A stretch of 64,000 nucleotides of DNA from Alphaproteobacteria bacterium (GTDB lineage: Bacteria; Pseudomonadota; Alphaproteobacteria; UBA828), in contig CBDCQT010000012.1 of the NCBI GenBank assembly GCA_965220745.1, positions 96,001 through 160,000 on the forward strand, in the 5' to 3' direction. Positions 1 through 64,000 of this stretch are shown here, piece by piece. The notes beneath the pieces were generated by a model. That model saw nothing but the letters and a program-made list of their open reading frames with translations, searched no databases and had not been told where the DNA came from. Each line of letters opens with the position of its first letter. The stretch's first letter is position 1. The position numbers were made by a program, and so were the translations under genes.

Positions 1-1074
<1,074 letters not shown>

Positions 1075-1075
<1 letters not shown>

Positions 1076-2925
1076 TGGCGCTGGGCAGGGACGCCAACGG
1101 GCGCCCCCGCCTCCGGGCGGCGGCCCGGTGGCTGCTGCCGGCGGCGGCTCTGGTCGCGCTGGCGCTGGCGAGCGCGCCGGCCCTAGCGACGTCCACCCAC
1201 GGAATCGCGATGCACGGGGCGCCGAAGTACGGCTCTGACTTCCAGCACCTCGACTATGTCAACCCGGACGCGCCCAAGGGCGGCGAGCTTCGGCGTGCCG
1301 TCACGGGCACCTTCGATAGTCTCAATCCGTTCATCATCAAGGGCGTGGCAGCGCCGGGGCGGCACCTTACCTTCGAGAGCCTGCTCAAGCGCACCTGGGA
1401 CGAGCCCTTCTCCCTCTACGGTCTGATCGCCGAATCGGTGGAGGTGCCGGACGACCGCTCATCCGTCCTGTTCCGCCTGCGGCCGGAAGCGCGCTTCCAC
1501 GACGGCAGCCCGATCACGGTCGACGACGTGATTTTCTCGTGGGAGACGCTGAAGGAGCAGGGCCGCCCCAACCACCGGCTCTATTACAACAAGGTGCGGA
1601 AGATCGAACGGCCAGACGAGCGCTCGGTGCACTTTTTCTTCGACACCGAGACGCCGGACCGCGAGCTGCCGCTAATCCTCGGGCTCATGCCGATCATCTC
1701 GAAGGCCTATTATTCGTCGGTCACGTTCGAGGAAACGACGCTGACGCCGCCGCTCGGCAGCGGCCCCTACAAGATCGAGAGCGTCGATGCCGGTCGCGGC
1801 ATCGTCTACCGCCGCGATCCCGACTACTGGGGGCGGAACCTGCCGATCAACCAGGGGCAGCACAACTTCGACCGCATCAGCTACGACTACTACCGCGACG
1901 ACGAAGTGATGATGGAGGCGTTCCGCGCGGGCGAGTACGACCTGCGCCTGGAACGCTCGGCGACCCGGTGGGCGACCGGCTACGACTTTCCGGCGGTGGA
2001 GGACGGCCGAGTCACCATCGAGCAGCTGCCGCACGGGCGCCCTTCCGGCATGTTCGCCCTCGTCTACAACACGCGGAGGGCGATGTTCCAGGATCGCGCG
2101 GTCCGCTACGCGCTCTCGCTCGCCTTCGATTTCGAGTGGGTGAACCGGGCGCTGCTGCAGGGCGCCTACGTGCGCACCAACAGCATCTTCGACAACTCGG
2201 AGCTGGGCTCGCGCGGCCTGCCGGAGAGCGGCGAGCTGGCCCTGCTGGAGCCCCATCGCGATCGGCTCTGGCCCGAGGTGTTCGATACCCCCTACCACGC
2301 GCCCGCCGTGGAAGGAGGTCTGCGCAAGAACCTCGCGACAGCCAGGCGCCTGCTGGCGAAGGCCGGATGGCGAGTGCAGGACGGGACGCTCCGGCGGGCG
2401 GCGGATGGCCTTCCGCTCGCGTTCGAGATCCTGCTGGTCAATCCGGGAAACGAGAAAATCGGGCTCGCGTTCGCGCGCAATCTCGAGCGCCTCGGCGTCG
2501 AGGCCAAGGTGCGCACTGTGGACACCGCGCAGTACCAGTACCGGCGCAACGTCTATGACTTCGACATGATCATCTACCGCTGGGGCATGTCGCTCTCACC
2601 GGGCAACGAGCAGGCGTTCTACTGGGGCGTCGCCGCGGCGGACGAGGAAGGCACGCGCAACTATCCGGGAATCAAGGATCCGGTCGTCGACGAACTCATC
2701 GCCCGCATGACCCAGGCGCGGGAGCGCGGGGACTTCGTCGACACCATCCGCGCCATGGACCGGGTGATTCTGTGGGGGCACTACCTCCTCCCCCTCTATC
2801 ACCTGAACGACGACCGCTACGCCTACTGGAGCAAGTTCGGCCGGCCCAATGTGATACCGGTCTATGGCACCGTTCTCGATGCGTGGTGGGAGGAGCCCGG
2901 CAAGGCCGAAACGCTCGACCGCTGA
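1075..2925 (+). CDS. yejA: ABC transporter substrate-binding protein, family 5 (YejA-like peptide binding)
   Basis: Signal peptide; HGIAMHG.PKY..DF.H.DYVNPDAPKGG, GTFDSLNPF, ARFHDG.PIT and PLGSGPY motifs. Confidence 0.85.
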
Positions 2926-3046
2926 CGAGCGGCCCCCTCCTCCGCCGTCTCTTATGTCGCGGCTCGGCGCGGTTGATGCGCCCGGCCGCTGGCCCTACGT
3001 TGTGGCGCCACGACACATCAATCCACGGACCAAAGGGAGATCGTCG

Positions 3047-4234
3047 ATGTTGAAACGAATGGTGGGCGCCGTCATGGCCGGCGCGCTCGTTGCCGGCGGA
3101 GCGACCGCTGTGCAGGCGGACGACCACGAGATCGTGGTCGGCTTCGCCGTCTCGACCAGCGGCTGGCAGGCGGCCTACACCGGCCCCGCGACGCTCGCGG
3201 CGCAGATCAGGCTCGAGGAGATCAACGCCGCAGGCGGGCTGCTCGGCAAGCAGCTCGTGATCGCCCAAGCGGACTCGAAGTCCGAGCGCGAGGAAGGCGT
3301 CAAGGCGGGCCAGATCGTCATCGACGATGGCGCGAGCGTGGTCTTCGTCGACTGCGACTTCGACATGGGCGCGCCGGCCGCCAACGTGGCGCAGAATGCG
3401 GGCCTGATCTCGTTCTTCCTCTGCGCCGGCGACGCCAAGGCCGGCATCGAGGGCATCGGCCCCTTCGCCTTCACCGGCGGCCAAGCGGCGCATCTCGACG
3501 GCGCCTCCATCGCCACTTACGCCTACGATAATCGCGGCGCGCGCACGGCCTACCTGCTGCGTGACGACACCATCGAGTACAACAAGTCGGTCTGTGCCGG
3601 CTTCGAGTGGGCCTGGCCGCGCATGGAAGGCACCACGATGCTGGGCCTCGACGTGTTCCAGAACAACGACCCGTCGATCCAGGGCCAGATCGACCGCATC
3701 AAGGCCCTCGACACGAAGCCTGACGTGATCGCGGTTTGCTCCTACGTGCCGGGTGCTGCGTCCGCCATCAAGCAGCTCAGGGCGTCCGGCGTGGAGACGC
3801 TGATCGTCTCCGGCGTCGCGATGGACGGCCACTACTGGCTCGACGCCGTGCCGAACCTCAGCAACTTCTGCGCGGCCGCGTTCAGCTCGCTCTACGGCGG
3901 TGCCGGCGAGGAGGTCGAGGCGTTCTTCAAGAAGCTGGAGGCCAAGGAAGGCGAGCCGACCGCCACCTCGCTCCCCATCGCGGGCTACGTGCTGATGGAC
4001 CTCTGGGCCAAGGCCGTCGAGAGCGCCGGCACGGTGGATTCGGCAGCGGTCACGGCCGAGATGGAGAAGTTCACGGACGAGCCCACGCTGATGGGCCCGC
4101 GCAGCTTCTCCGACCGGCTCCACATTCAGGACAAGGCGCGTTACGCCATCATCTGCACCGATGACGGCAAGCCACGGATGGAGGGCTACGTGACCGCAGG
4201 CCCGATTCCGAAGGACGTCATTCTCAAGAACTAG
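3047..4234 (+). CDS. ABC transporter substrate-binding protein (LivJ/branched-chain amino acid-like)
   Basis: RBS AGGGAG before ATG 3047, signal peptide, INAAGGLLGKQL motif of PBP type 1 family. Confidence 0.85.
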   Translation: MLKRMVGAVMAGALVAGGATAVQADDHEIVVGFAVSTSGWQAAYTGPATLAAQIRLEEINAAGGLLGKQLVIAQADSKSEREEGVKAGQIVIDDGASVVFVDCDFDMGAPAANVAQNAGLISFFLCAGDAKAGIEGIGPFAFTGGQAAHLDGASIATYAYDNRGARTAYLLRDDTIEYNKSVCAGFEWAWPRMEGTTMLGLDVFQNNDPSIQGQIDRIKALDTKPDVIAVCSYVPGAASAIKQLRASGVETLIVSGVAMDGHYWLDAVPNLSNFCAAAFSSLYGGAGEEVEAFFKKLEAKEGEPTATSLPIAGYVLMDLWAKAVESAGTVDSAAVTAEMEKFTDEPTLMGPRSFSDRLHIQDKARYAIICTDDGKPRMEGYVTAGPIPKDVILKN

Positions 4235-4321
4235 CACTCGGGGCGGGGTCCGCAGCCGACGCCGCGGGCCCCGCGATCCGCGCTGGATAGCGGCGCGCGT
4301 AAGGAAAAAAGGGAGACAGTT

Positions 4322-4795
4322 ATGGCGGCAAGCGACCTGGAACGTCGCGTCGAGACACTCGAATCGGTCGAGGCGATCAAGCGGCTGAAACACCAGTACT
4401 GCGCCTATTGCGATGACGGCTACGACGCCGATGGCATCGCCGGGCAGTTCGTCGAGGATGGGATCTGGGATGGCGGCGAAGATTTTGGCCGCCACGAGGG
4501 GCGCGCGGCAATCCATGCCCACTTCGCGCGGGTCTCCTCGCAGATCGTCTTCGCCGGCCACCTGGTGATGAACGAAATCATCGACGTGGACCTGGATAAC
4601 GACAGCGCGCGCGGGCACTGGTGGATCATCATGCCGGCGACCATCATGATGGAGGGCGTGAAGACGGCGGTCTGGCTCCTCGGCGAATACGAGGATCACT
4701 ACGTGCGCCGCGACGGCACCTGGCTTTACCAGACGCTGACGGTCGACATCCACTTCGTGAAGCCGCACAAGGACGGCTGGGTGGACGCAGCATGA
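4322..4795 (+). CDS. SnoaL/NTF2-like protein (LinA/BaiE-like)
   Basis: LE..EAI..LK..YC...D, H...N.IIDV and GEYED.Y.R.DG.W pattern; RBS GGGAG. Confidence 0.85.
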   Translation: MAASDLERRVETLESVEAIKRLKHQYCAYCDDGYDADGIAGQFVEDGIWDGGEDFGRHEGRAAIHAHFARVSSQIVFAGHLVMNEIIDVDLDNDSARGHWWIIMPATIMMEGVKTAVWLLGEYEDHYVRRDGTWLYQTLTVDIHFVKPHKDGWVDAA

Positions 4796-5256
4796 GCGCG
4801 ACCCTGGAAGAGCGCATCCAGCGGCTCGAGGACATCGAGGCCATCCGCTGCCTCAAGTACCGCTATATGTCCTACGCCGACGACGGCTACGACGCAGACG
4901 GCATCGTGACGTTGATGACGCCTGATGCGGTCTGGGACGGCGGCGAGGCCTTCGGCCGGCAGGAGGGCGCCGAGGCCTTCGGCAACATGGTGCGCGAGGT
5001 CGGCAAGCAGATCAGCTTCGCCGCCCATCTGGCGCTGAACGAGATCATCGACGTGGACGGCGACACCGCGCGCGGCCAGTGGTGGCTGCTGATGCCGTGC
5101 ACAGCGCTGAACGAGGACGGCAAGGACGAGGCGCGCTGGATCTTCGCGAGCTACGACGACCGGCTGGTGAAGCGCGACGGGCAGTGGCTCTTCGCCCACA
5201 CGATCTTCGACGTGAAGACCTTCTGCGCCCACAAGGACGGCTGGGCGGAGGCTTAG
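4792..5256 (+). CDS. SnoaL/NTF2-like protein, paralog of upstream gene
   Basis: ATGA overlap with the previous gene; LED.EAI..LK..Y..YADDGYDADGI and HKDGW shared with upstream paralog. Confidence 0.85.
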   Translation: MSATLEERIQRLEDIEAIRCLKYRYMSYADDGYDADGIVTLMTPDAVWDGGEAFGRQEGAEAFGNMVREVGKQISFAAHLALNEIIDVDGDTARGQWWLLMPCTALNEDGKDEARWIFASYDDRLVKRDGQWLFAHTIFDVKTFCAHKDGWAEA

Positions 5257-5358
5257 CGGGGCTCGGAAACGGGCGGGTTTCCTCTCCTCACGCTACGTCG
5301 CGCGGACGAATAGCGCGCAAGGCGTCAGAATTCGCCCGCTCGGCGATATCCAGCTCGT

Positions 5359-5550
5359 AGCGGTCCTGAAAGTTAACCCGCATTTCTCACCATGGTCGTG
5401 ACCCTGGTGAGAAACCATAGTGATCTGTTGTTCCTCCTGGTATCCTGAGATGCCTGGAGAGCCCTGGAGGTTGATTTTGTTGTGGTGTTGAAATGATCTA
5501 TCCGGCCTCAAGCGGCCTGGAGGCCCCCGAGCGGTCCTGAAGTTACTTTC
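5359..5550. repeat. Putative left island junction / integrase att arm region
   Basis: Direct repeat AGCGGTCCTGAA(A)GTTA at 5359 and 5530, inverted repeat TTTCTCACCA..TGGTGAGAAA 5383-5414, several CCTGGAG-like repeats, directly upstream of an integrase. Confidence 0.5.
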
Positions 5551-5602
5551 ATGTGTTGTGGGTAGTGTTGATTTGTATGTTTCGCCATGCCATCATTCCC
5601 TC

Positions 5603-6871
5603 ATGCCAGTCACACCCGGAAAGCGCGTCGCGCGCGTCAAGCTCACAATCGCAAAGCGCGCCATCGACAGCCTCAAGCCCGCCCACAAGCCATGGATCGC
5701 ATGGGACGACAAGCTCACAGGCTTCGGCGTCCAGGTCCATCCCTCGGGCGTCAAGTCCTACATCGTCAACTACCGCCCCGGCGCGGGCGGCAGGGCGGCG
5801 CCCAACAAGCGCCTCGTCATCGGACGCTGCGACAGGATGGCGGCCGAGCACGCACGGCGCGAGGCCCACAGGCTGCTGGGCATGGTCGCCGTGGGCGAAG
5901 ACCCGGCGGCGACCCGTGCCAGGAGCCGGCGCATGCCGCTGCTCAAACAGGCCTTCGAGCAGTACATGGCGGCCAATCCCAAGCGGAACGCGAGCACCAA
6001 CGAGAACTATCGCGATCGGTTCGAGCGGCCTCTCGCGGATTGGCTCGGCCGTTCCCTCGACAGCATCACGCGCAGAGACGTGGAGGACCGTTTCAACCGC
6101 ATCACCGAGAAACACGGCTGGGCGACCGCGAATCAGTGCATCTCCCTGCTGCGCTCGGTCTATCGCCGGCCCTGCGTTGACTACGAAGGGCTGGTCAATC
6201 CCGTCGATCTCTGGCTGGCGGGCGGCGGCCGGTTCCATCCCAAGCCGCGCCGCAAGATCCCGCCGCCGGCGGAGGTCCTGCCGTGCTGGCGCAGGGGCAT
6301 CGAGGCTGTGGTGAGCAACCCGGCTCTTCGGGACGTGTTCTGGTTCGGCATGTACACGGGCATGCGGCTCGGTGAGGTGCTGCCGCTGAAGTGGGAGCGT
6401 GTGAACCGGGAGGCGCTGAGCTTCCGTGTGAACAACACCAAGACGAGGGCGCCGCTGGAGCTGCCCATCACCCGGCAGCTCGCAGCCATTCTCGATCGCC
6501 GGTGGGGCGAGAGCGGTCACCTGAAAGGCGGCTGGGTGTTTCCCTCTGCCGCCAGCCGCACGGGCTACTTCGTGAAGCTGACGTATTTTCATCGCCGCAT
6601 CAGCGAGGCCGGTGGCGCGAAGTTCTGGTTCCACGGGATGCGCAACTGCTTCATCACGGTGGCCGAGCGTGAGCTGATGCTGCCGCACGCGCTGACCAAG
6701 CGCCTGGTGAACCATGCGCCGCCCCGCGACGTCACCGAGGGGTACGCCGCCGACTGGACCATCGGGCAGTTGCGCGAACCCGCTCAGCGTATCGCAGATC
6801 GCATCGAGGCGTTGATGAGAGCTGAGCCTGATCGCGTTATCGGGGGGATGGAAACGCCGGGGGCTTCATAG
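5603..6871 (+). CDS. Tyrosine recombinase/integrase with N-terminal Arm DNA-binding domain
   Basis: WDDKLTGFGVQV..SG.K Arm domain; TGMR.GE, K, HGMR, LVNH and GY catalytic residues. Confidence 0.9.
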   Translation: MPVTPGKRVARVKLTIAKRAIDSLKPAHKPWIAWDDKLTGFGVQVHPSGVKSYIVNYRPGAGGRAAPNKRLVIGRCDRMAAEHARREAHRLLGMVAVGEDPAATRARSRRMPLLKQAFEQYMAANPKRNASTNENYRDRFERPLADWLGRSLDSITRRDVEDRFNRITEKHGWATANQCISLLRSVYRRPCVDYEGLVNPVDLWLAGGGRFHPKPRRKIPPPAEVLPCWRRGIEAVVSNPALRDVFWFGMYTGMRLGEVLPLKWERVNREALSFRVNNTKTRAPLELPITRQLAAILDRRWGESGHLKGGWVFPSAASRTGYFVKLTYFHRRISEAGGAKFWFHGMRNCFITVAERELMLPHALTKRLVNHAPPRDVTEGYAADWTIGQLREPAQRIADRIEALMRAEPDRVIGGMETPGAS

Positions 6872-8544
6872 CCTGATCTCTCAGGTTCAAATCCTGCCCC
6901 CGCTACCACCGAGACCGACATTCCCAAGACGGGAGTGTCGGTCTTTTCCTTTTCGGCCCCGTTTCCCGTCCACTCCAAAATCTTGCCGAGGTCGCCGCGT
7001 AGCGTGACCTGGACTTCACCGCGTTTTTCGCCGGGCGTCAGCACGATCCCGTCGATCAGTCCCCGGATCGCAGCCGAGGCTGCATCGCGCTCTTCCGGTT
7101 TGCTGAGGGCCTTCGCGAGACGGGCGACTTTGCGGCGATAGACGCCGGCGACGTTGGGGTGGATGTCCGGGATCTCGGGAGGAACCGTTGCGAGACGTTT
7201 CGTCAGCTCCTCCTTTCGAGCTTCAAGCTTGTGCAGGCGTTCCTTGAGCACGCCGCTGTAGGCGCCGTCCTGGATGGCGTCGACGATTCCCTCGATCTTC
7301 TTCTCGATGTCCGCGAGCTCCTTGCGTTCCGCCTCGCTTGAGGCGCTGCGCTCGCGGTTGAGCCGGTTGGTCTCCTCCGCCCAGGCGCGCACCGCTGCGT
7401 CAGCCGCCTCGGGCGCCATGAGGTGATCCTTGAGACCGACCAGGACGCGCTCCTCGAGTTCGACACGGCGAATGCCCCGGCTGTTCGAGCAGCTCCCGTT
7501 CATCACATGGTTGGAGCAGCCGTAGCGATCCTGCCCGCGCATGGCGTAGGGCCCGCCACAGGCGCCGCACTCCAGGAGGCCGGAGAGGAGATGCCGGGGG
7601 CGGTGGGTTCCGTTCAGGCGATTGGCGCGCGCGGTGCGCGTGGCCTTGATGACGGTGGCGTATTTCGCGGTGAGCTCTTCCTGGCGCTGCTTCACCGCCT
7701 GCCAGAGTTCGTCGTCGACGATGCGGAGCTCGGGAACCTCCGTGATCACCCATTCCTCTCTTGGGTTGATCCGCGACACCCGCTTGCCGGTCTCCGGGTT
7801 CTTCAGGAAGCGCAGCCGGTTCCAGACCAGACGTCCGATGTAGAGCTCGTTGTTGATCATGCCGGTGCCGCGCTTGACCTGACCCCTGATGGTGGAATCC
7901 GTCCAGAGCTTGCCCGAGGGACAAGGGATATTCTCGGTGTTGAGGCGCCTGGCGATCGTCCGCGGACTGACGCCCGAGGCGAAGTCCCGGAATACGCGCC
8001 GCACCACGTTGGCTTCGGCCTGGTTGATTGTGCGTTCGCCGCGCACCGGCTCGCCGACGGCATCGAAGGTCGTGACGACATCGTAGCCGTAGCAGAGCCC
8101 GCCCCCCGAGCGGCCCTTCTCGACCCGGCCGCGCAGCCCGCGGTGTGTCTTGGCCGCGAGGTCCTTCAGGAAGAGCGCGTTCATCGTGCCCTTGAGCCCC
8201 ACGTGCAGCTCGTTGATCTCACCCTCGGCGAGCGTGACGATCATCACTCTGGCGAACTGCAGGTGCTTGAACAGTGCCGAGACGTCGGCCTGGTCACGGC
8301 TCATCCGGTCGAGTGCCTCCGCCACCACGACGTCGAAGGCGCCGGAGCGGGCTTCCGCGAGTAGCGCCTGGATACCGGGGCGCAGGATCATGCTGTCGCC
8401 GGAGATGGCCGCGTCGCGATAGGTGTCCACGATTGTCCAGCCCGCCCGCTCCGCATGGTCCCGGCAGATCCGGAACTGATCCTCGATCGAGGCCGCGCTC
8501 TGAAGGTCCGAGGAGTAGCGGGCGTAGAGGGCGGCACGGATCAT
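6784..8544 (-). CDS. Large serine recombinase (resolvase + recombinase + zinc ribbon domains)
   Basis: YARYSS catalytic Ser, DRMSR, CYGY, LLSGLLECGACG zinc ribbon; C-terminus SVVAGAGFEP is the antisense of a tRNA-Met 3' end. Confidence 0.92.
   Translation of the reverse strand: MIRAALYARYSSDLQSAASIEDQFRICRDHAERAGWTIVDTYRDAAISGDSMILRPGIQALLAEARSGAFDVVVAEALDRMSRDQADVSALFKHLQFARVMIVTLAEGEINELHVGLKGTMNALFLKDLAAKTHRGLRGRVEKGRSGGGLCYGYDVVTTFDAVGEPVRGERTINQAEANVVRRVFRDFASGVSPRTIARRLNTENIPCPSGKLWTDSTIRGQVKRGTGMINNELYIGRLVWNRLRFLKNPETGKRVSRINPREEWVITEVPELRIVDDELWQAVKQRQEELTAKYATVIKATRTARANRLNGTHRPRHLLSGLLECGACGGPYAMRGQDRYGCSNHVMNGSCSNSRGIRRVELEERVLVGLKDHLMAPEAADAAVRAWAEETNRLNRERSASSEAERKELADIEKKIEGIVDAIQDGAYSGVLKERLHKLEARKEELTKRLATVPPEIPDIHPNVAGVYRRKVARLAKALSKPEERDAASAAIRGLIDGIVLTPGEKRGEVQVTLRGDLGKILEWTGNGAEKEKTDTPVLGMSVSVVAGAGFEPERSGYEAPGVSIPPITRSGSALINASMRSAIR
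6862..6908 (+). other. Degenerate tRNA-fMet 3' half (att remnant)
   Basis: GGCTTCATAGCCTGATCTCTCAGGTTCAAATCCTGCCCCCGCTACCA: CAT anticodon-like region, T-arm, acceptor half and CCA; no 5' half. Confidence 0.7.
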
Positions 8545-8545
8545 G

Positions 8546-8746
8546 TCATTGCTCCTGTCGGTCTCCGGTCTTTGTAACCGGCACATTGTCGTTGGCCGAA
8601 GCCTGCCGCTCGAACTGCTCGCGGGCGATCTGGCGCCCGAGCAGGCGTGCGATGGTCAGCACGGCGGACCGGACTCGGGCCTCGGGCGCTCCGTTGTCGT
8701 TGGCGACAACACGGTCCCTGGACCGTCCGCTTCCGTTTCTTCCCAT
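8546..8746 (-). CDS. Small hypothetical protein upstream of serine recombinase
   Basis: ARLLGRQIARE and ANDN motifs; abuts recombinase start; start codon uncertain. Confidence 0.55.
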   Translation of the reverse strand: MGRNGSGRSRDRVVANDNGAPEARVRSAVLTIARLLGRQIAREQFERQASANDNVPVTKTGDRQEQ

Positions 8747-8964
8747 AACGCCCCGCCTCCCCGCAACACCGACCCATATGAAGGGCGATTTTTCGGACAG
8801 GAAGAGCAATGTCAAGGGATTTAGTCTTTACTATCAATGGGTTATCTCATCCTCCTGACCCTCGGGGGCTACGCTGAGAACCCCTGTGGCCCGGTTTGGC
8901 CCGACGAAAGTTTTTTCGCGGGGACATCACAATCGATGGTCCGGGGCGGTCTTCGCAGCCAGTT

Positions 8965-9231
8965 TCATGATCCTGTCCGCCGATAGGCGTTTCGCCGGCG
9001 CGCGACGCGAACGACCAGAATGACGAGTTCCTCGTCCCGGATTTCGTACACGACGCGGTAGTCTCCCACCCGGAGCCGCCTGAGCCCACGCAGGTCGCCT
9101 TTCAGCGCCGCACCAAGATGAGGGGTCTCTGCCAGCCGGTCGATCGCTGCCACGATGCGCGTCCGATCCGGCTTGGCCACGCGCCTCAGTTCCTTGGCCG
9201 CGCTCTGCTTAATCCTGATCGAGAAGCTCAC
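8965..9231 (-). CDS. relE: RelE/ParE family toxin
   Basis: AAKELRR...LKGDL.GLRRLRVGDYRVVYEI signature; overlaps antitoxin. Confidence 0.9.
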   Translation of the reverse strand: MSFSIRIKQSAAKELRRVAKPDRTRIVAAIDRLAETPHLGAALKGDLRGLRRLRVGDYRVVYEIRDEELVILVVRVARRRNAYRRTGS

Positions 9232-9433
9232 GCCGGACCTCGTCCCAGTCCAGCACCGGATCCGTGGGATCGCGGAGCCGGTCGATGGCGACGGAGAGAT
9301 CGTCGAAGTCTTCGAGGTAGTGCTCGACGGCGAGTCGGATCACGTCCGCGCGGCTGCGGCGGAGCTGCTGTGCGACCGTATCCAGCGCATCGACCACCGG
9401 GTCTGGCAATCGCGCTGTCACCTGTTGGGGCAT
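9209..9433 (-). CDS. Ribbon-helix-helix (CopG/RelB-like) antitoxin
   Basis: VTARLP...LD..A..LRRSRADVIRLAVE.YLED, acidic C-terminus; directly upstream of relE. Confidence 0.85.
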   Translation of the reverse strand: MPQQVTARLPDPVVDALDTVAQQLRRSRADVIRLAVEHYLEDFDDLSVAIDRLRDPTDPVLDWDEVRRELLDQD

Positions 9434-9850
9434 GGCAGTACCGTATGAGTAGAAGTGAGTGACATTAATCTACTGCGCTCCAGCCACTGGGTCAATTGAG
9501 ATTGAAGGGAAACGAGCAGGCGGAGAGATCCTTGCCGATCATGCTTCCGCAGGCGTCGGTGATGACAACGGTAAAGTACGTGCATCCAGCGCGTGACTAC
9601 GAGCGCATGCTGGCGGGTATCCACCACTAACATAGACGCCGTCGATTCCATCCTCTGCCTGCCACGCTGGTTTACGCGGTGTCGCCGTAAACTTCCTAAA
9701 GGTCAGTCGCGAGACTCGCGCTCGGCGGTCCCGCGCAGAGCCGCGATCCCGGCGACGAGCGACGCCGCGCGGTGTTCGGCGTTGCGTCGCGGCTCGTCAC
9801 GGCTGGAGCTTTCTCGATATGGCTGTAGCCTGCTCGAACGAAGCCCGCTA

Positions 9851-10125
<275 letters not shown>

Positions 10126-10143
10126 GATCGGCAGTCGGTTCGT

Positions 10144-10593
10144 ATGCGCTATTTCGACACCAGTTTCCTCGTTCCCCTCGTCCTGCCCGAGGCGACCAGT
10201 GAACCGATCACGGGTTTCTTCGAGGGCCTGCCGGCGGACGCCCTGGCGGTCAGCCATTGGACCCGGGTCGAGTTCGCCTCGCTGCTTGCCCGCGAGGTTC
10301 GCATGGGCGGTCTGGAAGCTGCGGTGGCACGCGAGGCGGGTTCACAGTTCGAAACAATCATCGAGGAGTCTTTTGTCGTCTTGTTGCCAAACCGCGACGA
10401 CTTCGATCGGGCCAGGGAATGGCTGACCCGTTTCGAGACCGGACTGAGGGCCGGGGACGCGTTGCACCTCGCCATCGCGAGCAACCGCGGGGCGGAAGCG
10501 ATCTACAGCCTGGACAAGGTGATGATCGCAGCCGGGAAGACGCTGCGTGTGCCGACCAGCGCAGGGGTCCGTCTCCCGGGTTATGACGATTGA
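10144..10593 (+). CDS. vapC: PIN-domain toxin
   Basis: YFDTS, E, LRAGDALHLA and SLD acidic PIN motifs. Confidence 0.9.
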   Translation: MRYFDTSFLVPLVLPEATSEPITGFFEGLPADALAVSHWTRVEFASLLAREVRMGGLEAAVAREAGSQFETIIEESFVVLLPNRDDFDRAREWLTRFETGLRAGDALHLAIASNRGAEAIYSLDKVMIAAGKTLRVPTSAGVRLPGYDD

Positions 10594-10667
10594 TGGCATC
10601 GTTGTCGTGTTCGAATTGATGTAACAATCGGTAAAGTCGAGAGTTCACGCTGGATTAGACACCCGTC

Positions 10668-12029
10668 ATGTTGAGCGCGACCGAACACTCGATTGTGTGG
10701 CGGATTCGAGGTGCCGCTCGGTATCTGGGCTCCATCATCCCCAACATGACAAGCGCTCCTGTAGCTCCCGACAAGGAGGGCAGGCACCGCCAATGGCGCG
10801 AAGCGATGACACCTCAAAAGCTGGACAGGTTGTCGGGCGCGCATTCGGCCATCGAGAGCGGTCTCAAACACCTCATCAAGAGCGGCGGCGCATCCTATTC
10901 ACCAACGCACGAATTGCGCGTTCTTCTCGACGAGTTGAGGGCGAGCGCCCCCGGGGTCGCTGCATCCTTGGAAAACGCCTTCAATGCGGCAACGGCATTT
11001 TACGGCACGGACATAGCGCATCCGGACCATCGCCATCTGGCGTCGCTCTCGGACTATCTCGACAAGAGCGGAACCAAGGATCTATTCAATCGCATGCGCT
11101 ATGTCGAACTGGAGTCGTCGGTCGATGACCCGGTGCTTGAGTGCGTGCACACCGAGTTCCACTACGAAATCCTCTGTGCGTTGGACGAGGCCATACAACC
11201 GTGCCATGGGCAGACCGCCGATCGGGTCGAGTATTTTGCACGACGGGCTTTTCTCGCCAGCCCCCGCTTGGATTCGGTGGCGGCGCACAGCGAGGCGTCG
11301 AGAGAGGCATACGTTGGATGGCTGGAGGAGCAGGACACGTATGTAGAGGCGATCAGGATCCTGACCGCTTCCCGCAACGCGATCGAGGACGAACATGCGA
11401 ACAGCGCCGCAATCGGCGTGTGTTACGAGTTGACGGGTTGCGAAGACGACCTTGCGCTGAGGACCATCGCGTTCGCACTCATCCAGTCCGGCTTAAGCCG
11501 CATCGTCGACCTGCGGGCTCAATACGGCGAGATAGAAACCCGCGTCTGGCGGCCGGAAGGGGCAAAGAACGACATCGTGACGACGCCAGCGGGCGATTTC
11601 CTTGGTTACATGCGACACCTGCCTACCGGGTTCTGGCTGGCCACGGAAGATCCGCACGACACGAACCCGACATGGTGCCGCACGGAGTCAGATGCCCGGT
11701 TGTACTTGGCGCATCTGTTTCTCATCGAGGTACCCATTGTCACAGCGCGCGGTACTTCGAGCTATCGCCTGGTAAGCCCGCGACCCCTGCGGAGTCCTAG
11801 GGAACGCGAAATACTGTCTGTGCATTGGATGAACTGGGCTGGATTCGGCAGCACCGATAGGATGATCTGGCTAAAGCTATGGGAGCCCTCGCACGACCTT
11901 CGGGTCGGCGAACACATCGAGATCAGGGTGGACCCGGAGTCTCCTTTGTATCGGCGTGGCCGCATTACCGGCGTTGCTGGCCAGGATGTGCACGTAGGCG
12001 AGACTGAACTCCGCTCATCACGTCGTTGA
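10668..12029 (+). CDS. Hypothetical protein with N-terminal HEPN-like domain
   Basis: H.AIE.GLK.L...G.....THEL..L and later RY, a HEPN-type pattern; lower GC than flanks. Confidence 0.55.
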   Translation: MLSATEHSIVWRIRGAARYLGSIIPNMTSAPVAPDKEGRHRQWREAMTPQKLDRLSGAHSAIESGLKHLIKSGGASYSPTHELRVLLDELRASAPGVAASLENAFNAATAFYGTDIAHPDHRHLASLSDYLDKSGTKDLFNRMRYVELESSVDDPVLECVHTEFHYEILCALDEAIQPCHGQTADRVEYFARRAFLASPRLDSVAAHSEASREAYVGWLEEQDTYVEAIRILTASRNAIEDEHANSAAIGVCYELTGCEDDLALRTIAFALIQSGLSRIVDLRAQYGEIETRVWRPEGAKNDIVTTPAGDFLGYMRHLPTGFWLATEDPHDTNPTWCRTESDARLYLAHLFLIEVPIVTARGTSSYRLVSPRPLRSPREREILSVHWMNWAGFGSTDRMIWLKLWEPSHDLRVGEHIEIRVDPESPLYRRGRITGVAGQDVHVGETELRSSRR

Positions 12030-12651
12030 GGTAGTCGTGAAAGACAATGCCTCAAGCGTCCCAGGCTGAACGCTACTGGTCCGGGTTGCTGTTCGGCAAA
12101 CTGAACCTCCGAGCGGTATCCCACTGACGAACATAGAGCGATAAGACATGGCCAAGAAACCCAAGAACCGGGTTCGTTCAACGCAACGCCGCAAGGCCGG
12201 GGTCGCCCCTGCGAAGACCATCGACAAGGGCCTTCGACATGCGGAACTCAATGCGATGCAGAACACAGCGATAGCCTTCACGGTAGCTACCAAGATGCTG
12301 GCGGAAGACATTCGCGCAAGAGGATACCGGTACAATGATGCGACGCCTGTAGACGGCGGTGGCGGGCGTTCGCACAGTGAAATCTGGCGGGCATCCAGCG
12401 CAGTAGCCCACTTCAACCTCCATCAATCCTTTGAAGCGCACATCAAGTTCATATTGGCTGTGGAAGGATCGAGAGTACCGCCCATCCACCCGCTTGCGAA
12501 GCTGTACAAACTCCTGTCGTGCGAGTCCAAGACCAAGCTCGATTCGCTCTATGCCCAGATCATCAAGCCAGCACAAACTGGTCGCTGCTTCGCCTGATCC
12601 TCCCCCATCGAGTTGGTCCACCCTTAGGTTATGGAAAGAGGAGGACCGACG

Positions 12652-12930
12652 ATGGCAAGGAAGCGTTACAAGCCCGAGGAGATCGTGAGCCTGCTGCGGC
12701 GGGCTGAGGTTCTGAACGGCCAGGGCATGTCGATGGCGGACGCGATCCGCGAGCTTGGGATCAGCGAGGTTACCTTCTACCGCTGGCGCAAGGAGTATGC
12801 CGGGATGAGCGGCGATCAGCTCCGCCGTTTGAAGGAGCTCGAGAAGGAGAACGAGCGGCTGCGCCGTGCGGTCTCCGATCTGACGCTGGACAAGCAGATT
12901 CTCAAAGAGGCCGCAGGGGGAAACTTCTAA
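12652..12930 (+). CDS. IS3 transposase OrfA (HTH)
   Basis: RY.PEEI..GISE.TFYRWRK.Y..LE.EN.RL. Confidence 0.9.
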   Translation: MARKRYKPEEIVSLLRRAEVLNGQGMSMADAIRELGISEVTFYRWRKEYAGMSGDQLRRLKELEKENERLRRAVSDLTLDKQILKEAAGGNF

Positions 12931-13004
12931 GCCCCTCGCGCCGGCGCCAGTGCATCGATCATGTCTGTGACCGGCTCGGGGTCTCGGAACGCCGCGCTTG
13001 CCGG

Positions 13005-13823
13005 GTGCTGGGGCAGCACCGCTCGACCCAGCGCCGCATCCCGCGCGGCCGCGACGACGAGGACCGCCTGGTCGCGTACATGATCGAGCTGGCCCGCCAG
13101 TACGGCCGTTACGGCTATCGCCGCATCGCGGCCCTGCTTCGCGATGCCGGCTGGCAGGTCAACGACAAGCGGATCGAGCGCTTGTGGCGGCGCGAGGGGC
13201 TGAAGGTGCCCGGCAAGCAACCGAAGCGGGGCCGGCTTTGGCTCAATGACGGCTCCTGCATCCGGCTGCGCGCCGAGAGGGCGGATCACGTCTGGTCCTA
13301 CGACTTCGTCCATCACCGGACGTATGACGGCAGGGCCTTCCGCATGCTCAACGTCCTGGACGAGTTCACCCGCGAGAGCCTGGTCATCCGGGTGCGCAGG
13401 AGGCTTTCCTCGATCGACGTCATCGATGTGCTGACCGACCTGTTCATCCTGCGCGGCATTCCGACCTGGATCCGTTCCGACAACGGTCCGGAGTTCGTCG
13501 CCGAGGCCGTCAGGCGGTGGATCGCTGCGGTCAGCGCCCGCACCGCCTTCATCGAGCCGGGCTCACCCTGGGAGAACGGCTACATCGAGAGCTTCAATGC
13601 GCGGCTGCGCGACGAGCTCCTGAACGGGGAGATCTTCTACACCCTGAAGGAAGCCCAGGTTCTCATCGAATCGTGGCGGTGCCATTACAACGCGATCCGC
13701 CCACACGGCAGCCTGGGATACCGGCCGCCCGCCCCGGAGACGATCATCATGCCAAGCTGGCCGCCCGGCTCCGCTACGCTCCGCCGGCCACCCAGCTTGG
13801 CCGAGGAACCCGCGATGCACTAA
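13005..13823 (+). CDS. IS3 transposase OrfB (DDE/rve), probably reached by -1 frameshift
   Basis: YGYRR, WSYDF, SDNGPEF, ENGYIESFN motifs. Confidence 0.9.
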   Translation: MLGQHRSTQRRIPRGRDDEDRLVAYMIELARQYGRYGYRRIAALLRDAGWQVNDKRIERLWRREGLKVPGKQPKRGRLWLNDGSCIRLRAERADHVWSYDFVHHRTYDGRAFRMLNVLDEFTRESLVIRVRRRLSSIDVIDVLTDLFILRGIPTWIRSDNGPEFVAEAVRRWIAAVSARTAFIEPGSPWENGYIESFNARLRDELLNGEIFYTLKEAQVLIESWRCHYNAIRPHGSLGYRPPAPETIIMPSWPPGSATLRRPPSLAEEPAMH

Positions 13824-14328
13824 CATTCGACCTGGACCAGTCGACGGGGGCAGGTCACGCCGTAGCGTTCAAAACCGTCAGCACACCCGCGCCTCCTGCC
13901 CGCCCGTCTGACGAAACCGTGATGACCGTACAGCAATGGTTCAAGACGATGGACGACACGATGCGCCTATTCGAACGTCGGTACGAAGCGGAAGACGTGG
14001 GGCGTTCCCGGTGGACCGTCTACTACCTCGACTTCGAACCACTGTTCGAAATGCTGGACCAAATCGGCGTCCATGCCAGTGCACTCTTCGAGCGTTGGGC
14101 GCGGACGGCAGTCGGCGGGAACGCCGGTCGGTAGAGGTCGCCCTGCGCTTGCCAACTGTACCTTGCGCCAGGCCAATCCCATCCCTCCGACACACCGACC
14201 GTTAACGATCAAAACGACTGCCGCCTCGTACGCGTGATGAAAAGCCGCCAGAAACCCTCGCGCGGGACGCGACGACGGCCTCGCGACATCGCGCCCGCCG
14301 TCGGCTGTGTCGGCGTGGCGGTGGTTGA

Positions 14329-14682
14329 TCAGTGGCGTTCGACAGCGACGATGCGAAGCTTCCCCCCGGAAGACGCGTGCGCCTGCCGGATGGCGATTTC
14401 GATGTCGCACCCGAGCGCGGTCAACAAGCGGAGCAGACGCTCCAGCGAATACTTGCGGAAATCGCCACGCAGGAGCCGGGACATATCGGGCTGGGGGAGT
14501 CCGAGCAGCCGCGCGGCGTCGGTCTCGTTGATGCCGCGCTCGCCGAGGATGTCGTCGATGCAACCGATCAGCTCGGCCTTGACGAGGTGCGCTTCGGCAT
14601 CGGGAAAGCCAAGATCGGCGAACACGTTGCTGCTGCCGCGTTGCACGGCCGTGTCGGGGGTTTCCATGGTTTCAGCCCCCAC
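14329..14682 (-). CDS. XRE-family HTH protein (HigA-like, no toxin partner seen)
   Basis: SSNVFADLG.PDAE..L.KA.L ... QPD.SRLLRG....SLERL; start may be the second Met. Confidence 0.8.
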   Translation of the reverse strand: MGAETMETPDTAVQRGSSNVFADLGFPDAEAHLVKAELIGCIDDILGERGINETDAARLLGLPQPDMSRLLRGDFRKYSLERLLRLLTALGCDIEIAIRQAHASSGGKLRIVAVERH

Positions 14683-14705
14683 GAAGCGCGAGACGATACA
14701 CGCCG

Positions 14706-15413
14706 TCAGTCACTCTCGCGCGTAGTCTGCCGTTTTCCCAACGCCCAGCTCATGAGATCGGTCCGGGTATAGACGATCCTGCCATGAAACCTGTGATAGG
14801 CCGGGCCCACGCCCCTCGAACGATAGCGAACCAGCGTACGTCGCGCGAGGCCGAGCAGCGCCGCGGCTTCGCTGGTGTCGAGGAATTCCCGGCGGTGATG
14901 CGCCGGAGGGTCTTCATCGTCTGTGTCGGACACTCGGAAGGCACTGCCTTTCTTCCTCTCGGCCTGCGACATCGGGTTCGCGACGGCGCCGCATGTCGAC
15001 TCGCCGCCGTCTTCGAGCATCCCGGCGATGACCGCGCGCTGCGAAGGGTCGGCGGCGCGGTCCATGTACTCACGCGCTTGTTGAACGGCAGCAAGCCGAA
15101 CCGATTGCTGGGTCCCGAGCCTGCTTACGAACCAGGCAGAGCCAACGGCGTCGATTCCGAACCTCTCCGGCCTCGTTCCAGTGACCTCGAGGAAGGCTTC
15201 AACATCGCGCCTGACGGTGGGGCCGATCGGCGTTTCGCCCATGAAGCGAAGCACGCGGTCCGCGGTATTGAGCGTCATCGTCCGTTGCACGCCGAGCCGT
15301 CGCACGAAATCGGGTCGACCGAGCGCGCGCCTGCCGAACTCTTCGTCCGCGATCCCGGTGCGCGCCAGATAGTCCGAGACCTTGGTGCGGATGTCCGCCA
15401 TCAGGTCCGTCAT
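14706..15413 (-). CDS. Regulator with two tandem Cro-like domains plus C-terminal excisionase-type HTH
   Basis: Repeat FG..A.G...FV.RL twice; FLDT.EAA.LLGL..RTL..YR..G.GP.Y AlpA/HTH_17-like C-terminus. Confidence 0.7.
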   Translation of the reverse strand: MTDLMADIRTKVSDYLARTGIADEEFGRRALGRPDFVRRLGVQRTMTLNTADRVLRFMGETPIGPTVRRDVEAFLEVTGTRPERFGIDAVGSAWFVSRLGTQQSVRLAAVQQAREYMDRAADPSQRAVIAGMLEDGGESTCGAVANPMSQAERKKGSAFRVSDTDDEDPPAHHRREFLDTSEAAALLGLARRTLVRYRSRGVGPAYHRFHGRIVYTRTDLMSWALGKRQTTRESD

Positions 15414-15476
15414 GGGGCTTGCTCTAATCCGGACTCGAACCCGAGCGCTGCCGCGAGCCGGTGAAGCGCCGACCGG

Positions 15477-16196
15477 TCAGCGCAATTCAAGATGGTTGCC
15501 CTTGCGTCTTGCCCATGCCCAGGCCAGGAGATCGGCCCGGAAATACCGCACATGCGTTCCCAGCTTGCAGTACGTGGGACCGCCCCCGACCGCCCGGAAG
15601 CGGGACAGCGTGAGCGGCTTCAGGTTGACAACGGCCGCGGCCTCCGCCGGGGTGAGCAGGATCTTCTCCTCGATCGCGCGAGAGGTTTCTCCCGCAAGGT
15701 CTTCGCCGCCGCCTTCGGCGCGCGGCTTCCCCTCGACCAGTGCGTCCATAGCGCCCGGGTCCGGATTGAGGACGGGATCGGGCACGCCGGGGTCGGCGAT
15801 CGCCTGAGCGATCGCCACACGTTCTCCGTGGCTCGCGGTTTCGCGCATCCAGGTCCGCACCTTCTGGATGGTATCCAATCGCGGCGTCGCGCCCGCGTTC
15901 AGCCTGTGCACGAAAGATGGATCTCTGAGAGCCAGTTGCCCGAGCGCGGTGCCGTTGGTGCCGGAGACGACGAGGAAGGCCGCAATCTCGGCCCGGAATG
16001 CCGGACCGATCTCGGGTTGGTCCATGAAGCGGAGTACCCGGTCGGCGGTGTCCATCGTCGGCACGGCCCCCTTTCGGAGGTTCGTAACGAACTCGCCGTG
16101 GCCGGCGGCATCCCTGCCGAACTTGGCGTCATTCAGCGGCGATCGGCCGACGAAGGCCAGGACCAGGTTCCGGAAGTTGGTTTCGAGGCTCGTCAC
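15477..16196 (-). CDS. Paralogous regulator with two Cro-like domains plus excisionase-type HTH
   Basis: GTG 16196 after AGGGAG; TADRVLRFM..IGP shared with neighbour; LLTP.EAA...TL..R..GGGP.Y.KLG..VRY...DL. Confidence 0.7.
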   Translation of the reverse strand: MTSLETNFRNLVLAFVGRSPLNDAKFGRDAAGHGEFVTNLRKGAVPTMDTADRVLRFMDQPEIGPAFRAEIAAFLVVSGTNGTALGQLALRDPSFVHRLNAGATPRLDTIQKVRTWMRETASHGERVAIAQAIADPGVPDPVLNPDPGAMDALVEGKPRAEGGGEDLAGETSRAIEEKILLTPAEAAAVVNLKPLTLSRFRAVGGGPTYCKLGTHVRYFRADLLAWAWARRKGNHLELR

Positions 16197-16959
16197 CGGA
16201 GCTCCCTTAGGTCCGGCTCCGAACCCGCGCATCGACCGGCAAGAGGCCGGCCGGCGATGAAGTCTGGGTCGACGCGCATTCCCGGGGATTGTCTGCTCTG
16301 CGGTGCCGATAGGCAGTGGCGGGGAGAATCGACCGTTCCCGCCGACGATGGGTAGGCATCCGGTGAGGACCGCCTTTGCGAATCCGCAGGGCTGAGCGAA
16401 AGCGTGCATTCGGGAGTAGGCGCCAGGAGGTGTCGACGAGTCGAAGGGACTCGCACGCGGATGGCCGAGAGCGCCGTCCTCAGCGCGTTGAAGGGCTCGA
16501 CCTCTCCTTCGCTAAACGTGGCGTTTCTTGTCGAAGCAACCGGAGGCCGTACCCGACCTCGCGCCAGGGCATGAATACCGGTCCGAGGGTCGGGAGCACG
16601 CCCGATACGCCCCGAATGCCGAGCATCGGCGAGCCTCAGCCGAACGCGTTGACTGCGTCGATCGTCGAGTTCAGTCTGTCCATTGCCTACCTCCCGAGGA
16701 ACAGGACTGACGACCGGAACCGCCGCGGACGGCGGCCACCCGTGCGCGCGAGAGGATGGCATCGCTTTCCGCTTGCCGAACCGAAGGCGGATCATCCCGA
16801 GCTCGCTCCGGGCTGCACTGATGCCAGAGTGAACGATAGCCCGATCGTGCGTTTTCGCGCTTCCCCAACATGGGGGAGGTTCAGGGAATATCCGGCGGTG
16901 TTTCGCGAGCTGTGCAAAGAAAACCGATGCCGGCGCCGATCCGGCTCCACGCCACGGCA

Positions 16960-17160
16960 CGGACCCCCCGCGCTCGCGATACTGGCGCCGCCAGTTGAAC
17001 ACCAGGTCGGGGTGACCGCGTTGCGCCCCGCCACCAGCACGACCGATGTCCCCGGCTGATGGCTCTCCGCTACGATCCGGCGCTTGTCCGCCTTGCTCCA
17101 ACGATGATGCGGGCCGGCCGCCATCGACCGCGTGGTCCCCGGCTTCTCCACTGCATCCGA
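16960..17160 (-). pseudogene. IS66-type TnpA (HTH) remnant, frameshifted
   Basis: RWS..DKRRIVAES..PG.SV..VA followed by LVFNWRRQYR in another frame. Confidence 0.65.
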
Positions 17161-17612
17161 CATCCCTCGATCCAGGTCGCCCATCATCTTGGCGTTGGGA
17201 TGGAAATGAAAATGCCGTCTGGGAGAAGATTCATGCCGCCGTTGCATGAGCCCGACTGAGCTGAAACGGAACGCACGCCAAGGCTCGGCCGGAGGGAGCG
17301 GGCGGCCACCCCAGGGTGGAAGGAGGAGACGTAGCGGCGTCTCGTTGAGCGCAAGCGTCCGGACAACGGGTCGACAAACTCCCGGCGAAACTGGAGGCCC
17401 CGGGCAGCCTACCGGAATATTGGCGGATCCGTAATCAATACGAAATCACGATAAAGTAACTTTCTGGCGCCGCCTGGAAGCGCGTGGCAAGGGATCGCGA
17501 CCGTCCTATGGCGGTCGTACGGACTGCGCCCCGCGCAAACGGGCCCGGGAACCGAAAGGCGTGGTAGCGGACGTTGAGACCGGGATCGCGGGCGGTCGCT
17601 ACCGGCGCCGCG

Positions 17613-18530
17613 TCAGTCTTCGGCGTTGCGTGCTTGCAGTTCGGCGACGACCTTGTCCACTCTGGACCGAAGAGCCTGGTAGCCGACTGCGTCCGTCATC
17701 TCTTCGAGGCTGTCGAGACCGATATGGGGCTGGTCTTCCGGCAGGCTGCTCGTGGGAACCACGAAGAACTGCCATTGATCCGGCTCCCGCTGGTCGGTCA
17801 CCGACCCATGGTCCACCCCATGCCAAGCGAAGACGTGAATATGAGCGCGGTGGCCCGGCTTGTCGATCCACACATCGTCGATGGCCCAAAAGCCCTTGGG
17901 AGGAGCGATATCGAACCGGGGCGTCTGCCGGCGGACGAAACCCTGCCCGCGGTGCCATGGCCGAAGCAGCGCAGACTGCTCGATCTTCATCCACGTCCCG
18001 GATGGATGCTGTAAATCCCAAGGCGCCCGGTCGTGGCCCTTTCTCCAGGGTGGGGTCCAATCGGGCGCCAGGAGTTCGGAGACCAGGCACTCCGCATAGG
18101 TCGCGCGGTGGGAGTTGCTCATCACGGAACGGTCGAAGCGTCGCACGATGCGAGAGAGAACCCGCCGGTGCACGGGGCTGGCGGCCTCGCGTTCGGAGGA
18201 CCAGTCGTCCGGATCGGGTGCCGATTCGATGCCCCGCGTTGACGGTGCGAGCGCCGCAGGCAGTTCCGCGTCCAGGCTCTTGAGACGGACAAGGGTGCGC
18301 GCCGCCTTGCGGCGCGCCTGGTCGGCGGTGATCAGGCCGTGGGGGCCCAGCGTGATCCGTCTGAGCTTCCCCTGCGACCGGCATTGCACGACGAAGACCT
18401 TGGAGCCCGAGGGATAGACGCGCACGCCGAATCCCTTGAGGTCGGGATCCCAGTAAACGGCGTCCTTTCCATCGACCGGCAGAGCGTCGACGGTGCGCTT
18501 GGAGATCCGTTTGCCTTCCAGCCTGGTCAT
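17613..18530 (-). CDS. Integrase Arm DNA-binding domain fused to restriction-endonuclease-like domain
   Basis: ISKRTVDAL..YWD.DLKGFGVRVYPSG.K Arm domain; no RHRY core; C-terminal R..YAE.LV...WDL...G..I.QSA...W pattern. Confidence 0.65.
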   Translation of the reverse strand: MTRLEGKRISKRTVDALPVDGKDAVYWDPDLKGFGVRVYPSGSKVFVVQCRSQGKLRRITLGPHGLITADQARRKAARTLVRLKSLDAELPAALAPSTRGIESAPDPDDWSSEREAASPVHRRVLSRIVRRFDRSVMSNSHRATYAECLVSELLAPDWTPPWRKGHDRAPWDLQHPSGTWMKIEQSALLRPWHRGQGFVRRQTPRFDIAPPKGFWAIDDVWIDKPGHRAHIHVFAWHGVDHGSVTDQREPDQWQFFVVPTSSLPEDQPHIGLDSLEEMTDAVGYQALRSRVDKVVAELQARNAED

Positions 18531-19335
18531 TTCCCTATCCAGCCTGGGATGCCGGAAATCGGCGGTCGAATCGGCTCTCGATCGGAGCAGCCGGCCGATA
18601 TCCGTCGGCCCACGACTTTGCCTCAATTTCGGTAGGAAATTCAAAGGGTAAGCTCATTTTTGGGTCCTCTCGTGAACGCCTGTCTTCCTATCGGCAAGAA
18701 GAAGATTGGCGCCTGTCTTTGCGTCGCACAGAACAAGTCGAAGGAACGGGTCAAACGTCCCCGACGGGCGAGAGGAGCAGAGAGGTCAGTCGGTATCAGG
18801 AAAGGCCGACCAGGGTCCTGTGGATGAGCGGAAGTTCTCTGGAGAAGAGGCATGTCGACCGACCGACCAGCAGAGGTGGCCCGAAACACGATTACGGTGT
18901 CGATCGGCAGACTTGGGTCCGAGGGTGGATCGACCTTGCTGATTCACTTGGGTAACGTTCGGGCGGTGAGTGGCTCGCTGGACGTTCAGCCCGTGCCGTA
19001 ATCAATTGCCTGATACGCGTAGTTCACCGGCTGACCCCATGCGGACCTGGCTGGTGAGCGAGGTGAACAGCGCGCGGTCGATCGGCACGTTCGCGACCAG
19101 CCGAGAGTGCCCCGGCGAGCTCGGTCTCGATCAGGCGCAGCTTCTCGACCACCGCGAGCGCGGTGTTGAGCCGTTTCAGGCCCTGGTGGCGATGCCGCGC
19201 GAGAGCCACGATTGGCGCGCAAGCCCTCGCGCCAGCGCCGGAGCTGCTCGCCGTCGGCGATATTCTCTAGTCCGAGCATGCCGCCGTTCTAGAGACCCCG
19301 GGGATTGACACCGCCGCATCCGTGTGCGACATGGC

Positions 19336-19412
19336 CGTCGTCGGGTGCCCTCGATGGGCTCGATATGGTTCGCCCAGCCTGACATCACCGACCCTCCGTA
19401 CGGAGGGTTTCT
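19336..19412 (+). ncRNA. Candidate structured small RNA, copy 1
   Basis: TTGACA at 19305, conserved stem-forming core, terminator hairpin ACCCTCCG-TA-CGGAGGGT then TT; near-identical copy at 22102. Confidence 0.55.
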
Positions 19413-19765
19413 TGGTGGTATGACCCCCACGCCTCCGTCGCAAGCGCGCGCAGCGGCGAGCGGTCCGGCGCCCGCAAGCGCTGCAGGCCCTCGTCGTTCT
19501 CCGGGCGATTTGGCGGCAACCTGCCCCCCGTCGCCGAGCGAATTGCTCAGGACGCCATGTCAGGCTCCTTGCCTTCCTCGAACGCGTGCACCTCCATCCG
19601 TATCGCCTCGCCGTGGGCAAATGTCTCACGACGCGGCCGAGCGAAAAGCGATTCAAACCGCGTTCCCCTCATTGAACCCCCAAATCGCTGGTTCCATACT
19701 TTCGCAACAGGAAACATTTGCGGCGCCAATTCACACCAACGCTGTACTCCCCCAGGAGACGCAAC

Positions 19766-20038
19766 ATGCCCCTCAGCGCCACGGACATCGAACAGGCCCT
19801 CCGAGGACTCCCCGACCTTCCCGTACAAGTCGACTCCTGGCTCGTCGAAACCGGAACCGACTGGACCGACGATGCCGCGGTCTGGGTCTGGGGAATGCTT
19901 CCGGACGCCGAAATCGACATCACCACACAATTCGCGCTGCGAAAGGCCATCCGTAGCGTCGTGCGCGAGCACGCCGGCGACGATATTGGCATCTACATCC
20001 GCTTCCGCTCGACATCGGATCTGGCGCAGACCGCATGA
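19766..20038 (+). CDS. Small acidic protein, possible minimal nucleotidyltransferase-like partner of downstream HEPN gene
   Basis: RBS AGGAG, D.TDD.AVWVW pattern, ATGA overlap with HEPN gene. Confidence 0.55.
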   Translation: MPLSATDIEQALRGLPDLPVQVDSWLVETGTDWTDDAAVWVWGMLPDAEIDITTQFALRKAIRSVVREHAGDDIGIYIRFRSTSDLAQTA

Positions 20039-20379
20039 CGCTGCACGCGGATCTTCTCAAACAGGCCGGTTTCCTCGCCCGCAGAGAACCCAAGCGCCCC
20101 TCGCGGGCCATCCTGCGGAGGGCCGTTTCCTCCGCGTACTACGCGCTTTTCCACCTCCTCGTCGACGAGGCCACCCAGCTCATGTTCTCCGGCCATGGCC
20201 GAGCCCCGCTCCGTCCTGTCGCCGCGCGGGCCTTCCGCCACTCCACGATGAAGGCTCTTGCCCGGCAATTCGCCACGCCAGGAGTCCCGGGTAGGAGCAG
20301 TGTTCTTTCAATTGCCGATCGAGGGAACGGCGGATCGTCTGATTCGATCGCCAAGGGTGGTTTGGCTTCGAACGGTTGA
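20035..20379 (+). pseudogene. HEPN-domain protein, apparently 3'-truncated near 20290
   Basis: LRRAVS.AYYALFH HEPN N-terminal motif; no recognisable C-terminal R-x4-6-H/DY before the sequence turns into integrase upstream region. Confidence 0.65.
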
Positions 20380-20641
20380 AGGGAGCGCTCGCCCGGAAGT
20401 GGGATCGTCCACGCTCATCGGAAAACGAGATACGAATTGGGGGCCAAACAGGGCCAATCGAGGTCAAGCGGGGCCGGACGCATGATAAGCCACTGATAAT
20501 GGATGCTTTTCTCTTGATCCAACAGGCGCTCTGCTCTTGTATCGCTATCCTGGATCGTCTCCAATCCCTCCAGAGCCGGTCCCATGCTGCGATTTGAGAC
20601 CGGAATTGCGGGTCGCGCGGATCGATGCACCGGAGAGGACC

Positions 20642-21826
20642 ATGCCGAAGCGAAGCACCATCAGGCTCAGCTCAAGCTTCGTGAAGGCGCTGCAGACGGA
20701 CGGGAGGGATGCCTTCTACTGGGACCACGAGCTGGCCGGATTCGGCGTGCGTGTCCAGAAGAACGGGCGCAAGGTCTATGTCGTCCAGTCCCGGGGACCG
20801 TTCGGCATCAAGCGCGCGACGCTCGGACCTTGCGAAGACATGCCGATCGCGCAAAGGCGGCGCGAGGCGGCGGCGGTCATCGATCGCATCAAGCAGGGCG
20901 AGGATCCGATGCCGGCGCCGCCGGAGCCAGATCCCACCGTCGCCGAACTGGCGGAACGCTACATGCGGGCCTATGTCGCCGTCCGGTGCAAGCCCAGGAC
21001 GGTGGAGGGGTACCGGGCCCTGCTCGACGACTACATTCTCCCGGCGCTGGGCGCGATGCCGTTGAAGGCGGTCCGAGCCAAGAATGCCATCGCACTCCAT
21101 GACAGCCTGCGCCATACGCCCTCTCAGGCCAACCGGGTTGTCGCGGTCCTGTCACAGATGTTCGCGCTCGCCGAGACCTGGGAGCTCGTGCCCCGAGGCC
21201 GTAATCCGTGCAAGAGGGTCAAGCACTATCGCGAGAAGCCCCGCGAGAGGTTTCTGTCGCCCGAGGAGTACCGGAGCGTCGGCGTGTCGCTCAAGGCTGC
21301 CGAAGCCGAAGGCTGGATGTGGCCGCCGGCAATCGCGGCGATCCGGCTGCTGATGCTGACCGGCTGCCGCAAGTCCGAAATCCTCACGCTCCGGTGGGAC
21401 GACGTTGACCGCACGGCGGGCGAACTGCGGCTCCGCGACGGCAAGCAGGGCCCGCGCATGGTGCTGCTGACCACGCCGGTGCTGAAGGTGCTCGACGGCA
21501 TCGAGCGCGTGGAGGGCAATCCCTGGGTCATCCGGAGCAAGAAACGCGGCATTCACCTGCCGGACCTGACCTACTACTGGAACCGTATCCAGGCGCATGC
21601 CGGGCTGGAGGGCGTGCGCATCCACGACCTCAGACACAGCTACGCCTCGGAGGCCCTCGCGCTGGGCGAGAGCCTGACCATGATCGGCCACCTGCTCGGA
21701 CATTCGAAGGTCGGAACTACTTCGCGGTACGCGCATCTGGCGCACGACGCCGAGAAGGCCGCCGCCGCGCGCACCGGCGACAGCATCGGCGCTCATCTCA
21801 AGCCGCAAGACCCCGAAGCGGCGTAG
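20642..21826 (+). CDS. Tyrosine recombinase/integrase with Arm domain
   Basis: YWD.ELAGFGVRV, TGCRKSEI, HDLRHS, LLGH, RYAH. Confidence 0.93.
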   Translation: MPKRSTIRLSSSFVKALQTDGRDAFYWDHELAGFGVRVQKNGRKVYVVQSRGPFGIKRATLGPCEDMPIAQRRREAAAVIDRIKQGEDPMPAPPEPDPTVAELAERYMRAYVAVRCKPRTVEGYRALLDDYILPALGAMPLKAVRAKNAIALHDSLRHTPSQANRVVAVLSQMFALAETWELVPRGRNPCKRVKHYREKPRERFLSPEEYRSVGVSLKAAEAEGWMWPPAIAAIRLLMLTGCRKSEILTLRWDDVDRTAGELRLRDGKQGPRMVLLTTPVLKVLDGIERVEGNPWVIRSKKRGIHLPDLTYYWNRIQAHAGLEGVRIHDLRHSYASEALALGESLTMIGHLLGHSKVGTTSRYAHLAHDAEKAAAARTGDSIGAHLKPQDPEAA

Positions 21827-21832
21827 GGGGCG

Positions 21833-21960
21833 ATGGCTGTGCTGCAAACCAGGAGGCTCTCCAACCGCACCGTGGCGGCGCTCGCTGTCGAGCATGACAC
21901 GGTGTTCGGGGACTGCGAGATCACCGGTTTCGGGGTCCGGGTGTATCCCGTAGGCGGCTC
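21833..21960 (+). pseudogene. N-terminal Arm-domain fragment of a further integrase
   Basis: LSNRTV.AL....DTVF.D.EITGFGVRVYP.G, then similarity is lost. Confidence 0.7.
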
Positions 21961-22101
21961 CATCGTTCCGTCGGGCAAACGCGGCACGGCCGGTCGATGG
22001 CCCGGCACCCTGACGCCACGCCTCATGCAGTGAGCGTTCGAGGATGCTGACGTTCCAAGAGACCCTGGAATTGACACTGGTGCATTTACAGGCGACATAT
22101 T

Positions 22102-22179
22102 CGTCGTCGGGTGCCCTTGATGGGCTCGATATGGTTCGCCCAGCCTGACATCACTGACCCTCCGGCCGGAGGTTTTTTT
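22102..22179 (+). ncRNA. Candidate structured small RNA, copy 2
   Basis: TTGACA at 22071, same core as copy 1, terminator CCTCCG-GC-CGGAGG-TTTTTTT. Confidence 0.55.
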
Positions 22180-22307
22180 GACCCGCCAGCTCCGGCGACG
22201 GAGTGCCCGCGCTAGGAGCGTAGGCTCGAACGATGACCGCGACGCCCCGAGGTCCCGGTCCTTTCCGGGCCGTCGCCTCGAAGGGGCACCTCGCCGAGGC
22301 TGGGCGG

Positions 22308-22440
22308 CGCGGATCCTGGCGGTGGCGTCATCGAGAGGCGTATCGCCCGGCGGGACCGGCGGCCGGCAGCTCTGGAGGCGATACGGGCGAAGGGCATGAT
22401 CGGCGAGGTGAACTGCGATGCCGAAGCAATACAGGAGTGA
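22308..22440 (+). pseudogene. RelE/HigB-like toxin remnant
   Basis: Translates AD.GGGVI..RIAR and ends overlapping the antitoxin start; middle appears deleted. Confidence 0.5.
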
Positions 22441-22735
22441 GGCCCTGGCGGCCGTGCATGAGGCGGCGCTCGGCATGACGGAGGCGGGCGTGATGTCGAA
22501 GCGAACCATGAAGGCCTTCGATGAGATGTGTCTGACGCCGATCGAGGACATGGCGCCGGAACGGATCCGTGAGCTCCGGCTGCGGGAGCATGCGAGCCAT
22601 GCGGTGTTCGCCCTCTACCTGAACGTGACCACGGGTCTGGTGAGCCAGTGGGAGCGCGGCGAGAAGCGCCCGCGCGGTGCCTCACTGAAACTGCTGACAC
22701 TGGTTGAGAAGAACGGTCTGACATCGATCACGTGA
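22418..22735 (+). CDS. XRE-family HTH antitoxin (HigA/YiaG-like)
   Basis: A.HE.A..M...G.M.K.TM..FD..CL, FA.YLNV....VSQWERGEKRP.G.SLKLL. Confidence 0.85.
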   Translation: MPKQYRSEALAAVHEAALGMTEAGVMSKRTMKAFDEMCLTPIEDMAPERIRELRLREHASHAVFALYLNVTTGLVSQWERGEKRPRGASLKLLTLVEKNGLTSIT

Positions 22736-22947
22736 ATTTGCCGCCGGACCACGCTGTTGCGATCGTGTTTGAGAGGCATTTCGAGAGGGTCAGTACCCAC
22801 AGTCGATCAGCCGCAGGATCTCCCGCCGGGCCCGTGGCGGAACGGCTCTCCGTAACCGGTGTTCACGTCGGAGAGCCTCACCCCGAACCTACGTTGCGAA
22901 ATGGCGCTTTCACACCTATATTTCTGACAAACTTGCGGGACAGGGCC

Positions 22948-23544
22948 ATGACCAGCCTTCCGAAACGAATCATGGAGCACGCTTCGGGCCTTCCCGAGGC
23001 GACCCCGATCTGTCCGGCCGCCCTCCTTCACCTGGGCAAGCGTGCGGCGGTGGACCAGGCGCTGGCGCGCCTCGCTCGCGCCGGACGGTTGATGCGCATC
23101 TGCCAGGGCGTGTACATGCGCCCCGTCGAGACGCGCTTCGGTCCGTGTCCGCCGCGCATCGGCAAGGCGCTCGAAGCGCTCTCCGAGCTCTGGGGCGAGA
23201 TCATCGTCCCCTGCGGCGGCTCCGCGGCCAACCGGCTGGGCCTGACCGCTCAGAATCCTGTCCGCGCGGTGTATCTCACCTCGGGCCGCAGCCGTCGGCT
23301 GCAATTCGGGCGCATCGCGGTCGAACTGCGTCACGCTCCCCGCTGGCAACTGGCGGCGCCGCGCCGCAAGGCGGGCGAGGTCATTCGCGCTCTTGCCTGG
23401 CTCGGCCCGCATGAGGTCGAGGAGGGTCTCGAGGCGCTCCTGCCCCGGCTCTCCGGTGCTGAGGTCGACGAGCTCGCCGCCGCGCGGGCGATCATGCCCA
23501 TCTGGATGGCGGAACCGATCAGCGCGCGCCTCTCCCATGGCTGA
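22948..23544 (+). CDS. abiEi: AbiEi-type antitoxin (DUF6088-like)
   Basis: R.AVDQAL.RL...G.L.RI..GVY, G..AAN.LGLT.Q.P...VYLT.G.SR. Confidence 0.8.
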   Translation: MTSLPKRIMEHASGLPEATPICPAALLHLGKRAAVDQALARLARAGRLMRICQGVYMRPVETRFGPCPPRIGKALEALSELWGEIIVPCGGSAANRLGLTAQNPVRAVYLTSGRSRRLQFGRIAVELRHAPRWQLAAPRRKAGEVIRALAWLGPHEVEEGLEALLPRLSGAEVDELAAARAIMPIWMAEPISARLSHG

Positions 23545-24568
23545 CACGCCGTATCGGTCGCTCTCCGCCGCCGACCGGCGCGATGCCCTGCGCGTTGCCG
23601 AAGCCGGCAGCCCGCACCGTGCGTTCCTGCTCGAAAAGGATATCTGGGTCGTCGCAACGCTTCACGCCCTGTTCGAGACGCCCTTCGGCAAGGACCTCGC
23701 CTTCAAGGGCGGCACGTCGCTGTCGAAGGCGTACCGCGCGATCCGCCGCTTCTCCGAAGACGTCGACATCACCTATGACATCCGGGCCTTCGCCCCCGAC
23801 CTGGTCGCCGATGCCGGCGCCGAGGCGCTGCCGCCAACACGCAGCCAGGAGCGCCGCTGGACCAAGGCGATCCGGGCCCGTCTCGACGCCTGGGTCGTCG
23901 ACGAGGCCGCGCCGTCCGTCGAAGTGCACCTTCAACGCGCCGGATTCGAGCCGCAGGTCAAGGCCGAGGCGGAGCGCCTGCGCATCGTCTATGAGCCGCT
24001 GTTCGACGACTACGCCTTCGTACGCCCGGAAGTCACGGTGGAGTTCGGGGCGCGTTCGACGGGGGAGCCCCGGGCAATCCGGCCCGTTGAATGCGATGCC
24101 GCCCCGCTTCTGCCCGAACTTCTGTTTCCGCAGGCTCGACCGTCCGTCATGCTGGCCGAGCGGACCTTCTGGGAGAAGGCCACAGCCATCCACGTCTTCT
24201 GCCGTCAGGAGAGGAAACGCGGCGAGCGCCTGTCCCGCCACTGGCACGACCTGGCAAGACTGGACGATGCCGGCGTTGCGTCCCGCGCTCTCGCCGACCG
24301 CGCGGTCGCGCATTCGGTCGCTCGCCACAAGGCGATCTTCTTTCGGGAGAAGGACGCTGCCGGCGACGAAATCGACTACCGGGTTGCCGTCGGCGGCGGA
24401 CTGCGGCTGATCCCGTCAGGCTCGGCCCTTGAGGTCCTGGCCGACGACTACGGCAGAATGCTGGCCGACGGCATGCTGCTCGATGTTGACGAGCCCTTCG
24501 AGGGTCTGATGGAGCACTGCGCCGGCATCGAGGCCAGGGCGAATGCGCGGGGAGACCAGAACGATTGA
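23537..24568 (+). CDS. abiEii: AbiEii/AbiGii nucleotidyltransferase toxin (type IV TA)
   Basis: EKD.WV, FKGGTSLSK, RFSEDVD, RTFWEK, SRH.HD motifs. Confidence 0.9.
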   Translation: MADTPYRSLSAADRRDALRVAEAGSPHRAFLLEKDIWVVATLHALFETPFGKDLAFKGGTSLSKAYRAIRRFSEDVDITYDIRAFAPDLVADAGAEALPPTRSQERRWTKAIRARLDAWVVDEAAPSVEVHLQRAGFEPQVKAEAERLRIVYEPLFDDYAFVRPEVTVEFGARSTGEPRAIRPVECDAAPLLPELLFPQARPSVMLAERTFWEKATAIHVFCRQERKRGERLSRHWHDLARLDDAGVASRALADRAVAHSVARHKAIFFREKDAAGDEIDYRVAVGGGLRLIPSGSALEVLADDYGRMLADGMLLDVDEPFEGLMEHCAGIEARANARGDQND

Positions 24569-26616
24569 ATGCGATGAGCGCAGTGTCCGACGAACTCGCG
24601 GTCAAGGCGGCCGAATACGTCACTGAGACGCGCCGACTCCAGGAGCTCGATTCCACCACCGAAGAGACCTTTTACCCTGCGATCAGGGATCTGCTGACCG
24701 CCGTCCTGCGGACGCAGAACCTTCCCTTCGAAGTGCGCACCGGCACATCCGAGGCCAAGGACAGCGGCACCGACAGGCCGGATTTTGTCCTCGCCGACTC
24801 GGCTCTGTTTGTCGGCGTCTTTGGTGAGGTCAAGCGGCCGGATGTAAGCCTGAAAGAGATTGCCGTTTCGACCGAACAAGAAAACCAAATCGGACGCTAT
24901 CTTGCGCGTACCGGCGTGGCGCTCATCACCAACGTCCGCAGTTTCGGTCTGCTGACCTGTGCCCCGGCATATGGGCGCGCGGCGGGGACACCTGTCCCGC
25001 CAGAGGAGCGGGAGCTCATCGCGAGCGTGGATCTGTGGGCCCACGCGGTGGGCAAGGGCCAGAAATTTCGCATCGACAAGCAGGCAGTCGCCGACTTGGT
25101 CGACCTGCTGACGCGCTCTGTCACCGATTTTGCGCCGATTGCCGATCCCGCCGATTTGGCCAAGGTTCTCGCTCGGCAGGCTCGCGACGCAAAAGACGAT
25201 TTGCCTGCTGACCTTAGTCCGGTCGCGCCGCTGCTTGACGACTACCGGCAGGCGCTCGGCCTTTCGTTCGATATCACGGACCAAAGAGGCGACCGGTTTT
25301 TCCGGTCAAGCCTGATTCAGACAGCGTTCTACAGCCTGTTTTCCGCGTGGATACTATGGGATCGGACGAAGGACGCGGCTCCCTTTGACCTGGAAAAGGC
25401 GCAGTCTCATCTGCGCATTCCGTTTCTGGAGCAGCTTTTCTACGACATCCGCCATCCACATTACCTGCGCGAACTGGAGCTGGCCCGCCATCTGGAGCGG
25501 GCCGTCGCGACTTTGAACCGTGTCGAGCGCAAGCTCTTCCGCAGCCGGATGAGCTTTCCCACAGTGGACGACGAGAACCCGGCTCTTGCAGCAATCACTT
25601 ACTTTTACGAACCGTTCTTAGAGGCCTTCGATCCGCAGCTGCGCGAAGAGCTGGGTGTCTGGTACACGCCGCCGGAAATCGTGCGCTACCAGGTGCGTCG
25701 CATTCACCACATCCTTAAAACGGACCTGAAGCGCCCGCGTGGCCTCGCCGACTCGGAAGTGGTCGTGCTCGATCCCTGCTGCGGGACCGGCGCCTATCTT
25801 CTGGAAGTGGCCCGGTGTGTTGCCGAGGAACTGTGCCGCGAGGGAGATGCCGCCGTGGTCGGCCTTGAGCTGCTCAAAGCCTTTGAAGAGCGGGTAATGG
25901 GCTTTGAGATTTTGACGGCGCCGTTCGCTATTGCCCAGTTGCAAATCTATATCCTGCTCGCCGAACTCGGCGTCGAACCGCCGTCCGGCCACCGGCTCGC
26001 GATCTTTCTGACCAACGCCCTTACCGGCTGGCACGACCACGGCAACATCAAACTCAATTTCCCGGAGATGCGTGAGGAGTTTGACGCTTCGCAAGCCGTT
26101 AAACATTCCGCCAAGATAATCGTTGTTCTCGGCAACCCGCCTTATGACCGTTTTGCGGGCGCCGCACAGGCTGAAGAGGCCGAACTTGTCGTCCACTACA
26201 AGGGTATCAAACTGGTCGAAGACCGCGACCGTAAGGGTCAGGTAAGGCTCGACGAATTCGGGCGACCAAGAAGGAAGCAGCGCGGCCAGAGTCTGCTCTA
26301 CAAAGAATTTGGCGTCCGCAAACAGCTTCTCGACGATCTTTATGTGCGCTTTCTTCGCTTGGCCGAAGAGCGGATCGGCGAAGCCGCCGACCACGGGATC
26401 GTCTCGTATATATCAAATTCTTCCTATCTGACGGGCCGCTCCCATCCGTTAATGCGGCGCTCGCTCCTGAGAAGTTTTCATCGCGTATGGATCGACAATC
26501 TCAACGGGGACAAATTCAAGACAGGCAAAATCATCCCCAAGGGCCTGCCCGGCGAAGGCACGGCCGACCAGAGTGCCTTTACCACTGACCATGATCCGCG
26601 CGGTATCCAGCCGTGA
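24565..26616 (+). pseudogene. Type ISP/IIG-like restriction-modification enzyme (N6-adenine methyltransferase), truncated by IS3
   Basis: RPDF..GEVK nuclease motif, YFYE.FL..FDP..R...GVWYTP, DPCCGTG, GNPPY; stop codon is the IS3 left end. Confidence 0.85.
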
Positions 26617-26670
26617 TCCTCCCCCATCGAGTTGGTCCACCCTTAGGTTATGGAAAGAGGAGGACCGACG

Positions 26671-26949
26671 ATGGCAAGGAAGCGTTACAAGCCCGAGGAG
26701 ATCGTGAGCCTGCTGCGGCGGGCTGAGGTTCTGAACGGCCAGGGCATGTCGATGGCGGACGCGATCCGCGAGCTTGGGATCAGCGAGGTTACCTTCTACC
26801 GCTGGCGCAAGGAGTATGCCGGGATGAGCGGCGATCAGCTCCGCCGTTTGAAGGAGCTCGAGAAGGAGAACGAGCGGCTGCGCCGTGCGGTCTCCGATCT
26901 GACGCTGGACAAGCAGATTCTCAAAGAGGCCGCAGGGGGAAACTTCTAA
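26671..26949 (+). CDS. IS3 transposase OrfA
   Basis: Same protein as copy 1. Confidence 0.9.
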   Translation: MARKRYKPEEIVSLLRRAEVLNGQGMSMADAIRELGISEVTFYRWRKEYAGMSGDQLRRLKELEKENERLRRAVSDLTLDKQILKEAAGGNF

Positions 26950-27023
26950 GCCCCTCGCGCCGGCGCCAGTGCATCGATCATGTCTGTGACCGGCTCGGGG
27001 TCTCGGAACGCCGCGCTTGCCGG

Positions 27024-27842
27024 GTGCTGGGGCAGCACCGCTCGACCCAGCGCCGCATCCCGCGCGGCCGCGACGACGAGGACCGCCTGGTCGCGTACAT
27101 GATCGAGCTGGCCCGCCAGTACGGCCGTTACGGCTATCGCCGCATCGCGGCCCTGCTTCGCGATGCCGGCTGGCAGGTCAACGACAAGCGGATCGAGCGC
27201 TTGTGGCGGCGCGAGGGGCTGAAGGTGCCCGGCAAGCAACCGAAGCGGGGCCGGCTTTGGCTCAATGACGGCTCCTGCATCCGGCTGCGCGCCGAGAGGG
27301 CGGATCACGTCTGGTCCTACGACTTCGTCCATCACCGGACGTATGACGGCAGGGCCTTCCGCATGCTCAACGTCCTGGACGAGTTCACCCGCGAGAGCCT
27401 GGTCATCCGGGTGCGCAGGAGGCTTTCCTCGATCGACGTCATCGATGTGCTGACCGACCTGTTCATCCTGCGCGGCATTCCGACCTGGATCCGTTCCGAC
27501 AACGGTCCGGAGTTCGTCGCCGAGGCCGTCAGGCGGTGGATCGCTGCGGTCAGCGCCCGCACCGCCTTCATCGAGCCGGGCTCACCCTGGGAGAACGGCT
27601 ACATCGAGAGCTTCAATGCGCGGCTGCGCGACGAGCTCCTGAACGGGGAGATCTTCTACACCCTGAAGGAAGCCCAGGTTCTCATCGAATCGTGGCGGTG
27701 CCATTACAACGCGATCCGCCCACACGGCAGCCTGGGATACCGGCCGCCGGCCCCGGAGACGATCATCATGCCAAGCTGGCCGCCCGGCTCCGCTACGCTC
27801 CGCCGGCCACCCAGCTTGGCCGAGGAACCCGCGATGCACTAA
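27024..27842 (+). CDS. IS3 transposase OrfB
   Basis: Same protein as copy 1. Confidence 0.9.
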   Translation: MLGQHRSTQRRIPRGRDDEDRLVAYMIELARQYGRYGYRRIAALLRDAGWQVNDKRIERLWRREGLKVPGKQPKRGRLWLNDGSCIRLRAERADHVWSYDFVHHRTYDGRAFRMLNVLDEFTRESLVIRVRRRLSSIDVIDVLTDLFILRGIPTWIRSDNGPEFVAEAVRRWIAAVSARTAFIEPGSPWENGYIESFNARLRDELLNGEIFYTLKEAQVLIESWRCHYNAIRPHGSLGYRPPAPETIIMPSWPPGSATLRRPPSLAEEPAMH

Positions 27843-27876
27843 CATTCGACCTGGACCAGTCGACGGGGGCAGGTCA

Positions 27877-28827
27877 ATGAAACTCATAGCCCGTACCCTC
27901 TCCGCCGTGGCCTTCGTAGCCGCTTCGCTTCTTGCCAGCCACGGAACAGCCGGAAGCGTGGATGATGTTGTAAGGCCAGCAGAAGAGATTGCGCTGCATG
28001 ACGCAGCGGGCCGTGTCGAGGCAGGCGGGCGTGCGGGGTTTGTTCCGACGGCGCTGCTGGCCGAAGCGGAAGTGGGGCCGAAGGCGGGGGAAACATTCCG
28101 GGATTGCCCGTCCTGTCCGGAAATGGTGGTGGTGCCGGCGGGTTCGTTCGTCATGGGCTCGCCGAGGTCGGAAGTAGACCGTGACGGAGATGAAGTCCTG
28201 CAGCATGAGGTGACGATCTCGCAACCCTTTGCGGTGGGCAAACACGAGGTGACGTTTGCGGAATGGGATACCTGCGTATCCGCTGGCGGGTGCGACGGGT
28301 ATCGCCCCGATGACAAGGGCTGGGGCCGTGGAAGTCGGCCGGTCATCCATGTGACCTGGAACGAAGCGCGGTCGTATGTCGCGTGGCTGTCGCGGAAGAC
28401 GGGGAAGGAGTACCGGCTGTTGACGGAGGCGGAGTGGGAATATGCGGCGCGCGCGAAGACGCGGACGCGCTATAGCTGGGGGGATTCGGTGGGCCGGAAC
28501 CGGGCGAACTGCCGCGGCTGCGGCAGCCGCTGGGACGGCCGTGAAACGGCTCCGGCGGGTTCGTTTGCGGCGAACGGTTTCGGCTTGCATGACATGTCGG
28601 GCAATGTATCGGAATGGGTCGAGGACTGCTGGCACAATGACTATGCGGGCGCGCCGTCGGACGGCAGCGCTTGGGTGGCGGGCGGTGATTGCGGGCAGCG
28701 CGTATTGCGCGGCGGTTCGTGGAGCAACATACCGTGGTTCCTCCGTTCCGCCATCCGCCTCGGGTACAGCGTCGGGAACCGGGTCGTCACCTTCGGCTTC
28801 CGCGTTGCCCGGACGCTTACGCCTTGA
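27877..28827 (+). CDS. Secreted formylglycine-generating-enzyme (FGE-sulfatase / C-type lectin fold) protein; probable DGR target
   Basis: Signal peptide, CPEMVVVPAGSF.MGS, RLLTEAEWEYAAR, NGFGLHDM.GNV.EW, RGGSW...GFRVARTL. Confidence 0.88.
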   Translation: MKLIARTLSAVAFVAASLLASHGTAGSVDDVVRPAEEIALHDAAGRVEAGGRAGFVPTALLAEAEVGPKAGETFRDCPSCPEMVVVPAGSFVMGSPRSEVDRDGDEVLQHEVTISQPFAVGKHEVTFAEWDTCVSAGGCDGYRPDDKGWGRGSRPVIHVTWNEARSYVAWLSRKTGKEYRLLTEAEWEYAARAKTRTRYSWGDSVGRNRANCRGCGSRWDGRETAPAGSFAANGFGLHDMSGNVSEWVEDCWHNDYAGAPSDGSAWVAGGDCGQRVLRGGSWSNIPWFLRSAIRLGYSVGNRVVTFGFRVARTLTP

Positions 28828-28852
28828 GTCCTCACTTGTTTACCTCGGGGGT

Positions 28853-28871
28853 CCGGGGGCGGAGCCCCCGG
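28853..28871 (+). other. GC cruciform/hairpin of DGR target type
   Basis: Perfect 8-bp stem CCGGGGGC-GGA-GCCCCCGG about 25 bp after the stop codon, no U-tract. Confidence 0.65.
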
Positions 28872-28889
28872 CAGGATTATTTCGCGGGG

Positions 28890-29256
28890 CCTCGTGCCGC
28901 CTCGACGACTATCGGCACGAACCGGCCGACCCCGACATCGCCCGCCGGCTCGCGAAACAGCCGACGCCACCTGAACACCTGATTGGCGTTGAGGTTGTAA
29001 CGCTGCGCGACCATCGGCACCGAGACCCCAGGCTCACGGGTCTCCGCCACGATCTGCCGCTTCTACGCCTCGCTCCACCGCCGACGACGCCCACGGACCT
29101 GACCGCCGCTCCCAGCGCCCGGCCTCTCCTCGGAAATCGACATCAGCTAAGTGTCCACCTGAATCGAAGTGGACACCTGCGAAGCGTCCACTGCCCGAGC
29201 GCTCAGCCTGCCAAAACTCGCACCATCAGAACAGACGGCCTACGCCGGATGGATAC
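28890..29256 (-). mobile_element. IS66-family left-end remnant with TnpA pseudogene
   Basis: Minus strand starts GTATCCATCC; RRRRWSEA*KRQIVAE..PG.SV..VA..YNLNANQVF.WRR with in-frame stop. Confidence 0.75.
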
Positions 29257-29451
29257 TCATCGAATCGTGGCGGCGCCATTACAACGCCGTGCGTCCGCAC
29301 GGCAGCCTGGGATATCGGCCGCCGGCCCCGGAGACGATCGTCATGCCAAGCTGGCCGCCCGGCTACGCTACGCTACGCCGGCCACCCAGCTTGGCCGAGA
29401 AACCGGCGATGCACTAACATTCGACCTGGACCAGTCGACGGGGGCAGGTCA
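29256..29451 (+). mobile_element. IS3 right-end fragment (diverged copy)
   Basis: Matches last ~195 bp of the IS3 including IRR, with several substitutions. Confidence 0.85.
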
Positions 29452-29630
29452 ACCATATATGAAATCTGGCTTGGTCCTTCAATGGCGAAACGACCGGCAT
29501 GCCACCTATTTCGCCGCACCGGCGGCACACAACACATCGAATATGGCTTTCTCCGAGCCTGGAAAGCCATTCTCATGCTTTCCTCCGCTTTCCGGCCGGT
29601 TTACGAAATTCAGATGTCGCGAGTGGCCGC

Positions 29631-30809
29631 CTACGGCGGGGGACTCTCGCCGTCATCACCCAACAGGTTCCCCCCGATGCTCTCCGTGATGCGAGACGCG
29701 GCAGTCTGCATTGAGTCCCGGGCAAGATGGGCGTAGCGGGCTGTAGTCTGCACCTGGGTGTGCCCGAGGAGCTTTCCGATCATGGTCAGGCTCTCGCCGA
29801 GCGCCAGCGCCCTGCTCGCAAAGCTGTGCCTGAGGTCATGAATTCTCACATCCTCCAGGTCAGCGCGCTTGCGGATGCGCCGCCAGGGGCGCTGAAGGTC
29901 GGTGAGGTGAGTACCCGGATTCCTGCCCGCGATCACCCACGGATTGTCATCCTCGCGGGGAAGGGCTGAAAGAACCGCACGAGCCTCCGGTCCCAGCGGC
30001 ACCACCCTTCCGCCCGTCTTGGCGTCAAGGAGCTCGATGCAGTCTCCCTTCACGTTCTCCCACTGCAGGTCGCGGATCTCCGACATCCGGCAGCCCGTCA
30101 AGAGCAGCAGCCGGAACGCCGCGACCGCGGATGGCATCTCTTCCTCCGCCTCGCGCAATACCTCGCCAAGGCGCGCAACCTCCTCCTCGGACAGGAACCG
30201 CTCGCGCTGGTGCTCCTTGTAGCGCTTCACGTGCCGGCACGGGTTGGAGCCATCCTGCCGCCAGCCCCATACCTCCGCGAGGTTGAAGAGCTTCGAGAGC
30301 ACCCCCAGGGTCCGGTTGGCCTGGTACGGCTTGTCCCGCAGGCCGTGATGCAGGGCGGCGATGTCCTTGCGCTGAACCTCCGAGACCCGCATCTCCCCGA
30401 TCACGGGGTCGATGAAGAGCTTCACCGAGCGGCGGTATTCCTGCTGGGTGCTCGGCTTGCAGTGATCGGGCACATATTCCTTGAGGAACCGCGCGGTCAG
30501 CTCGGCCACACTGGGCTTGGCCTCGCGCTTGGCCTCCGTGTCCCGGGGGTCGATGCCCTTCTTCGCAAGCGACAGGATCTCCAGCGCCCGTGCCCGAGCA
30601 CGGTCCGCGCTCACCACCCCGGGGGCGCCGATGGTGTACCAGCGAAGCTTCCCGTCAACACGGGTCTGGACGACATAGACCTTTCGCCCCGATCGCCGCA
30701 CCCGCAGTCCGAATCCGGTGAGCTCGCCGTCCCAGTAGACGGTATCGGTGCCGTCTGCCTTGATGGCGTCGACGGACCGCTTGGTGATGCGTGGAATTCG
30801 GTTGACCAT
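29631..30809 (-). CDS. Tyrosine recombinase/integrase with Arm domain
   Basis: YWD.ELTGFGLRV, TGCR.SEI, KTG, HDLRHS, LLGH, RYAH; clear paralog of 20642-21826. Confidence 0.93.
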   Translation of the reverse strand: MVNRIPRITKRSVDAIKADGTDTVYWDGELTGFGLRVRRSGRKVYVVQTRVDGKLRWYTIGAPGVVSADRARARALEILSLAKKGIDPRDTEAKREAKPSVAELTARFLKEYVPDHCKPSTQQEYRRSVKLFIDPVIGEMRVSEVQRKDIAALHHGLRDKPYQANRTLGVLSKLFNLAEVWGWRQDGSNPCRHVKRYKEHQRERFLSEEEVARLGEVLREAEEEMPSAVAAFRLLLLTGCRMSEIRDLQWENVKGDCIELLDAKTGGRVVPLGPEARAVLSALPREDDNPWVIAGRNPGTHLTDLQRPWRRIRKRADLEDVRIHDLRHSFASRALALGESLTMIGKLLGHTQVQTTARYAHLARDSMQTAASRITESIGGNLLGDDGESPPP

Positions 30810-30979
30810 GGCGCGGGGGTGTATCATCCTGGCGAACTATTGGCAAACAGAATCGAACAACTCAGAGGCATCTCCAGACCGCTCTAGTCCACAACCGAAC
30901 GGCCTAACCTATTGATCTATCATGCTTCAGTCCCCTCTAGGCCGTTCCTGGCTGCTAGAGGCCGAACAAAGTTTCGAAA

Positions 30980-31024
30980 CTCATAACCTGAAGGTCGAAG
31001 GTTCAAATCCTGCCCCCGCAACCA
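30980..31024 (+). other. tRNA-fMet 3' half (att site remnant)
   Basis: CTCATAACCTGAAGGTCGAAGGTTCAAATCCTGCCCCCGCAACCA starts at the anticodon loop; preceded by the integrase upstream region rather than a tRNA 5' half. Confidence 0.8.
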
Positions 31025-31840
31025 CCGAGACCGACATTCCCGAGGAGGGCGTGTTGGTCTTTCCTTTTTCGACCCCATTTCCCACCCATTCGAGGATGGT
31101 CCCGAGATCGCCGTGCAGCGTGGCGTCCATCTCGGCCCACTTGGCACCAGGGGTGAGCACGATGCGCTCGATCAGTCCGCGGATGGCCGCGGCGGCAACA
31201 TCACGTTCTTCGGGTTTGCGAAGTGCTTCGGCGAGCCGGGCCACCTTGCGGCGGTAGATGCTGGCGACGTTCGGATGGATGTCCGGGAGGTCGGCGGGCG
31301 CCGCCGAAAGCCGTCGTCGAGCTCGTCCTGGCGTGCTTCCAGCTCGCGCAGCCGGTCCACTATGCCCCGGACGTAGCCGCCGTCCTTGATGACGGCGATC
31401 ATGGAGGCGATCTTCTTCTCGACGTCGGCCAGCTCCTTCCGGTCGCTCGCACCCGAGGCGCGGCGCTCGCGGTTGATCCGGTTGGTCTCCTCGGCATAGG
31501 CCAGCATCGCCTCGGCGGCAGCCTCGGGCGCCATCGGCCGGTCCTTCAGCCCGGCCAGCACCCGCTCCTCGATGACCGAGCGGCGGATGCCACGTCCGTC
31601 GGAGCAGCTGTCGTTCATCACGTGGTTGGAACAGCCGTAGCACAGGCCGCCGCCCGAGCGGCCCTTCTCCACCCGGCCCCTGAGCCCCCGATGCGTCTTC
31701 GCCGCGAGGTCCTTCAGGAACAGCGCGTTCATCGTGCCCTTGCGCCCGACATGGAGCTCGTTGATTTCGCCTTCGGACAGGGTAACGATCATTACTCCGG
31801 CGAAACGCAGGTTCTTGTAGAGCGTTGCCACGTCTGCCCT
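30981..31840 (-). pseudogene. Large serine recombinase pseudogene (5' truncated, internal deletion, frameshift)
   Basis: Collinear with 6784-8544 protein: EINELHVG.KGTMNALFLKDLA.KTHRG, PDIHPNVA, VVAGAGFEPSTFRL. Confidence 0.85.
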
Positions 31841-32110
31841 TGTCCCCACGCGCCCCGAAGAAGCTCTCATCGGCCTCGACGACACCGAACAGGGGGCGCT
31901 GCGCTTTCCGGGCAAGCAGAATGCGTTGGCGCAAGCCTCGGTAGAAGCGGTTGATGGTGTTGCGGTTCAGCCACGTAGGCCCGGAACGCTGCCCCGTTCA
32001 TCGGGCCGTTCAGCACCAGCGGCGCGACCGCCCCCGCCTTGCGCGGCCCGGCCAGGAAGGTGGTCGTCTTCCAGTGGCCGTGTGGCACCGCGCTGACCAG
32101 CCGCTCGCCT
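31841..32110 (-). pseudogene. IS1595-like and IS630-like transposase fragments
   Basis: VEADESFFG (IS1595-like) and HGHWKTTTFLAG..GPMNG.AF.AYV (IS630-like). Confidence 0.7.
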
Positions 32111-32265
32111 TGGGGGCGCCGGGGCGGCGTGCCCCGATCACCCAGGCCCGTTCAACCCTCGACCCAACAACGACCATCCTCAGTTCCCCAAGCCAGACAG
32201 CGTCAGGCCCCGACACGACCCATTAACCGAGCTTCAAGTGCAAGGCAGCCCATGAATAGATCGGC

Positions 32266-33195
32266 CTAGAACTCGACCGTGAACTGAGCGGTCGCCAAGT
32301 CCGTGCTGTCACCGCCATAGTCTTCATCGCGCCTCCACTCGAAGGCCACGGACGTGTTATCGGTGATGCCGGCGGAGAGGCCGACGATCATGCGGGACTC
32401 TGGAAGTTCGATGCCGGAGGCTTCGCGAGTGCTCTGGTAGCCGATGGCCGCAACCGCATCGCTCCCGAGAATGTTCTGGAGGGAGTAGCTCAGTTCGACC
32501 ATAAGCGCTGAGGGTTGCATCCCGTCCATGAGTTCCTCGAGCGCCCCCACATGCTCTACCAGCACCGTGGCATCGCCGAGGTTCCCGCCGGCGCTGGCGC
32601 TGAAACCAGGCGCTTCCGAGAGTTCCCAGACATCGCTGATGTATCCCACATTCACGGAGAACCCGCTGGCGGCGCCCTCGACGGCGTAGCTGATCGAAGT
32701 GCCGTAGCCGCTGATGCGGTCATCGCGCTCTTCGCCGGTATCCCGCTGATAGGCATAGACGGCGCCATGGAGGGCGTCGGCCGATCCCTCGACTACCACC
32801 GCCGGATCGAGTTTCTCGCCGAGATCGAGGGTGAGCGGGTCCGAGATCATGTTGGTCTCGAACACGCCGAACGGCAGGTAGAGCAGACCACCTGTGATCG
32901 ACACGTCGCCCGGCAGGGCTGCCGTCACGAAAGCATCGTCAACCTCGATATCCCCTTCGTCGCCGTCACGCTTGAGGGTGCCCTCGGCAGTGATGCCTTC
33001 GTCGATTTCTACCGAGACGCCGAGTTCGAAGTCCTTGAGGTAGAGGCGCTGGGTGGTGTCCCCGCCGCTAGGGCTCTCCGAATAGGCCCTGACCTTGATC
33101 TTGCCACCGATGTCGATGGCGTCCTCTGCTTGAACAGCCGCCGGCGCGATCAGCGCCACCGCACCAGCCAGCGCCGCCAGTCCTGTGATTTTCAT
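32266..33195 (-). CDS. Outer-membrane beta-barrel protein (LbtU/porin-like)
   Basis: Signal peptide, G..YLPFG.FETNMISDPLT..LGE motif, C-terminal aromatic residue (VEF). Confidence 0.7.
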   Translation of the reverse strand: MKITGLAALAGAVALIAPAAVQAEDAIDIGGKIKVRAYSESPSGGDTTQRLYLKDFELGVSVEIDEGITAEGTLKRDGDEGDIEVDDAFVTAALPGDVSITGGLLYLPFGVFETNMISDPLTLDLGEKLDPAVVVEGSADALHGAVYAYQRDTGEERDDRISGYGTSISYAVEGAASGFSVNVGYISDVWELSEAPGFSASAGGNLGDATVLVEHVGALEELMDGMQPSALMVELSYSLQNILGSDAVAAIGYQSTREASGIELPESRMIVGLSAGITDNTSVAFEWRRDEDYGGDSTDLATAQFTVEF

Positions 33196-33273
33196 CGTTT
33201 TCTCCCGTTGAAGGTCATGCGGTGGATCACGTCGTGGCCGTCGATCCACCGGTGCTTGTAAGACGTGAAAGGA

Positions 33274-33292
33274 AACGTTATAACATTACTTC
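33274..33292. promoter_or_regulatory. Putative Zur box
   Basis: AACGTTATAACATTACTTC, an AT-rich imperfect palindrome between divergent porin and zinc-binding protein genes. Confidence 0.65.
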
Positions 33293-33500
33293 TCTGCCTC
33301 GCAAGGTGAGACAGGCGATGACGAAACCGTTGGCCCGACCCTGGCCCTGCACCGATCTGGATTGCCGCGGGCGGCACTCGGCACGCTGATGGTGGTGTCG
33401 CGGGCCTCGCCTACGCGCTGTCTCTGGTCTTCGGACCGGTGGGCGGTCTCGCCGGGCGGGCCTTCCCGCGCCGCCATCTCGAAGCCTGAAAGGAGTATCA

Positions 33501-34589
33501 ATGCTCACCCGCAGAACGCTTCTGACATCCGCCACCACCCTCTTCGCCCTGTCGCTCGCCGCTCCGGCCATCGCAGAGGCCGACAAGCCGACCCCGGTGG
33601 TCGCCACCTTCTCGATCCTCGGCGACATGGTGAAGCGGATCGGCGGCGAGCACGTCGCTCTCACGACGCTCGTCGGCCCCGACGGGGATACGCATGTCTA
33701 CCAGCCGACCCCCGCCGATGCGCGGGCCCTCAGCGAAGCGAGGATCCTTGTCGTCAACGGGCTGCAGTTCGAGGGCTGGCTGGACCGGCTGATCGACGCT
33801 TCGGATTTCGATGGCATGCGCGTGGTGGCGACCGGCGGGATCGAGCCGATCGCGTTCGACGACGACCACGACGATGACCACGATGACCATGCCGAGGCCG
33901 ATCATGATGATGACCACGGCCACGAAGAGCATGCCGAGACAGCGATGCACGATCATGACGACGAGCACGAGGAGCATGCCGAGACAGCGATGCACGATCA
34001 TGACGACGACCACGATGACGAGGCGCATGCCGAGGCAGGCCACGACCACCATGACCATGGCGCTTTCGACCCGCACGGCTGGCAGAGCCTCGGCAACGCC
34101 GTAGCCTATGTCGACAACATCACTGCCGCTCTGGCTCAGGCCGATCCGGCGAACGCGGCCGACTTCTACCAAAGCCGCGCAGCTTATGTCGCCGAGATCG
34201 AGGCGCTCGATGCAGAGATCCGCGAGATCATGGCAGCCCTGTCGGCCGATCGCCGCATCGTCGTCACCTCGCACGACGCGTTCCAGTATTTCGGCGGCGA
34301 TTATGGGCTGACCTTCATCGCGCCGCAGGGGCTCAGCACCGAGTCGGAGGCATCCGCAAAGGATGTCGCCCGCCTCATCCAACAGATCCGTGAGCGGGGC
34401 ATTGGTGCCGTCTTCATCGAGAACATTGGCGATGCGCGCCTCCTGAGGCAGATCGCCGACGAGACGGGAGCCGTCATCGGCGGCACGCTCTATCCCGGTG
34501 CGCTGTCCGGCCCGGACGGCCCGGCACCGACCTACCTCGACATGATGCGGCACAACGCGATGACGCTCGCGCAGGCGCTGGCTCCGTAA
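33501..34589 (+). CDS. znuA: Zinc ABC transporter substrate-binding protein with His/Asp-rich loop
   Basis: VVATFSILGD, D.H.YQP, DPH.W and SHDAF.YF motifs; twin-arginine-like signal. Confidence 0.88.
   Translation: MLTRRTLLTSATTLFALSLAAPAIAEADKPTPVVATFSILGDMVKRIGGEHVALTTLVGPDGDTHVYQPTPADARALSEARILVVNGLQFEGWLDRLIDASDFDGMRVVATGGIEPIAFDDDHDDDHDDHAEADHDDDHGHEEHAETAMHDHDDEHEEHAETAMHDHDDDHDDEAHAEAGHDHHDHGAFDPHGWQSLGNAVAYVDNITAALAQADPANAADFYQSRAAYVAEIEALDAEIREIMAALSADRRIVVTSHDAFQYFGGDYGLTFIAPQGLSTESEASAKDVARLIQQIRERGIGAVFIENIGDARLLRQIADETGAVIGGTLYPGALSGPDGPAPTYLDMMRHNAMTLAQALAP
33921..34010 (+). repeat. 45-bp tandem duplication in the His-rich loop
   Basis: HEEHAETAMHDHDD(E/D) encoded twice. Confidence 0.9.
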
Positions 34590-34764
34590 GGCTGGGCGCA
34601 GCCTTCGAAAGCCGGGACGCCGGACTTCCAGGGACGAGAGGGACAGGTCGGCACACCACGCATGAGGTCGTGTCCCGAACAGCGCTTTCAGCCAGCATCT
34701 ACGAACGGAATAGAGGCCGCTGGGTGCGACCGAACGGCTTCAAAGATTGAAGGAGACGGAATCC

Positions 34765-35721
34765 ATGAACCAGATCCCCGTTACCGTTCTGACCGGCTAT
34801 CTCGGCGCCGGCAAGACAACGCTCCTGAACCGCATCCTGACCGAGGAGCACGGCAAGAAATACGCCGTGGTCGTCAACGAGTTCGGCGAAATCGGCATCG
34901 ACAACGACCTCGTGGTCAACGCCGACGAGGAAGTGTTCGAGATGAACAACGGTTGCATCTGCTGCACCGTACGCGGGGATCTGATTCGCATCCTTGGCGG
35001 TTTGATGAAACGGCAAGACGGCTTCGATGGAATCCTCATCGAGACCACGGGCCTTGCCGATCCCGCGCCCGTCGCCCAGACCTTCTTCGTGGACGAAGAC
35101 GTTCGGCGACGGACCTGGCTCGATTCGATCGTAACGGTGGTCGACGCCCGCCATGTCGTCCGGCGGCTGGAAGACAGCCATGAGGCGCTGGAACAGATTG
35201 CCTTTGCCGACGTCATCCTTCTCAACAAGACGGATCTTGTGCCGGCCGATGAGCTGGCGCAGGTGGAAACGCGCATCCGTTCGATCAATGCGACGGCGGT
35301 TATCCATCGCACGCAGCGATGCGAGGTGGGTCTCGACACGGTTCTGGGGCGCCGAGCTTTCGATCTTGATCGCATCCTGGCGATCGAGCCGGACTTTCTT
35401 TCGGAAGACGACCATGAACACGACGATGCCGTGAAGAGCGTCTGCCTGCGCACCGACCGGCCCTTGGACGGAACCCGCCTCACAGGGTGGTTGCAGCGCC
35501 TACTCGCCGAGCGTGGTCAAGACTTTCTGCGAACCAAAGGGATCCTGTCGATCGCCGGTCAGGACAAGCAGTTTGTCGTCCAGGCGGTCCATATGCTGAT
35601 GGAAGGTAATTTCACGAAGCCGTGGAGCCCTAACGAGAAACGAGAGAGTCGCTTGGTCTTCATCGGACGAAACATCGATGAGCTGGAGCTTCGACAGCAG
35701 TTCGACGCCTGCACCGCATGA
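34765..35721 (+). CDS. COG0523/CobW-family metallochaperone GTPase
   Basis: GYLGAGKTT, NEFG, GCICCT, ETTG, NKTD, R.KG and LVFIG motifs. Confidence 0.92.
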   Translation: MNQIPVTVLTGYLGAGKTTLLNRILTEEHGKKYAVVVNEFGEIGIDNDLVVNADEEVFEMNNGCICCTVRGDLIRILGGLMKRQDGFDGILIETTGLADPAPVAQTFFVDEDVRRRTWLDSIVTVVDARHVVRRLEDSHEALEQIAFADVILLNKTDLVPADELAQVETRIRSINATAVIHRTQRCEVGLDTVLGRRAFDLDRILAIEPDFLSEDDHEHDDAVKSVCLRTDRPLDGTRLTGWLQRLLAERGQDFLRTKGILSIAGQDKQFVVQAVHMLMEGNFTKPWSPNEKRESRLVFIGRNIDELELRQQFDACTA

Positions 35722-36773
35722 GCTTGTCCGCTGAGCTGGACAAGACGTCGCTGCTCGATCGCATCGGCACCGGCCGCTCGCTCGACGCTTATGTGGTAGG
35801 CGTCGCGTTCCTTGAGGAGGGACTGCTCGCGGCTGCACTCGGGGACGGTCGGGTCGCGTTCATCGACAGCGAGAGCACGAATCCTCCGTCCTTCGTTTCG
35901 GTGCATGACGGGGCTTGTCTTGCGCTGGCCGTCGACTTGGGGCAGCAGCGCGTTCTGACAGGCGGAGACGATGCTCGGCTGGTGAGCACCGATACCGACG
36001 GCGAGACCACCGAAATCGCAGCCATTGCGGGGCGATGGGTCGAGCCGATTGCCGTGAGCAAGGCATCCGGACTATGCGCTGCGGTCTTCGGCAAGACAGT
36101 TTCCCTTTTCGCGCAAGATGGAAGAGCGCTTGGAACGTTCGATCATGCAAACACAGTCGGCGGTCTGGCATTCGACCCGAAAGGGCGGCGGATCGCCGCC
36201 GCGCACTATGGTGGAGTCAGCCTCTGGTGGGCGAAGGTCAGCACGCAGGAACCTAAACGACTTAGCTGGTCGGGCTCGCACCTTAGTCTGACCTGGAGCC
36301 CGGACGGGAAATACATCGTCACCGCAATGCAGGAGAACTTGCTGCACGGCTGGCGTGTCTCCGACAGCACCGATATGCAGATGCCTGGCTACCCGACGAA
36401 GGTCAAGTCGATGAGCTGGCTGCCGAAGGGAAGGTATCTGGCGACCGGCGGCGCGGAGTCCGTGGTTTGTTGGCCATTCCACGGCAAGGGCGGCCCACTG
36501 GGCAAGGCGGCGCTCGACATCGGGTGGGGCTTCGAGGGTGTGGTGACGGTGGTGGCTGCCCACCCCCGGCATGACGTGGTCGCCGCCGGATACGAGGACG
36601 GTGCCACCATCCTCGTGCAGATCGACCGCGATCATCCGGTTGTGGTCAAGCGACCCGGCAAGGGCGCTGTGACCGCGCTCGCATGGTCGGCGGATGGACA
36701 GCATCTCGCACTCGGTACCGAGAGCGGCTTTGTCGGTCGAATTAGCCTTTCCGACTGGCGGACTCCATCATGA
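35718..36773 (+). CDS. WD40-repeat protein
   Basis: TGGDD, WSPDG and WSADG blades; ATGA overlap with COG0523 gene. Confidence 0.85.
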   Translation: MSLSAELDKTSLLDRIGTGRSLDAYVVGVAFLEEGLLAAALGDGRVAFIDSESTNPPSFVSVHDGACLALAVDLGQQRVLTGGDDARLVSTDTDGETTEIAAIAGRWVEPIAVSKASGLCAAVFGKTVSLFAQDGRALGTFDHANTVGGLAFDPKGRRIAAAHYGGVSLWWAKVSTQEPKRLSWSGSHLSLTWSPDGKYIVTAMQENLLHGWRVSDSTDMQMPGYPTKVKSMSWLPKGRYLATGGAESVVCWPFHGKGGPLGKAALDIGWGFEGVVTVVAAHPRHDVVAAGYEDGATILVQIDRDHPVVVKRPGKGAVTALAWSADGQHLALGTESGFVGRISLSDWRTPS

Positions 36774-36806
36774 GCGCGAACAGGGAATTCCAATCGAGGT
36801 TCTTCC

Positions 36807-37016
36807 ATGAGACGGGGGGCAAGACGCGCACAATCCCCATGCATCGACGTCTGCCGACTCGACGCGAAGACGGGGTGGTGCCTGGGCTGTGGCAGGACCG
36901 CCGCCGAGATCGGAGACTGGCTCAAGCTCACACCGTTCCGCCGAGGCCGGCTTGAACGGGAACTCGCACGGCGCCTGGTGAAGCTCGGACAGCGCGCGCC
37001 ATTGGAAAGCGAATGA
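36807..37016 (+). CDS. DUF1289-like small Cys-rich protein
   Basis: SPCIDVC.LD...G.C.GC.RT..EI..W. Confidence 0.8.
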
Positions 37017-37044
37017 AACGGTCGGCGATCACTATTCACGATCC

Positions 37045-37745
37045 ATGAACCAAGCTGCCGCTGACCATCTGGTTCGCGGCCATCCACCTGATCGTCACGG
37101 CGAAGAACGGTGTCTCGTCGGTCGAGTTGGCCCGCCGTCTCGGCGTCAAGCAGTCGACGGCCTGGACCATGAAGCACAAGATCATGGCGGTGATGACGCA
37201 CCGCGAAGGAGAGGCGCCGCTCTCGGGTCGGGCGGAGATTGTCGCGGTGCCGAGGATCTCGGCGCCGGTGGGTTGCCTGTTGTCGTCGCGGCAGATGAAG
37301 ACGGCGTTGAGCCTGTCATCGGCGTAGAGCAGTCCGCGGCTGTGGCAGGCTTCGAGCAGATGGTCGAGGGAGCCGGCCATGTCCTCGGGTTCGGCGGCGT
37401 CCATGACGAGGTGCTGGCGGACGCGCGAGGCGATAGGCTGCAGGTCCTGCCTTCGCAGCCTGTCGTTCAGGCGGTTGTCGCCGACGAAGACGACCGAGAG
37501 AATGGCGCGGGAGTCGAAGTCGGTGGACGCAAGGAGGCGGATCTCGGCGAACACCGAGGGCAGCAGTTCCTGTGCCTCATCGATGAGCAAGAGCGGGTGC
37601 ATGCGGGTGTCTTCGAGATGGGCGAACCAGCGCCGGCGGAACATCTTGAAGCCGCCCCAGCTGCTGTGCGGCAGCAGAGAGATGCCGAAGGTCTCGCCCA
37701 TCTCGCGGTAGAAGTCAGAGAGTCTGGAGGAGGGGTGGGTGCCCT
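37045..37745. pseudogene. Mobile-element debris: IS1595-like fragment (+) and ExeA-like AAA ATPase fragment (-)
   Basis: KLPL..WF.AI.L....KNGVSS.EL.RRLGV.Q.TAW.M.HKI; LLIDEAQE...EIRLL. Confidence 0.65.
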
Positions 37746-37856
37746 GGAACTCCGATCCCGACGCTAGAACTGACTGACCACGCCACTCAAACCGCCCCCC
37801 TGAAAGTGGCTGTCAACTCAAATCCACATAAAAGCGCTCAATGACGGTCTTGCAAC

Positions 37857-38888
37857 TCAGTCGGGCTTGCGGGCAAGGAAACAATAGAGCGGTGTGAATA
37901 TGCCCGTTTTGCCGCCCGCGACATAGGCGTTCGCCGTGCGGTCCATCAGTTGGACAACGGCCGCTGAACCATTGGGAAAGAGCCGGAACACCTCCGCCAT
38001 CCGCAGACCCGCGAATATCGCCCTGCGACCCAAGGGCGTCCTGCGAAAAGCGTTGCCCAATGTCCCGCTCCGGCCTTCCATTGGCCGATGCCACGGTATG
38101 CCCTGGCCTTCCCTGTCGTCCCTGTTCGCTGCTTCGATGACGTCGAAGCCCGCAGCCTCAAGCGCGCGATTCACCTCCGAGAACGTGGCGATCTCTTTCA
38201 GGGCAATTCCCCGCTTGAGTTCATCCTTGATAGTGCGGTGACGGCTGTCGCTGGGGTCAAACTTTTCCGTCATGCACATCTCCTGACCCCACAGCAGGGC
38301 TCCCGGTTTGAGCACACGATATATCTCCGCAAACGCGCGCTCCTTGTCCGGCGCGTGGCAGGTCGACTCGATGGCATAACCCGCATCGAACGAGTTGGCC
38401 TCAATCGCACTCATATCCATGAAGTTGCATTTGATATACTCCGCCATATCGTCGAGCCCCGTCTCGATATTCCTCCGCTTGGCCTGTTCCAACTGCTGTT
38501 CGTTATTGTTGAGGCCGACAACCCTGGTGCCGCCTTCGCGGATGACCCGCCGCATGGGACCGCCCACGCCGCAGCCGACATCGACAACCACCATGCCCTC
38601 TCGTAATTCCAGCTTCTCGATCATCAGACGCTGATGGCGAACGACCGAGTCCTCCAGAGATTCCTCGCGCGTCAATGGCGCGAAATGGAGGGACTCGCCC
38701 CACCCGAATTGCATGATTCCGCTGCACAGCTCGTAGTAATCGTTCACCGTCTCGGTGAAGTCATAATCGCCGTCATCGGCATCGGCCCGCTCCATTCTGT
38801 CGAACCGATCGCCGAAACGTGCTACACGACCTCTGACGTCCCGGACTTGGTAAAGGATCCGCAGGTATCTGGACAAACTTGCTAACAT
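37857..38888 (-). CDS. Sterol 24-C-methyltransferase-like SAM-dependent methyltransferase (ERG6/SMT family)
   Basis: VN.YY...GWGESLHFAP, DVGCGVGGP, AIESTCHAP, EIYRVLKPG and C-terminal GG..GIFTP.Y.FLARKP. Confidence 0.85.
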   Translation of the reverse strand: MLASLSRYLRILYQVRDVRGRVARFGDRFDRMERADADDGDYDFTETVNDYYELCSGIMQFGWGESLHFAPLTREESLEDSVVRHQRLMIEKLELREGMVVVDVGCGVGGPMRRVIREGGTRVVGLNNNEQQLEQAKRRNIETGLDDMAEYIKCNFMDMSAIEANSFDAGYAIESTCHAPDKERAFAEIYRVLKPGALLWGQEMCMTEKFDPSDSRHRTIKDELKRGIALKEIATFSEVNRALEAAGFDVIEAANRDDREGQGIPWHRPMEGRSGTLGNAFRRTPLGRRAIFAGLRMAEVFRLFPNGSAAVVQLMDRTANAYVAGGKTGIFTPLYCFLARKPD

Positions 38889-39325
38889 GTGCTGCCTCGT
38901 TTATTGTCCATCTCGCAGTTTAGCTCTTTGGTAGCGGATGGCAACGACGCCGGAAGCATTTGCTAGTCTTACGGCGGTTTGTCTCCACATCACAAGGGAG
39001 GGATCCAGGCGAGGGGAGGCGCCCTTCGCCGCCGGCACCGGGGAAAAAGACCAAGCGAAGCCGGTTGACGGCTGGTGCCGGGACCATCGACATGGCCCTG
39101 CTGTCGGGCTCATGCGCCGTTCATTTCGCTGACGAACTCAACGGTCGTTTCATTACACTAAAGGCGCCGAGCACGGGCCACTAGCAATGCAGGGGCCGTC
39201 GAGGCGACCCCAAAGACGTGACGGGTGGCGAAAACCGGGCTAAATTTCGCGCGACATGGTGAGAGGGGGCGCTTGTCTGGGAACGATCGGCCCCCATCTC
39301 AGCTCTTATGGGAGGCCTTGGCCCG

Positions 39326-41347
39326 ATGCCCGACTCGGCCGCTACGGCCCAAGAACTGCGTCTGCCCGAGGAGCTTATCCTGATGCTCCTCAACGAGCAG
39401 AACGGCTATTTCCACCAGGTCCCCGGCTGGAATCTGAACTGCGCGGTGGTGGGCGCGGTGCTCGCGGAACTCTCCCTGCTCTCGCGCATTGACACTGATC
39501 TCGATTCGCTGATCCTCGCCGATCCAGCGGAGACGGGCGATCCGGTGCTCGATCCCGTCCTAAAGGAAATCGCCGGGGAGTCCGTTCAACGGGACGCCGT
39601 GTACTGGATCGAACGGCTTGCCGGCAAGGCGGAATCGATCATCGACCACACCCTCGAGCGCTTGGTCGAGCTGAAGATCCTGGAGCATCACGACGGCGAT
39701 TTCTGGACGCTGGCCGCCGCGACGTGGCGCGAGGAGTTGTCCGGTGGTTCCCAGGAAGGCACCGTTGGCCAGTTCGTAAAAACGCGTGTCCTCAAGGCGC
39801 TCTTCACCGACGAGATTCCCGACCCCAGGGACATCATCGTCATCTGCCTCGTCAATACGTGCGACGTCTTTCGCTTCATGTTCGAAATCGACGACGAGAC
39901 CCAAGAGCGGATCGATTTCATTTGCCGGATGGATCTGATCGGCCGTTCCATCGCCGCCGCGGTCGAGCACAACATCTCCAGCCCGTCGCTGCGGCCTTCC
40001 GCGCTGACTAAGAAAATACCCGTCGTCCCCCTGCACAAGCTCTTGCTGAACCCGCGTCTTCGGGGCGGCAACATCGCCGCCATTTTCGCGCACATCGCGG
40101 AAGAACACGGTCCGGTTTTCCAAATCCGTCCTCCGTTCCAGGAACCCACGACCTTCCTCGCCGGGCCCCAAGTCAACCGTTGGATACACCGGAACGGGCG
40201 CATGTATCTGCGGTCCAGGGACTATTTCACCGACATCGAGAAGGTTTATGGCGCGTCCGGGGTGATTGCCTCGCTCGACGGGGCCGACCATTTTCAACTG
40301 CGCAAGGCGATGCAGCCGGGCACTTCCCGCGGGAGGCTGGAGGATCGACTGCATGACCTCTACGGCCATGCCCGCGCGTTTATGGCGGACTGGAATGTGG
40401 GATCGTCGCTGCCGGCGACCAGCATGTGCCGACTGATGATCAACGCGCAGATATCCCCGCTGGTCATCAGCATTGATTCACAGGACTTCGTGGAGGACCT
40501 GATCAGATTCAAAGAGCGCGCGCTCACCACCCACGTGGCCAAAGTTCTGCCCAAGTTCATGCTGAACACCCCATCGATGAAACGTGCGTCAAGGGCCATC
40601 GACATCGGGGTACAGCGGATCCTGGGCCTCCACACGCCCGCCCAGCGGGTCGGTTGCCCCCGGGATCTCGCCGACGACCTGCTCAGCCTCCACGCCAGCG
40701 ACCCGCAGTTCCTGCCCGAATCGAACCTGGCCTTCGCTCTTTCGACGCCCATGCTGGCTAGCATGTATCTGGGAGACGCGTTCGGCTGCGCGCTCTACGC
40801 CATGGCGTCGCAGCCTACGCTCTACGAAAGGATCCGTGCCGAAGCCGACGCCCTCTTTGAGAACGGCGATCCGGATGCCAAGGACTTCGCCGACGAGTCC
40901 ATCGACGTTACGCGGCGCTTCATCTTGGAATGCCTGCGCATGTACCCCATCGTGCCCGCGTCCATCCGCAACGTCATGAATTCATGCGTTGTCGAGGGCC
41001 ACGAGCTGCCCGTGGGCGCGCGCATCGCCATCGCCTCGACGGCGCCGCATTACATGAGCGACGTCTTCCCGGACCCCTTCACATTCGACATCGACCGCTA
41101 TCTGCCGCCGCGCAACGAGCACCGCAGTCCCGGCTATGCGCCTTATGGGCTTGGCACCCACAAATGCCTCGGCTTCCGCTGGGTGGACCTGCAGCTGGCT
41201 GTCAACCTGCTGATGGTCGCACACTACTTCACGCTCAAGGTATCGCCCGCGAATTACAAGCTCCGGATCAGTCCGTTTCCGTCGCTGTCACCGAGCAAGA
41301 AGCTGAAGTTCCGCATTGCCGAGCAGGTGCGCGAGCTGCCCGCCTGA
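39326..41347 (+). CDS. GOLPH3/Vps74 (GPP34)-like domain fused to cytochrome P450
   Basis: N-term L.LPEEL.L.LL...GAVL.EL.L..RI...TGDP.LD..L; C-term ECLR (ExxR), FDIDRY, PYGLGTHKCLG heme motif. Confidence 0.8.
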   Translation: MPDSAATAQELRLPEELILMLLNEQNGYFHQVPGWNLNCAVVGAVLAELSLLSRIDTDLDSLILADPAETGDPVLDPVLKEIAGESVQRDAVYWIERLAGKAESIIDHTLERLVELKILEHHDGDFWTLAAATWREELSGGSQEGTVGQFVKTRVLKALFTDEIPDPRDIIVICLVNTCDVFRFMFEIDDETQERIDFICRMDLIGRSIAAAVEHNISSPSLRPSALTKKIPVVPLHKLLLNPRLRGGNIAAIFAHIAEEHGPVFQIRPPFQEPTTFLAGPQVNRWIHRNGRMYLRSRDYFTDIEKVYGASGVIASLDGADHFQLRKAMQPGTSRGRLEDRLHDLYGHARAFMADWNVGSSLPATSMCRLMINAQISPLVISIDSQDFVEDLIRFKERALTTHVAKVLPKFMLNTPSMKRASRAIDIGVQRILGLHTPAQRVGCPRDLADDLLSLHASDPQFLPESNLAFALSTPMLASMYLGDAFGCALYAMASQPTLYERIRAEADALFENGDPDAKDFADESIDVTRRFILECLRMYPIVPASIRNVMNSCVVEGHELPVGARIAIASTAPHYMSDVFPDPFTFDIDRYLPPRNEHRSPGYAPYGLGTHKCLGFRWVDLQLAVNLLMVAHYFTLKVSPANYKLRISPFPSLSPSKKLKFRIAEQVRELPA

Positions 41348-41349
41348 CT

Positions 41350-42165
41350 CTACCGCACACGCTTGAGCGCCGTCCGGGTGAAGTCGCCGAGGTCGAGGTC
41401 CGTGCCGAACTCGTAGTCCGACCAGTTCAGCACGGTGCTCTTGCCCGTGAGATGGTTGGTCATCGTTATCGTTCCGGCCCGCCAGAAGCGATCGAGATAG
41501 ACCTCGTAGTCCTCGATGACCATTGTCTTGAGATGCGCCTCCCTGCGATCGAAGAACTCGATCTGCTGGGTGCGAAGCTCCCCCCGGTCGAGCCAGACCA
41601 CCTGGCGGGAATACCCCGAATCCTCGCTGAGGGGGACGCGTTCCAGGACCGCGCATTCGAGATCGCCGCAGGGCTCGTCGCGCAGGTAGCGATGAGCGTA
41701 TTTCTCGACCTCGACGGCGCCCATGTCTTCGTAGGAGAACTCGCTGCCCATAAAGGAGCCGGACTGCTTCGAGGCGCTGATGCGCTTGACCCGCTTCAGG
41801 GCAGGAAGATAGAGCCACTGTTCGTCCGCGTCGTTCTTGTGGGCGTGGACGAGAAACGCAGTTCCCTTGACGTCGCGCGGGCGGTCGAACACGAACAAGG
41901 TGCGATCGCCGTCCTCCTCGACCTCGATGACCTTCAGGCGCAGTTCGCGCTTGCTTTCCTGCCCCCGCTTGTTGCGCAGGACCATGTTCAGGCTTGCGGT
42001 GAAGTTGCCGAAACCCTTCTGGCGTTCGCGGGCTTCGGTGGCGATCTCGAGCCCCGTTTCCTCGGCGCTCTGCGCGTGACCGACCGACGGCTCGTCCGCC
42101 CAGACGAAGGCGGCAAGAAGGATGGCGGACAACGCAAGCGCGGGGTGGGGGAGAGCGACACGCAT
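41350..42165 (-). CDS. Outer-membrane lipoprotein-sorting (LolA-like) protein
   Basis: Signal peptide, F..P.DVKGT.FL, QWLYLPALKRVKRI, FMGSEFSYED. Confidence 0.85.
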   Translation of the reverse strand: MRVALPHPALALSAILLAAFVWADEPSVGHAQSAEETGLEIATEARERQKGFGNFTASLNMVLRNKRGQESKRELRLKVIEVEEDGDRTLFVFDRPRDVKGTAFLVHAHKNDADEQWLYLPALKRVKRISASKQSGSFMGSEFSYEDMGAVEVEKYAHRYLRDEPCGDLECAVLERVPLSEDSGYSRQVVWLDRGELRTQQIEFFDRREAHLKTMVIEDYEVYLDRFWRAGTITMTNHLTGKSTVLNWSDYEFGTDLDLGDFTRTALKRVR

Positions 42166-42429
42166 CACCGTTTCCTCCTGTCGGCGGCCATCGGCGGAGC
42201 GGGGAAAGCGGGACATTGATGGCGGTATCCGGGCAGCGACCGGACCATGTCGTCTCGTTCACCTTCGCCGGAACTTATTCGCACATGGTAGCACGATTCC
42301 TGCCCTGCAAATGAAACCTCCGCTTGAGCGTGTCCGTCTTTGACGGACGCGCGACAGGCCGTGACCGCGGCCCGCCGCTGATGCGGCGCGCCCGCGCAGG
42401 CGCCGGCCACAGGCCGGCTGCCGTGAGCG

Positions 42430-42750
42430 AAATAGTACGAGAGCGTTTCCGTGTAGAAACACCAAGAGACGATATGGTGGTTTAGAAGTTTGAGCCAATA
42501 TGCGATGGTCGTCCACTTCTCATGTTGTATATCAGAGGTTTGTCAGATATTCAACCATAGAATTTTGAGTACAATGGCCATGGCAGGATTTGCCTGTCTT
42601 GTGGTGATAGTGACACTTTGGTGTTGAAGTGTTCCTCATATGGGCGGTAATCTGCGGCTTATGGGGTGCATCTCGATGATAGATATGTAGTCCGTATGGT
42701 TTCTACGGTATAATATGGGACGATATTGGGAAATCTCCATAGGATAGCGA
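42430..42750. promoter_or_regulatory. AT-rich non-coding region (promoter and/or oriT candidate)
   Basis: Sharp GC drop, TATAAT at about 42709, directly upstream of three RHH-like genes. Confidence 0.45.
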
Positions 42751-42758
42751 GCGGGCCG

Positions 42759-43091
42759 ATGCCGGCGAGACAAAAGGGCGAAAAGCGGAAGCAGCGCTGG
42801 GTCGGTGCAACCGATGCCGAATGGGCCGAGATCAGCGAAGGCGCGCAAGCGGCGGGATTGTCCAATTCCGACTACGTCATCCGGTGCTGCCTTGAGGGCA
42901 AGGCGCGGGCCGAGCCGACCGATGCCGCTCTGCCCTCGCCGGTGCTGCAGCGAGCGGTGAAGGCGGTATTGATCCTCGAAGAACTGCAAAGGCTGCGGCT
43001 CGCGAACGACGGCGAGATAGGCGAAGCACTGTGGCGGAGGGCGGTGGGCGAGGTGGACGCCTGGATCAAGGGCGAGGACGATCTGGGATGA
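42759..43091 (+). CDS. RHH/MobC-like protein 1
   Basis: ATDAEW..I...A.AAGLS.SDYV pattern. Confidence 0.6.
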   Translation: MPARQKGEKRKQRWVGATDAEWAEISEGAQAAGLSNSDYVIRCCLEGKARAEPTDAALPSPVLQRAVKAVLILEELQRLRLANDGEIGEALWRRAVGEVDAWIKGEDDLG

Positions 43092-43104
43092 AGCGGAAGG
43101 TGCC

Positions 43105-43431
43105 GTGATCCTCGCGAAGAAGCGCTGCATCTACTGCTCCCCAGAGACGCGGGAGAAGATGCGGCGGCGGGCCAGGAAGGAGAGGATTCCGCTCTCGCGC
43201 CTGGTCATTCTGTGCTGCCGCCGGGTTGCGAGCGCGAGCGCTCCTCCGGAACCGCCCGGTCATCGCCTGGCGCTTGCCGAGGACGCGCAGCGCCGCCTTT
43301 ACGAGGACAGCCGCGTTCTCGCCCGGTCGAAGGGCATCGTTGTCGATGCGCAGGAAGGCGGGAAGGCGACCCTGGCGATCCATGAAGTGGTTCGTTTTCT
43401 GCTGCTTTGCGAAGAAGAGCAGGAGGCATGA
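43105..43431 (+). CDS. RHH-like protein 2
   Basis: IYCS.E.RE....RA......LSRL pattern; coupled to next gene. Confidence 0.5.
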   Translation: MILAKKRCIYCSPETREKMRRRARKERIPLSRLVILCCRRVASASAPPEPPGHRLALAEDAQRRLYEDSRVLARSKGIVVDAQEGGKATLAIHEVVRFLLLCEEEQEA

Positions 43432-43925
43432 GCAAGCCGCGCGTGCGCAGGGCGGGGACCGAACAAACGATTTCCGCGACCGACGAGGAATGGGCCGACG
43501 TCCAGTCGGGGGCGGACGAAGCCAGAATGTCGGTGTCGGCCTGGGTGGTCCATTGCGTGTTGACGGTGGACCCCCTGCCGCGGAAGCATCGCCGGCTGGT
43601 GCTCGACGAGAAACAGCAGAAATCTGTCTCACGGGCCGTGAGCGAGCATGCACGGAGCCTGCGCTCGGACGTCGACGCGCCTTCGCAGGTCACCGACGAC
43701 CTCGGCGCGCTGCTGAAGGCGCGGCTTGAGACGATGGACCGGCAGGACCGGGGCAGCGAAGCCGCGACGCTCCTTCGGCAGGTATTCGGCGAGGAGCGGG
43801 CGGCAATCATCGCCGCCGCCTTCATGCCGAATGTACGGATGACGCCGGAAGCGGCGCAAAAACCGCAGAAGCCCGCACCCCGAAAGAAAAGGGTCCGCGA
43901 CTCCGGTCAGGGCGAGTTGTTCTGA
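43428..43925 (+). CDS. RHH/MobC-like protein 3
   Basis: RBS AGGAGG, ISATDEEW..V...A....MSVS.WV, similar to protein 1. Confidence 0.6.
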   Translation: MSKPRVRRAGTEQTISATDEEWADVQSGADEARMSVSAWVVHCVLTVDPLPRKHRRLVLDEKQQKSVSRAVSEHARSLRSDVDAPSQVTDDLGALLKARLETMDRQDRGSEAATLLRQVFGEERAAIIAAAFMPNVRMTPEAAQKPQKPAPRKKRVRDSGQGELF

Positions 43926-44230
43926 TTGCAGGCAGGCAGATCGGGCGAACAGGTGCGGCAGTCAAGAGAGAGCGAGGTCGACCCGCGCGGGCCTCTGCCC
44001 CCGACGGTGTCGGGCTGGAAAGACGGGGCACCTCCGATGACGTCCCTTGATCATCGAGGCAAGGGCCGAGGGGCTCCGGCCGGTCGACGAACGGCTGGAG
44101 CGCTCGCCGCGCTGCATCGAGCTCGCCTGGGCCAGGCGCTGAAACGGCGTCCTGCCCTCGACCACGGTGGGCGGCGGCCTCTCGCCGCTCCTGTCGCTCC
44201 AGTGAAGCAGGGGGCATCGGCGGGACAATC

Positions 44231-45598
44231 ATGGCTCTCGAAGTCGTAAAGGCGTTCACCCTGGAGCACGTCCGGTGGCTCGCGCCCCTCGAGGAATGGG
44301 CCCTGCGCGAGGTGAAGGGCGCAGCGGTAGAGGGCAGGGAGCCGAAGCCGGAGGCGCGAGGGATCTACGACCCCTTGACCGAGGACATCCGCAACGGGAA
44401 CTGCTGGATCCTCTGCAATTGCCTTCCCCATGAGCCGGAGCGGCCGGTCATCGTGCCCGCTCGGAGAACGCGCGGCATCAGTCTCGGCAACCTGCCCGAC
44501 GCTCCGGTGCCGCATGACGGGAGTTGCGTCTTCCGCCTGCGCGGACACTCGATAGACACCTCCGGTTATCTCTTCAATCCGCTGACGTACGACCGGCAGG
44601 GCGCGGCTTCGTTGGAACGCGACCGGAGGCGCGAACCCCGGGGCCGGGGCGGTCGGTCGGTCCCGGTCGTGGCCCACGTGCTCAAGTGCTTCATCCGGGA
44701 GGCGCGGCTGCACACGTTGGCAGGCGCGGAGCGGTTCCCGTCTCCGGCGGACTGGCTCGCGGAACTCGCGCGCGCCGCGGCCGCGTTCCCCGTTGCGCCG
44801 AATGTTCCGGCGTCGGAGGTGCTGTTGACCGACCCCGCGAGATGGCGCTCGGGCGAATTCCAGAAAAGGCTGGACGAGCGCGCACAGAAGTGGCCGAAGG
44901 GTTCCCCGCCCTGCGGCTTCCTGTGCTGGGACGCGGACGACGTGGAGGACCACGAGATCAACGGCAAGACCACGGGCGCCGGCCACGTGAGGGTGACCTC
45001 TCGCGTGGTCTCTCCGCGCGTCTACGACAACAGGGTGGTGGGGCCCTATCTCTTCCTGGGGGCGCTGGAACAGTCCGAAGACCGATCCGGGTGGGAGTGC
45101 TGCATGGCCTATGCACATCCCATCGCCGCACTGGAATTGCCGATCCCGGTCGAGTCGGAATACGAGCGCCAGGCGCTCCTGTCGCTTCCACAACTGGTCC
45201 GGGATCTCCAGAGCGACACGAAGCTTGAGGAGGCGCTCGGCGGGGTCGTCGGGGTCGAGCTCCAGAAGCCTCTCTTCGAGATAGGGGTGCGCGAAGGCCC
45301 CTGTCGACCGGACGTCCTTCTCACCGTGACCCGCCCTGGCGGTCCGGTCCCCCGTGTCCCCGACGATGCCTTCGACGGCAGCGACAAGGTGCACTACGTC
45401 ATCGAGGTCATGGGGTTCGACGACGAGAAATACAAGAAACGGAAGGAAAAGACCCACCGCCGGATGGAGCGGCTCGGCCGGGTGATCCCCCTGGAGGGGT
45501 GGACGTTCGAGGCCGCTCACTACGGCCTGGAGCGCCAGCTCGAGAGGATCGCCTTGCGGATCGCGAAGGATCTCATCCGGCGATGGGGAGCAAGCTGA
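44231..45598 (+). CDS. Hypothetical protein with Cys/His motif and PD-(D/E)xK-like nuclease C-terminus
   Basis: WILCNC, H...C.F, PVES.YER, RPD.LL, IEVMGF...Y..RK. Confidence 0.6.
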   Translation: MALEVVKAFTLEHVRWLAPLEEWALREVKGAAVEGREPKPEARGIYDPLTEDIRNGNCWILCNCLPHEPERPVIVPARRTRGISLGNLPDAPVPHDGSCVFRLRGHSIDTSGYLFNPLTYDRQGAASLERDRRREPRGRGGRSVPVVAHVLKCFIREARLHTLAGAERFPSPADWLAELARAAAAFPVAPNVPASEVLLTDPARWRSGEFQKRLDERAQKWPKGSPPCGFLCWDADDVEDHEINGKTTGAGHVRVTSRVVSPRVYDNRVVGPYLFLGALEQSEDRSGWECCMAYAHPIAALELPIPVESEYERQALLSLPQLVRDLQSDTKLEEALGGVVGVELQKPLFEIGVREGPCRPDVLLTVTRPGGPVPRVPDDAFDGSDKVHYVIEVMGFDDEKYKKRKEKTHRRMERLGRVIPLEGWTFEAAHYGLERQLERIALRIAKDLIRRWGAS

Positions 45599-45766
45599 CG
45601 GTTCCGGTTCCCGCGGCGGGTTCCCGGCGCCCCGAAAACGCCGAACCGGCGGCGCGTCGGAGGCGGCCGGCAGTCGCAGGAACCTCACTGGGCTCCGCGA
45701 CGGCCTGGAGCGCACATGGTACGGCACACTAACATGCCGGATCGGCTTCCCGGGAATGCGACGACA

Positions 45767-48700
45767 CTAAGGCATCCAGGGGCGCCTGCGCATGACGTAG
45801 TGCCGTCCATGCTGCTGGTTCAGTTCGACCCGTATCTTGTCCAGCTCCATCTTTCTGGCGCGCGCCTTGGACCAGCGTTCGTCCTCGTCGTCCCGGAATG
45901 CGCGCCATCGCGCGAATGGGAAGAGTTCGTCGAGCGAAAGGCTGAATTCCCGGCAAGGCTCGTCGTCCGAACGCGAGATCTCGCGGAGCTTGCAGCTGTC
46001 CTCCGCTTCGGTCTTCCCCGCCGTTCTCTCGACCACCTCCAGCTCGATCTGCACGACCGTCGGGCGGCCCAGGCGCGCGCTCGCCGGCGCAGCCGTTTCC
46101 GATCGGCCGACCTCGCTGCACCACAACCGGTCGCCCCTGGTGAGATCCCGTGAGCAGTCGAGTGGATAGCTGGCCGGGGGTTCCGGCCACTGGCGCGCCC
46201 GCTCCACCTCGCGAAGCCTCTCGTCGCTCCACTCCGCGCGATGGACGCGGCCCGCGAGCTTCGTTGCGGACATTCGCGTCACCGGCTCTTCGGCTGTGCG
46301 CCCCGTCGCCGGCGCAGCCCATTCCAGCTCCACCTCGTCGTGGCGGGTACACCCGCCGGTCCGTCCGGGCTGGAGCACCACCGCTTCGCGTTGCGGCTCG
46401 TCGTCCGATCGCTGCAACCTGATCCTGTCGCCCGCGAGCAGCGGTTCCGCGCCCCACCAACGGCGGTCGAACGCGTGCCCGACGGCGGGATCGCGAAGCC
46501 GTGCCAGCTCCGCGCCCACCATCTCCGCGATCCGGTCCTCCTCCAGCTCGGGAACGGTTTTCCGCTCGCTTGCGCGCCGAAGTCTCTGCTCGATGCGCTC
46601 GAGCATATCCGGGCGACCTCGCCAGCGCTCCCGGGTGCCCTCGTCCAGTACCCACTGGGCGTCGTCCTCGAACCGGAGGCTTCGTTCTTGCCACGCCGGC
46701 CATTCGGCAAGCAGCGACAACGGCAGTGTCTCCCGCGTCGCGCGTTCCTCGAGCCGGCGGTATTGCTCGTCTACCTGATTCGCTTCCCGGAACAGGCTTT
46801 GGAACGTCATCCATTCGATTGAGAGGGCGGCATGCTCGTCGATCTCGGCCTGCAGCCGGCGCCGGGCCGCCTCTTCCAGGTCCGGTTCCTTCGCCAGGCG
46901 CTCCGCTCGGGCGATGGACTTGTCGTACCCCTCGTCACCCACGGGCGAGATGCCCTGCGCCAGCGCACCGGGTTTCGTCTCCTCGATCCGGTTCATCACC
47001 GAGACGAAGCGGTCGAGCAGGTGGTGACTCTCCAGCCGCTTCAGAGCGGCAGTCAGCGCTTCCCTGCCATCCGGTATCCGGTCGAGATGGGGAGCATAGG
47101 TGTCTTCGTCCTTGTGGATTGCTCGTCCCGTGGTCAGCAGCTTCTCCGGAAAGTCGGTGAGGGACCGGTAGCCCGGCAGGCCGATGACGAGGAAATCAGA
47201 ATCCTGCCGGGCACGCCGCTTCGCTTCTTCCTGCAGGTCCTTCCAGTACTGCCCATGTTGCCCGGCTCCCTGGAGGAAACCGTCGACGGTGGCGCGCTCC
47301 GTGCTGCATCGACTGTCGTATTCCAGCACCCGCTCCACCATGTTACGTGCCTGGTCCGGCAAGCCCTCCCTCCGGCCGAGCGCGCGGGCCTCCTCGACGA
47401 GCTCTTCCCAGCCCGGCAGATAGAAGGCGATGACGTTCCCGGCCTTCGCCCGGTCCGCCATCGCCAGACGCTTCTCGAACACCCCCGCCCAGGCCAGATC
47501 GTGCTTGCCGAGTTCATCGAGCTGATCGACGGCGGCCGCGATCTCCCCCGCTTCATCCTTCAACCGGTCGAGATGGGGTTGCCATGTATCATGGGGCCGC
47601 CATGTATCATGGGGCCGCCATGTATCATGGGGCCGCCATGTATCATGGGGCCGCCATGTATCCGGATCTTCACGCTTGGAATCCGGCACTTCACGCATGG
47701 CGCGCCAGCCTTCGCCCAGCTCTCCGCAACGCGCCAGCCAGTCGGCATAGCCTGCCAGTTCGGTGGGCGGGGTGAATGTAGATCGGTACTCCGTGCTGGC
47801 GCGGTCCTCCAACTTCGTGTGCTCGTCCAGAAGCCCGACCGCAGAGGCATGAAGTGCGACGATTGCCGCCTTCCGTTCTTCGCAGGCCTCTGCATGGTCA
47901 AGGACCTCCCTGGCTGCTGCCAGCGCCCATGCAGGAAGGGGGGATCGCCTGGTAAGTGTCGTGGCCCGCCCGACAAGATCGTCATGGCCCTCGGCGTAAA
48001 ACGGAATCGCGCCTTCAGCCGCGGCCCGCGCCGCCACCTCGCGGCGTATCGTGTCGAATGCGAGCACCGCGTCGTCGACCGCCAGCAGGTCGGCGAGCTG
48101 CCCGAGGCGCTCTGAGATCGTTCCGCCCACTTCGCCCGCGCGCTCGCCCAGGGCCGCGAGCAGGACCTTGCCGTTCGCCGAAAGACGTCCCGACATCTCC
48201 CGCCACTCCGGGTAGTCTTCCAGTCCGGCAACCGGGCACGTCGCGGACTCGGCGGCCTCGTCCAGGCCGCGCCTCGTTGCGTCATGCGCATCGAGCAGTC
48301 CGAGGAACTCCACTGCCGCCCTGTCCCCCTCACGGCAGGCGCGGTCGTAGGCGAGCAGGCCGTCCACGTCCTCCCGTGTCAGGGCCGGCAGGTCCGGCTT
48401 CCCGGCGAGCTCCCGCGCGCGTCCGATCAGCGCCCCGTAGCCCTCCACCAGGAACAACACCGTAGCCTCGCGCCGCGCCCGCCGTTCAAGGGCCTCCCAT
48501 TCGTCGCGCAGCGTCCAGACAGGCTCCTTCTCCGCCAGCAGCCGGACGATCTCCTCAGGCTCAATCTCGATCGGAGCGTCGACCGCCTCGATCGCCGTCG
48601 GCCGCTCCCCGGTGTTGTCGGCCAGAACCTTCACCAGCTGCTCGGCATTGTCGGTGAGCACCACCGCCCGCTCCCGCGCCCGGCTGATCTCGACGTAGAA

Positions 48701-51298
48701 GGTCGACTGGTCGGTGAGCGCGCCGTGGCTCGAATCCAGCACCGCGATCACCCCCTCCGCCGTGCTCCCCTGCGCGCCGTGCACGGTCGAGCTCCAGGCG
48801 TGGTCGATATGCCGCAGCTGCGGATCGTCCAACCGCAGCGACAGCCCCCGCCCGTCCGCCAGTCTGAACCGCACCCGGCCCTTGGCGATCCCCTCCACCT
48901 CGGCCCGCTCGCCGTTGATGAGCGACCGCTTCCTGTCGTTCCGGGTCCAGCGGATCCGGTCGCCCGCGCGGACCTCCATGGGACGGGTCTCGTAGACGTC
49001 GAGCTGGTAACGGATCGAGCCCGCCGGGCGGATCCAGCGCTGCTTGCCGTCGGGATGCAGCAGCATCACCCGGTCGTAGTCGATCCCGGTCACCGTCAGG
49101 ATCTCGTCCTTCTTCAGCCGGTAGTTGACCAGGTCCTGGTGGAACACCACCAGGTCCCCTTCGCGGTAGTTGCGCACGTCCCCCTTCTCGGTCCGGGTCA
49201 AGCCCAGGCTGACCAGGCGCTCGATCCCGAGCGCCTTCCCCCGGAGCACCCCCTCATTCGCCAGTGCCTCCCGGACGGTCCGGTTGATTTCCTCCCTCAA
49301 CGCATGGGTCGGCGCGACCAGCAGGGTGTTGTCGCGGGTGGCGGGGTCGAGAGCCAGCCAGGCCTGCGCCGCCTTCTCGCCGAGCTCTTCGTGCGCCACC
49401 TCGTGCACGCTGCTGCCGAGCAGCTCCACCGCCTCGCCGGGATCGCCCGCCAGAACCGCCTGCACCGCCGCCCGCAGCTCCGGGTTCCGCTGGCGCAGGA
49501 TGTCGTCCATCGCCGCCGTCGTCATCCCCGCCCGCTGCAGCAGACGGAACGGCTGCCCGGCTTCCACCGCGCGGAGCTGGCTGCTGTCGCCCACCAGCAC
49601 CACGCGGGAAGCGTCGAGCTCGTCCGCCGCCCGCAACAGCGAGCGCATCTGGTCGGTCGACACCATCGAGGCCTCGTCCAGCACCAGCACCGCGCCGCCG
49701 AAGGTCTCCCTCAACGCCTCCAGCGCCTGTCGGTTGCCGCCCGCCGCCCGGCGGCGCGCCAGGAACCACTGAAGCGTTCGGGCATGAATGCCGGTCTCGC
49801 GACCCAGCACCGCAGCCGCCGCAGCCGAGGGCGCGAGTCCGAACACCGGCTTCTCCCCGGCAAGCGCCCGCACCTGGCGCAGCATCGTCGTCTTGCCGGT
49901 CCCGGCCCGGCCCTGCACGCCGACGACCCGGTCGTGCGCCAGCAGGATCGTGCGAACCGCCTCCCCCTGTCCCTCGGTGAGCCCGGCGCCGTCGAGACGG
50001 GCGGCCACGTCCCTCTCCCGGGCCAGCGCCGCGCCGGCACCGATCCCGGCCTTCATCATGGCGATCGTGGACCGCTCTGCCTTCAGCGCCCGGTCGGTGA
50101 CGAAGGCCCGGTCGGCGCGCCGCAGCTGGGCCTCGACCAGGTGGCCGTCGCGGACCAGCCAGGCGATCGTGTCCCGGATCTCCCCGAGCGAATGCCGGCC
50201 CGGCGAATGGCCGAGAGCAAGCGCCTCGAGCTCGTGTTCGGAAAAGACCGATTGCCGTTCCTCAAGCTGGCGCATGCAGCGGCGCACGATCGCCAGCGCG
50301 GACGGGCTCTCCGGAAGCATGATCGCTTGCTCGGAGCGTGTCTCTGCGAGCGCCGTGTCGAGGCTCAATTCCTGTGCGCGGGCCCGCCATAGCTCCTGCA
50401 GCTGAGCCCGCACCGGCTCCGCCTTCCGCTTGCGCGTCGCCAGCGTCGCCGCCTGCATCGCCGCCGCGCCGCGGTCCCAGCCCTTCTCGTCCACATAGGC
50501 CAGGATCTCGTGCCTGCGCGTCGAGAAGGCTCTCCGCAGCTCCCCGCCGTAGCCCGCAAGCTCGAAGCTCGGCAGCCGACCCACCATCGCCGGCACGATC
50601 GAATAGCCCTTCGCTATCAGCTGCCGCGCCAGCCGGTCGCGGTAATAGGCTCCGATCAATCTCGCATTGCGGTGCAGCAGCGTCGGCTCCACGCTTTTCC
50701 ACCGCCCCTCCTCGTCCCGGGTCATGTTGGCGATCACGGCGTGAGTGTGGAGCTGCGGATCGAGGTTGCGGCTTGCGATGTGGCGGAACAGCGCCGCCAC
50801 CATCGAGGGCGCCTTCACCCTTGGCCGCCTGCCGGTGGCGGGGTCCCAGCCACGGGTCTCCAGCAGCATCCCCTCGATCCAGTCGAGCGTCTCGCGCACC
50901 GCCGCACTGTGCGCGCGAATGACCGCCCGGTCGCCGTGCGGGTGTTCCTCCGTCGGCAGAAGCGCCGCCAGCGACACCGACTTCGGCGCCGAGAAGGTGA
51001 TGTCGAAGCCCGGGCGATGCTCGTGCTGCCCGTCGCGCAAGCGCCCGAGCCGAGTCCCTGTTCCGATCACGTGGCCCTGAAGAAGCTTCTCGAAGGCGCC
51101 CGCCGCGACCGGCTTGCCGGGATGCAGTCCCAGGGCAACCGCGCCCGCACCGTGCCAGGTGCTCGCGTTCCGGTGCTCGGCCCGCTTGGCCCGAAGGTCC
51201 GCCGCGTCCTCGCCTTTCCTCAAGTAGTAGCCGCCGTCCTGGCGGAAATACTCCGACGTGGCAGAGGACGAGGTCAGGTTGCGGACCGTCGCGACCAT
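45767..51298 (-). CDS. trwC: MOBF (TrwC/TraI-type) relaxase-helicase with long repetitive C-terminal extension
   Basis: Y..(G)GYY, FDITFSAPKSVS, H..SR.LDPQLHTH, FSTRR..I, G.AGTGKT, DEASM, GD..QL, TVH.AQG.T. Confidence 0.9.
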   Translation of the reverse strand: MVATVRNLTSSSATSEYFRQDGGYYLRKGEDAADLRAKRAEHRNASTWHGAGAVALGLHPGKPVAAGAFEKLLQGHVIGTGTRLGRLRDGQHEHRPGFDITFSAPKSVSLAALLPTEEHPHGDRAVIRAHSAAVRETLDWIEGMLLETRGWDPATGRRPRVKAPSMVAALFRHIASRNLDPQLHTHAVIANMTRDEEGRWKSVEPTLLHRNARLIGAYYRDRLARQLIAKGYSIVPAMVGRLPSFELAGYGGELRRAFSTRRHEILAYVDEKGWDRGAAAMQAATLATRKRKAEPVRAQLQELWRARAQELSLDTALAETRSEQAIMLPESPSALAIVRRCMRQLEERQSVFSEHELEALALGHSPGRHSLGEIRDTIAWLVRDGHLVEAQLRRADRAFVTDRALKAERSTIAMMKAGIGAGAALARERDVAARLDGAGLTEGQGEAVRTILLAHDRVVGVQGRAGTGKTTMLRQVRALAGEKPVFGLAPSAAAAAVLGRETGIHARTLQWFLARRRAAGGNRQALEALRETFGGAVLVLDEASMVSTDQMRSLLRAADELDASRVVLVGDSSQLRAVEAGQPFRLLQRAGMTTAAMDDILRQRNPELRAAVQAVLAGDPGEAVELLGSSVHEVAHEELGEKAAQAWLALDPATRDNTLLVAPTHALREEINRTVREALANEGVLRGKALGIERLVSLGLTRTEKGDVRNYREGDLVVFHQDLVNYRLKKDEILTVTGIDYDRVMLLHPDGKQRWIRPAGSIRYQLDVYETRPMEVRAGDRIRWTRNDRKRSLINGERAEVEGIAKGRVRFRLADGRGLSLRLDDPQLRHIDHAWSSTVHGAQGSTAEGVIAVLDSSHGALTDQSTFYVEISRARERAVVLTDNAEQLVKVLADNTGERPTAIEAVDAPIEIEPEEIVRLLAEKEPVWTLRDEWEALERRARREATVLFLVEGYGALIGRARELAGKPDLPALTREDVDGLLAYDRACREGDRAAVEFLGLLDAHDATRRGLDEAAESATCPVAGLEDYPEWREMSGRLSANGKVLLAALGERAGEVGGTISERLGQLADLLAVDDAVLAFDTIRREVAARAAAEGAIPFYAEGHDDLVGRATTLTRRSPLPAWALAAAREVLDHAEACEERKAAIVALHASAVGLLDEHTKLEDRASTEYRSTFTPPTELAGYADWLARCGELGEGWRAMREVPDSKREDPDTWRPHDTWRPHDTWRPHDTWRPHDTWQPHLDRLKDEAGEIAAAVDQLDELGKHDLAWAGVFEKRLAMADRAKAGNVIAFYLPGWEELVEEARALGRREGLPDQARNMVERVLEYDSRCSTERATVDGFLQGAGQHGQYWKDLQEEAKRRARQDSDFLVIGLPGYRSLTDFPEKLLTTGRAIHKDEDTYAPHLDRIPDGREALTAALKRLESHHLLDRFVSVMNRIEETKPGALAQGISPVGDEGYDKSIARAERLAKEPDLEEAARRRLQAEIDEHAALSIEWMTFQSLFREANQVDEQYRRLEERATRETLPLSLLAEWPAWQERSLRFEDDAQWVLDEGTRERWRGRPDMLERIEQRLRRASERKTVPELEEDRIAEMVGAELARLRDPAVGHAFDRRWWGAEPLLAGDRIRLQRSDDEPQREAVVLQPGRTGGCTRHDEVELEWAAPATGRTAEEPVTRMSATKLAGRVHRAEWSDERLREVERARQWPEPPASYPLDCSRDLTRGDRLWCSEVGRSETAAPASARLGRPTVVQIELEVVERTAGKTEAEDSCKLREISRSDDEPCREFSLSLDELFPFARWRAFRDDEDERWSKARARKMELDKIRVELNQQHGRHYVMRRRPWMP
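47573..47662 (-). repeat. 18-bp in-frame tandem repeat x5 (DTWRPH) in relaxase
   Basis: GCCATGTATCATGGGGCC units on + strand. Confidence 0.95.
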
Positions 51299-51420
51299 GA
51301 CGCAGGATCATAGCGGTCCGGCGGTGATGTCGCGGTCAAAATACGACCGGAGTTGGGGCTTGCGCTCCACTATAGGCGCACTTGTGCCGGCCCATCGTTG
51401 TAGGGGGCTTGGCGCTTTGT

Positions 51421-51657
51421 CTAGCCCTCGCTCCCCTTGGCGCCGTTGAGTTGTCTGGCCGCGAGAGCCTGTCGCACGAGTTCCATCGCGTAAGGAATCT
51501 GGCGGGCGTTATCCACCTCCACCTGAACGTCGCCGTTGCCCCAGAGCCCGAGATTGGTCACGTCGGCGGCAAGCCCGCGCGGGCCGGAGATGTCGTCAAA
51601 GCGCATGTTGAGGGAGAGCAGAAGCCGGCGCTTCTGCGGCACCACGTCCGTGAAGTT
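51421..51657 (-). pseudogene. C-terminal DUF5655-like fragment of a defence/R-M-associated gene, cut by IS3
   Basis: F.DVVPQ...L...LNM....I..P.GL..DVT.LG.WGNGDV.V...LVRQ. Confidence 0.65.
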
Positions 51658-51714
51658 TGATCCTCCCCCATCGGATTGGTCCACCCTTAGGTTATGGAAA
51701 GAGGAGGACCGACG

Positions 51715-51993
51715 ATGGCAAGGAAGCGTTACAAGCCCGAGGAGATCGTGAGCCTGCTGCGGCGGGCTGAGGTTCTGAACGGCCAGGGCATGTCGATGGC
51801 GGACGCGATCCGCGAGCTTGGGATCAGCGAGGTTACCTTCTACCGCTGGCGCAAGGAGTATGCCGGGATGAGCGGCGATCAGCTCCGCCGTTTGAAGGAG
51901 CTCGAGAAGGAGAACGAGCGGCTGCGCCGTGCGGTCTCCGATCTGACGCTGGACAAGCAGATTCTCAAAGAGGCCGCAGGGGGAAACTTCTAA
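51715..51993 (+). CDS. IS3 transposase OrfA
   Basis: Same protein as copy 1. Confidence 0.9.
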   Translation: MARKRYKPEEIVSLLRRAEVLNGQGMSMADAIRELGISEVTFYRWRKEYAGMSGDQLRRLKELEKENERLRRAVSDLTLDKQILKEAAGGNF

Positions 51994-52067
51994 GCCCCTC
52001 GCGCCGGCGCCAGTGCATCGATCATGTCTGTGACCGGCTCGGGGTCTCGGAACGCCGCGCTTGCCGG

Positions 52068-52886
52068 GTGCTGGGGCAGCACCGCTCGACCCAGCGCCGC
52101 ATCCCGCGCGGCCGCGACGACGAGGACCGCCTGGTCGCGTACATGATCGAGCTGGCCCGCCAGTACGGCCGTTACGGCTATCGCCGCATCGCGGCCCTGC
52201 TTCGCGATGCCGGCTGGCAGGTCAACGACAAGCGGATCGAGCGCTTGTGGCGGCGCGAGGGGCTGAAGGTGCCCGGCAAGCAACCGAAGCGGGGCCGGCT
52301 TTGGCTCAATGACGGCTCCTGCATCCGGCTGCGCGCCGAGAGGGCGGATCACGTCTGGTCCTACGACTTCGTCCATCACCGGACGTATGACGGCAGGGCC
52401 TTCCGCATGCTCAACGTCCTGGACGAGTTCACCCGCGAGAGCCTGGTCATCCGGGTGCGCAGGAGGCTTTCCTCGATCGACGTCATCGATGTGCTGACCG
52501 ACCTGTTCATCCTGCGCGGCATTCCGACCTGGATCCGTTCCGACAACGGTCCGGAGTTCGTCGCCGAGGCCGTCAGGCGGTGGATCGCTGCGGTCAGCGC
52601 CCGCACCGCCTTCATCGAGCCGGGCTCACCCTGGGAGAACGGCTACATCGAGAGCTTCAATGCGCGGCTGCGCGACGAGCTCCTGAACGGGGAGATCTTC
52701 TACACCCTGAAGGAAGCCCAGGTTCTCATCGAATCGTGGCGGTGCCATTACAACGCGATCCGCCCACACGGCAGCCTGGGATACCGGCCGCCCGCCCCGG
52801 AGACGATCATCATGCCAAGCTGGCCGCCCGGCTCCGCTACGCTCCGCCGGCCACCCAGCTTGGCCGAGGAACCCGCGATGCACTAA
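52068..52886 (+). CDS. IS3 transposase OrfB
   Basis: Same protein as copy 1. Confidence 0.9.
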   Translation: MLGQHRSTQRRIPRGRDDEDRLVAYMIELARQYGRYGYRRIAALLRDAGWQVNDKRIERLWRREGLKVPGKQPKRGRLWLNDGSCIRLRAERADHVWSYDFVHHRTYDGRAFRMLNVLDEFTRESLVIRVRRRLSSIDVIDVLTDLFILRGIPTWIRSDNGPEFVAEAVRRWIAAVSARTAFIEPGSPWENGYIESFNARLRDELLNGEIFYTLKEAQVLIESWRCHYNAIRPHGSLGYRPPAPETIIMPSWPPGSATLRRPPSLAEEPAMH

Positions 52887-52920
52887 CATTCGACCTGGAC
52901 CAGTCGACGGGGGCAGGTCA

Positions 52921-53699
52921 CATGATCGAGCTGGCCCGCCAGTACGGCCGTTACGGCTATCGCCGCATCGCGGCCCTGCTTCGCGATGCCGGCTGGCAGG
53001 TCAACGACAAGCGGATCGAGCGCTTGTGGCGGCGCGAGGGGCTGAAGGTGCCCGGCAAGCAACCGAAGCGGGGCCGGCTTTGGCTCAATGACGGCTCCTG
53101 CATCCGGCTGCGCGCCGAGAGGGCGGATCACGTCTGGTCCTACGACTTCGTCCATCACCGGACGTATGACGGCAGGGCCTTCCGCATGCTCAACGTCCTG
53201 GACGAGTTCACCCGCGAGAGCCTGGTCATCCGGGTGCGCAGGAGGCTTTCCTCGATCGACGTCATCGATGTGCTGACCGACCTGTTCATCCTGCGCGGCA
53301 TTCCGACCTGGATCCGTTCCGACAACGGTCCGGAGTTCGTCGCCGAGGCCGTCAGGCGGTGGATCGCTGCGGTCAGCGCCCGCACCGCCTTCATCGAGCC
53401 GGGCTCACCCTGGGAGAACGGCTACATCGAGAGCTTCAATGCGCGGCTGCGCGACGAGCTCCTGAACGGGGAGATCTTCTACACCCTGAAGGAAGCCCAG
53501 GTTCTCATCGAATCGTGGCGGTGCCATTACAACGCGATCCGCCCACACGGCAGCCTGGGATACCGGCCGCCGGCCCCGGAGACGATCATCATGCCAAGCT
53601 GGCCGCCCGGCTCCGCTACGCTCCGCCAGTCACCCAGCTTGGCCGGCAAACCCGCAATGCACTAACATTCGACTTGGACCAGTCGACGGGGGCAGGTCA
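52921..53699 (+). mobile_element. Partial IS3 copy (right ~780 bp) fused directly to copy 3
   Basis: Starts inside orfB (MIELARQ) and ends with IRR; a few substitutions near the 3' end. Confidence 0.9.
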
Positions 53700-54761
53700 G
53701 CGCTCGGCGAAGACCGATTGTCGCTCCTCCAGATGCCGCATGGCGCGTCTGACAATCTCCAGCGCGGAGGGAACCGTGGGAAGGACCATCGGTTGCCTGG
53801 AGCGCGTCACGGAAGGAACGGTGGCCAGACCCATCTCCCGCACGCGCTCGGTCCAACTCGTCTCCAGCATCGCCCGCACCGGCTCCGCCTTGCGCTTGCG
53901 CATCGCGTACGACGCGATCTGCGTCGAGCGCTGGCTGTAGGCCAGCTCCTGCTTCTCAAGGTAGTCCAGGATATCGCTCCTGCGCGTCGAGAATGCGTCG
54001 CGGAGCTCCTTGTCGTAGCCCGCGATCTCGAAGCTTTGTATCCGACCCGCCATCGCGGGCAGAATCGAATAGCCCTTCTCTATCAGCCTCCGTGAAAGCT
54101 CGTTCCGGTAATACGCCCCGATCAGCCTCGCGTTGCGGTGCAGCGAGATCGGCTCGACGCTCTTCCACCGGCCCTGCGCATCCCGGGTCATGTTGGCGAT
54201 CACCGCATGGGTGTACAGCTGCGGGTCCAGGTTGCGGCTCGCGATATGGCGGAAGGTCGCCGCCACCATCGAAGGCGACTTGATCCGGGGCCGCCTGCGG
54301 GTGGCAGGGTCCCACCCCCGGGTCTCCAGCATCGTGTCCTCGATCCAGTCGAGGGTCGTGCGCACCGCCTCGTCATGCGCGCGCATCACACCCCGGTGGC
54401 CGCACGGGTGCTTCTCCGTCGGCAACAACGCCGCGAGCGACACCGACTTCGGGGCCGAAAAGGTGATGTCGAAACCCGGCCGATGCTCGTGCTGTCCGTC
54501 ACGGAGGCGCCCGAGCCGCACGTCCGTTCCGATCACATGGCCCTTGAGCAGCTTGTCGAACTTCCCCGCCCAGACATGCATACCGAGTTCCAGCCCAAGG
54601 GCACGCGCGCCGCGCCCGTGCCAGGCGCTGCCGTTCCGGTGCTCGGCCTGCTTCGCCTGCTGTAGCGCCCCGTCATCGTTCTTCAGATAATGGCCGCCAT
54701 CCTGCTGAAAATACTTCGAAGTGGCGGAGGAGGAGGTCAGATTGCGGACTGTCGAGACCAT
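53700..54761 (-). pseudogene. Second MOBF relaxase, truncated by IS3
   Basis: Collinear with first ~350 aa of 45767-51298; GGHY for GGYY and QLYTH for QLHTH. Confidence 0.88.
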
Positions 54762-55062
54762 GACGCGGGATCATAGTGATCTCCTGGCGAAATTGCGGCG
54801 CAAATGACACCCTGGTCCCGCGAGCACCATAGACGCGCGCGGCGAGTTCTGGTGCATCGCGGCGCGCCGCCCCGGCCGATCGTCTCGAGCTGACGCCTCG
54901 CCGCCTCAAGGTTGTGTGGCTGAGCCCGGTGGAGGCTGACGAGAAACGTCTCCTCGCGGGTCATGCGTCACCTTCGCCACCGCGCACCACAGGCTGGCTC
55001 GGACATTTGACGACAACTCCGCCTGCCGTATCGTGATCCGGCAAGTGGAGGAGTTATCGGCG

Positions 55063-55374
55063 ATGGCGACCTTGACGCGGGCGGATCTGGCGAAGGCCGT
55101 CAGCGAGGAGACGGGATGGACGCAGCGCGACGCGAGGACGTTCGTGGACGCGGCATTCGAGGAGATCATGGCGCGCCTTGAGGCCGGAGAGACGGTGAAG
55201 CTCAGCGGCTTCGGCAGCTTTGGGTTGCGCGACAAGGCGGCGCGGACGGGGCGCAATCCGAAGACGCGGGCGGCTGCGCCGATAGTGCCGCGCCGGGTGG
55301 TGGTCTTCCGGGCTTCCCATGTATTGAAGAAGCGGATCGGCAAAGGGATGTCCGGTGGCGAGAACGGCGGTTAG
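55063..55374 (+). CDS. ihfA: Integration host factor alpha-like protein
   Basis: TLTRADL, VKLSGFG.F.LRDK..R.GRNPKT...I.PRRVV.FRAS..LK. Confidence 0.88.
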   Translation: MATLTRADLAKAVSEETGWTQRDARTFVDAAFEEIMARLEAGETVKLSGFGSFGLRDKAARTGRNPKTRAAAPIVPRRVVVFRASHVLKKRIGKGMSGGENGG

Positions 55375-55439
55375 GAATTTGAAAGCTTCGCTGCTACAAG
55401 TGCGCGGCACCTTCACTACGGACAGGCAAATATAGCATC

Positions 55440-55730
55440 ATGGACCAGACAACTTCGAGCGGTTTCGACGAGAGTACTCTCTCCAAGGGAGAGATTCGCA
55501 AGCTGAACGCGTTGCGAAAGTCAGTGGGCACGGAGATCGGCGACAAGGCGTTCGCCGAATGGTTGTCGTCACGTTCGAACGGGTCGAACGAGGAGGCCTC
55601 CAACGCAGATAAAGATCGTCGATATCCTGTGGCCGCTCGTCCAGGCAGGAACACTGAAGATCCCGCGAGGCGGCTACCTGCTGAGACGCGGACGCGGCAG
55701 GATTATCGCGGAGCGTGCGCAGACATAGAT
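55440..55730 (+). pseudogene. Small hypothetical gene, probably frameshifted near 55610
   Basis: KGEIRKLNALRKSVG..IG..AF..W continues plausibly in another frame as IVDILWPLVQAGTLKIPRGGYLLRRGRGR. Confidence 0.45.
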
Positions 55731-55965
55731 GGTTTGGCCCCGGCCCTGGCAGAGGGGCGGCAGACGCGGAGACATGCGAGTCAGCCTTGACGACGGCGCC
55801 TGAGCGGTCGGCCGACGCGCGGAATGGCAGAGGAGCCGGTTCCGCCGGGTCGCCGCCGGCAAGCGCGCTAACGGTTGCGGCGGCACCGGCGCGGGCTTCC
55901 TCGGATGACTGCCGGTTGTCGCCGTCTGTTGACCCGCCGGCGCGCCAGTCGCTAATTCCTCATGC

Positions 55966-56095
55966 CATGAGCCACACCGGGGAACAGATCGAGCTTCTGT
56001 CGGACCTGCTGGACCGGGCAATGCCGGAGCGGGACGCGATGTCGATCGTCGAGCTGGACGCCATGAACGACATCAAGGCGGTCCCTGCGAGCTAG
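55966..56095 (+). pseudogene. Possible UPF0149/YecA N-terminal fragment at right island edge
   Basis: L..LL......DAM...ELD pattern, then abrupt end. Confidence 0.35.
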
Positions 56096-56167
56096 GAATT
56101 AATTTAATAGCGGTTACAAATATTTTCCGGCGATTCTTCGCGGGATAGATGTTGTCTGAGAGGTGCC

Positions 56168-56611
56168 ATGCCGTACACAATCTTTCGCAACCGTGTGTCT
56201 GCCGCTCCTGCCACGATTTGGACTGTTCTTCTCGACGATCTTTCCGAACGAATTGGAGGGAACTTCGCTATTGAGTCGAGCGATTTGGAACAACACGGTG
56301 AGCACGTTTGGGAGAGGCCAAGCGCCGCAACTGACGATGTTGCCATTGAAAACATCGCAGCCAACGTAAAGGAAATGCGTATCACCTGCTCACTGATCGA
56401 GAGGCCGTACTACGAAGGTACAAACGTCACACAAATCGTCGCACCGCACTGGCGCGATCCCGACCGGCAGCTCACGCTGTCGATGAGCATGACCTGGCAG
56501 CCTTTGGATTCAACACTCAAGCAATCAGATATGCGAGCTCGTCTTCGCGACGAGGTCAATCGCCTCAAGGGGCTTGCGGAGAAATTGGAGCGGCGACAGT
56601 CGGTCGAATAG
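56168..56611 (+). CDS. Hypothetical protein, possible SRPBCC/START-like fold
   Basis: RBS GAGG, V.A....IW..L N-terminus and C-terminal LK.LAE helix. Confidence 0.55.
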   Translation: MPYTIFRNRVSAAPATIWTVLLDDLSERIGGNFAIESSDLEQHGEHVWERPSAATDDVAIENIAANVKEMRITCSLIERPYYEGTNVTQIVAPHWRDPDRQLTLSMSMTWQPLDSTLKQSDMRARLRDEVNRLKGLAEKLERRQSVE

Positions 56612-56852
56612 GCGTTCTTTATCGAGACGGTAGGGACCAGGGAAAGACCTCGCACTTAAAGAGGCTGTGCTTTGCGGCCGCGCGTAGGTTTGCTTGCCGG
56701 TCCAAGGCAGTAGGAGTACCGTCGATCATGGCGGTTTCGTTACACAGAAACGGGGGCGTTCCGACAGGGAATCCGCATCCAGTCGCGGAGCTTTACGTCG
56801 CACCATCGCCAGGAATGCAATGAATCACGCGGACTGACGCCGAGGAGGGAGC

Positions 56853-58016
56853 ATGTACGTCGCCACCAAAGACCGACCTCTTGCAACCACAATCACGGGC
56901 TCGCTGCCTCGACCACAGTGGTTCACCACGGGCTTAGACCGAAAGGCATTCTCGGTCAGCATGGGTGGGCGCCTCTTTCGCGAACAGTACACCGATGCGG
57001 TCCAATGTTTGCTCGGGGACCAGAAACGAGCGGGTCTTGATATCCTGGTCGATGGCGATATGCGTTTCGACCTGGATATCGGCGGCCGGTCCTGGTTCGG
57101 CTACATTTTCGATCGCTTGGATGGGCTGGGCTCTGTGGATGTGCGTCCGCAACCGCAATACCCCTCGCCTCGAGAGCAGACGCCGGGCGATATCCTTCAT
57201 GAAATCAGCGAGACACGCATGCCACCGGTGGTCGAGGGGCCCGTTGGCAGGGGCCGACTCGAATACACCGACGTTTGGAAAGCGGCTCAGCGTCTCGTTT
57301 CTGAGCCGGTCAAGCTTGGTTGTTGCTCGGTTCAGTGGATCGAAATGTATGCCAACAATCAACACTATAAGACTCGAGAAGACACTCTTTTTGCCATGTC
57401 GGAGGCGCTGAACGAGGAGCATCATGAGCTAGCGGATGCAGGTTGCCCCATCATTCAGATCGAGGAGCCTGCAATCCACTTCAACGACAACGGGAATCTC
57501 GGTATTTCACAAGATAAATACGTCGAAGCCTTCAACACAGAGGTGCGCGGACTGCGCGATAAGACCGAAGTCTGGTGTCACACCTGTTGGGGCAACCCCT
57601 TCGCGCAAAAAATCGAAGTGGGCCCCAACTATAAGGCTAGCCTTGAATACCTGAATCAACTCGACGTCGACGTCATCACGTTTGAAACAGCAGCCGATGG
57701 TGGCGCTGAAATTGCCGATATCGCCGCCGGCATTAGTAGCGACAAGAAGATATGCATCGGCGGTATTTACCACCGCACCTTAGAGGTCGAGCGGCCCAAG
57801 GAGGTGGCCGGATTAATCCGCAAGGCACTGGACCATATCGAGCCCGAACGCCTCCTGATCAGCTCCGATTGCGGCTTCGGCAGGCAAGGGATGAGCCGCA
57901 CGCACGCCTTCTACAAGATGGTCTCGCTAGTTGCCGGGACCAACATGGTGCGCAAGGAGCTGGGCCTCGAGGAGGCGCCAATTTTGGCAGCCGATAAGCG
58001 CTATTCGTTCATGTAG
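56853..58016 (+). CDS. Cobalamin-independent methionine synthase catalytic-domain (MetE C-terminal-like) protein
   Basis: GSLPRP, GLDI..DG, IQIEEP, HTCWGN and DCGFG zinc ligands. Confidence 0.85.
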   Translation: MYVATKDRPLATTITGSLPRPQWFTTGLDRKAFSVSMGGRLFREQYTDAVQCLLGDQKRAGLDILVDGDMRFDLDIGGRSWFGYIFDRLDGLGSVDVRPQPQYPSPREQTPGDILHEISETRMPPVVEGPVGRGRLEYTDVWKAAQRLVSEPVKLGCCSVQWIEMYANNQHYKTREDTLFAMSEALNEEHHELADAGCPIIQIEEPAIHFNDNGNLGISQDKYVEAFNTEVRGLRDKTEVWCHTCWGNPFAQKIEVGPNYKASLEYLNQLDVDVITFETAADGGAEIADIAAGISSDKKICIGGIYHRTLEVERPKEVAGLIRKALDHIEPERLLISSDCGFGRQGMSRTHAFYKMVSLVAGTNMVRKELGLEEAPILAADKRYSFM

Positions 58017-58105
58017 ATTGGTGGCGGCAGTCACCAACGTATCGACCCGCGATGTCGGCAGGCCGACCAGCCAGTCTCGTTATCCGCAAGCCCACTCCTT
58101 AGGAA

Positions 58106-59545
58106 TTAGATGTCGGGCGTTGTGCCGCGCCAAGGATTAGCGCTTTCGTAGGCTGCGGAAGCCCGAAAGACGCTGACGTCGTCATAAGTACGCCCGACAA
58201 TCTGCATGCCCGTGGGCACTCCAGTTGTAGCGAAACCGGTGGGCACCGTGGCGACCGGACACTGGCTGACGAGATTGAAGGGATAGGTCAGGCACCACTG
58301 CAACATCGCGTCGACCGGCTTGCCGTTGATGGTGTAATCGGGGTCGTCGCACCTGTGCCAAGCGTCGACGGAGGGCGCAGCAAGCGTCGGGCAGATCAAG
58401 TAGTCGTAGCTCTTCAGCACTTTACCGAGACGATCGTACATCTGTGTCCGTACGAACTCAGTCTGTTTGACACGAACGTGGCTATGGTTCATCCCGGTGT
58501 GCAGCAGTTCGCGAACGTAAGGATCCATCTGATACTGCCAGCGCGGCAGATACTGCCCCGCTACCGACGCAAACAACCCTTGCCAATGGGTCATCCAGGC
58601 GTCGTACACATCCATTGTCCACCCGAGATCGATCTCGTCGATCTGGGCTCCAAGCGACCTGAAGACCTCGGCCGCCGCCCGGGCGTTCCTCTCGACGTCC
58701 GTGTCGATCTCGTAATAGCCAAGGTCGATCGAGAAGGCGAACTTCTTGCCCTCAACACCGCCGAGCTTGTCGAGTTCGGGAATGCGCAGCTTCGGCCTGA
58801 GCGTGGTGATGTCCCCTTCCCAAGGGCCGCACATGACGTTTTGCATGAGGCGGGCGTCTTCGACGCTCCGCGTCATCGGGCCGAAGTGCAGGATGAGTTC
58901 GAGGTTGGTTTCCAGAATCCCGACCGGATTGCGCCCGAAGCTCGGCTTCACGCCGAATATGCCGCAGGCCGAAGACGGAATGCGCACCGAGCCGCCGCCG
59001 TCGGTGCCATCGGCGAGCGTCGTCATGCCCGACGCGACAGAAGCGCCCGCCCCTCCCGACGAGCCGCCGGAGCTGTACGCCGTGTTCCAGGGATTGCGGG
59101 TCGCACCCCATAGCGGACTGTGGCAATGCCCGGTATGGGCGAACTCCGGCGTGGTTGTGCGGGCATGCATGATGACGCCGGCGTTGAACAGGCGCTGGAC
59201 GGTGGGGGCCGTAAACTCCGAACGCACGCCCTCATAGACGCGCGACCCCCACGTGGTGATCTCACCCTTGACCGGGTGCAGGTCCTTGATGGCGCAGGGA
59301 ATGCCTTCGAGCGCGCGCACGCGCCCGTCAGTCTTGCCATACTTCTCTTCGGCCTTCCGAGCCTGTTCGAGCGCGCGCTCGTAGAAGGTATAAGTGTATG
59401 CGTTCACCTTGGGGTTTACCGCCTCGGAGCGGGCGATAACCGCCTCGGTGAGTTCGACCGGTGAGAGCTTGCGCGCCTTGAAGAGAGCGAGCGCCTCGCT
59501 CGCGGTCGTGTAGCAGAGATCCGTGCCTGAATCCGTCATTGCCAT
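58106..59545 (-). CDS. Amidase (amidase signature family)
   Basis: G.P.AIKD, GGSSGG, GTDGGGSVRIP. Confidence 0.92.
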   Translation of the reverse strand: MAMTDSGTDLCYTTASEALALFKARKLSPVELTEAVIARSEAVNPKVNAYTYTFYERALEQARKAEEKYGKTDGRVRALEGIPCAIKDLHPVKGEITTWGSRVYEGVRSEFTAPTVQRLFNAGVIMHARTTTPEFAHTGHCHSPLWGATRNPWNTAYSSGGSSGGAGASVASGMTTLADGTDGGGSVRIPSSACGIFGVKPSFGRNPVGILETNLELILHFGPMTRSVEDARLMQNVMCGPWEGDITTLRPKLRIPELDKLGGVEGKKFAFSIDLGYYEIDTDVERNARAAAEVFRSLGAQIDEIDLGWTMDVYDAWMTHWQGLFASVAGQYLPRWQYQMDPYVRELLHTGMNHSHVRVKQTEFVRTQMYDRLGKVLKSYDYLICPTLAAPSVDAWHRCDDPDYTINGKPVDAMLQWCLTYPFNLVSQCPVATVPTGFATTGVPTGMQIVGRTYDDVSVFRASAAYESANPWRGTTPDI

Positions 59546-59684
59546 TCTCCCGGCTGCAGCTGGTCAACGCCCAAGCGATGCAAGGCCGCCACGCGTGCGC
59601 AGCGGATCGTGCAGCACGCAGGCGGACTAAACAATTCCGTACAGGCGCTCGTTCGCGCGCTCTTTTCGTCGACGACGATGGGCG

Positions 59685-60773
59685 TCACTCGACGATGCCC
59701 GATCTCCGCGCGTCGCTAAGCCAGGGCACGCGGGGGACGATGTATCGCCGCCATGCGTTCTCGATGAGGCCGACGACTCCTTCACGCAGGAGCACGATGA
59801 ACGCGACCGTTATGGCGCCGAAGGCGATCATGCGCCACTCGCCGAGGTCCTTCATCAGCTCGTTGGCCACCATGATGATGATGCAACCGATGATCGGGCC
59901 CCAGCGGCTGCCGAGACCGCCGACCACCAGCATCGAGAGAAGGAACAGGAGAAGGTCGAGATCGAGCAGCGACGGCCCGATCGTCCGGAAATGGGCCGCG
60001 TAAACCGAGCCCATCAACCCGGTGAAGAAGCCCGACAGCCCGAACACCAAAATCTGATACTTGACGCGGGCGATACCGCGCGACGCAGCCAGCGGCTGGT
60101 TGTCGCGTAGCGCGCGGAACGCCGAGCCGAACGGGCTCTTGATGATGACGAAGGCGAAGATCGTATTGATGACCAGCAGCAGGAGGCCGAGATAGTAGGT
60201 GCCGAGCGGCACCTGCTTGTAGGCGACCCACTCGCGGAAGCCGAGGTCGCCGAACTTCATCAGACCGCGCGGACCGCCCGTCAACGGGTAGCAGATCTTG
60301 CCTTCGTAGAAGAAGCAGTTCACATCGCTCTGCACGAGGGCCTGTATGACAACGGCTATGGCGAGCGTCAGCAGCAGGACATAGGGTCCGTGCAGGCGCA
60401 GTGTCGCCGCGCCGATCACGACACTGACGAAGATTGCAAAAACCGCGCCGACCCAGGCGCCGTACCAGAGCGAAATGTCGAGATAGAAGCCGAGCATCGC
60501 GGCGGCGTAGCCGCCGAGGAAGAACACGGCCATCTGTGCCAAGGAGTAGATGCCGGCCACGCCGAACACCAGGTTCCACTGGGTGATCACGCAGCACCAG
60601 ATGAAGAACAGAGTGATCTGGCCCAGGATGTACTTGCCCGGGCTGAGGACGGGGATGATGATCCCGACGGCCAGCAGGACGAGGCCGATGGCGAGATCGA
60701 GCCTCAAGTCCTGGCGGCGAGCGGCGGCGTAGGCGCCGCGACTTCCGTGCGCGGGCGTGGAAGGTGCCGTCAT
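59685..60773 (-). CDS. livM: Branched-chain amino acid-type ABC transporter permease
   Basis: LRL.G.Y..L.TLA, SPFG..FRA.RDN, GGLGS..GP. Confidence 0.85.
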   Translation of the reverse strand: MTAPSTPAHGSRGAYAAARRQDLRLDLAIGLVLLAVGIIIPVLSPGKYILGQITLFFIWCCVITQWNLVFGVAGIYSLAQMAVFFLGGYAAAMLGFYLDISLWYGAWVGAVFAIFVSVVIGAATLRLHGPYVLLLTLAIAVVIQALVQSDVNCFFYEGKICYPLTGGPRGLMKFGDLGFREWVAYKQVPLGTYYLGLLLLVINTIFAFVIIKSPFGSAFRALRDNQPLAASRGIARVKYQILVFGLSGFFTGLMGSVYAAHFRTIGPSLLDLDLLLFLLSMLVVGGLGSRWGPIIGCIIIMVANELMKDLGEWRMIAFGAITVAFIVLLREGVVGLIENAWRRYIVPRVPWLSDARRSGIVE

Positions 60774-61648
60774 ACGCGGGTGACCCTGCGCCGGCCAAAT
60801 ACGCCGTAGGGCTTCCACAGCAACACGATGATGACGAGCACCAGCATGGCGGGGAAGCCGTAGCGCGCACCGGCGCCGTAGCTGACGGCCGATTCGAACC
60901 ATCCGAGCACGAACGAGGCCACGAAGGCAGCCGGCAGATTACCGAGCCCGGCGATGACGCAAATGATGAAGGCCTTGAGCAGGGGCTCGTGGCCGACATA
61001 GGGCGACATCGGAATGACGGCCGTCAGCAGGACACCTGACGCCGCGGCAATCACACCGGCGATCACCATGACCAGCAGGAAGATTCGCTCCACCGGAACG
61101 CCCATGAGCTGGGCGGCGTCGCGGTCCTGGGCGACTGCGAGAATGGCCGTTCCCGCGCGGGTCTTGTTGAGGTACCAGCTCAGGATCAACATGATGACCA
61201 GCGCGATACCCAGATTGATCAGGCTCTGGTAACGCATGGTCACCGAGCCCATGAGAATCCCGTCATCGACCAGGAAGGGCTGCTTCTTGGCGTAGGCGGT
61301 GAAAATCTTGACCAGCAAGTTCTCGATGACGATGGCGACGCCGACGGTCGCGATGACGATGCTGGTGTCGAACGTCGGCACCCGGTACATCCACTTGACC
61401 GTGATGTAGTAGAGCACCGCGCCGGCTACAAAGCCCACCACGAGGGACGCCAGGAACCCCAGCCACCAGGGAACCGGCAGATACTCGACCAAAGCAAACG
61501 AGGCGTAGCCGCCGATTGCGAGCATCGCGCCCAACGCCATGTTGAGCATGCCGATTGAGCCCCATACCAGCGAAAGGGCGATCGACGCCGCGGCGTACAT
61601 TGCGCCGAGGCTGAGGCCGCTTTCGAAGATGACCAGGAAGGCTGTCAC
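60770..61648 (-). CDS. livH: Branched-chain amino acid-type ABC transporter permease
   Basis: G.MYA....LSLV.G....LN.A.G, AVAQD...A.LMG, KAF. Confidence 0.85.
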   Translation of the reverse strand: MTAFLVIFESGLSLGAMYAAASIALSLVWGSIGMLNMALGAMLAIGGYASFALVEYLPVPWWLGFLASLVVGFVAGAVLYYITVKWMYRVPTFDTSIVIATVGVAIVIENLLVKIFTAYAKKQPFLVDDGILMGSVTMRYQSLINLGIALVIMLILSWYLNKTRAGTAILAVAQDRDAAQLMGVPVERIFLLVMVIAGVIAAASGVLLTAVIPMSPYVGHEPLLKAFIICVIAGLGNLPAAFVASFVLGWFESAVSYGAGARYGFPAMLVLVIIVLLWKPYGVFGRRRVTRV

Positions 61649-61654
61649 CGGTGC

Positions 61655-62368
61655 TTACCCTCCCAGGTACGTTTCGAGAATTTTCTCGTGTCTCATCAAC
61701 TCGTCCGGCTCTCCTTCCCACACGAACTCGCCGTGATCGACCAAGTAGACGTAATCGGCGAAATCCACGATGCGGCTGATGTTCTCCTCGACGATAAGGA
61801 TGGTGCGGCCCTCGGCCTTGAGGTCGCGAATCACGTCATAGATCTGGTCGACAACGATGGGGGCGAGCCCGAGCGAGGGCTCGTCGATGAGCATGATCCT
61901 GCCTGCCGACATCAGGCCCCGACCGAGCGCGAGCATACGCCGCTCTCCGCCCGACAGCGTACTGGCGGTCTGGCTCTGACGCTCCTCCAGACGCGGGAAA
62001 ATCTCGAAGACGCCCTTCAGTCGCTGACCGATTTCACTCTTGGGCGCGAGGTAGGCACCCATGGTGAGGTTCTTCAGGACAGTCAGGTCCGTGAAAATGA
62101 GATCGCCTTGCGGGATGTGAACCACCCCTCGTTGCACAACCTTGTCCGCCCGCAGACCCTTGATCGACGTACCGTCCAGTCGGATGTCACCACCCATGAT
62201 GGGGATCAACGACGAGATCGCCCGTAACAGGGTCGTCTTGCCGTGACCGTTCGGGCCGATGATGCCGACGGCGCCGCCGTCGTCGACGTGCAAGGAGAGA
62301 TCCCGGAGCACTGGCTGGCCGTGATAGCCGGCCGTGAGGCCATCGAGTTCAAGACGAGTCGTGGCCAT
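61655..62368 (-). CDS. livF: ABC transporter ATP-binding protein
   Basis: GPNGHGKTT, LSGGE, DEPSLGLAP. Confidence 0.9.
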   Translation of the reverse strand: MATTRLELDGLTAGYHGQPVLRDLSLHVDDGGAVGIIGPNGHGKTTLLRAISSLIPIMGGDIRLDGTSIKGLRADKVVQRGVVHIPQGDLIFTDLTVLKNLTMGAYLAPKSEIGQRLKGVFEIFPRLEERQSQTASTLSGGERRMLALGRGLMSAGRIMLIDEPSLGLAPIVVDQIYDVIRDLKAEGRTILIVEENISRIVDFADYVYLVDHGEFVWEGEPDELMRHEKILETYLGG

Positions 62369-63167
62369 GGTGGAGTTCCTCGTCGATGATGTGCTCGAGG
62401 CGGCGGGCGGCGCCCTCGCCCAGATAGACTTCGACCACCGTCTGATCCTTGGTCAGTCCCTCGGCCAATCCCTCATAAATCTTGCTCCCATGATGCATAA
62501 TGACCACGCGGTCGGAGAGCGCCACCAGGAAACGCATGACGTGCTCAATCAGAACGACCGTAAGAGAGCGGCTCTCCCGCATGCGTCGAACAAGATTCAT
62601 CAGGACGTCGATCTCATCGACGTTGAGACCGCCCACCGGCTCGTCGAGAAGGAGCAGGCGCGGCCGCGTCGCCAGTGCGCTCGCGATCATCAGCAGCTTT
62701 CGCTGGAGCACCGGGAGCTCCCGCGCAATCACCATCTCGTAATCGAGTAGTTCGGTGAACTCGAGAACTTCATCGGCAAGCTTCTGCGCTTCCCTGTCGA
62801 AGCGAAGCTTCGGGAAAAAGACGTTCCTGGGCCCGTAGTACGACGCACAAAGGATATTTTCACGAACCGGCAGGGTCTCGAACGCAGCGTTGAGCTGGTA
62901 CGTGCGGGAAAGACCAGCATGGCAAATCTCGACGGGGTTGGACTTCGTTATGTCTTTGCCGTCGAACGCAATGCTCCCTGCGCTTGCCGGATTCAGCCCC
63001 GAAATGACGTCGAACAGTGTCGTCTTGCCGGCGCCGTTGGGCCCGCCAATCCCAAGAACCTCGCCTTGCTGTACATCGAGGCTCAGGTCGTCGACCGCTG
63101 CCATCGCGCCGAAGAACTTGAAGACTCCTCGGCACGACAGCAGCGGTTCGTGGGCCGCTTCATCCAT
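62349..63167 (-). CDS. livG: ABC transporter ATP-binding protein
   Basis: GPNGAGKTT, LLLDEP..G, IEH, V.EVYLG. Confidence 0.9.
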   Translation of the reverse strand: MDEAAHEPLLSCRGVFKFFGAMAAVDDLSLDVQQGEVLGIGGPNGAGKTTLFDVISGLNPASAGSIAFDGKDITKSNPVEICHAGLSRTYQLNAAFETLPVRENILCASYYGPRNVFFPKLRFDREAQKLADEVLEFTELLDYEMVIARELPVLQRKLLMIASALATRPRLLLLDEPVGGLNVDEIDVLMNLVRRMRESRSLTVVLIEHVMRFLVALSDRVVIMHHGSKIYEGLAEGLTKDQTVVEVYLGEGAARRLEHIIDEELHHGHDSS

Positions 63168-63217
63168 GGCCGGCCCTATGTCACAAGATACATGGCCCCT
63201 TACCGGGCACTTGTTGG

Positions 63218-64000
63218 TTACGCGCCGATCTGCGGAAGTCCCCCATTATCCTTGAACCAGGACGGAATCATGAAGTTCCCCGTGTTGTAGGGCTCAGGCG
63301 CCACGAGCGCCCGCACAGGGGATACCTCCTGGATCTGGAAGAACAGATGCGGCTGACCGAGAGACGGGTCGTTGGTGTAGTCCGGATAAGGAATGCCCGC
63401 CTGCCACTCAGGATGCATGTTGACGGAGCCGACGACGCTCCGATAGATCAGGTTCTTCAGGCGATAGGCCACCTTCTTGTTCTGCTCGAAGTTCCCGGGC
63501 TCGCCGGATCCACCGGCAAGCGCCGCGGCCATTGCCCAGTGATACATCGACACATAGGTCTCGCAACCGACCAGCGGCGTCGAGTTCTCACCGTACAGCT
63601 CACGGTACTTGTTCTCGAACGTCGTGCCGATTTCGTCCTGCAGCTGCCCGATCACCGTGGCCACCGTAGTCCCAAGCGCGTTCTCCTGTGCGATGTCGGT
63701 GAACACGGCCGAGATTGCGCCAAACTGATAGTAGGTCAGCGAATCGATCGGATCCTGCATGAACTGGTTCTGACACTGCGCAATTTCCTGAGACGGGAAA
63801 TGCGTGTTGGCGAAGGCGGAAGGATCTGCCGCCCGCACCTTGGCCAGCGTCGGGCCCCATTCAGTGGTGGGAGTCTTGACGATCTCGGGACCGTAGGCGA
63901 CCTCCCAACCATACTCGGCTGCTGATTCGTTCATCGCGTTCACGATGACGATGGAATAGGGGGTGGAGCCGGAAACGAGCGCAACCCTGTTGTTGCGCGG
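63218..64000 (-). CDS. ABC transporter substrate-binding protein (5' end outside window)
   Basis: Open frame to window edge, directly upstream of Liv-type ATPases and permeases. Confidence 0.7.
   Translation of the reverse strand, partial: PRNNRVALVSGSTPYSIVIVNAMNESAAEYGWEVAYGPEIVKTPTTEWGPTLAKVRAADPSAFANTHFPSQEIAQCQNQFMQDPIDSLTYYQFGAISAVFTDIAQENALGTTVATVIGQLQDEIGTTFENKYRELYGENSTPLVGCETYVSMYHWAMAAALAGGSGEPGNFEQNKKVAYRLKNLIYRSVVGSVNMHPEWQAGIPYPDYTNDPSLGQPHLFFQIQEVSPVRALVAPEPYNTGNFMIPSWFKDNGGLPQIGA

Follow-up and report, generated by a model that had tools for sequence, protein, structure and literature searches.

Bacterial members of the sterol methyltransferase (SMT) family have been described in PMC10070321 and in the preprint 10.64898/2025.12.19.695621. 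According to the preprint's main text, every SMT that is active on desmosterol or 24-methylenecholesterol keeps the Region I motif GWGxxFHF, and F89 is among 25 residues conserved in functional SMTs; the main text of PMC10070321 reports that a Chlamydiae genome encodes an SMT but no further sterol genes, and raises the idea of exogenous sterols. Neither main text mentions P450 or GPP34. These two domains are joined in the 656 proteins (GPP34_L), all from sponge symbionts, of PMC11706023 (Microbiome 2025), in which a secreted anti-phagocytosis effector is proposed, on the grounds that eukaryotic GOLPH3 binds PI4P; the words "sterol" and "methyltransferase" do not occur in its main text. In Methylococcus capsulatus, BstA-BstB-BstC are reported to move sterols from the cytoplasm, where they are made, to the outer membrane of this diderm by means of an inner-membrane RND transporter and periplasmic carriers (Zhai et al., 2024; PMC10942540).

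How does the present locus compare with these systems? The window, the whole 64,000-nucleotide stretch that was analysed (C12:96001-160000), carries genes for an SMT, a GPP34-P450 fusion and a LolA_like protein. Set against the main texts, its SMT resembles the described bacterial enzymes in having a class I methyltransferase domain with Sterol_MT_C and intact Regions II and III, in its sponge-associated hosts and in the presence of some copies in genomes with an OSC cluster, but it falls in a separate subclade in which F89, Y81, Y223 and W225 are replaced. The fusion shares with GPP34_L, as described there, the two domains in one ORF and a many-phylum, symbiont-restricted distribution; unlike in that account, it is paired here with an SMT, steroid-type oxygenases and lipid transporters. 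As in the reported Bst system, MMPL/RND transporters and small lipid carriers are encoded at loci of this module; unlike in that system, the carrier in the window folds like the LolA superfamily and has no RND gene beside it, and chains described as BstB or BstC are not among the fold matches listed for it. On balance, we favour the reading that the window contains a pared-down version of a lipid-tailoring module which would act on sterol, with an SMT of the subclade here called L89 and the fusion as its core and, outside Chloroflexota, a secreted LolA_like protein often encoded next to the fusion; it builds on the observed gene identities, linkage, distribution and altered active-site residues.

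Locus architecture and mobile flanks

An initial annotation of this DNA had placed three genes here, and the ORF list and a Pfam search bear this out: all three are intact and belong to the families named (Table 1). The divergence of the SMT and fusion genes (419 bp apart), the convergent stop codons of the fusion and LolA_like genes (2 bp between them) and all five motifs quoted for the SMT translation (GWGESLHF, DVGCGVGGP, AIESTCHAP, YRVLKPG and GIFTP..ARKP) were likewise found as described.

Table 1. Features of the three-gene locus and its flanks (window positions)
Feature	Position	Strand	Remarks
Truncated ATPase-like ORF, mobile-element debris, left flank	37036..37701	-	Pfam
SMT-family C-methyltransferase, L89 subclade, Region I GWGESLHF	37857..38888	-	343 aa; Pfam, tree, clade-specific residues
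Divergent spacer, SMT/fusion	38889..39307		419 bp
GPP34-P450 fusion	39308..41347	+	679 aa; GPP34 about 39362-39967, P450 about 40064-41305
LolA_like periplasmic lipid-carrier candidate	41350..42165	-	271 aa; ORF open back to 42216 (288 aa)
Multi-copy repeat marking start of neighbouring relaxase element	42326..42577		copies in relative G001
Independent mobilisable element (NikA-like ORFs, 455-aa ORF, MobF/TraI relaxase)	42726..51298		Pfam and recurrence in G001

The SMT/fusion spacer gives no promoter evidence: its sigma-70-like sites (one, on the minus strand at 38944-38917) do not exceed the number in shuffled sequence (mean 1.3). In other public runs, single contigs span the P450/LolA junction (e.g., X10 record 6 at 41097-41418); thus, the locus is not an assembly artefact. 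An RNA library yields contigs about 97-99% identical to portions of all three genes, a weak sign that the locus may be expressed, since such matches do not by themselves show transcription.

Both flanks fit the first description, debris on the left and a relaxase module on the right. The left-flank ORF aligns to positions 69-130 of the 130-position AAA_22 model (2.9e-7) and carries a piece of DUF3991; a relative that is 97-99% identical (L001) has no counterpart of 37055-37767 and holds 5.8 kb of other genes there instead. On the right lie two NikA-like ORFs (42726-43091 and 43407-43925, both on the plus strand; one is below the Pfam cut-off) and a 1843-aa MobF/TraI relaxase (45767-51298, minus strand; 234 bits against a MobF model cut-off of 100). 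The stretch 42323-51365 recurs at at least three other places in relative G001 with 83-94% identity, 41113-42322 finds no match among these copies, and a repeat of about 130 bp (42326-42458) has six further copies in that genome; many contigs in runs X20, X10 and X5 carry unrelated sequence before 42326, with high depth over 42150-42577. The relaxase block is therefore a separate, independent multi-copy element. The idea that the cassette travels as its cargo finds no support: the element copies in G001 begin at 42323, beyond the LolA_like gene.

The three proteins

The methyltransferase has the make-up of the SMT family, a class I SAM methyltransferase domain (Methyltransf_11, 2.5e-19) followed by Sterol_MT_C (residues 280-342; 1e-16, 61.2 bits against a cut-off of 21.7). 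The Region II SAM motif (DVGCGVGGP, compared with DxGxGxxGP) and the Region III glutamate E195 (AIESTCHAP) are intact; the Region I motif GWGxxFHF is absent from this protein, which has GWGESLHF instead. Leu replaces F89 in the SMT of every one of 80 related loci (the best 80 of 284 found), and N, S or T often stands in place of G86. Across the clade, four aromatics in the sterol-binding regions are replaced (Y81M, F89L, Y223Q and W225M; residues 59, 67, 202 and 204 of the window SMT), and the clade also departs at T78, which is listed with F89 as conserved in functional SMTs. In a rapidly built tree with 124 rows, the L89 subclade is one branch of 20 rows (SH-aLRT 100) within a bacterial SMT group; on the other side, with names looked up for 10 representatives, stand a rice SMT1-like protein, a Cladosporium Erg6 cluster, Rhodomonas and Mesostigma. 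Both the profile match and the tree thus place the protein with sterol methyltransferases, as had been proposed, but not with a "eukaryote-type" enzyme: it is an SMT-family member of a well-supported bacterial subclade with altered Regions I and IV. Desmosterol and 24-methylenecholesterol are probably not its substrates, and it may use no sterol at all, or be inactive, because F89, T78, Y81, Y223 and W225 are all replaced.

The proposed GOLPH3-P450 fusion is real: GPP34 (7.8e-28, residues 19-220) and p450 (2.3e-31, residues 253-666) occupy a single ORF, which aligns over its full length with 49 orthologues that share the two-domain architecture and an invariant heme-loop Cys620. The residue corresponding to GOLPH3 W81 is conserved, and Val aligns to GOLPH3 R90, a residue important for PI4P binding (weak alignment, E 0.017). 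In an AF2 model (mean pLDDT 83.3, pTM 0.76) the P450 domain resembles CYP51 in overall fold; Foldseek does not separate CYP51, CYP184, CYP97 and BM3. Is it, then, a CYP51? Among PDB sequences, M. capsulatus CYP51 scores best, at 4e-17 and over residues 477-651 only, compared with 1.4e-104 over the full length for the genome's own CYP51, and the I-helix motif AGHHTS aligns to ASMYLG in the fusion (a low-confidence stretch of the alignment); this identity was rejected, and the domain is only distantly related to any sterol P450. In a 99% identical relative an IS interrupts the P450, and two other carriers have the fusion only as fragments with stop codons; the module is therefore dispensable.

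The third protein matches LolA_like (PF17131) at 2.1e-59. Its orthologues begin at the MRVALP position, where a hydrophobic, signal-peptide-like N-terminal stretch also starts, so that 42165 is likely the true start; two Cys residues are invariant. Its best fold match, 3bk5 (TM 0.88, normalised to target; 51% identity), is a Vibrio structure of unknown function; P. gingivalis LolA3 and a DUF1329 protein are also among the best. Profile and open beta-barrel fold are those of the LolA superfamily, in keeping with the LolA-like lipid carrier of the first description; a LolA orthologue was rejected because classical LolA chains reach a TM of only about 0.5 (normalised to target). With 51% identity to that Vibrio structure, the family is not specific to the SMT/fusion context.

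A two-gene unit in sponge- and coral-associated bacteria

Do the three genes stay together elsewhere? They co-occur in other genomes, as a three-gene cassette would, but the conserved unit comprises two genes, the SMT, with its L89-type motif in all 80 loci, and the GPP34-P450 fusion. The fusion gene is present in 53 of the loci (55 genes in total), 36 of the 55 are no more than 600 bp away from the SMT gene, with three relative orientations, and a full-length fusion is found elsewhere in the genome in 18 of the 27 cases that have none near the SMT. By contrast, the LolA_like gene appears in only 5/80 loci. Orthologues (54-80% identical) exist in 23 of 50 carrier genomes and in none of the 18 titled Chloroflexota or Dehalococcoidia, which makes it an accessory confined to non-Chloroflexota carriers; G005, G015 and L010 also have their P450 and LolA_like genes in convergent order. 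Other neighbours of the SMT are a Rieske + KshA_C oxygenase (40/80), an MMPL protein with a sterol-sensing-type domain (29/80), an FAD amine-oxidase-like protein (23/80), an AcrB-type RND (18/80) and an LppX_LprAFG lipoprotein (10/80). In the window's genome the module is scattered: the Rieske-KshA_C orthologue (62% identical, beside an MlaC gene) and the FAD enzyme orthologue (78% identical) are on contigs other than the window's.

The guess that the host is a symbiont fits the public data. The stretch is found in runs labelled sponge metagenome or coral metagenome (19 runs from 8 studies contain at least half its words; X10 and X16 yield near-identical pieces), and titles of related loci include Poriferisocius, Poriferihabitaceae and Porisulfidus "..sponge..". 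The module is common to sponge- and coral-associated bacteria of several phyla.

Candidate substrates and roles

If the module acts on sterol, where does the sterol come from? The window holds no oxidosqualene cyclase, as the initial annotation had observed: both SQHop_cyclase matches of the genome (C12:725597-726550 and C13:21793-22767) lie outside it. Contig C13, however, carries a de novo sterol cluster: an SE-OSC fusion, CYP51, an ERG4/ERG24-type reductase, a canonical SMT and SdmAB-like genes, with a Rieske protein and a 3beta-HSD-like protein among the products. With a full cluster of its own, this genome does not require host sterols; the exogenous sterols suggested earlier may still apply to the 37 of 50 other carriers that lack an OSC-type cyclase.

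For the sterol-tailoring reading that we favour, we infer a substrate, a reaction order, a role for the GPP34 domain and a cargo for the carrier. The substrate would be a sterol, here most likely the product of the genome's own OSC/CYP51/canonical-SMT cluster. The P450, tethered by GPP34 to membrane or lipid, would oxidise or desaturate it, in partnership with two proteins encoded elsewhere in the genome, a flavoprotein and a Rieske oxygenase of the KshA type; the L89 SMT would methylate a side-chain double bond other than those used by ordinary C-24 SMTs; and LolA_like would ferry the hydrophobic product over the periplasm towards the outer membrane or an exporter.

Could the module instead take up and remodel exogenous, host-derived sterols rather than bacterial ones? 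This is unlikely, albeit worth keeping in mind: 37 of the 50 other carriers lack an OSC-type match (in 10 of them, matches reach the SHC level only), but many of them are draft MAGs, so that absence is not proven, and the window's genome, like the remaining 13 carriers, has sterol genes of its own. In many loci the SMT has transporters and lipid carriers as neighbours, and the main text of PMC10070321 offers the Chlamydiae SMT in a genome otherwise devoid of sterol genes; yet in G020 the fusion gene adjoins an MMPL/Patched-SSD transporter and an SE-OSC fusion gene.

It is quite improbable that the substrate is another olefinic isoprenoid lipid (a hopanoid, a squalene-type triterpene or a carotenoid) and L89 an SMT-derived enzyme of new specificity. 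There is precedent for a non-sterol substrate in the alga Botryococcus, which has SMT-like triterpene methyltransferases. The clade-wide loss of four aromatics from the sterol-binding region would suit such a substrate, as would the lack of an OSC in most carriers, several of which have SHC-type cyclases; an SHC-type gene is also present on C12. The steroid-type neighbours (KshA_C Rieske and sterol-sensing-type MMPL proteins), the four loci in which a canonical SMT adjoins the L89 gene (L005, L031, L059 and L066) and the physical linkage of fusion and SE-OSC gene in G020 argue against it.

Very unlikely is the reading in which the fusion is an effector that is secreted, binds PI4P and keeps the phagosomes of sponge cells from maturing (main text of PMC11706023), with only an incidental link to the SMT: the restriction of the 656 proteins to sponge symbionts and the W81 position speak for it, but the fusion has no N-terminal signal-like stretch (other secretion routes are possible), its intact heme loop calls for cytoplasmic redox partners, 53/80 SMT loci link it tightly to lipid enzymes and exporters, and Val stands at the weakly aligned R90 position.

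The tailoring of sterols could also be given a more specific, if long-shot, form: the L89 SMT might supply the enzyme still missing for an unconventional methylation of the side chain, of the sponge type (e.g., at C-26 or another carbon beyond the reach of ordinary C-24 SMTs), acting on an olefin made by the canonical SMT and the GPP34-P450. The pairing of fusion and SMT links a published marker protein of sponge symbiosis to sterol chemistry. If the C-26-type reaction is true, symbionts, not the sponge, would make the compounds from which sponge "biomarker" sterols (the 26-methyl series, for example) derive, and the "symbiosis factor" GPP34-P450 would turn out to be an enzyme of sterol metabolism.

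A conserved pair and a variable third gene

The three-gene locus is real. Its genes (see the table) encode a methyltransferase with a class I methyltransferase domain followed by Sterol_MT_C (Pfam, 1e-16), a fusion in which GPP34 (7.8e-28) precedes p450 (2.3e-31), and a LolA-like protein (LolA_like, 2.1e-59). The Sterol_MT_C match is the check that the initial annotation had proposed, and every motif quoted there is found in the translations. NCBIfam offers no specific model above cut-off for the sterol methyltransferase (SMT) or the fusion, and none whatsoever for the LolA-like protein. The SMT and fusion genes are divergent, with 419 bp between them; the fusion and LolA-like genes are convergent, their stop codons 2 bp apart. 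Contigs from other public sequencing runs span the P450/LolA junction; thus, the arrangement is not an assembly artefact. A promoter and terminator scan of 37600-42700 returned sites no more numerous than in shuffles, and a contig gap in an RNA library over 38084-39367, most of the SMT gene, has no bearing on expression.

Coordinates of features in the window and on two other contigs (C13, C11) of the same assembly
Feature	Location	Strand	Details
SMT-family methyltransferase	37857-38888	-	ORF, 343 aa
GPP34-P450 fusion	39308-41347	+	ORF, 679 aa
LolA-like gene	41350-42216	-	ORF; probable start 42165
Zinc-starvation-type set	33501-36773		just left of the cassette
NikA-like ORFs and MobF relaxase	42323-51365		
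Repeat of ~130 bp	42326-42458		six further copies in G001
Tandem 18-nt repeats	47573-47662		in 1843-aa MobF/TraI relaxase gene; encode DTWRPH repeat
IS3-type copies	12595-13823, 26614-27842, 51657-52886		HTH_Tnp_1 + rve
AbiEii toxin-like gene, N6 DNA methylase-like gene, tyrosine integrase	23393-26616 and 29631-30827		upstream
SE-OSC fusion	C13:19399-22851 (L085:11399-14851)	+	1150 aa; TIGR03463 750 bits vs 277 bits for hopene cyclase
KshA-type Rieske gene adjoining MlaC gene	C11:517013-518922 (L088:6013-7922)	-	MlaC, periplasmic lipid-binding protein

Which of these genes travel together? Relatives of the methyltransferase were sought in one genome per species, giving 284, and the best 80 loci (62-99% identity to the window's protein) were studied. 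By record title, these 80 belong to Chloroflexota (38), Pseudomonadota (31), Thermodesulfobacteriota (3), Actinomycetota (3) and Rhodothermota (2), with three unplaced; several titles name sponge-associated taxa. A GPP34-P450 gene is present in 53 of the 80 loci (55 genes, three of them cut: one by an IS in L001, two by contig ends in L018 and L046). Adjacency to the SMT gene is kept, with variable order and orientation: 36 of the 55 lie within 600 bp of it, 28 convergent, seven divergent and one tandem. When the 27 genomes lacking a fusion near the SMT gene were searched genome-wide, 18 proved to encode a full-length fusion elsewhere, two carry stop-containing fragments and two have partial copies at contig ends; in the other five, the query used found no fusion anywhere.

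The LolA-like gene, by contrast, occurs in only 5/80 loci, so the three-gene cassette proposed in the initial annotation, although its genes are all real at this locus, is not as such the conserved unit: the window holds a reduced two-gene core, SMT and fusion, with a LolA-like partner. Orthologues of that partner exist in 23/50 carrier genomes (54-80% identity, E <= 1e-30). The 18 genomes whose titles say Chloroflexota or Dehalococcoidia all lack one, as do the two actinobacterial genomes searched; in neighbourhoods from these groups, its place is taken by an MMPL transporter and a lipoprotein of LppX/LprG type. The convergent P450/LolA pair recurs in the carrier genomes G005 (87 bp apart) and G015 (119 bp) and at locus L010 (115 bp). 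The predicted structure has the LolA-superfamily fold, with the Vibrio protein 3bk5 as best match (target-normalised TM 0.88, 51% identity); by description, neither BstB nor BstC is among the fold matches listed. Orthologues begin at the probable 42165 start, from which a hydrophobic signal-like stretch runs (orthologue alignment, N-terminus scan); two Cys residues are invariant, and there is no lipobox cysteine; the protein is presumably a soluble periplasmic carrier.

A bacterial methyltransferase subclade and its P450 partner

Region I of the methyltransferase reads GW[GNST]ESL[HQ]F in all 80 loci, with Leu replacing F89 of the yeast numbering (hence L89 for this subclade). The canonical GWGxSFHF is found in second SMT copies of three loci (L031, L059, L066) and in another SMT of the window's genome, on contig C13; the second copy of L005 has I at that position. 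In a tree of 20 window-type and second-copy rows and 104 full-length proteins drawn from a set of 150 representatives, the L89 sequences make up a single branch (SH-aLRT 100) within a bacterial group (SH-aLRT 95), with the named eukaryotic SMTs on the opposite side; the earlier label "eukaryote-type" does not fit this placement. Among 300 other, evenly sampled genomes of the window's class, there was no L89-level match and one weak partial match.

Four clade-specific differences set the branch apart: M at window residue 59 (yeast 81; Y in 89% of other rows), L at 67 (yeast 89; F in 91%), Q at 202 (yeast 223; Y in 71%) and M at 204 (yeast 225; W in 84%). Yeast numbering follows from offsets to the motifs as given by Brown & Welander (preprint 10.64898/2025.12.19.695621). 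That preprint reports that Y81F and Y223F alter the product outcome of the yeast enzyme, that F89 is one of 25 residues conserved in functional SMTs, and that, of 11 SMTs without activity on desmosterol and 24-methylenecholesterol, 7 depart from this set. The substitutions of the L89 clade can be placed, by this numbering, on experimentally studied SMT positions.

The fusion is confidently modelled by AF2 (mean pLDDT 83.3, pTM 0.76). All 49 aligned orthologues share the heme-loop cysteine and the EXXR residues, and the fusion's N-terminus has no signal-like stretch. The P450 domain has an E-class fold with no clear nearest family in PDB sequence and Foldseek searches: Foldseek with the fusion model does not separate CYP51 from CYP184, CYP97, BM3 or CYP3A4, and an ESM Atlas search with the domain returned generic P450 clusters only. 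The fusion as the genome's CYP51 is ruled out; a separate CYP51 on C13 matches the M. capsulatus enzyme at 1.4e-104. ASMYLG aligns to CYP51 AGHHTS in a low-confidence alignment, which, if correct, would leave the I-helix without its usual threonine. Similarity of the GPP34 domain to human GOLPH3 is weak (E 0.017); the domain retains the equivalent of W81 and has Val at that of R90, two residues with roles in PI4P binding. A complex prediction for the GPP34 domain with the SMT scored 0.00 against a mark of 0.32, which speaks neither for nor against binding.

The genome's own sterol pathway and the wider module

If the module acts on sterols, must these come from a host? The exogenous-sterol reading of the initial annotation does not hold for this genome: the osc/sqmo search suggested there finds both, squalene epoxidase (SE) and oxidosqualene cyclase (OSC) being fused in one ORF on C13, a 1.08-Mb contig with G+C equal to that of the window contig. 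Here a 3beta-HSD/epimerase-like gene, a Rieske/VanA_C gene, an ERG4_ERG24 reductase, CYP51, the SE-OSC fusion and the canonical SMT stand in a row. An OSC-type match is found in 13 of 50 other carriers, 12 of these matches lying in open frames of 1124-1340 aa, and is absent from the remaining 37. The single-ORF SE-OSC architecture also occurs in the carrier genome G020; among the papers listed by a literature search, none describes a bacterial SE-OSC fusion, judged by titles and abstract openings.

All ORFs of the 80 loci were clustered and representatives profile-scanned for recurrent neighbours: a Rieske + KshA_C oxygenase (40/80 loci), an MMPL transporter with a sterol-sensing-type domain (29), an FAD amine-oxidase-like protein (23), AcrB-type RND (18), HlyD (17), MFS (14), OEP (10) and an LppX_LprAFG lipoprotein (10). 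A fusion gene of G020 adjoins an MMPL/Patched-SSD transporter and the SE-OSC fusion. The window's genome encodes a Rieske-KshA_C orthologue at C11:517921-518922 (62% identical), beside an MlaC gene, and an FAD enzyme at C10:600917-602254 (78% identical). It also has four genes with GPP34 alone and a second LolA_like gene. The direct adjacency on C11 pairs one of the module's enzymes with a lipid carrier for a second time.

Mobile surroundings and spread among symbionts

G+C is 0.60-0.62 over 37-42 kb vs 0.667 for the contig. The near-identical relative L001, in genome G001 (97-99% nucleotide identity), has only window 34984-37054 and 37768-41112 in common and carries 5.8 kb of different genes in place of the window's debris; its P450 is cut by an IS at Pfam position 393 of 462. 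Nothing in G001 matches window 41113-42322 (P450 end and LolA-like gene), and the NikA-relaxase block recurs at three or more other sites there (83-94% identity), which makes it a separate element adjoining the cassette. A relaxase-borne version of the transferable module initially suggested therefore does not hold for this genome: the element copies in G001 exclude 41113-42322, ruling out the cassette as their cargo.

From ~23 to 55 kb, the region has the look of a mobile-element mosaic. At exactly 42326, where the ~130-bp repeat starts, many metagenome contigs part from the window's sequence; this repeat seems to be either a small mobile one or the end of the relaxase element. The same 843 bp of the IS3-type element lie at 14 or more genomic sites, and a second TrwC fragment is present in the wider region. 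Direct repeats were rejected as attachment sites, being IS-derived, and the 64-kb window has no tRNA genes. The ZnuA of the zinc set has a long insert rich in His and Asp; the set further includes a CobW-family GTPase and a WD40 protein. In L001 the set gains genes for FolE, another CobW, DUF1826 and DUF1636, and an IS110-family transposase gene adjoins.

On a tree of 84 rows, phylum labels need eight changes (minimum four), and the starred set nearest the window mixes Alphaproteobacteria, an Ectothiorhodospiraceae bin and a Rhodothermales bin. This pattern fits gene transfer among co-resident symbionts. Mis-binned contigs are a possible source of mixed labels: L017, titled Chloroflexota, equals L010, titled Rhodospirillales, in the identities and spacing of four window query-protein matches.

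The locus is a putative sterol-type lipid-tailoring module of symbionts. The published account of GPP34-P450 fusions (PMC11706023) presents them as a hallmark of sponge symbiosis, found in sponge symbionts alone, and suggests that they are secreted effectors that bind PI4P; neither "sterol" nor "methyltransferase" occurs in its main text. That proposed role is a different one and has no lipid link; here the fusion is genetically tied to an SMT. Brown et al. (2023, PMC10070321) showed that bacterial SMTs can make some side-chain alkylated sterols and stated that for further side chains, C-26 methylation among them, no enzymes are known; the main text of that paper never mentions P450 or GPP34, and the literature searched contained no paper joining the fusion with an SMT. 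Side-chain alkylated steranes serve as fossil evidence for early animals. With a de novo sterol pathway and the module both present, the window's genome is a good gene source for reconstitution. The L89 enzymes are a distinct subclade whose sterol pocket is remodelled; spread over symbiont phyla, they are tied genetically to GPP34-P450, and this link offers both fields a hypothesis that can be tested.

Follow-up and report, generated by a model that had tools for sequence, protein, structure and literature searches.

A GOLPH3-fold domain fused to a cytochrome P450 with a non-canonical I-helix, encoded beside putative sterol-tailoring and export genes in a sponge-associated bacterium

We begin by considering the gene that occupies positions 39326..41347 (+) of the window, by which we mean the whole stretch of 64,000 nucleotides analysed here. 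Its longest open reading frame runs from 39308 to 41347 (+) and encodes 679 aa, and the residue numbers used below refer to this 679-aa frame. The gene likely starts at the second ATG, at 39326, giving a protein of 673 aa, because a Shine-Dalgarno-like GGAGG (39312..39316, +; read directly from the sequence) lies 9 nt before this codon and because the homologues are mostly 673-675 aa long; both points favor the start that a first-pass annotation of this DNA had given. That annotation described a GPP34 domain and a P450 joined in one reading frame, and both Pfam domains are indeed matched: GPP34 (PF05719) at residues 19-220 (39362..39967, +; E 7.8e-28, 98.3 bits, the cut-off being 29.1) and p450 (PF00067) at residues 253-666 (40064..41305, +; E 2.3e-31, 109.5 bits). 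Residues 221-252 (39968..40063, +) form an inter-domain linker, the conservation of which is below that of both domains in 24 of 32 aligned relatives. A signal peptide or transmembrane segment was looked for in the fusion protein and none was found.

Upstream of the fusion gene lies a divergently oriented sterol C-24 methyltransferase (SMT) homologue (37857..38888, -; Methyltransf_11 and Sterol_MT_C domains), which represents a clade that we call the window-type SMTs. The intergenic region between the two genes (38889..39325) was read from the sequence; the synteny with a near-identical MAG locus (L001) ends within it, at about 39235, and a scan for promoters and terminators gave nothing exceeding the shuffled expectation. 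Downstream, a convergent LolA_like gene (PF17131; 41350..42216, -) encodes a protein with an N-terminal hydrophobic, signal-like segment. In the relatives, the LolA-like gene is followed by a gene for an unknown protein of ~431 aa and by an MMPL/HAE3 transporter gene. In the present genome, these parts are separated from the LolA-like gene by a 46.8-kb insertion, whose left part (42327..64000, with a NikA-like protein, a TrwC relaxase and an rve integrase) fills the remainder of the window, and they are found at C12:185179-188750. The fusion protein, the LolA-like protein and the unknown proteins of ~431 aa and ~277 aa all fall below the NCBIfam family cut-offs. Contigs from one RNA library (X20, the only library with such contigs) cover parts of the SMT, P450 and LolA-like genes, with none over 38168-39336, where the lack of coverage proves nothing; they give a weak hint of expression, as the library may contain DNA.

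The fusion is not confined to this contig. Both domains are present in all 120 of the closest database clusters among the matches listed, and in 42 of 47 long representatives of the superfamily, and DNA contigs from several studies cover the fusion gene, so that an assembly artefact can be ruled out as its origin. We collected 35 related loci from MAGs of Alpha- and Gammaproteobacteria, Nitrospirota, Dehalococcoidia, Acidimicrobiales and Binatia, where the fusion recurs; some of the MAGs are titled Candidatus Poriferihabitaceae or Poriferisodalis, and the stretch itself occurs in sponge and coral metagenome runs. The architecture is not new, because it is already in print: 656 proteins with GPP34 and P450 domains, of ~675 aa and from sponge-symbiont MAGs of many phyla, have been named "GPP34_L" and reported as exclusive to sponge symbionts (PMC11706023; Microbiome 2025;13:4). 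With GPP34 and P450 in one polypeptide of a sponge-associated bacterium, the present protein belongs to GPP34_L. The first-pass statement that no characterised protein of such architecture was known is thus out of date as to the architecture, while none of the 656 proteins has been biochemically characterised. The published proposal is that GPP34_L is a secreted PI4P-binding effector, with no biochemical function given; the text of that paper has 0 occurrences of sterols and 0 of methyltransferases, and holds no description of the I-helix variant clade that we discuss below.

We turn our attention to the N-terminal half, on whose fold the first-pass annotation had staked its reading. In an AF2 model of residues 12-236 (pLDDT 87.5), this half is predicted to adopt the GOLPH3/Vps74 fold: the 8 best Foldseek matches in the PDB are all GOLPH3/Vps74 (E 1e-9 to 1e-5, TM 0.57-0.72; e.g., 3kn1, 2zih, 9qpq), and the next match has an E of 0.17. 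The PI4P pocket of GOLPH3 is lined by W81, R90, R171 and R174 (PMC2806290). These residues are aligned to W41, V48, E109 and I112 of the present protein in HMMER alignments (profile E 8e-6), on which the comparison rests rather than on a structural superposition, so that one residue of the four, the Trp, is kept. The 10-residue loop before alpha6 of GOLPH3 is also missing. The bacterial domain, which is cytoplasmic and fused to an enzyme, thus has the fold and the pocket Trp in common with eukaryotic GOLPH3/Vps74, unlike which it does not have the three basic contacts and the loop. The PI4P-based membrane targeting that had been suggested at first pass is not supported by this comparison.

The same observations bear on the idea that GPP34 proteins, including the GPP34-P450 fusions, are secreted effectors that bind host PI4P and block the maturation of the phagosome (PMC11706023). 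The predicted GOLPH3 fold, the retained Trp, the reported exclusiveness to sponge symbionts and the presence of the stretch in sponge and coral metagenomes would all suit such a role. We nevertheless consider it very unlikely for the present protein, given the replacement of the basic residues (R90/R171/R174 to V48/E109/I112) and the deletion before alpha6, the lack of any N-terminal signal or transmembrane segment among those looked for, and a haem P450 domain that requires the haem loading and the reductants of the cytoplasm. PI4P residues and signal peptides have 0 occurrences in the text that makes the proposal, and the conserved neighbours of the gene are sterol and lipid-export genes, which suggests sterol modification rather than host phosphoinositide binding.

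The P450 domain contains all of the motifs quoted at first pass: the I-helix string ASMYLGD (residues 484-490; 40757..40777, +), the ExxR motif as ECLR (E541 to R544; 40928..40939, +), in which the Glu and the Arg are invariant, and the haem-binding loop PYGLGTHKCLG (41141..41173, +; from the sequence and alignment) with Cys620 as the ligand, invariant in 26 of 26 sequences. The I-helix string takes the place of (A/G)-G-x-(D/E)-T-(T/S), and the acid-alcohol pair for O2 activation is absent. The noncanonical reading of this helix holds, as no canonical Thr appears in any alignment, and an alignment error is ruled out by the agreement of three independent alignments (phmmer, an hmmsearch profile and MAFFT). 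In an alignment of 43 family members (identities of 50-99%), Y487, G489 and D490 show no variation, and the conservation of A484, S485 and L488 is 90% or higher; the pattern A-S-x-Y-L-G-D is thus a conserved property of the family rather than the product of a sequencing error. It marks one clade of a larger GPP34-P450 superfamily in which most other clades have the canonical motif, and members with an intermediate A-G-H-Y-T exist. As many P450 clades with a canonical I-helix also carry a fused GPP34, the architecture alone is not specific to sterols.

Among solved structures, the best sequence matches of the P450 are those of Methylococcus capsulatus CYP51 (PDB accession codes: 6mcw, 7snm, 7jj1; E 3.7e-17 with the single sequence), and a profile search against the PDB gives CYP51 97.7 bits and the next family 85.8. 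The M. capsulatus enzyme is also the top Foldseek hit (TMt 0.81), with an identity of only ~20% in the Foldseek alignment. The structural matches of the model do not discriminate between P450 families: the Foldseek TM scores are nearly equal across them, and the VIA-align Z scores of CYP46A1 (34.2), CYP51 (33.3) and BM3 (33.3) are tied, within ~1 Z. Both the M. capsulatus enzyme and the present P450 are fusion proteins in a sterol-pathway context, the former carrying a ferredoxin and the latter a GOLPH3-fold domain instead. Compared with the CYP51 I-helix (A-G-x-H-T-S), Y487 is aligned to the His and L488 to the conserved Thr, so that the sequence departs from CYP51 at both positions.

Could the protein be a divergent sterol 14alpha-demethylase that substitutes for CYP51? 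Its closeness to CYP51 by sequence would allow this, as would three Binatia genomes (G029-G031) that have an adjoining gene for a fused squalene epoxidase-oxidosqualene cyclase (SMO-OSC) and no CYP51 match at E<=1e-40. Two of these (G029 and G030), however, are without any ERG4/ERG24 match, and thus without a C-14 reductase to follow the demethylation. An intact CYP51 adjoins SMO-OSC in 14 of the 18 genomes with a full SMO-OSC (14 of the 35 related genomes) as well as in the own genome, where a full sterol cluster on contig C13 includes a separate CYP51 with the I-helix AGQHTS. The gene moreover persists in genomes that have no cyclase and has Tyr-Leu in place of the His-Thr pair, and we regard a CYP51 substitute as improbable.

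A likeness to the C-22 desaturases CYP710 (plants) and CYP61 (fungi), proposed at first pass, stands only in part. These are sterol side-chain P450s that also have a noncanonical I-helix without the Thr, with the signature F(L/M)FA(A/S)QDA(S/T)(S/T)S in which the acid D276 is kept and followed by A277 (PMC11311414). In a comparison with this published motif, rather than with aligned sequences, the A-S dipeptide of fungal CYP61 is the same as in the present P450, whereas the conserved D-A is not found at the aligned positions, which have Tyr and Leu. The same enzymes bear on whether the P450 domain is a non-catalytic sensor or carrier that binds haem or a sterol. Such a role would explain the loss of the acid-alcohol pair, and it agrees with a search for redox partners (ORFs of 45-140 aa with 3 or more Cys) around the gene in all 35 loci, in which no ferredoxin-like small ORF was common to more than 4 loci. 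It is nonetheless highly improbable in our judgment, as the Cys ligand, the ExxR and 107 of the 679 positions do not vary between phyla, as is typical of an active enzyme, and several active P450s are without the Thr, such as CYP710/CYP61, which keep the D-A (PMC11311414).

Combining the information of the 35 loci, we examine the genes within ~8 kb of the fusion gene. These genes, whose identities come from Pfam, NCBIfam and PDB matches, are MMPL (19 loci), KshA-like Rieske oxygenase (19), FAD oxidoreductase (15), LolA-like (14), SMT (12) and SMO-OSC (6). We define a sterol-tailoring/export module operationally as the presence of at least one of SMT, SMO-OSC, KshA-like Rieske, FAD oxidoreductase and MMPL/LolA-like genes within this distance, and find such neighbours at 32 of the 35 loci and in the window; the remaining three are L021 and two loci in which the P450 is broken. 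The synteny is variable, and the gene also occurs without an SMT (e.g., L001, L014 and L015). The Binatia loci L030-L032 each have SMO-OSC immediately upstream of the fusion gene, in the same orientation, and MMPL after it; L030, the annotated one of them, is flanked by housekeeping genes. In the PDB, the FAD oxidoreductase is best matched by the amine oxidase LkcE, a result that does not point to a function. The same gene set, with SMT, fused SMO/OSC, CYP51, ERG24 and SdmA/B, has been described for the same organisms in work on sponge-symbiont sterol clusters (Brown et al. 2023, PMC10070321; Kelly et al. 2022, PMC9531527), in which there is no mention of the present P450 or of GPP34. Unlike those clusters, the present module is also found in genomes with no detected cyclase.

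A catabolic reading of the module has to be weighed here, namely, that it imports and degrades host steroids, with the P450 as a side-chain oxidiser, the Rieske protein as a KshA-like enzyme and the MMPL/LolA-like proteins as an importer. The best PDB matches of the Rieske neighbour are 3-ketosteroid 9alpha-hydroxylases (E 3e-25), 14 of the 35 genomes have no OSC-type match, and the top VIA-align match of the P450 is the cholesterol 24-hydroxylase CYP46A1, albeit tied with others. Against this, the anabolic SMT and SMO-OSC occupy the same clusters, no beta-oxidation or ring-cleavage genes are seen among the conserved neighbour clusters, and the MMPL/HAE3 and HpnN-like pumps are, as families, exporters. 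Steroid degradation is therefore a rather unlikely function.

At the level of whole genomes, an SMT is present in 30 of the 35 hosts (5 have no SMT match) and a full-length SMO-OSC in 18; of the 14 genomes with no OSC-type match, 12 have an SMT. Of 21 genomes of the own genus, 10 have an orthologue (at least 53% identity), and every one of these 10 has an SMT match, compared with 4 of the 11 others; outside the genus, none of 28 genomes has either the orthologue or an SMT; this co-occurrence overstates the support, because kin are not independent. The absences are soft, because most of these genomes are MAGs. Together with the recurring synteny, the co-occurrence backs the partnership with the SMT that the first-pass annotation had inferred.

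The genomes also bring up a non-sterol substrate, such as a hopanoid or another isoprenoid that the SMT-like enzyme would methylate. Many host genomes have no cyclase, a squalene-hopene cyclase is present in the own genome and several others, and the window-type SMTs share only 36-47% identity with those that adjoin SMO-OSC. The Sterol_MT_C domain of the SMT and the SMO-OSC that directly adjoins the gene in 6 loci argue against such a substrate, as does the methylation of desmosterol and 24-methylenecholesterol by sponge-symbiont SMTs in vitro (PMC10070321). We consider a non-sterol lipid unlikely.

Taken together, these observations, from the architecture and the predicted fold to the conserved I-helix, the recurring neighbours and the co-occurrence, are best accounted for by a haem-thiolate P450 that is located in the cytoplasm, has a CYP51-like ancestry and carries a GOLPH3-fold domain at its N terminus, and that acts as one enzyme of a horizontally spread sterol-tailoring and export module; we give this reading a probability of about 0.6. 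The module would comprise one or more SMTs, the KshA-like Rieske oxygenase, the FAD oxidoreductase, sometimes SMO-OSC, and an MMPL and LolA-like exporter. Within it, the most likely role of the P450 is the oxidation of a sterol, probably at or close to the side chain alkylated by the SMT, and the substrate could come from the bacterium's own cyclase or, in symbionts without a cyclase, from the host. Given an I-helix without the acid-alcohol pair, the reaction probably differs from a standard hydroxylation; it might be a desaturation, involve C-C chemistry or rely on substrate-assisted activation of O2. The probable task of the GPP34 domain is to keep the P450, which would otherwise be soluble, at the membrane or close to its lipid substrate, by means other than the eukaryotic PI4P pocket.

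A more specific and tentative possibility, for which the odds are clearly against us, is that the clade with Tyr487 represents a novel type of P450 that acts on sterol side chains and remodels host sterols together with the window-type SMT and the exporter. It might, for example, be a desaturase that makes or moves the double bond needed by the SMT, or one that adds a C-22 double bond, and symbionts, including those without a cyclase, would remodel sterols of the host and return them via the MMPL/LolA-like exporter.

The case for the earliest animal fossils is built on sponge sterols with extra side-chain carbons, such as 24-isopropyl and 26-methyl sterols, and symbiont SMTs were shown to be capable of making side chains of this kind (Brown et al. 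2023, PMC10070321). A P450 clade whose genes are linked to these SMTs across several phyla, even where a cyclase is lacking, is a concrete candidate, open to testing, for the oxidative step that is missing and for the bacterial remodelling of host sterols. It also offers an alternative and more easily tested function for GPP34_L, the published "symbiosis factor". For P450 enzymology, the clade provides a conserved natural I-helix variant, with Tyr-Leu for the His-Thr of CYP51, and the A-G-H-Y-T members are available for comparison. If the remodelling by the Tyr487 clade proves true, bacteria would contribute directly to the unusual alkylated sterols of sponges that serve as the oldest animal biomarkers.

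The longest open reading frame at window 39308-41347 (+) encodes 679 aa. Because a second ATG at 39326 is preceded by GGAGG at a spacing of 9 nt, and because the homologues are mostly 673-675 aa long, the gene likely starts at 39326 and runs to 41347, exactly the interval given in the first-pass annotation. In the 679-aa frame, the protein has a GPP34 domain (PF05719, residues 19-220, Pfam E 7.8e-28) followed by a p450 domain (PF00067, residues 253-666, Pfam E 2.3e-31). The motifs quoted in that annotation are all located on the plus strand: the I-helix motif ASMYLGD (40757-40777), the ExxR motif ECLR (40928-40939) and the haem loop PYGLGTHKCLG (41141-41173). Its overall observation, a GPP34-P450 fusion with an odd I-helix, is confirmed.

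The fusion is real and not a one-off. Both Pfam domains are found in all of the best 120 database clusters (69-99% identity, 654-704 aa), whose source names lead to Nitrospira, Rhodospirillaceae, Defluviicoccus and Alphaproteobacteria MAGs, and a genome scan yields 35 loci in MAGs with labels including Alpha- and Gammaproteobacteria, Candidatus Poriferihabitaceae, Poriferisodalis, Nitrospirales, Dehalococcoidia, Acidimicrobiales, Arenicellales, Paracoccaceae and Binatia. This stretch of DNA also occurs in runs from 8 studies of sponge and coral metagenomes. The architecture is already known: in its accessible text, PMC11706023 (Microbiome 2025) defines GPP34 + P450 as "GPP34_L" and reports it as 656 of 663 long forms, from sponge symbionts only. 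The window gene is a member of GPP34_L, so the earlier statement that no characterised protein has such an architecture holds in the biochemical sense only. One relative (P0184, 872 aa) carries two GPP34 stretches N-terminal to the P450 domain, and the genome itself has four short GPP34-only paralogues, at C12:816639, C13:226607, C13:794426 and C3:157907 of its contigs.

The same accessible text proposes that GPP34_L acts as an effector, being secreted, binding PI4P and blocking phagosome maturation, and the GPP34 half of the window protein bears directly on this proposal. Modelled with AF2 from 65 aligned sequences, residues 12-236 reach a mean pLDDT of 87.5, and the best 8 Foldseek PDB matches of this model are all GOLPH3/Vps74 (E 1.2e-9 to 1.1e-5, TM 0.57-0.72), with the next match at E 0.17; the predicted GOLPH3 fold is thus borne out. 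The PI4P pocket of GOLPH3 is formed, according to the accessible part of Wood et al. (PMC2806290), by W81, R90, R171 and R174, which HMMER alignments to full-length GOLPH3 place at W41, V48, E109 and I112 of the window protein. The 10 residues preceding α6 of GOLPH3 are also missing in these alignments. Judged by alignment, the pocket is lost and the Trp is its sole surviving residue, so a PI4P-type pocket in this half is not upheld. The effector proposal is disfavoured by these missing residues, by the lack of a signal sequence in GPP34-P450, and by a genomic context of sterol and lipid-export genes, which points elsewhere. Since GPP34 is fused to many P450 clades, its role is generic; we infer that it brings a soluble P450 into membrane or lipid proximity without the eukaryotic PI4P pocket.

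We turn to the P450 half, whose nearest solved structures by sequence are the Methylococcus capsulatus CYP51 entries (E 3.7e-17 for a single-sequence query; 97.7 bits vs 85.8 bits for the next family with a 26-sequence profile). The Cys ligand is invariant in 26/26 sequences; E541 and R544 of the ExxR motif are invariant too. For the full-length model (pLDDT 78.2, pTM 0.70), lanosterol-bound CYP51 is Foldseek rank 1 (TMt 0.81) with BM3 and others nearly equal, and VIA-align gives a tie between CYP46A1 (Z 34.2), CYP51 (33.3) and BM3 (33.3). Because these scores are near-tied, comparison of the modelled structure says "P450" and nothing finer.

The I-helix is where this P450 departs from the superfamily. 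Both HMMER alignments place A-G-H-H-T-S of CYP51 against A-S-x-Y-L-G, with Tyr at the CYP51 His position (the acid position in other P450s) and Leu in place of the conserved Thr. The variant is conserved in 43 family members (50-99% identity), with Y487, G489 and D490 invariant and A484, S485 and L488 at least 90% conserved. Searched exhaustively, the P450 domain matches 13,772 proteins at E<=0.001, of which 288 reach E<=1e-30. Of the representatives listed, 47 are at least 600 aa long: 42 of these are GPP34+P450, 1 is P450 alone and 4 are P450 fusions with cNMP-binding domains. In an alignment and FastTree phylogeny of 116 sequences (midpoint root), (A/G)-G-x-(D/E)-T is kept by nearly all listed superfamily proteins and unfused relatives, and the canonical motif is lost only in an 18-sequence clade around the window protein. 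The basal members of this clade (P0129, P0131) read A-G-H-Y-T, apparently a halfway form linking A-S-x-Y-L-G-D to the CYP51-type motif. That a clade with a CYP51-like ancestral motif has lost its acid-alcohol pair suggests that its oxygen chemistry is not of the standard kind. The likeness to CYP61/CYP710 holds for the shared A-S, but the rest of their signature, given in the accessible text of PMC11311414 as F(L/M)FA(A/S)QDA(S/T)(S/T)S with D-A conserved, is unmatched. Four P450-domain relatives of 711-739 aa (P0244, P0245, P0247, P0248) carry two C-terminal cyclic-nucleotide-binding domains, and all except P0247 have a non-canonical I-helix of another kind, N-(S/G)-x-x-Y. An unfused P450 in the genome itself (C11:344166-345320) has a canonical one.

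What company does the gene keep? Its divergent neighbour is a sterol methyltransferase (SMT) homologue (37857-38888, -; Methyltransf_11 + Sterol_MT_C), and its convergent neighbour is LolA_like (41350-42216, -; E 2e-59) with a signal-like hydrophobic N-terminus. With ORFs called in the 35 loci, clustered and annotated by representatives, the range of ~8 kb around the gene holds an MMPL/HAE3 transporter in 19/35 loci, a KshA-like Rieske oxygenase in 19/35 (best PDB match 3-ketosteroid 9α-hydroxylase, E 3e-25), an FAD amine-oxidase-like protein in 15/35, a LolA-like protein in 14/35, SMT in 12/35 (13 counting a remnant), an unknown ~431-aa protein in 9/35, the fused squalene epoxidase-oxidosqualene cyclase (SMO-OSC) in 6/35 and an unknown ~277-aa protein in 5/35. 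One or more of these accompany the gene in 32/35 loci; the exceptions are L021, with an SMT remnant only, and L033 and L034, whose P450 is broken. The Binatia loci L030-L032 have SMO-OSC immediately upstream of the gene, in the same orientation, and MMPL after it; in L030, the annotated one of the three, housekeeping genes lie beyond them. The ~431-aa protein (L001:11093-12385 and homologues) sits in every case between the LolA-like gene and MMPL; neither it nor the ~277-aa protein (L008:12544-13374 and homologues) has a Pfam or NCBIfam match, and no conserved ferredoxin-like small ORF is found near the gene in the 35 loci. In the window's genome, LolA-like, ~431-aa protein and MMPL genes occur a second time at C5:43-54 kb.

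Parts of this neighbourhood vary between strains. Comparison with the near-identical MAG locus L001 reveals an insertion of 46.8 kb with a 7-bp junction overlap, which occupies window 42327-64000 and continues to C12:185096 (the window being C12:96001-160000), parting the LolA-like gene from the ~431-aa protein and MMPL, now at C12:185179-188750. Its cargo includes a NikA-like protein (42726-43091), a TrwC relaxase/helicase of 1843 aa (45767-51298, -), a second TrwC fragment (53697-54761) and an rve integrase (52580-53665), and the whole resembles an integrative mobilisable or conjugative element. At exactly 42326 the metagenome contigs diverge, and depth climbs to 600-900 at 42343-42500. On the other side, synteny with L001 (P450 99% identical) stops at ~39235, and the upstream SMT is absent in the L001 strain and present in L002, so the SMT seems to lie on a strain-variable segment. 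A TniB-like AAA_22/DUF3991 fragment (37036-37701) sits between the SMT and a WD40 β-propeller protein of 351 aa (35718-36773, +), which belongs to the eukaryotic-like repeat proteins reported to be enriched in sponge symbionts.

At the genome level, C13:12001-32000 of the window's own genome holds a complete bacterial sterol cluster, with an epimerase/3β-HSD (SdmB-like), a Rieske/VanA_C protein (SdmA-like), ERG4/ERG24, a CYP51-type P450, SMO-OSC (1150 aa) and a second SMT. The cluster also contains an unknown ~277-aa protein and is adjoined by a DDE transposase, and the genome has a squalene-hopene cyclase as well. Among 35 related genomes, SMO-OSC is full-length in 18 (66-98% identity) and partial or a remnant in 3, with no OSC-type match found in 14. 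SMT is found in 30/35, including 12 of these 14, and 11 of the 12 belong to the window's SMT clade (58-80% identity). CYP51 is intact in 14 and split in G019, and is not found in three Binatia genomes at E<=1e-40. A role of the window-type P450 as a replacement 14-demethylase is argued against by G029 and G030, two of these Binatia genomes, in which ERG4/24 likewise has no match.

Within the window's order (49 genomes), GPP34-P450 and SMT are both confined to its genus, with neither in the 28 genomes outside it. An orthologue (at least 53% identity) occurs in 10 of the 21 genus genomes, all 10 with an SMT match, one only partial; 4 of the 11 genomes without an orthologue have SMT, two of those 4 being only 62% and 67% complete. 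This co-occurrence is supportive and not a statistic, since kin are non-independent and MAG absences soft. Decayed copies, namely GPP34-P450 in pieces in L033 and L034, CYP51 split in G019 and a fragment only in G033, and short SMO-OSC remnants only in G020, suggest ongoing module loss in some lineages.

The words "sterol" and "methyltransferase" do not occur in the accessible text of PMC11706023, nor "P450" and "GPP34" in the 2025 SMT preprint. "GPP34" is absent from PMC9531527, as are "P450" and "Golgi" from the accessible text of PMC10070321, whose supplements give ERG11 only. No other publication on a GPP34-P450 sterol link was found in the literature searched. To the literature that could be searched, this analysis adds three points: a link to sterols, an I-helix variant specific to one clade and the loss of the PI4P pocket.

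Across several phyla, the genes conserved around GPP34-P450 are those of sterol synthesis and alkylation, of steroid-type oxygenation and of lipid export. A putative sterol function for this protein fits these neighbours and the co-occurrence with SMT. Because the gene persists with SMT in symbionts where no cyclase is found, the P450 may act on a feature common to protosterols and host sterols, of which the side chain would be the simplest option.
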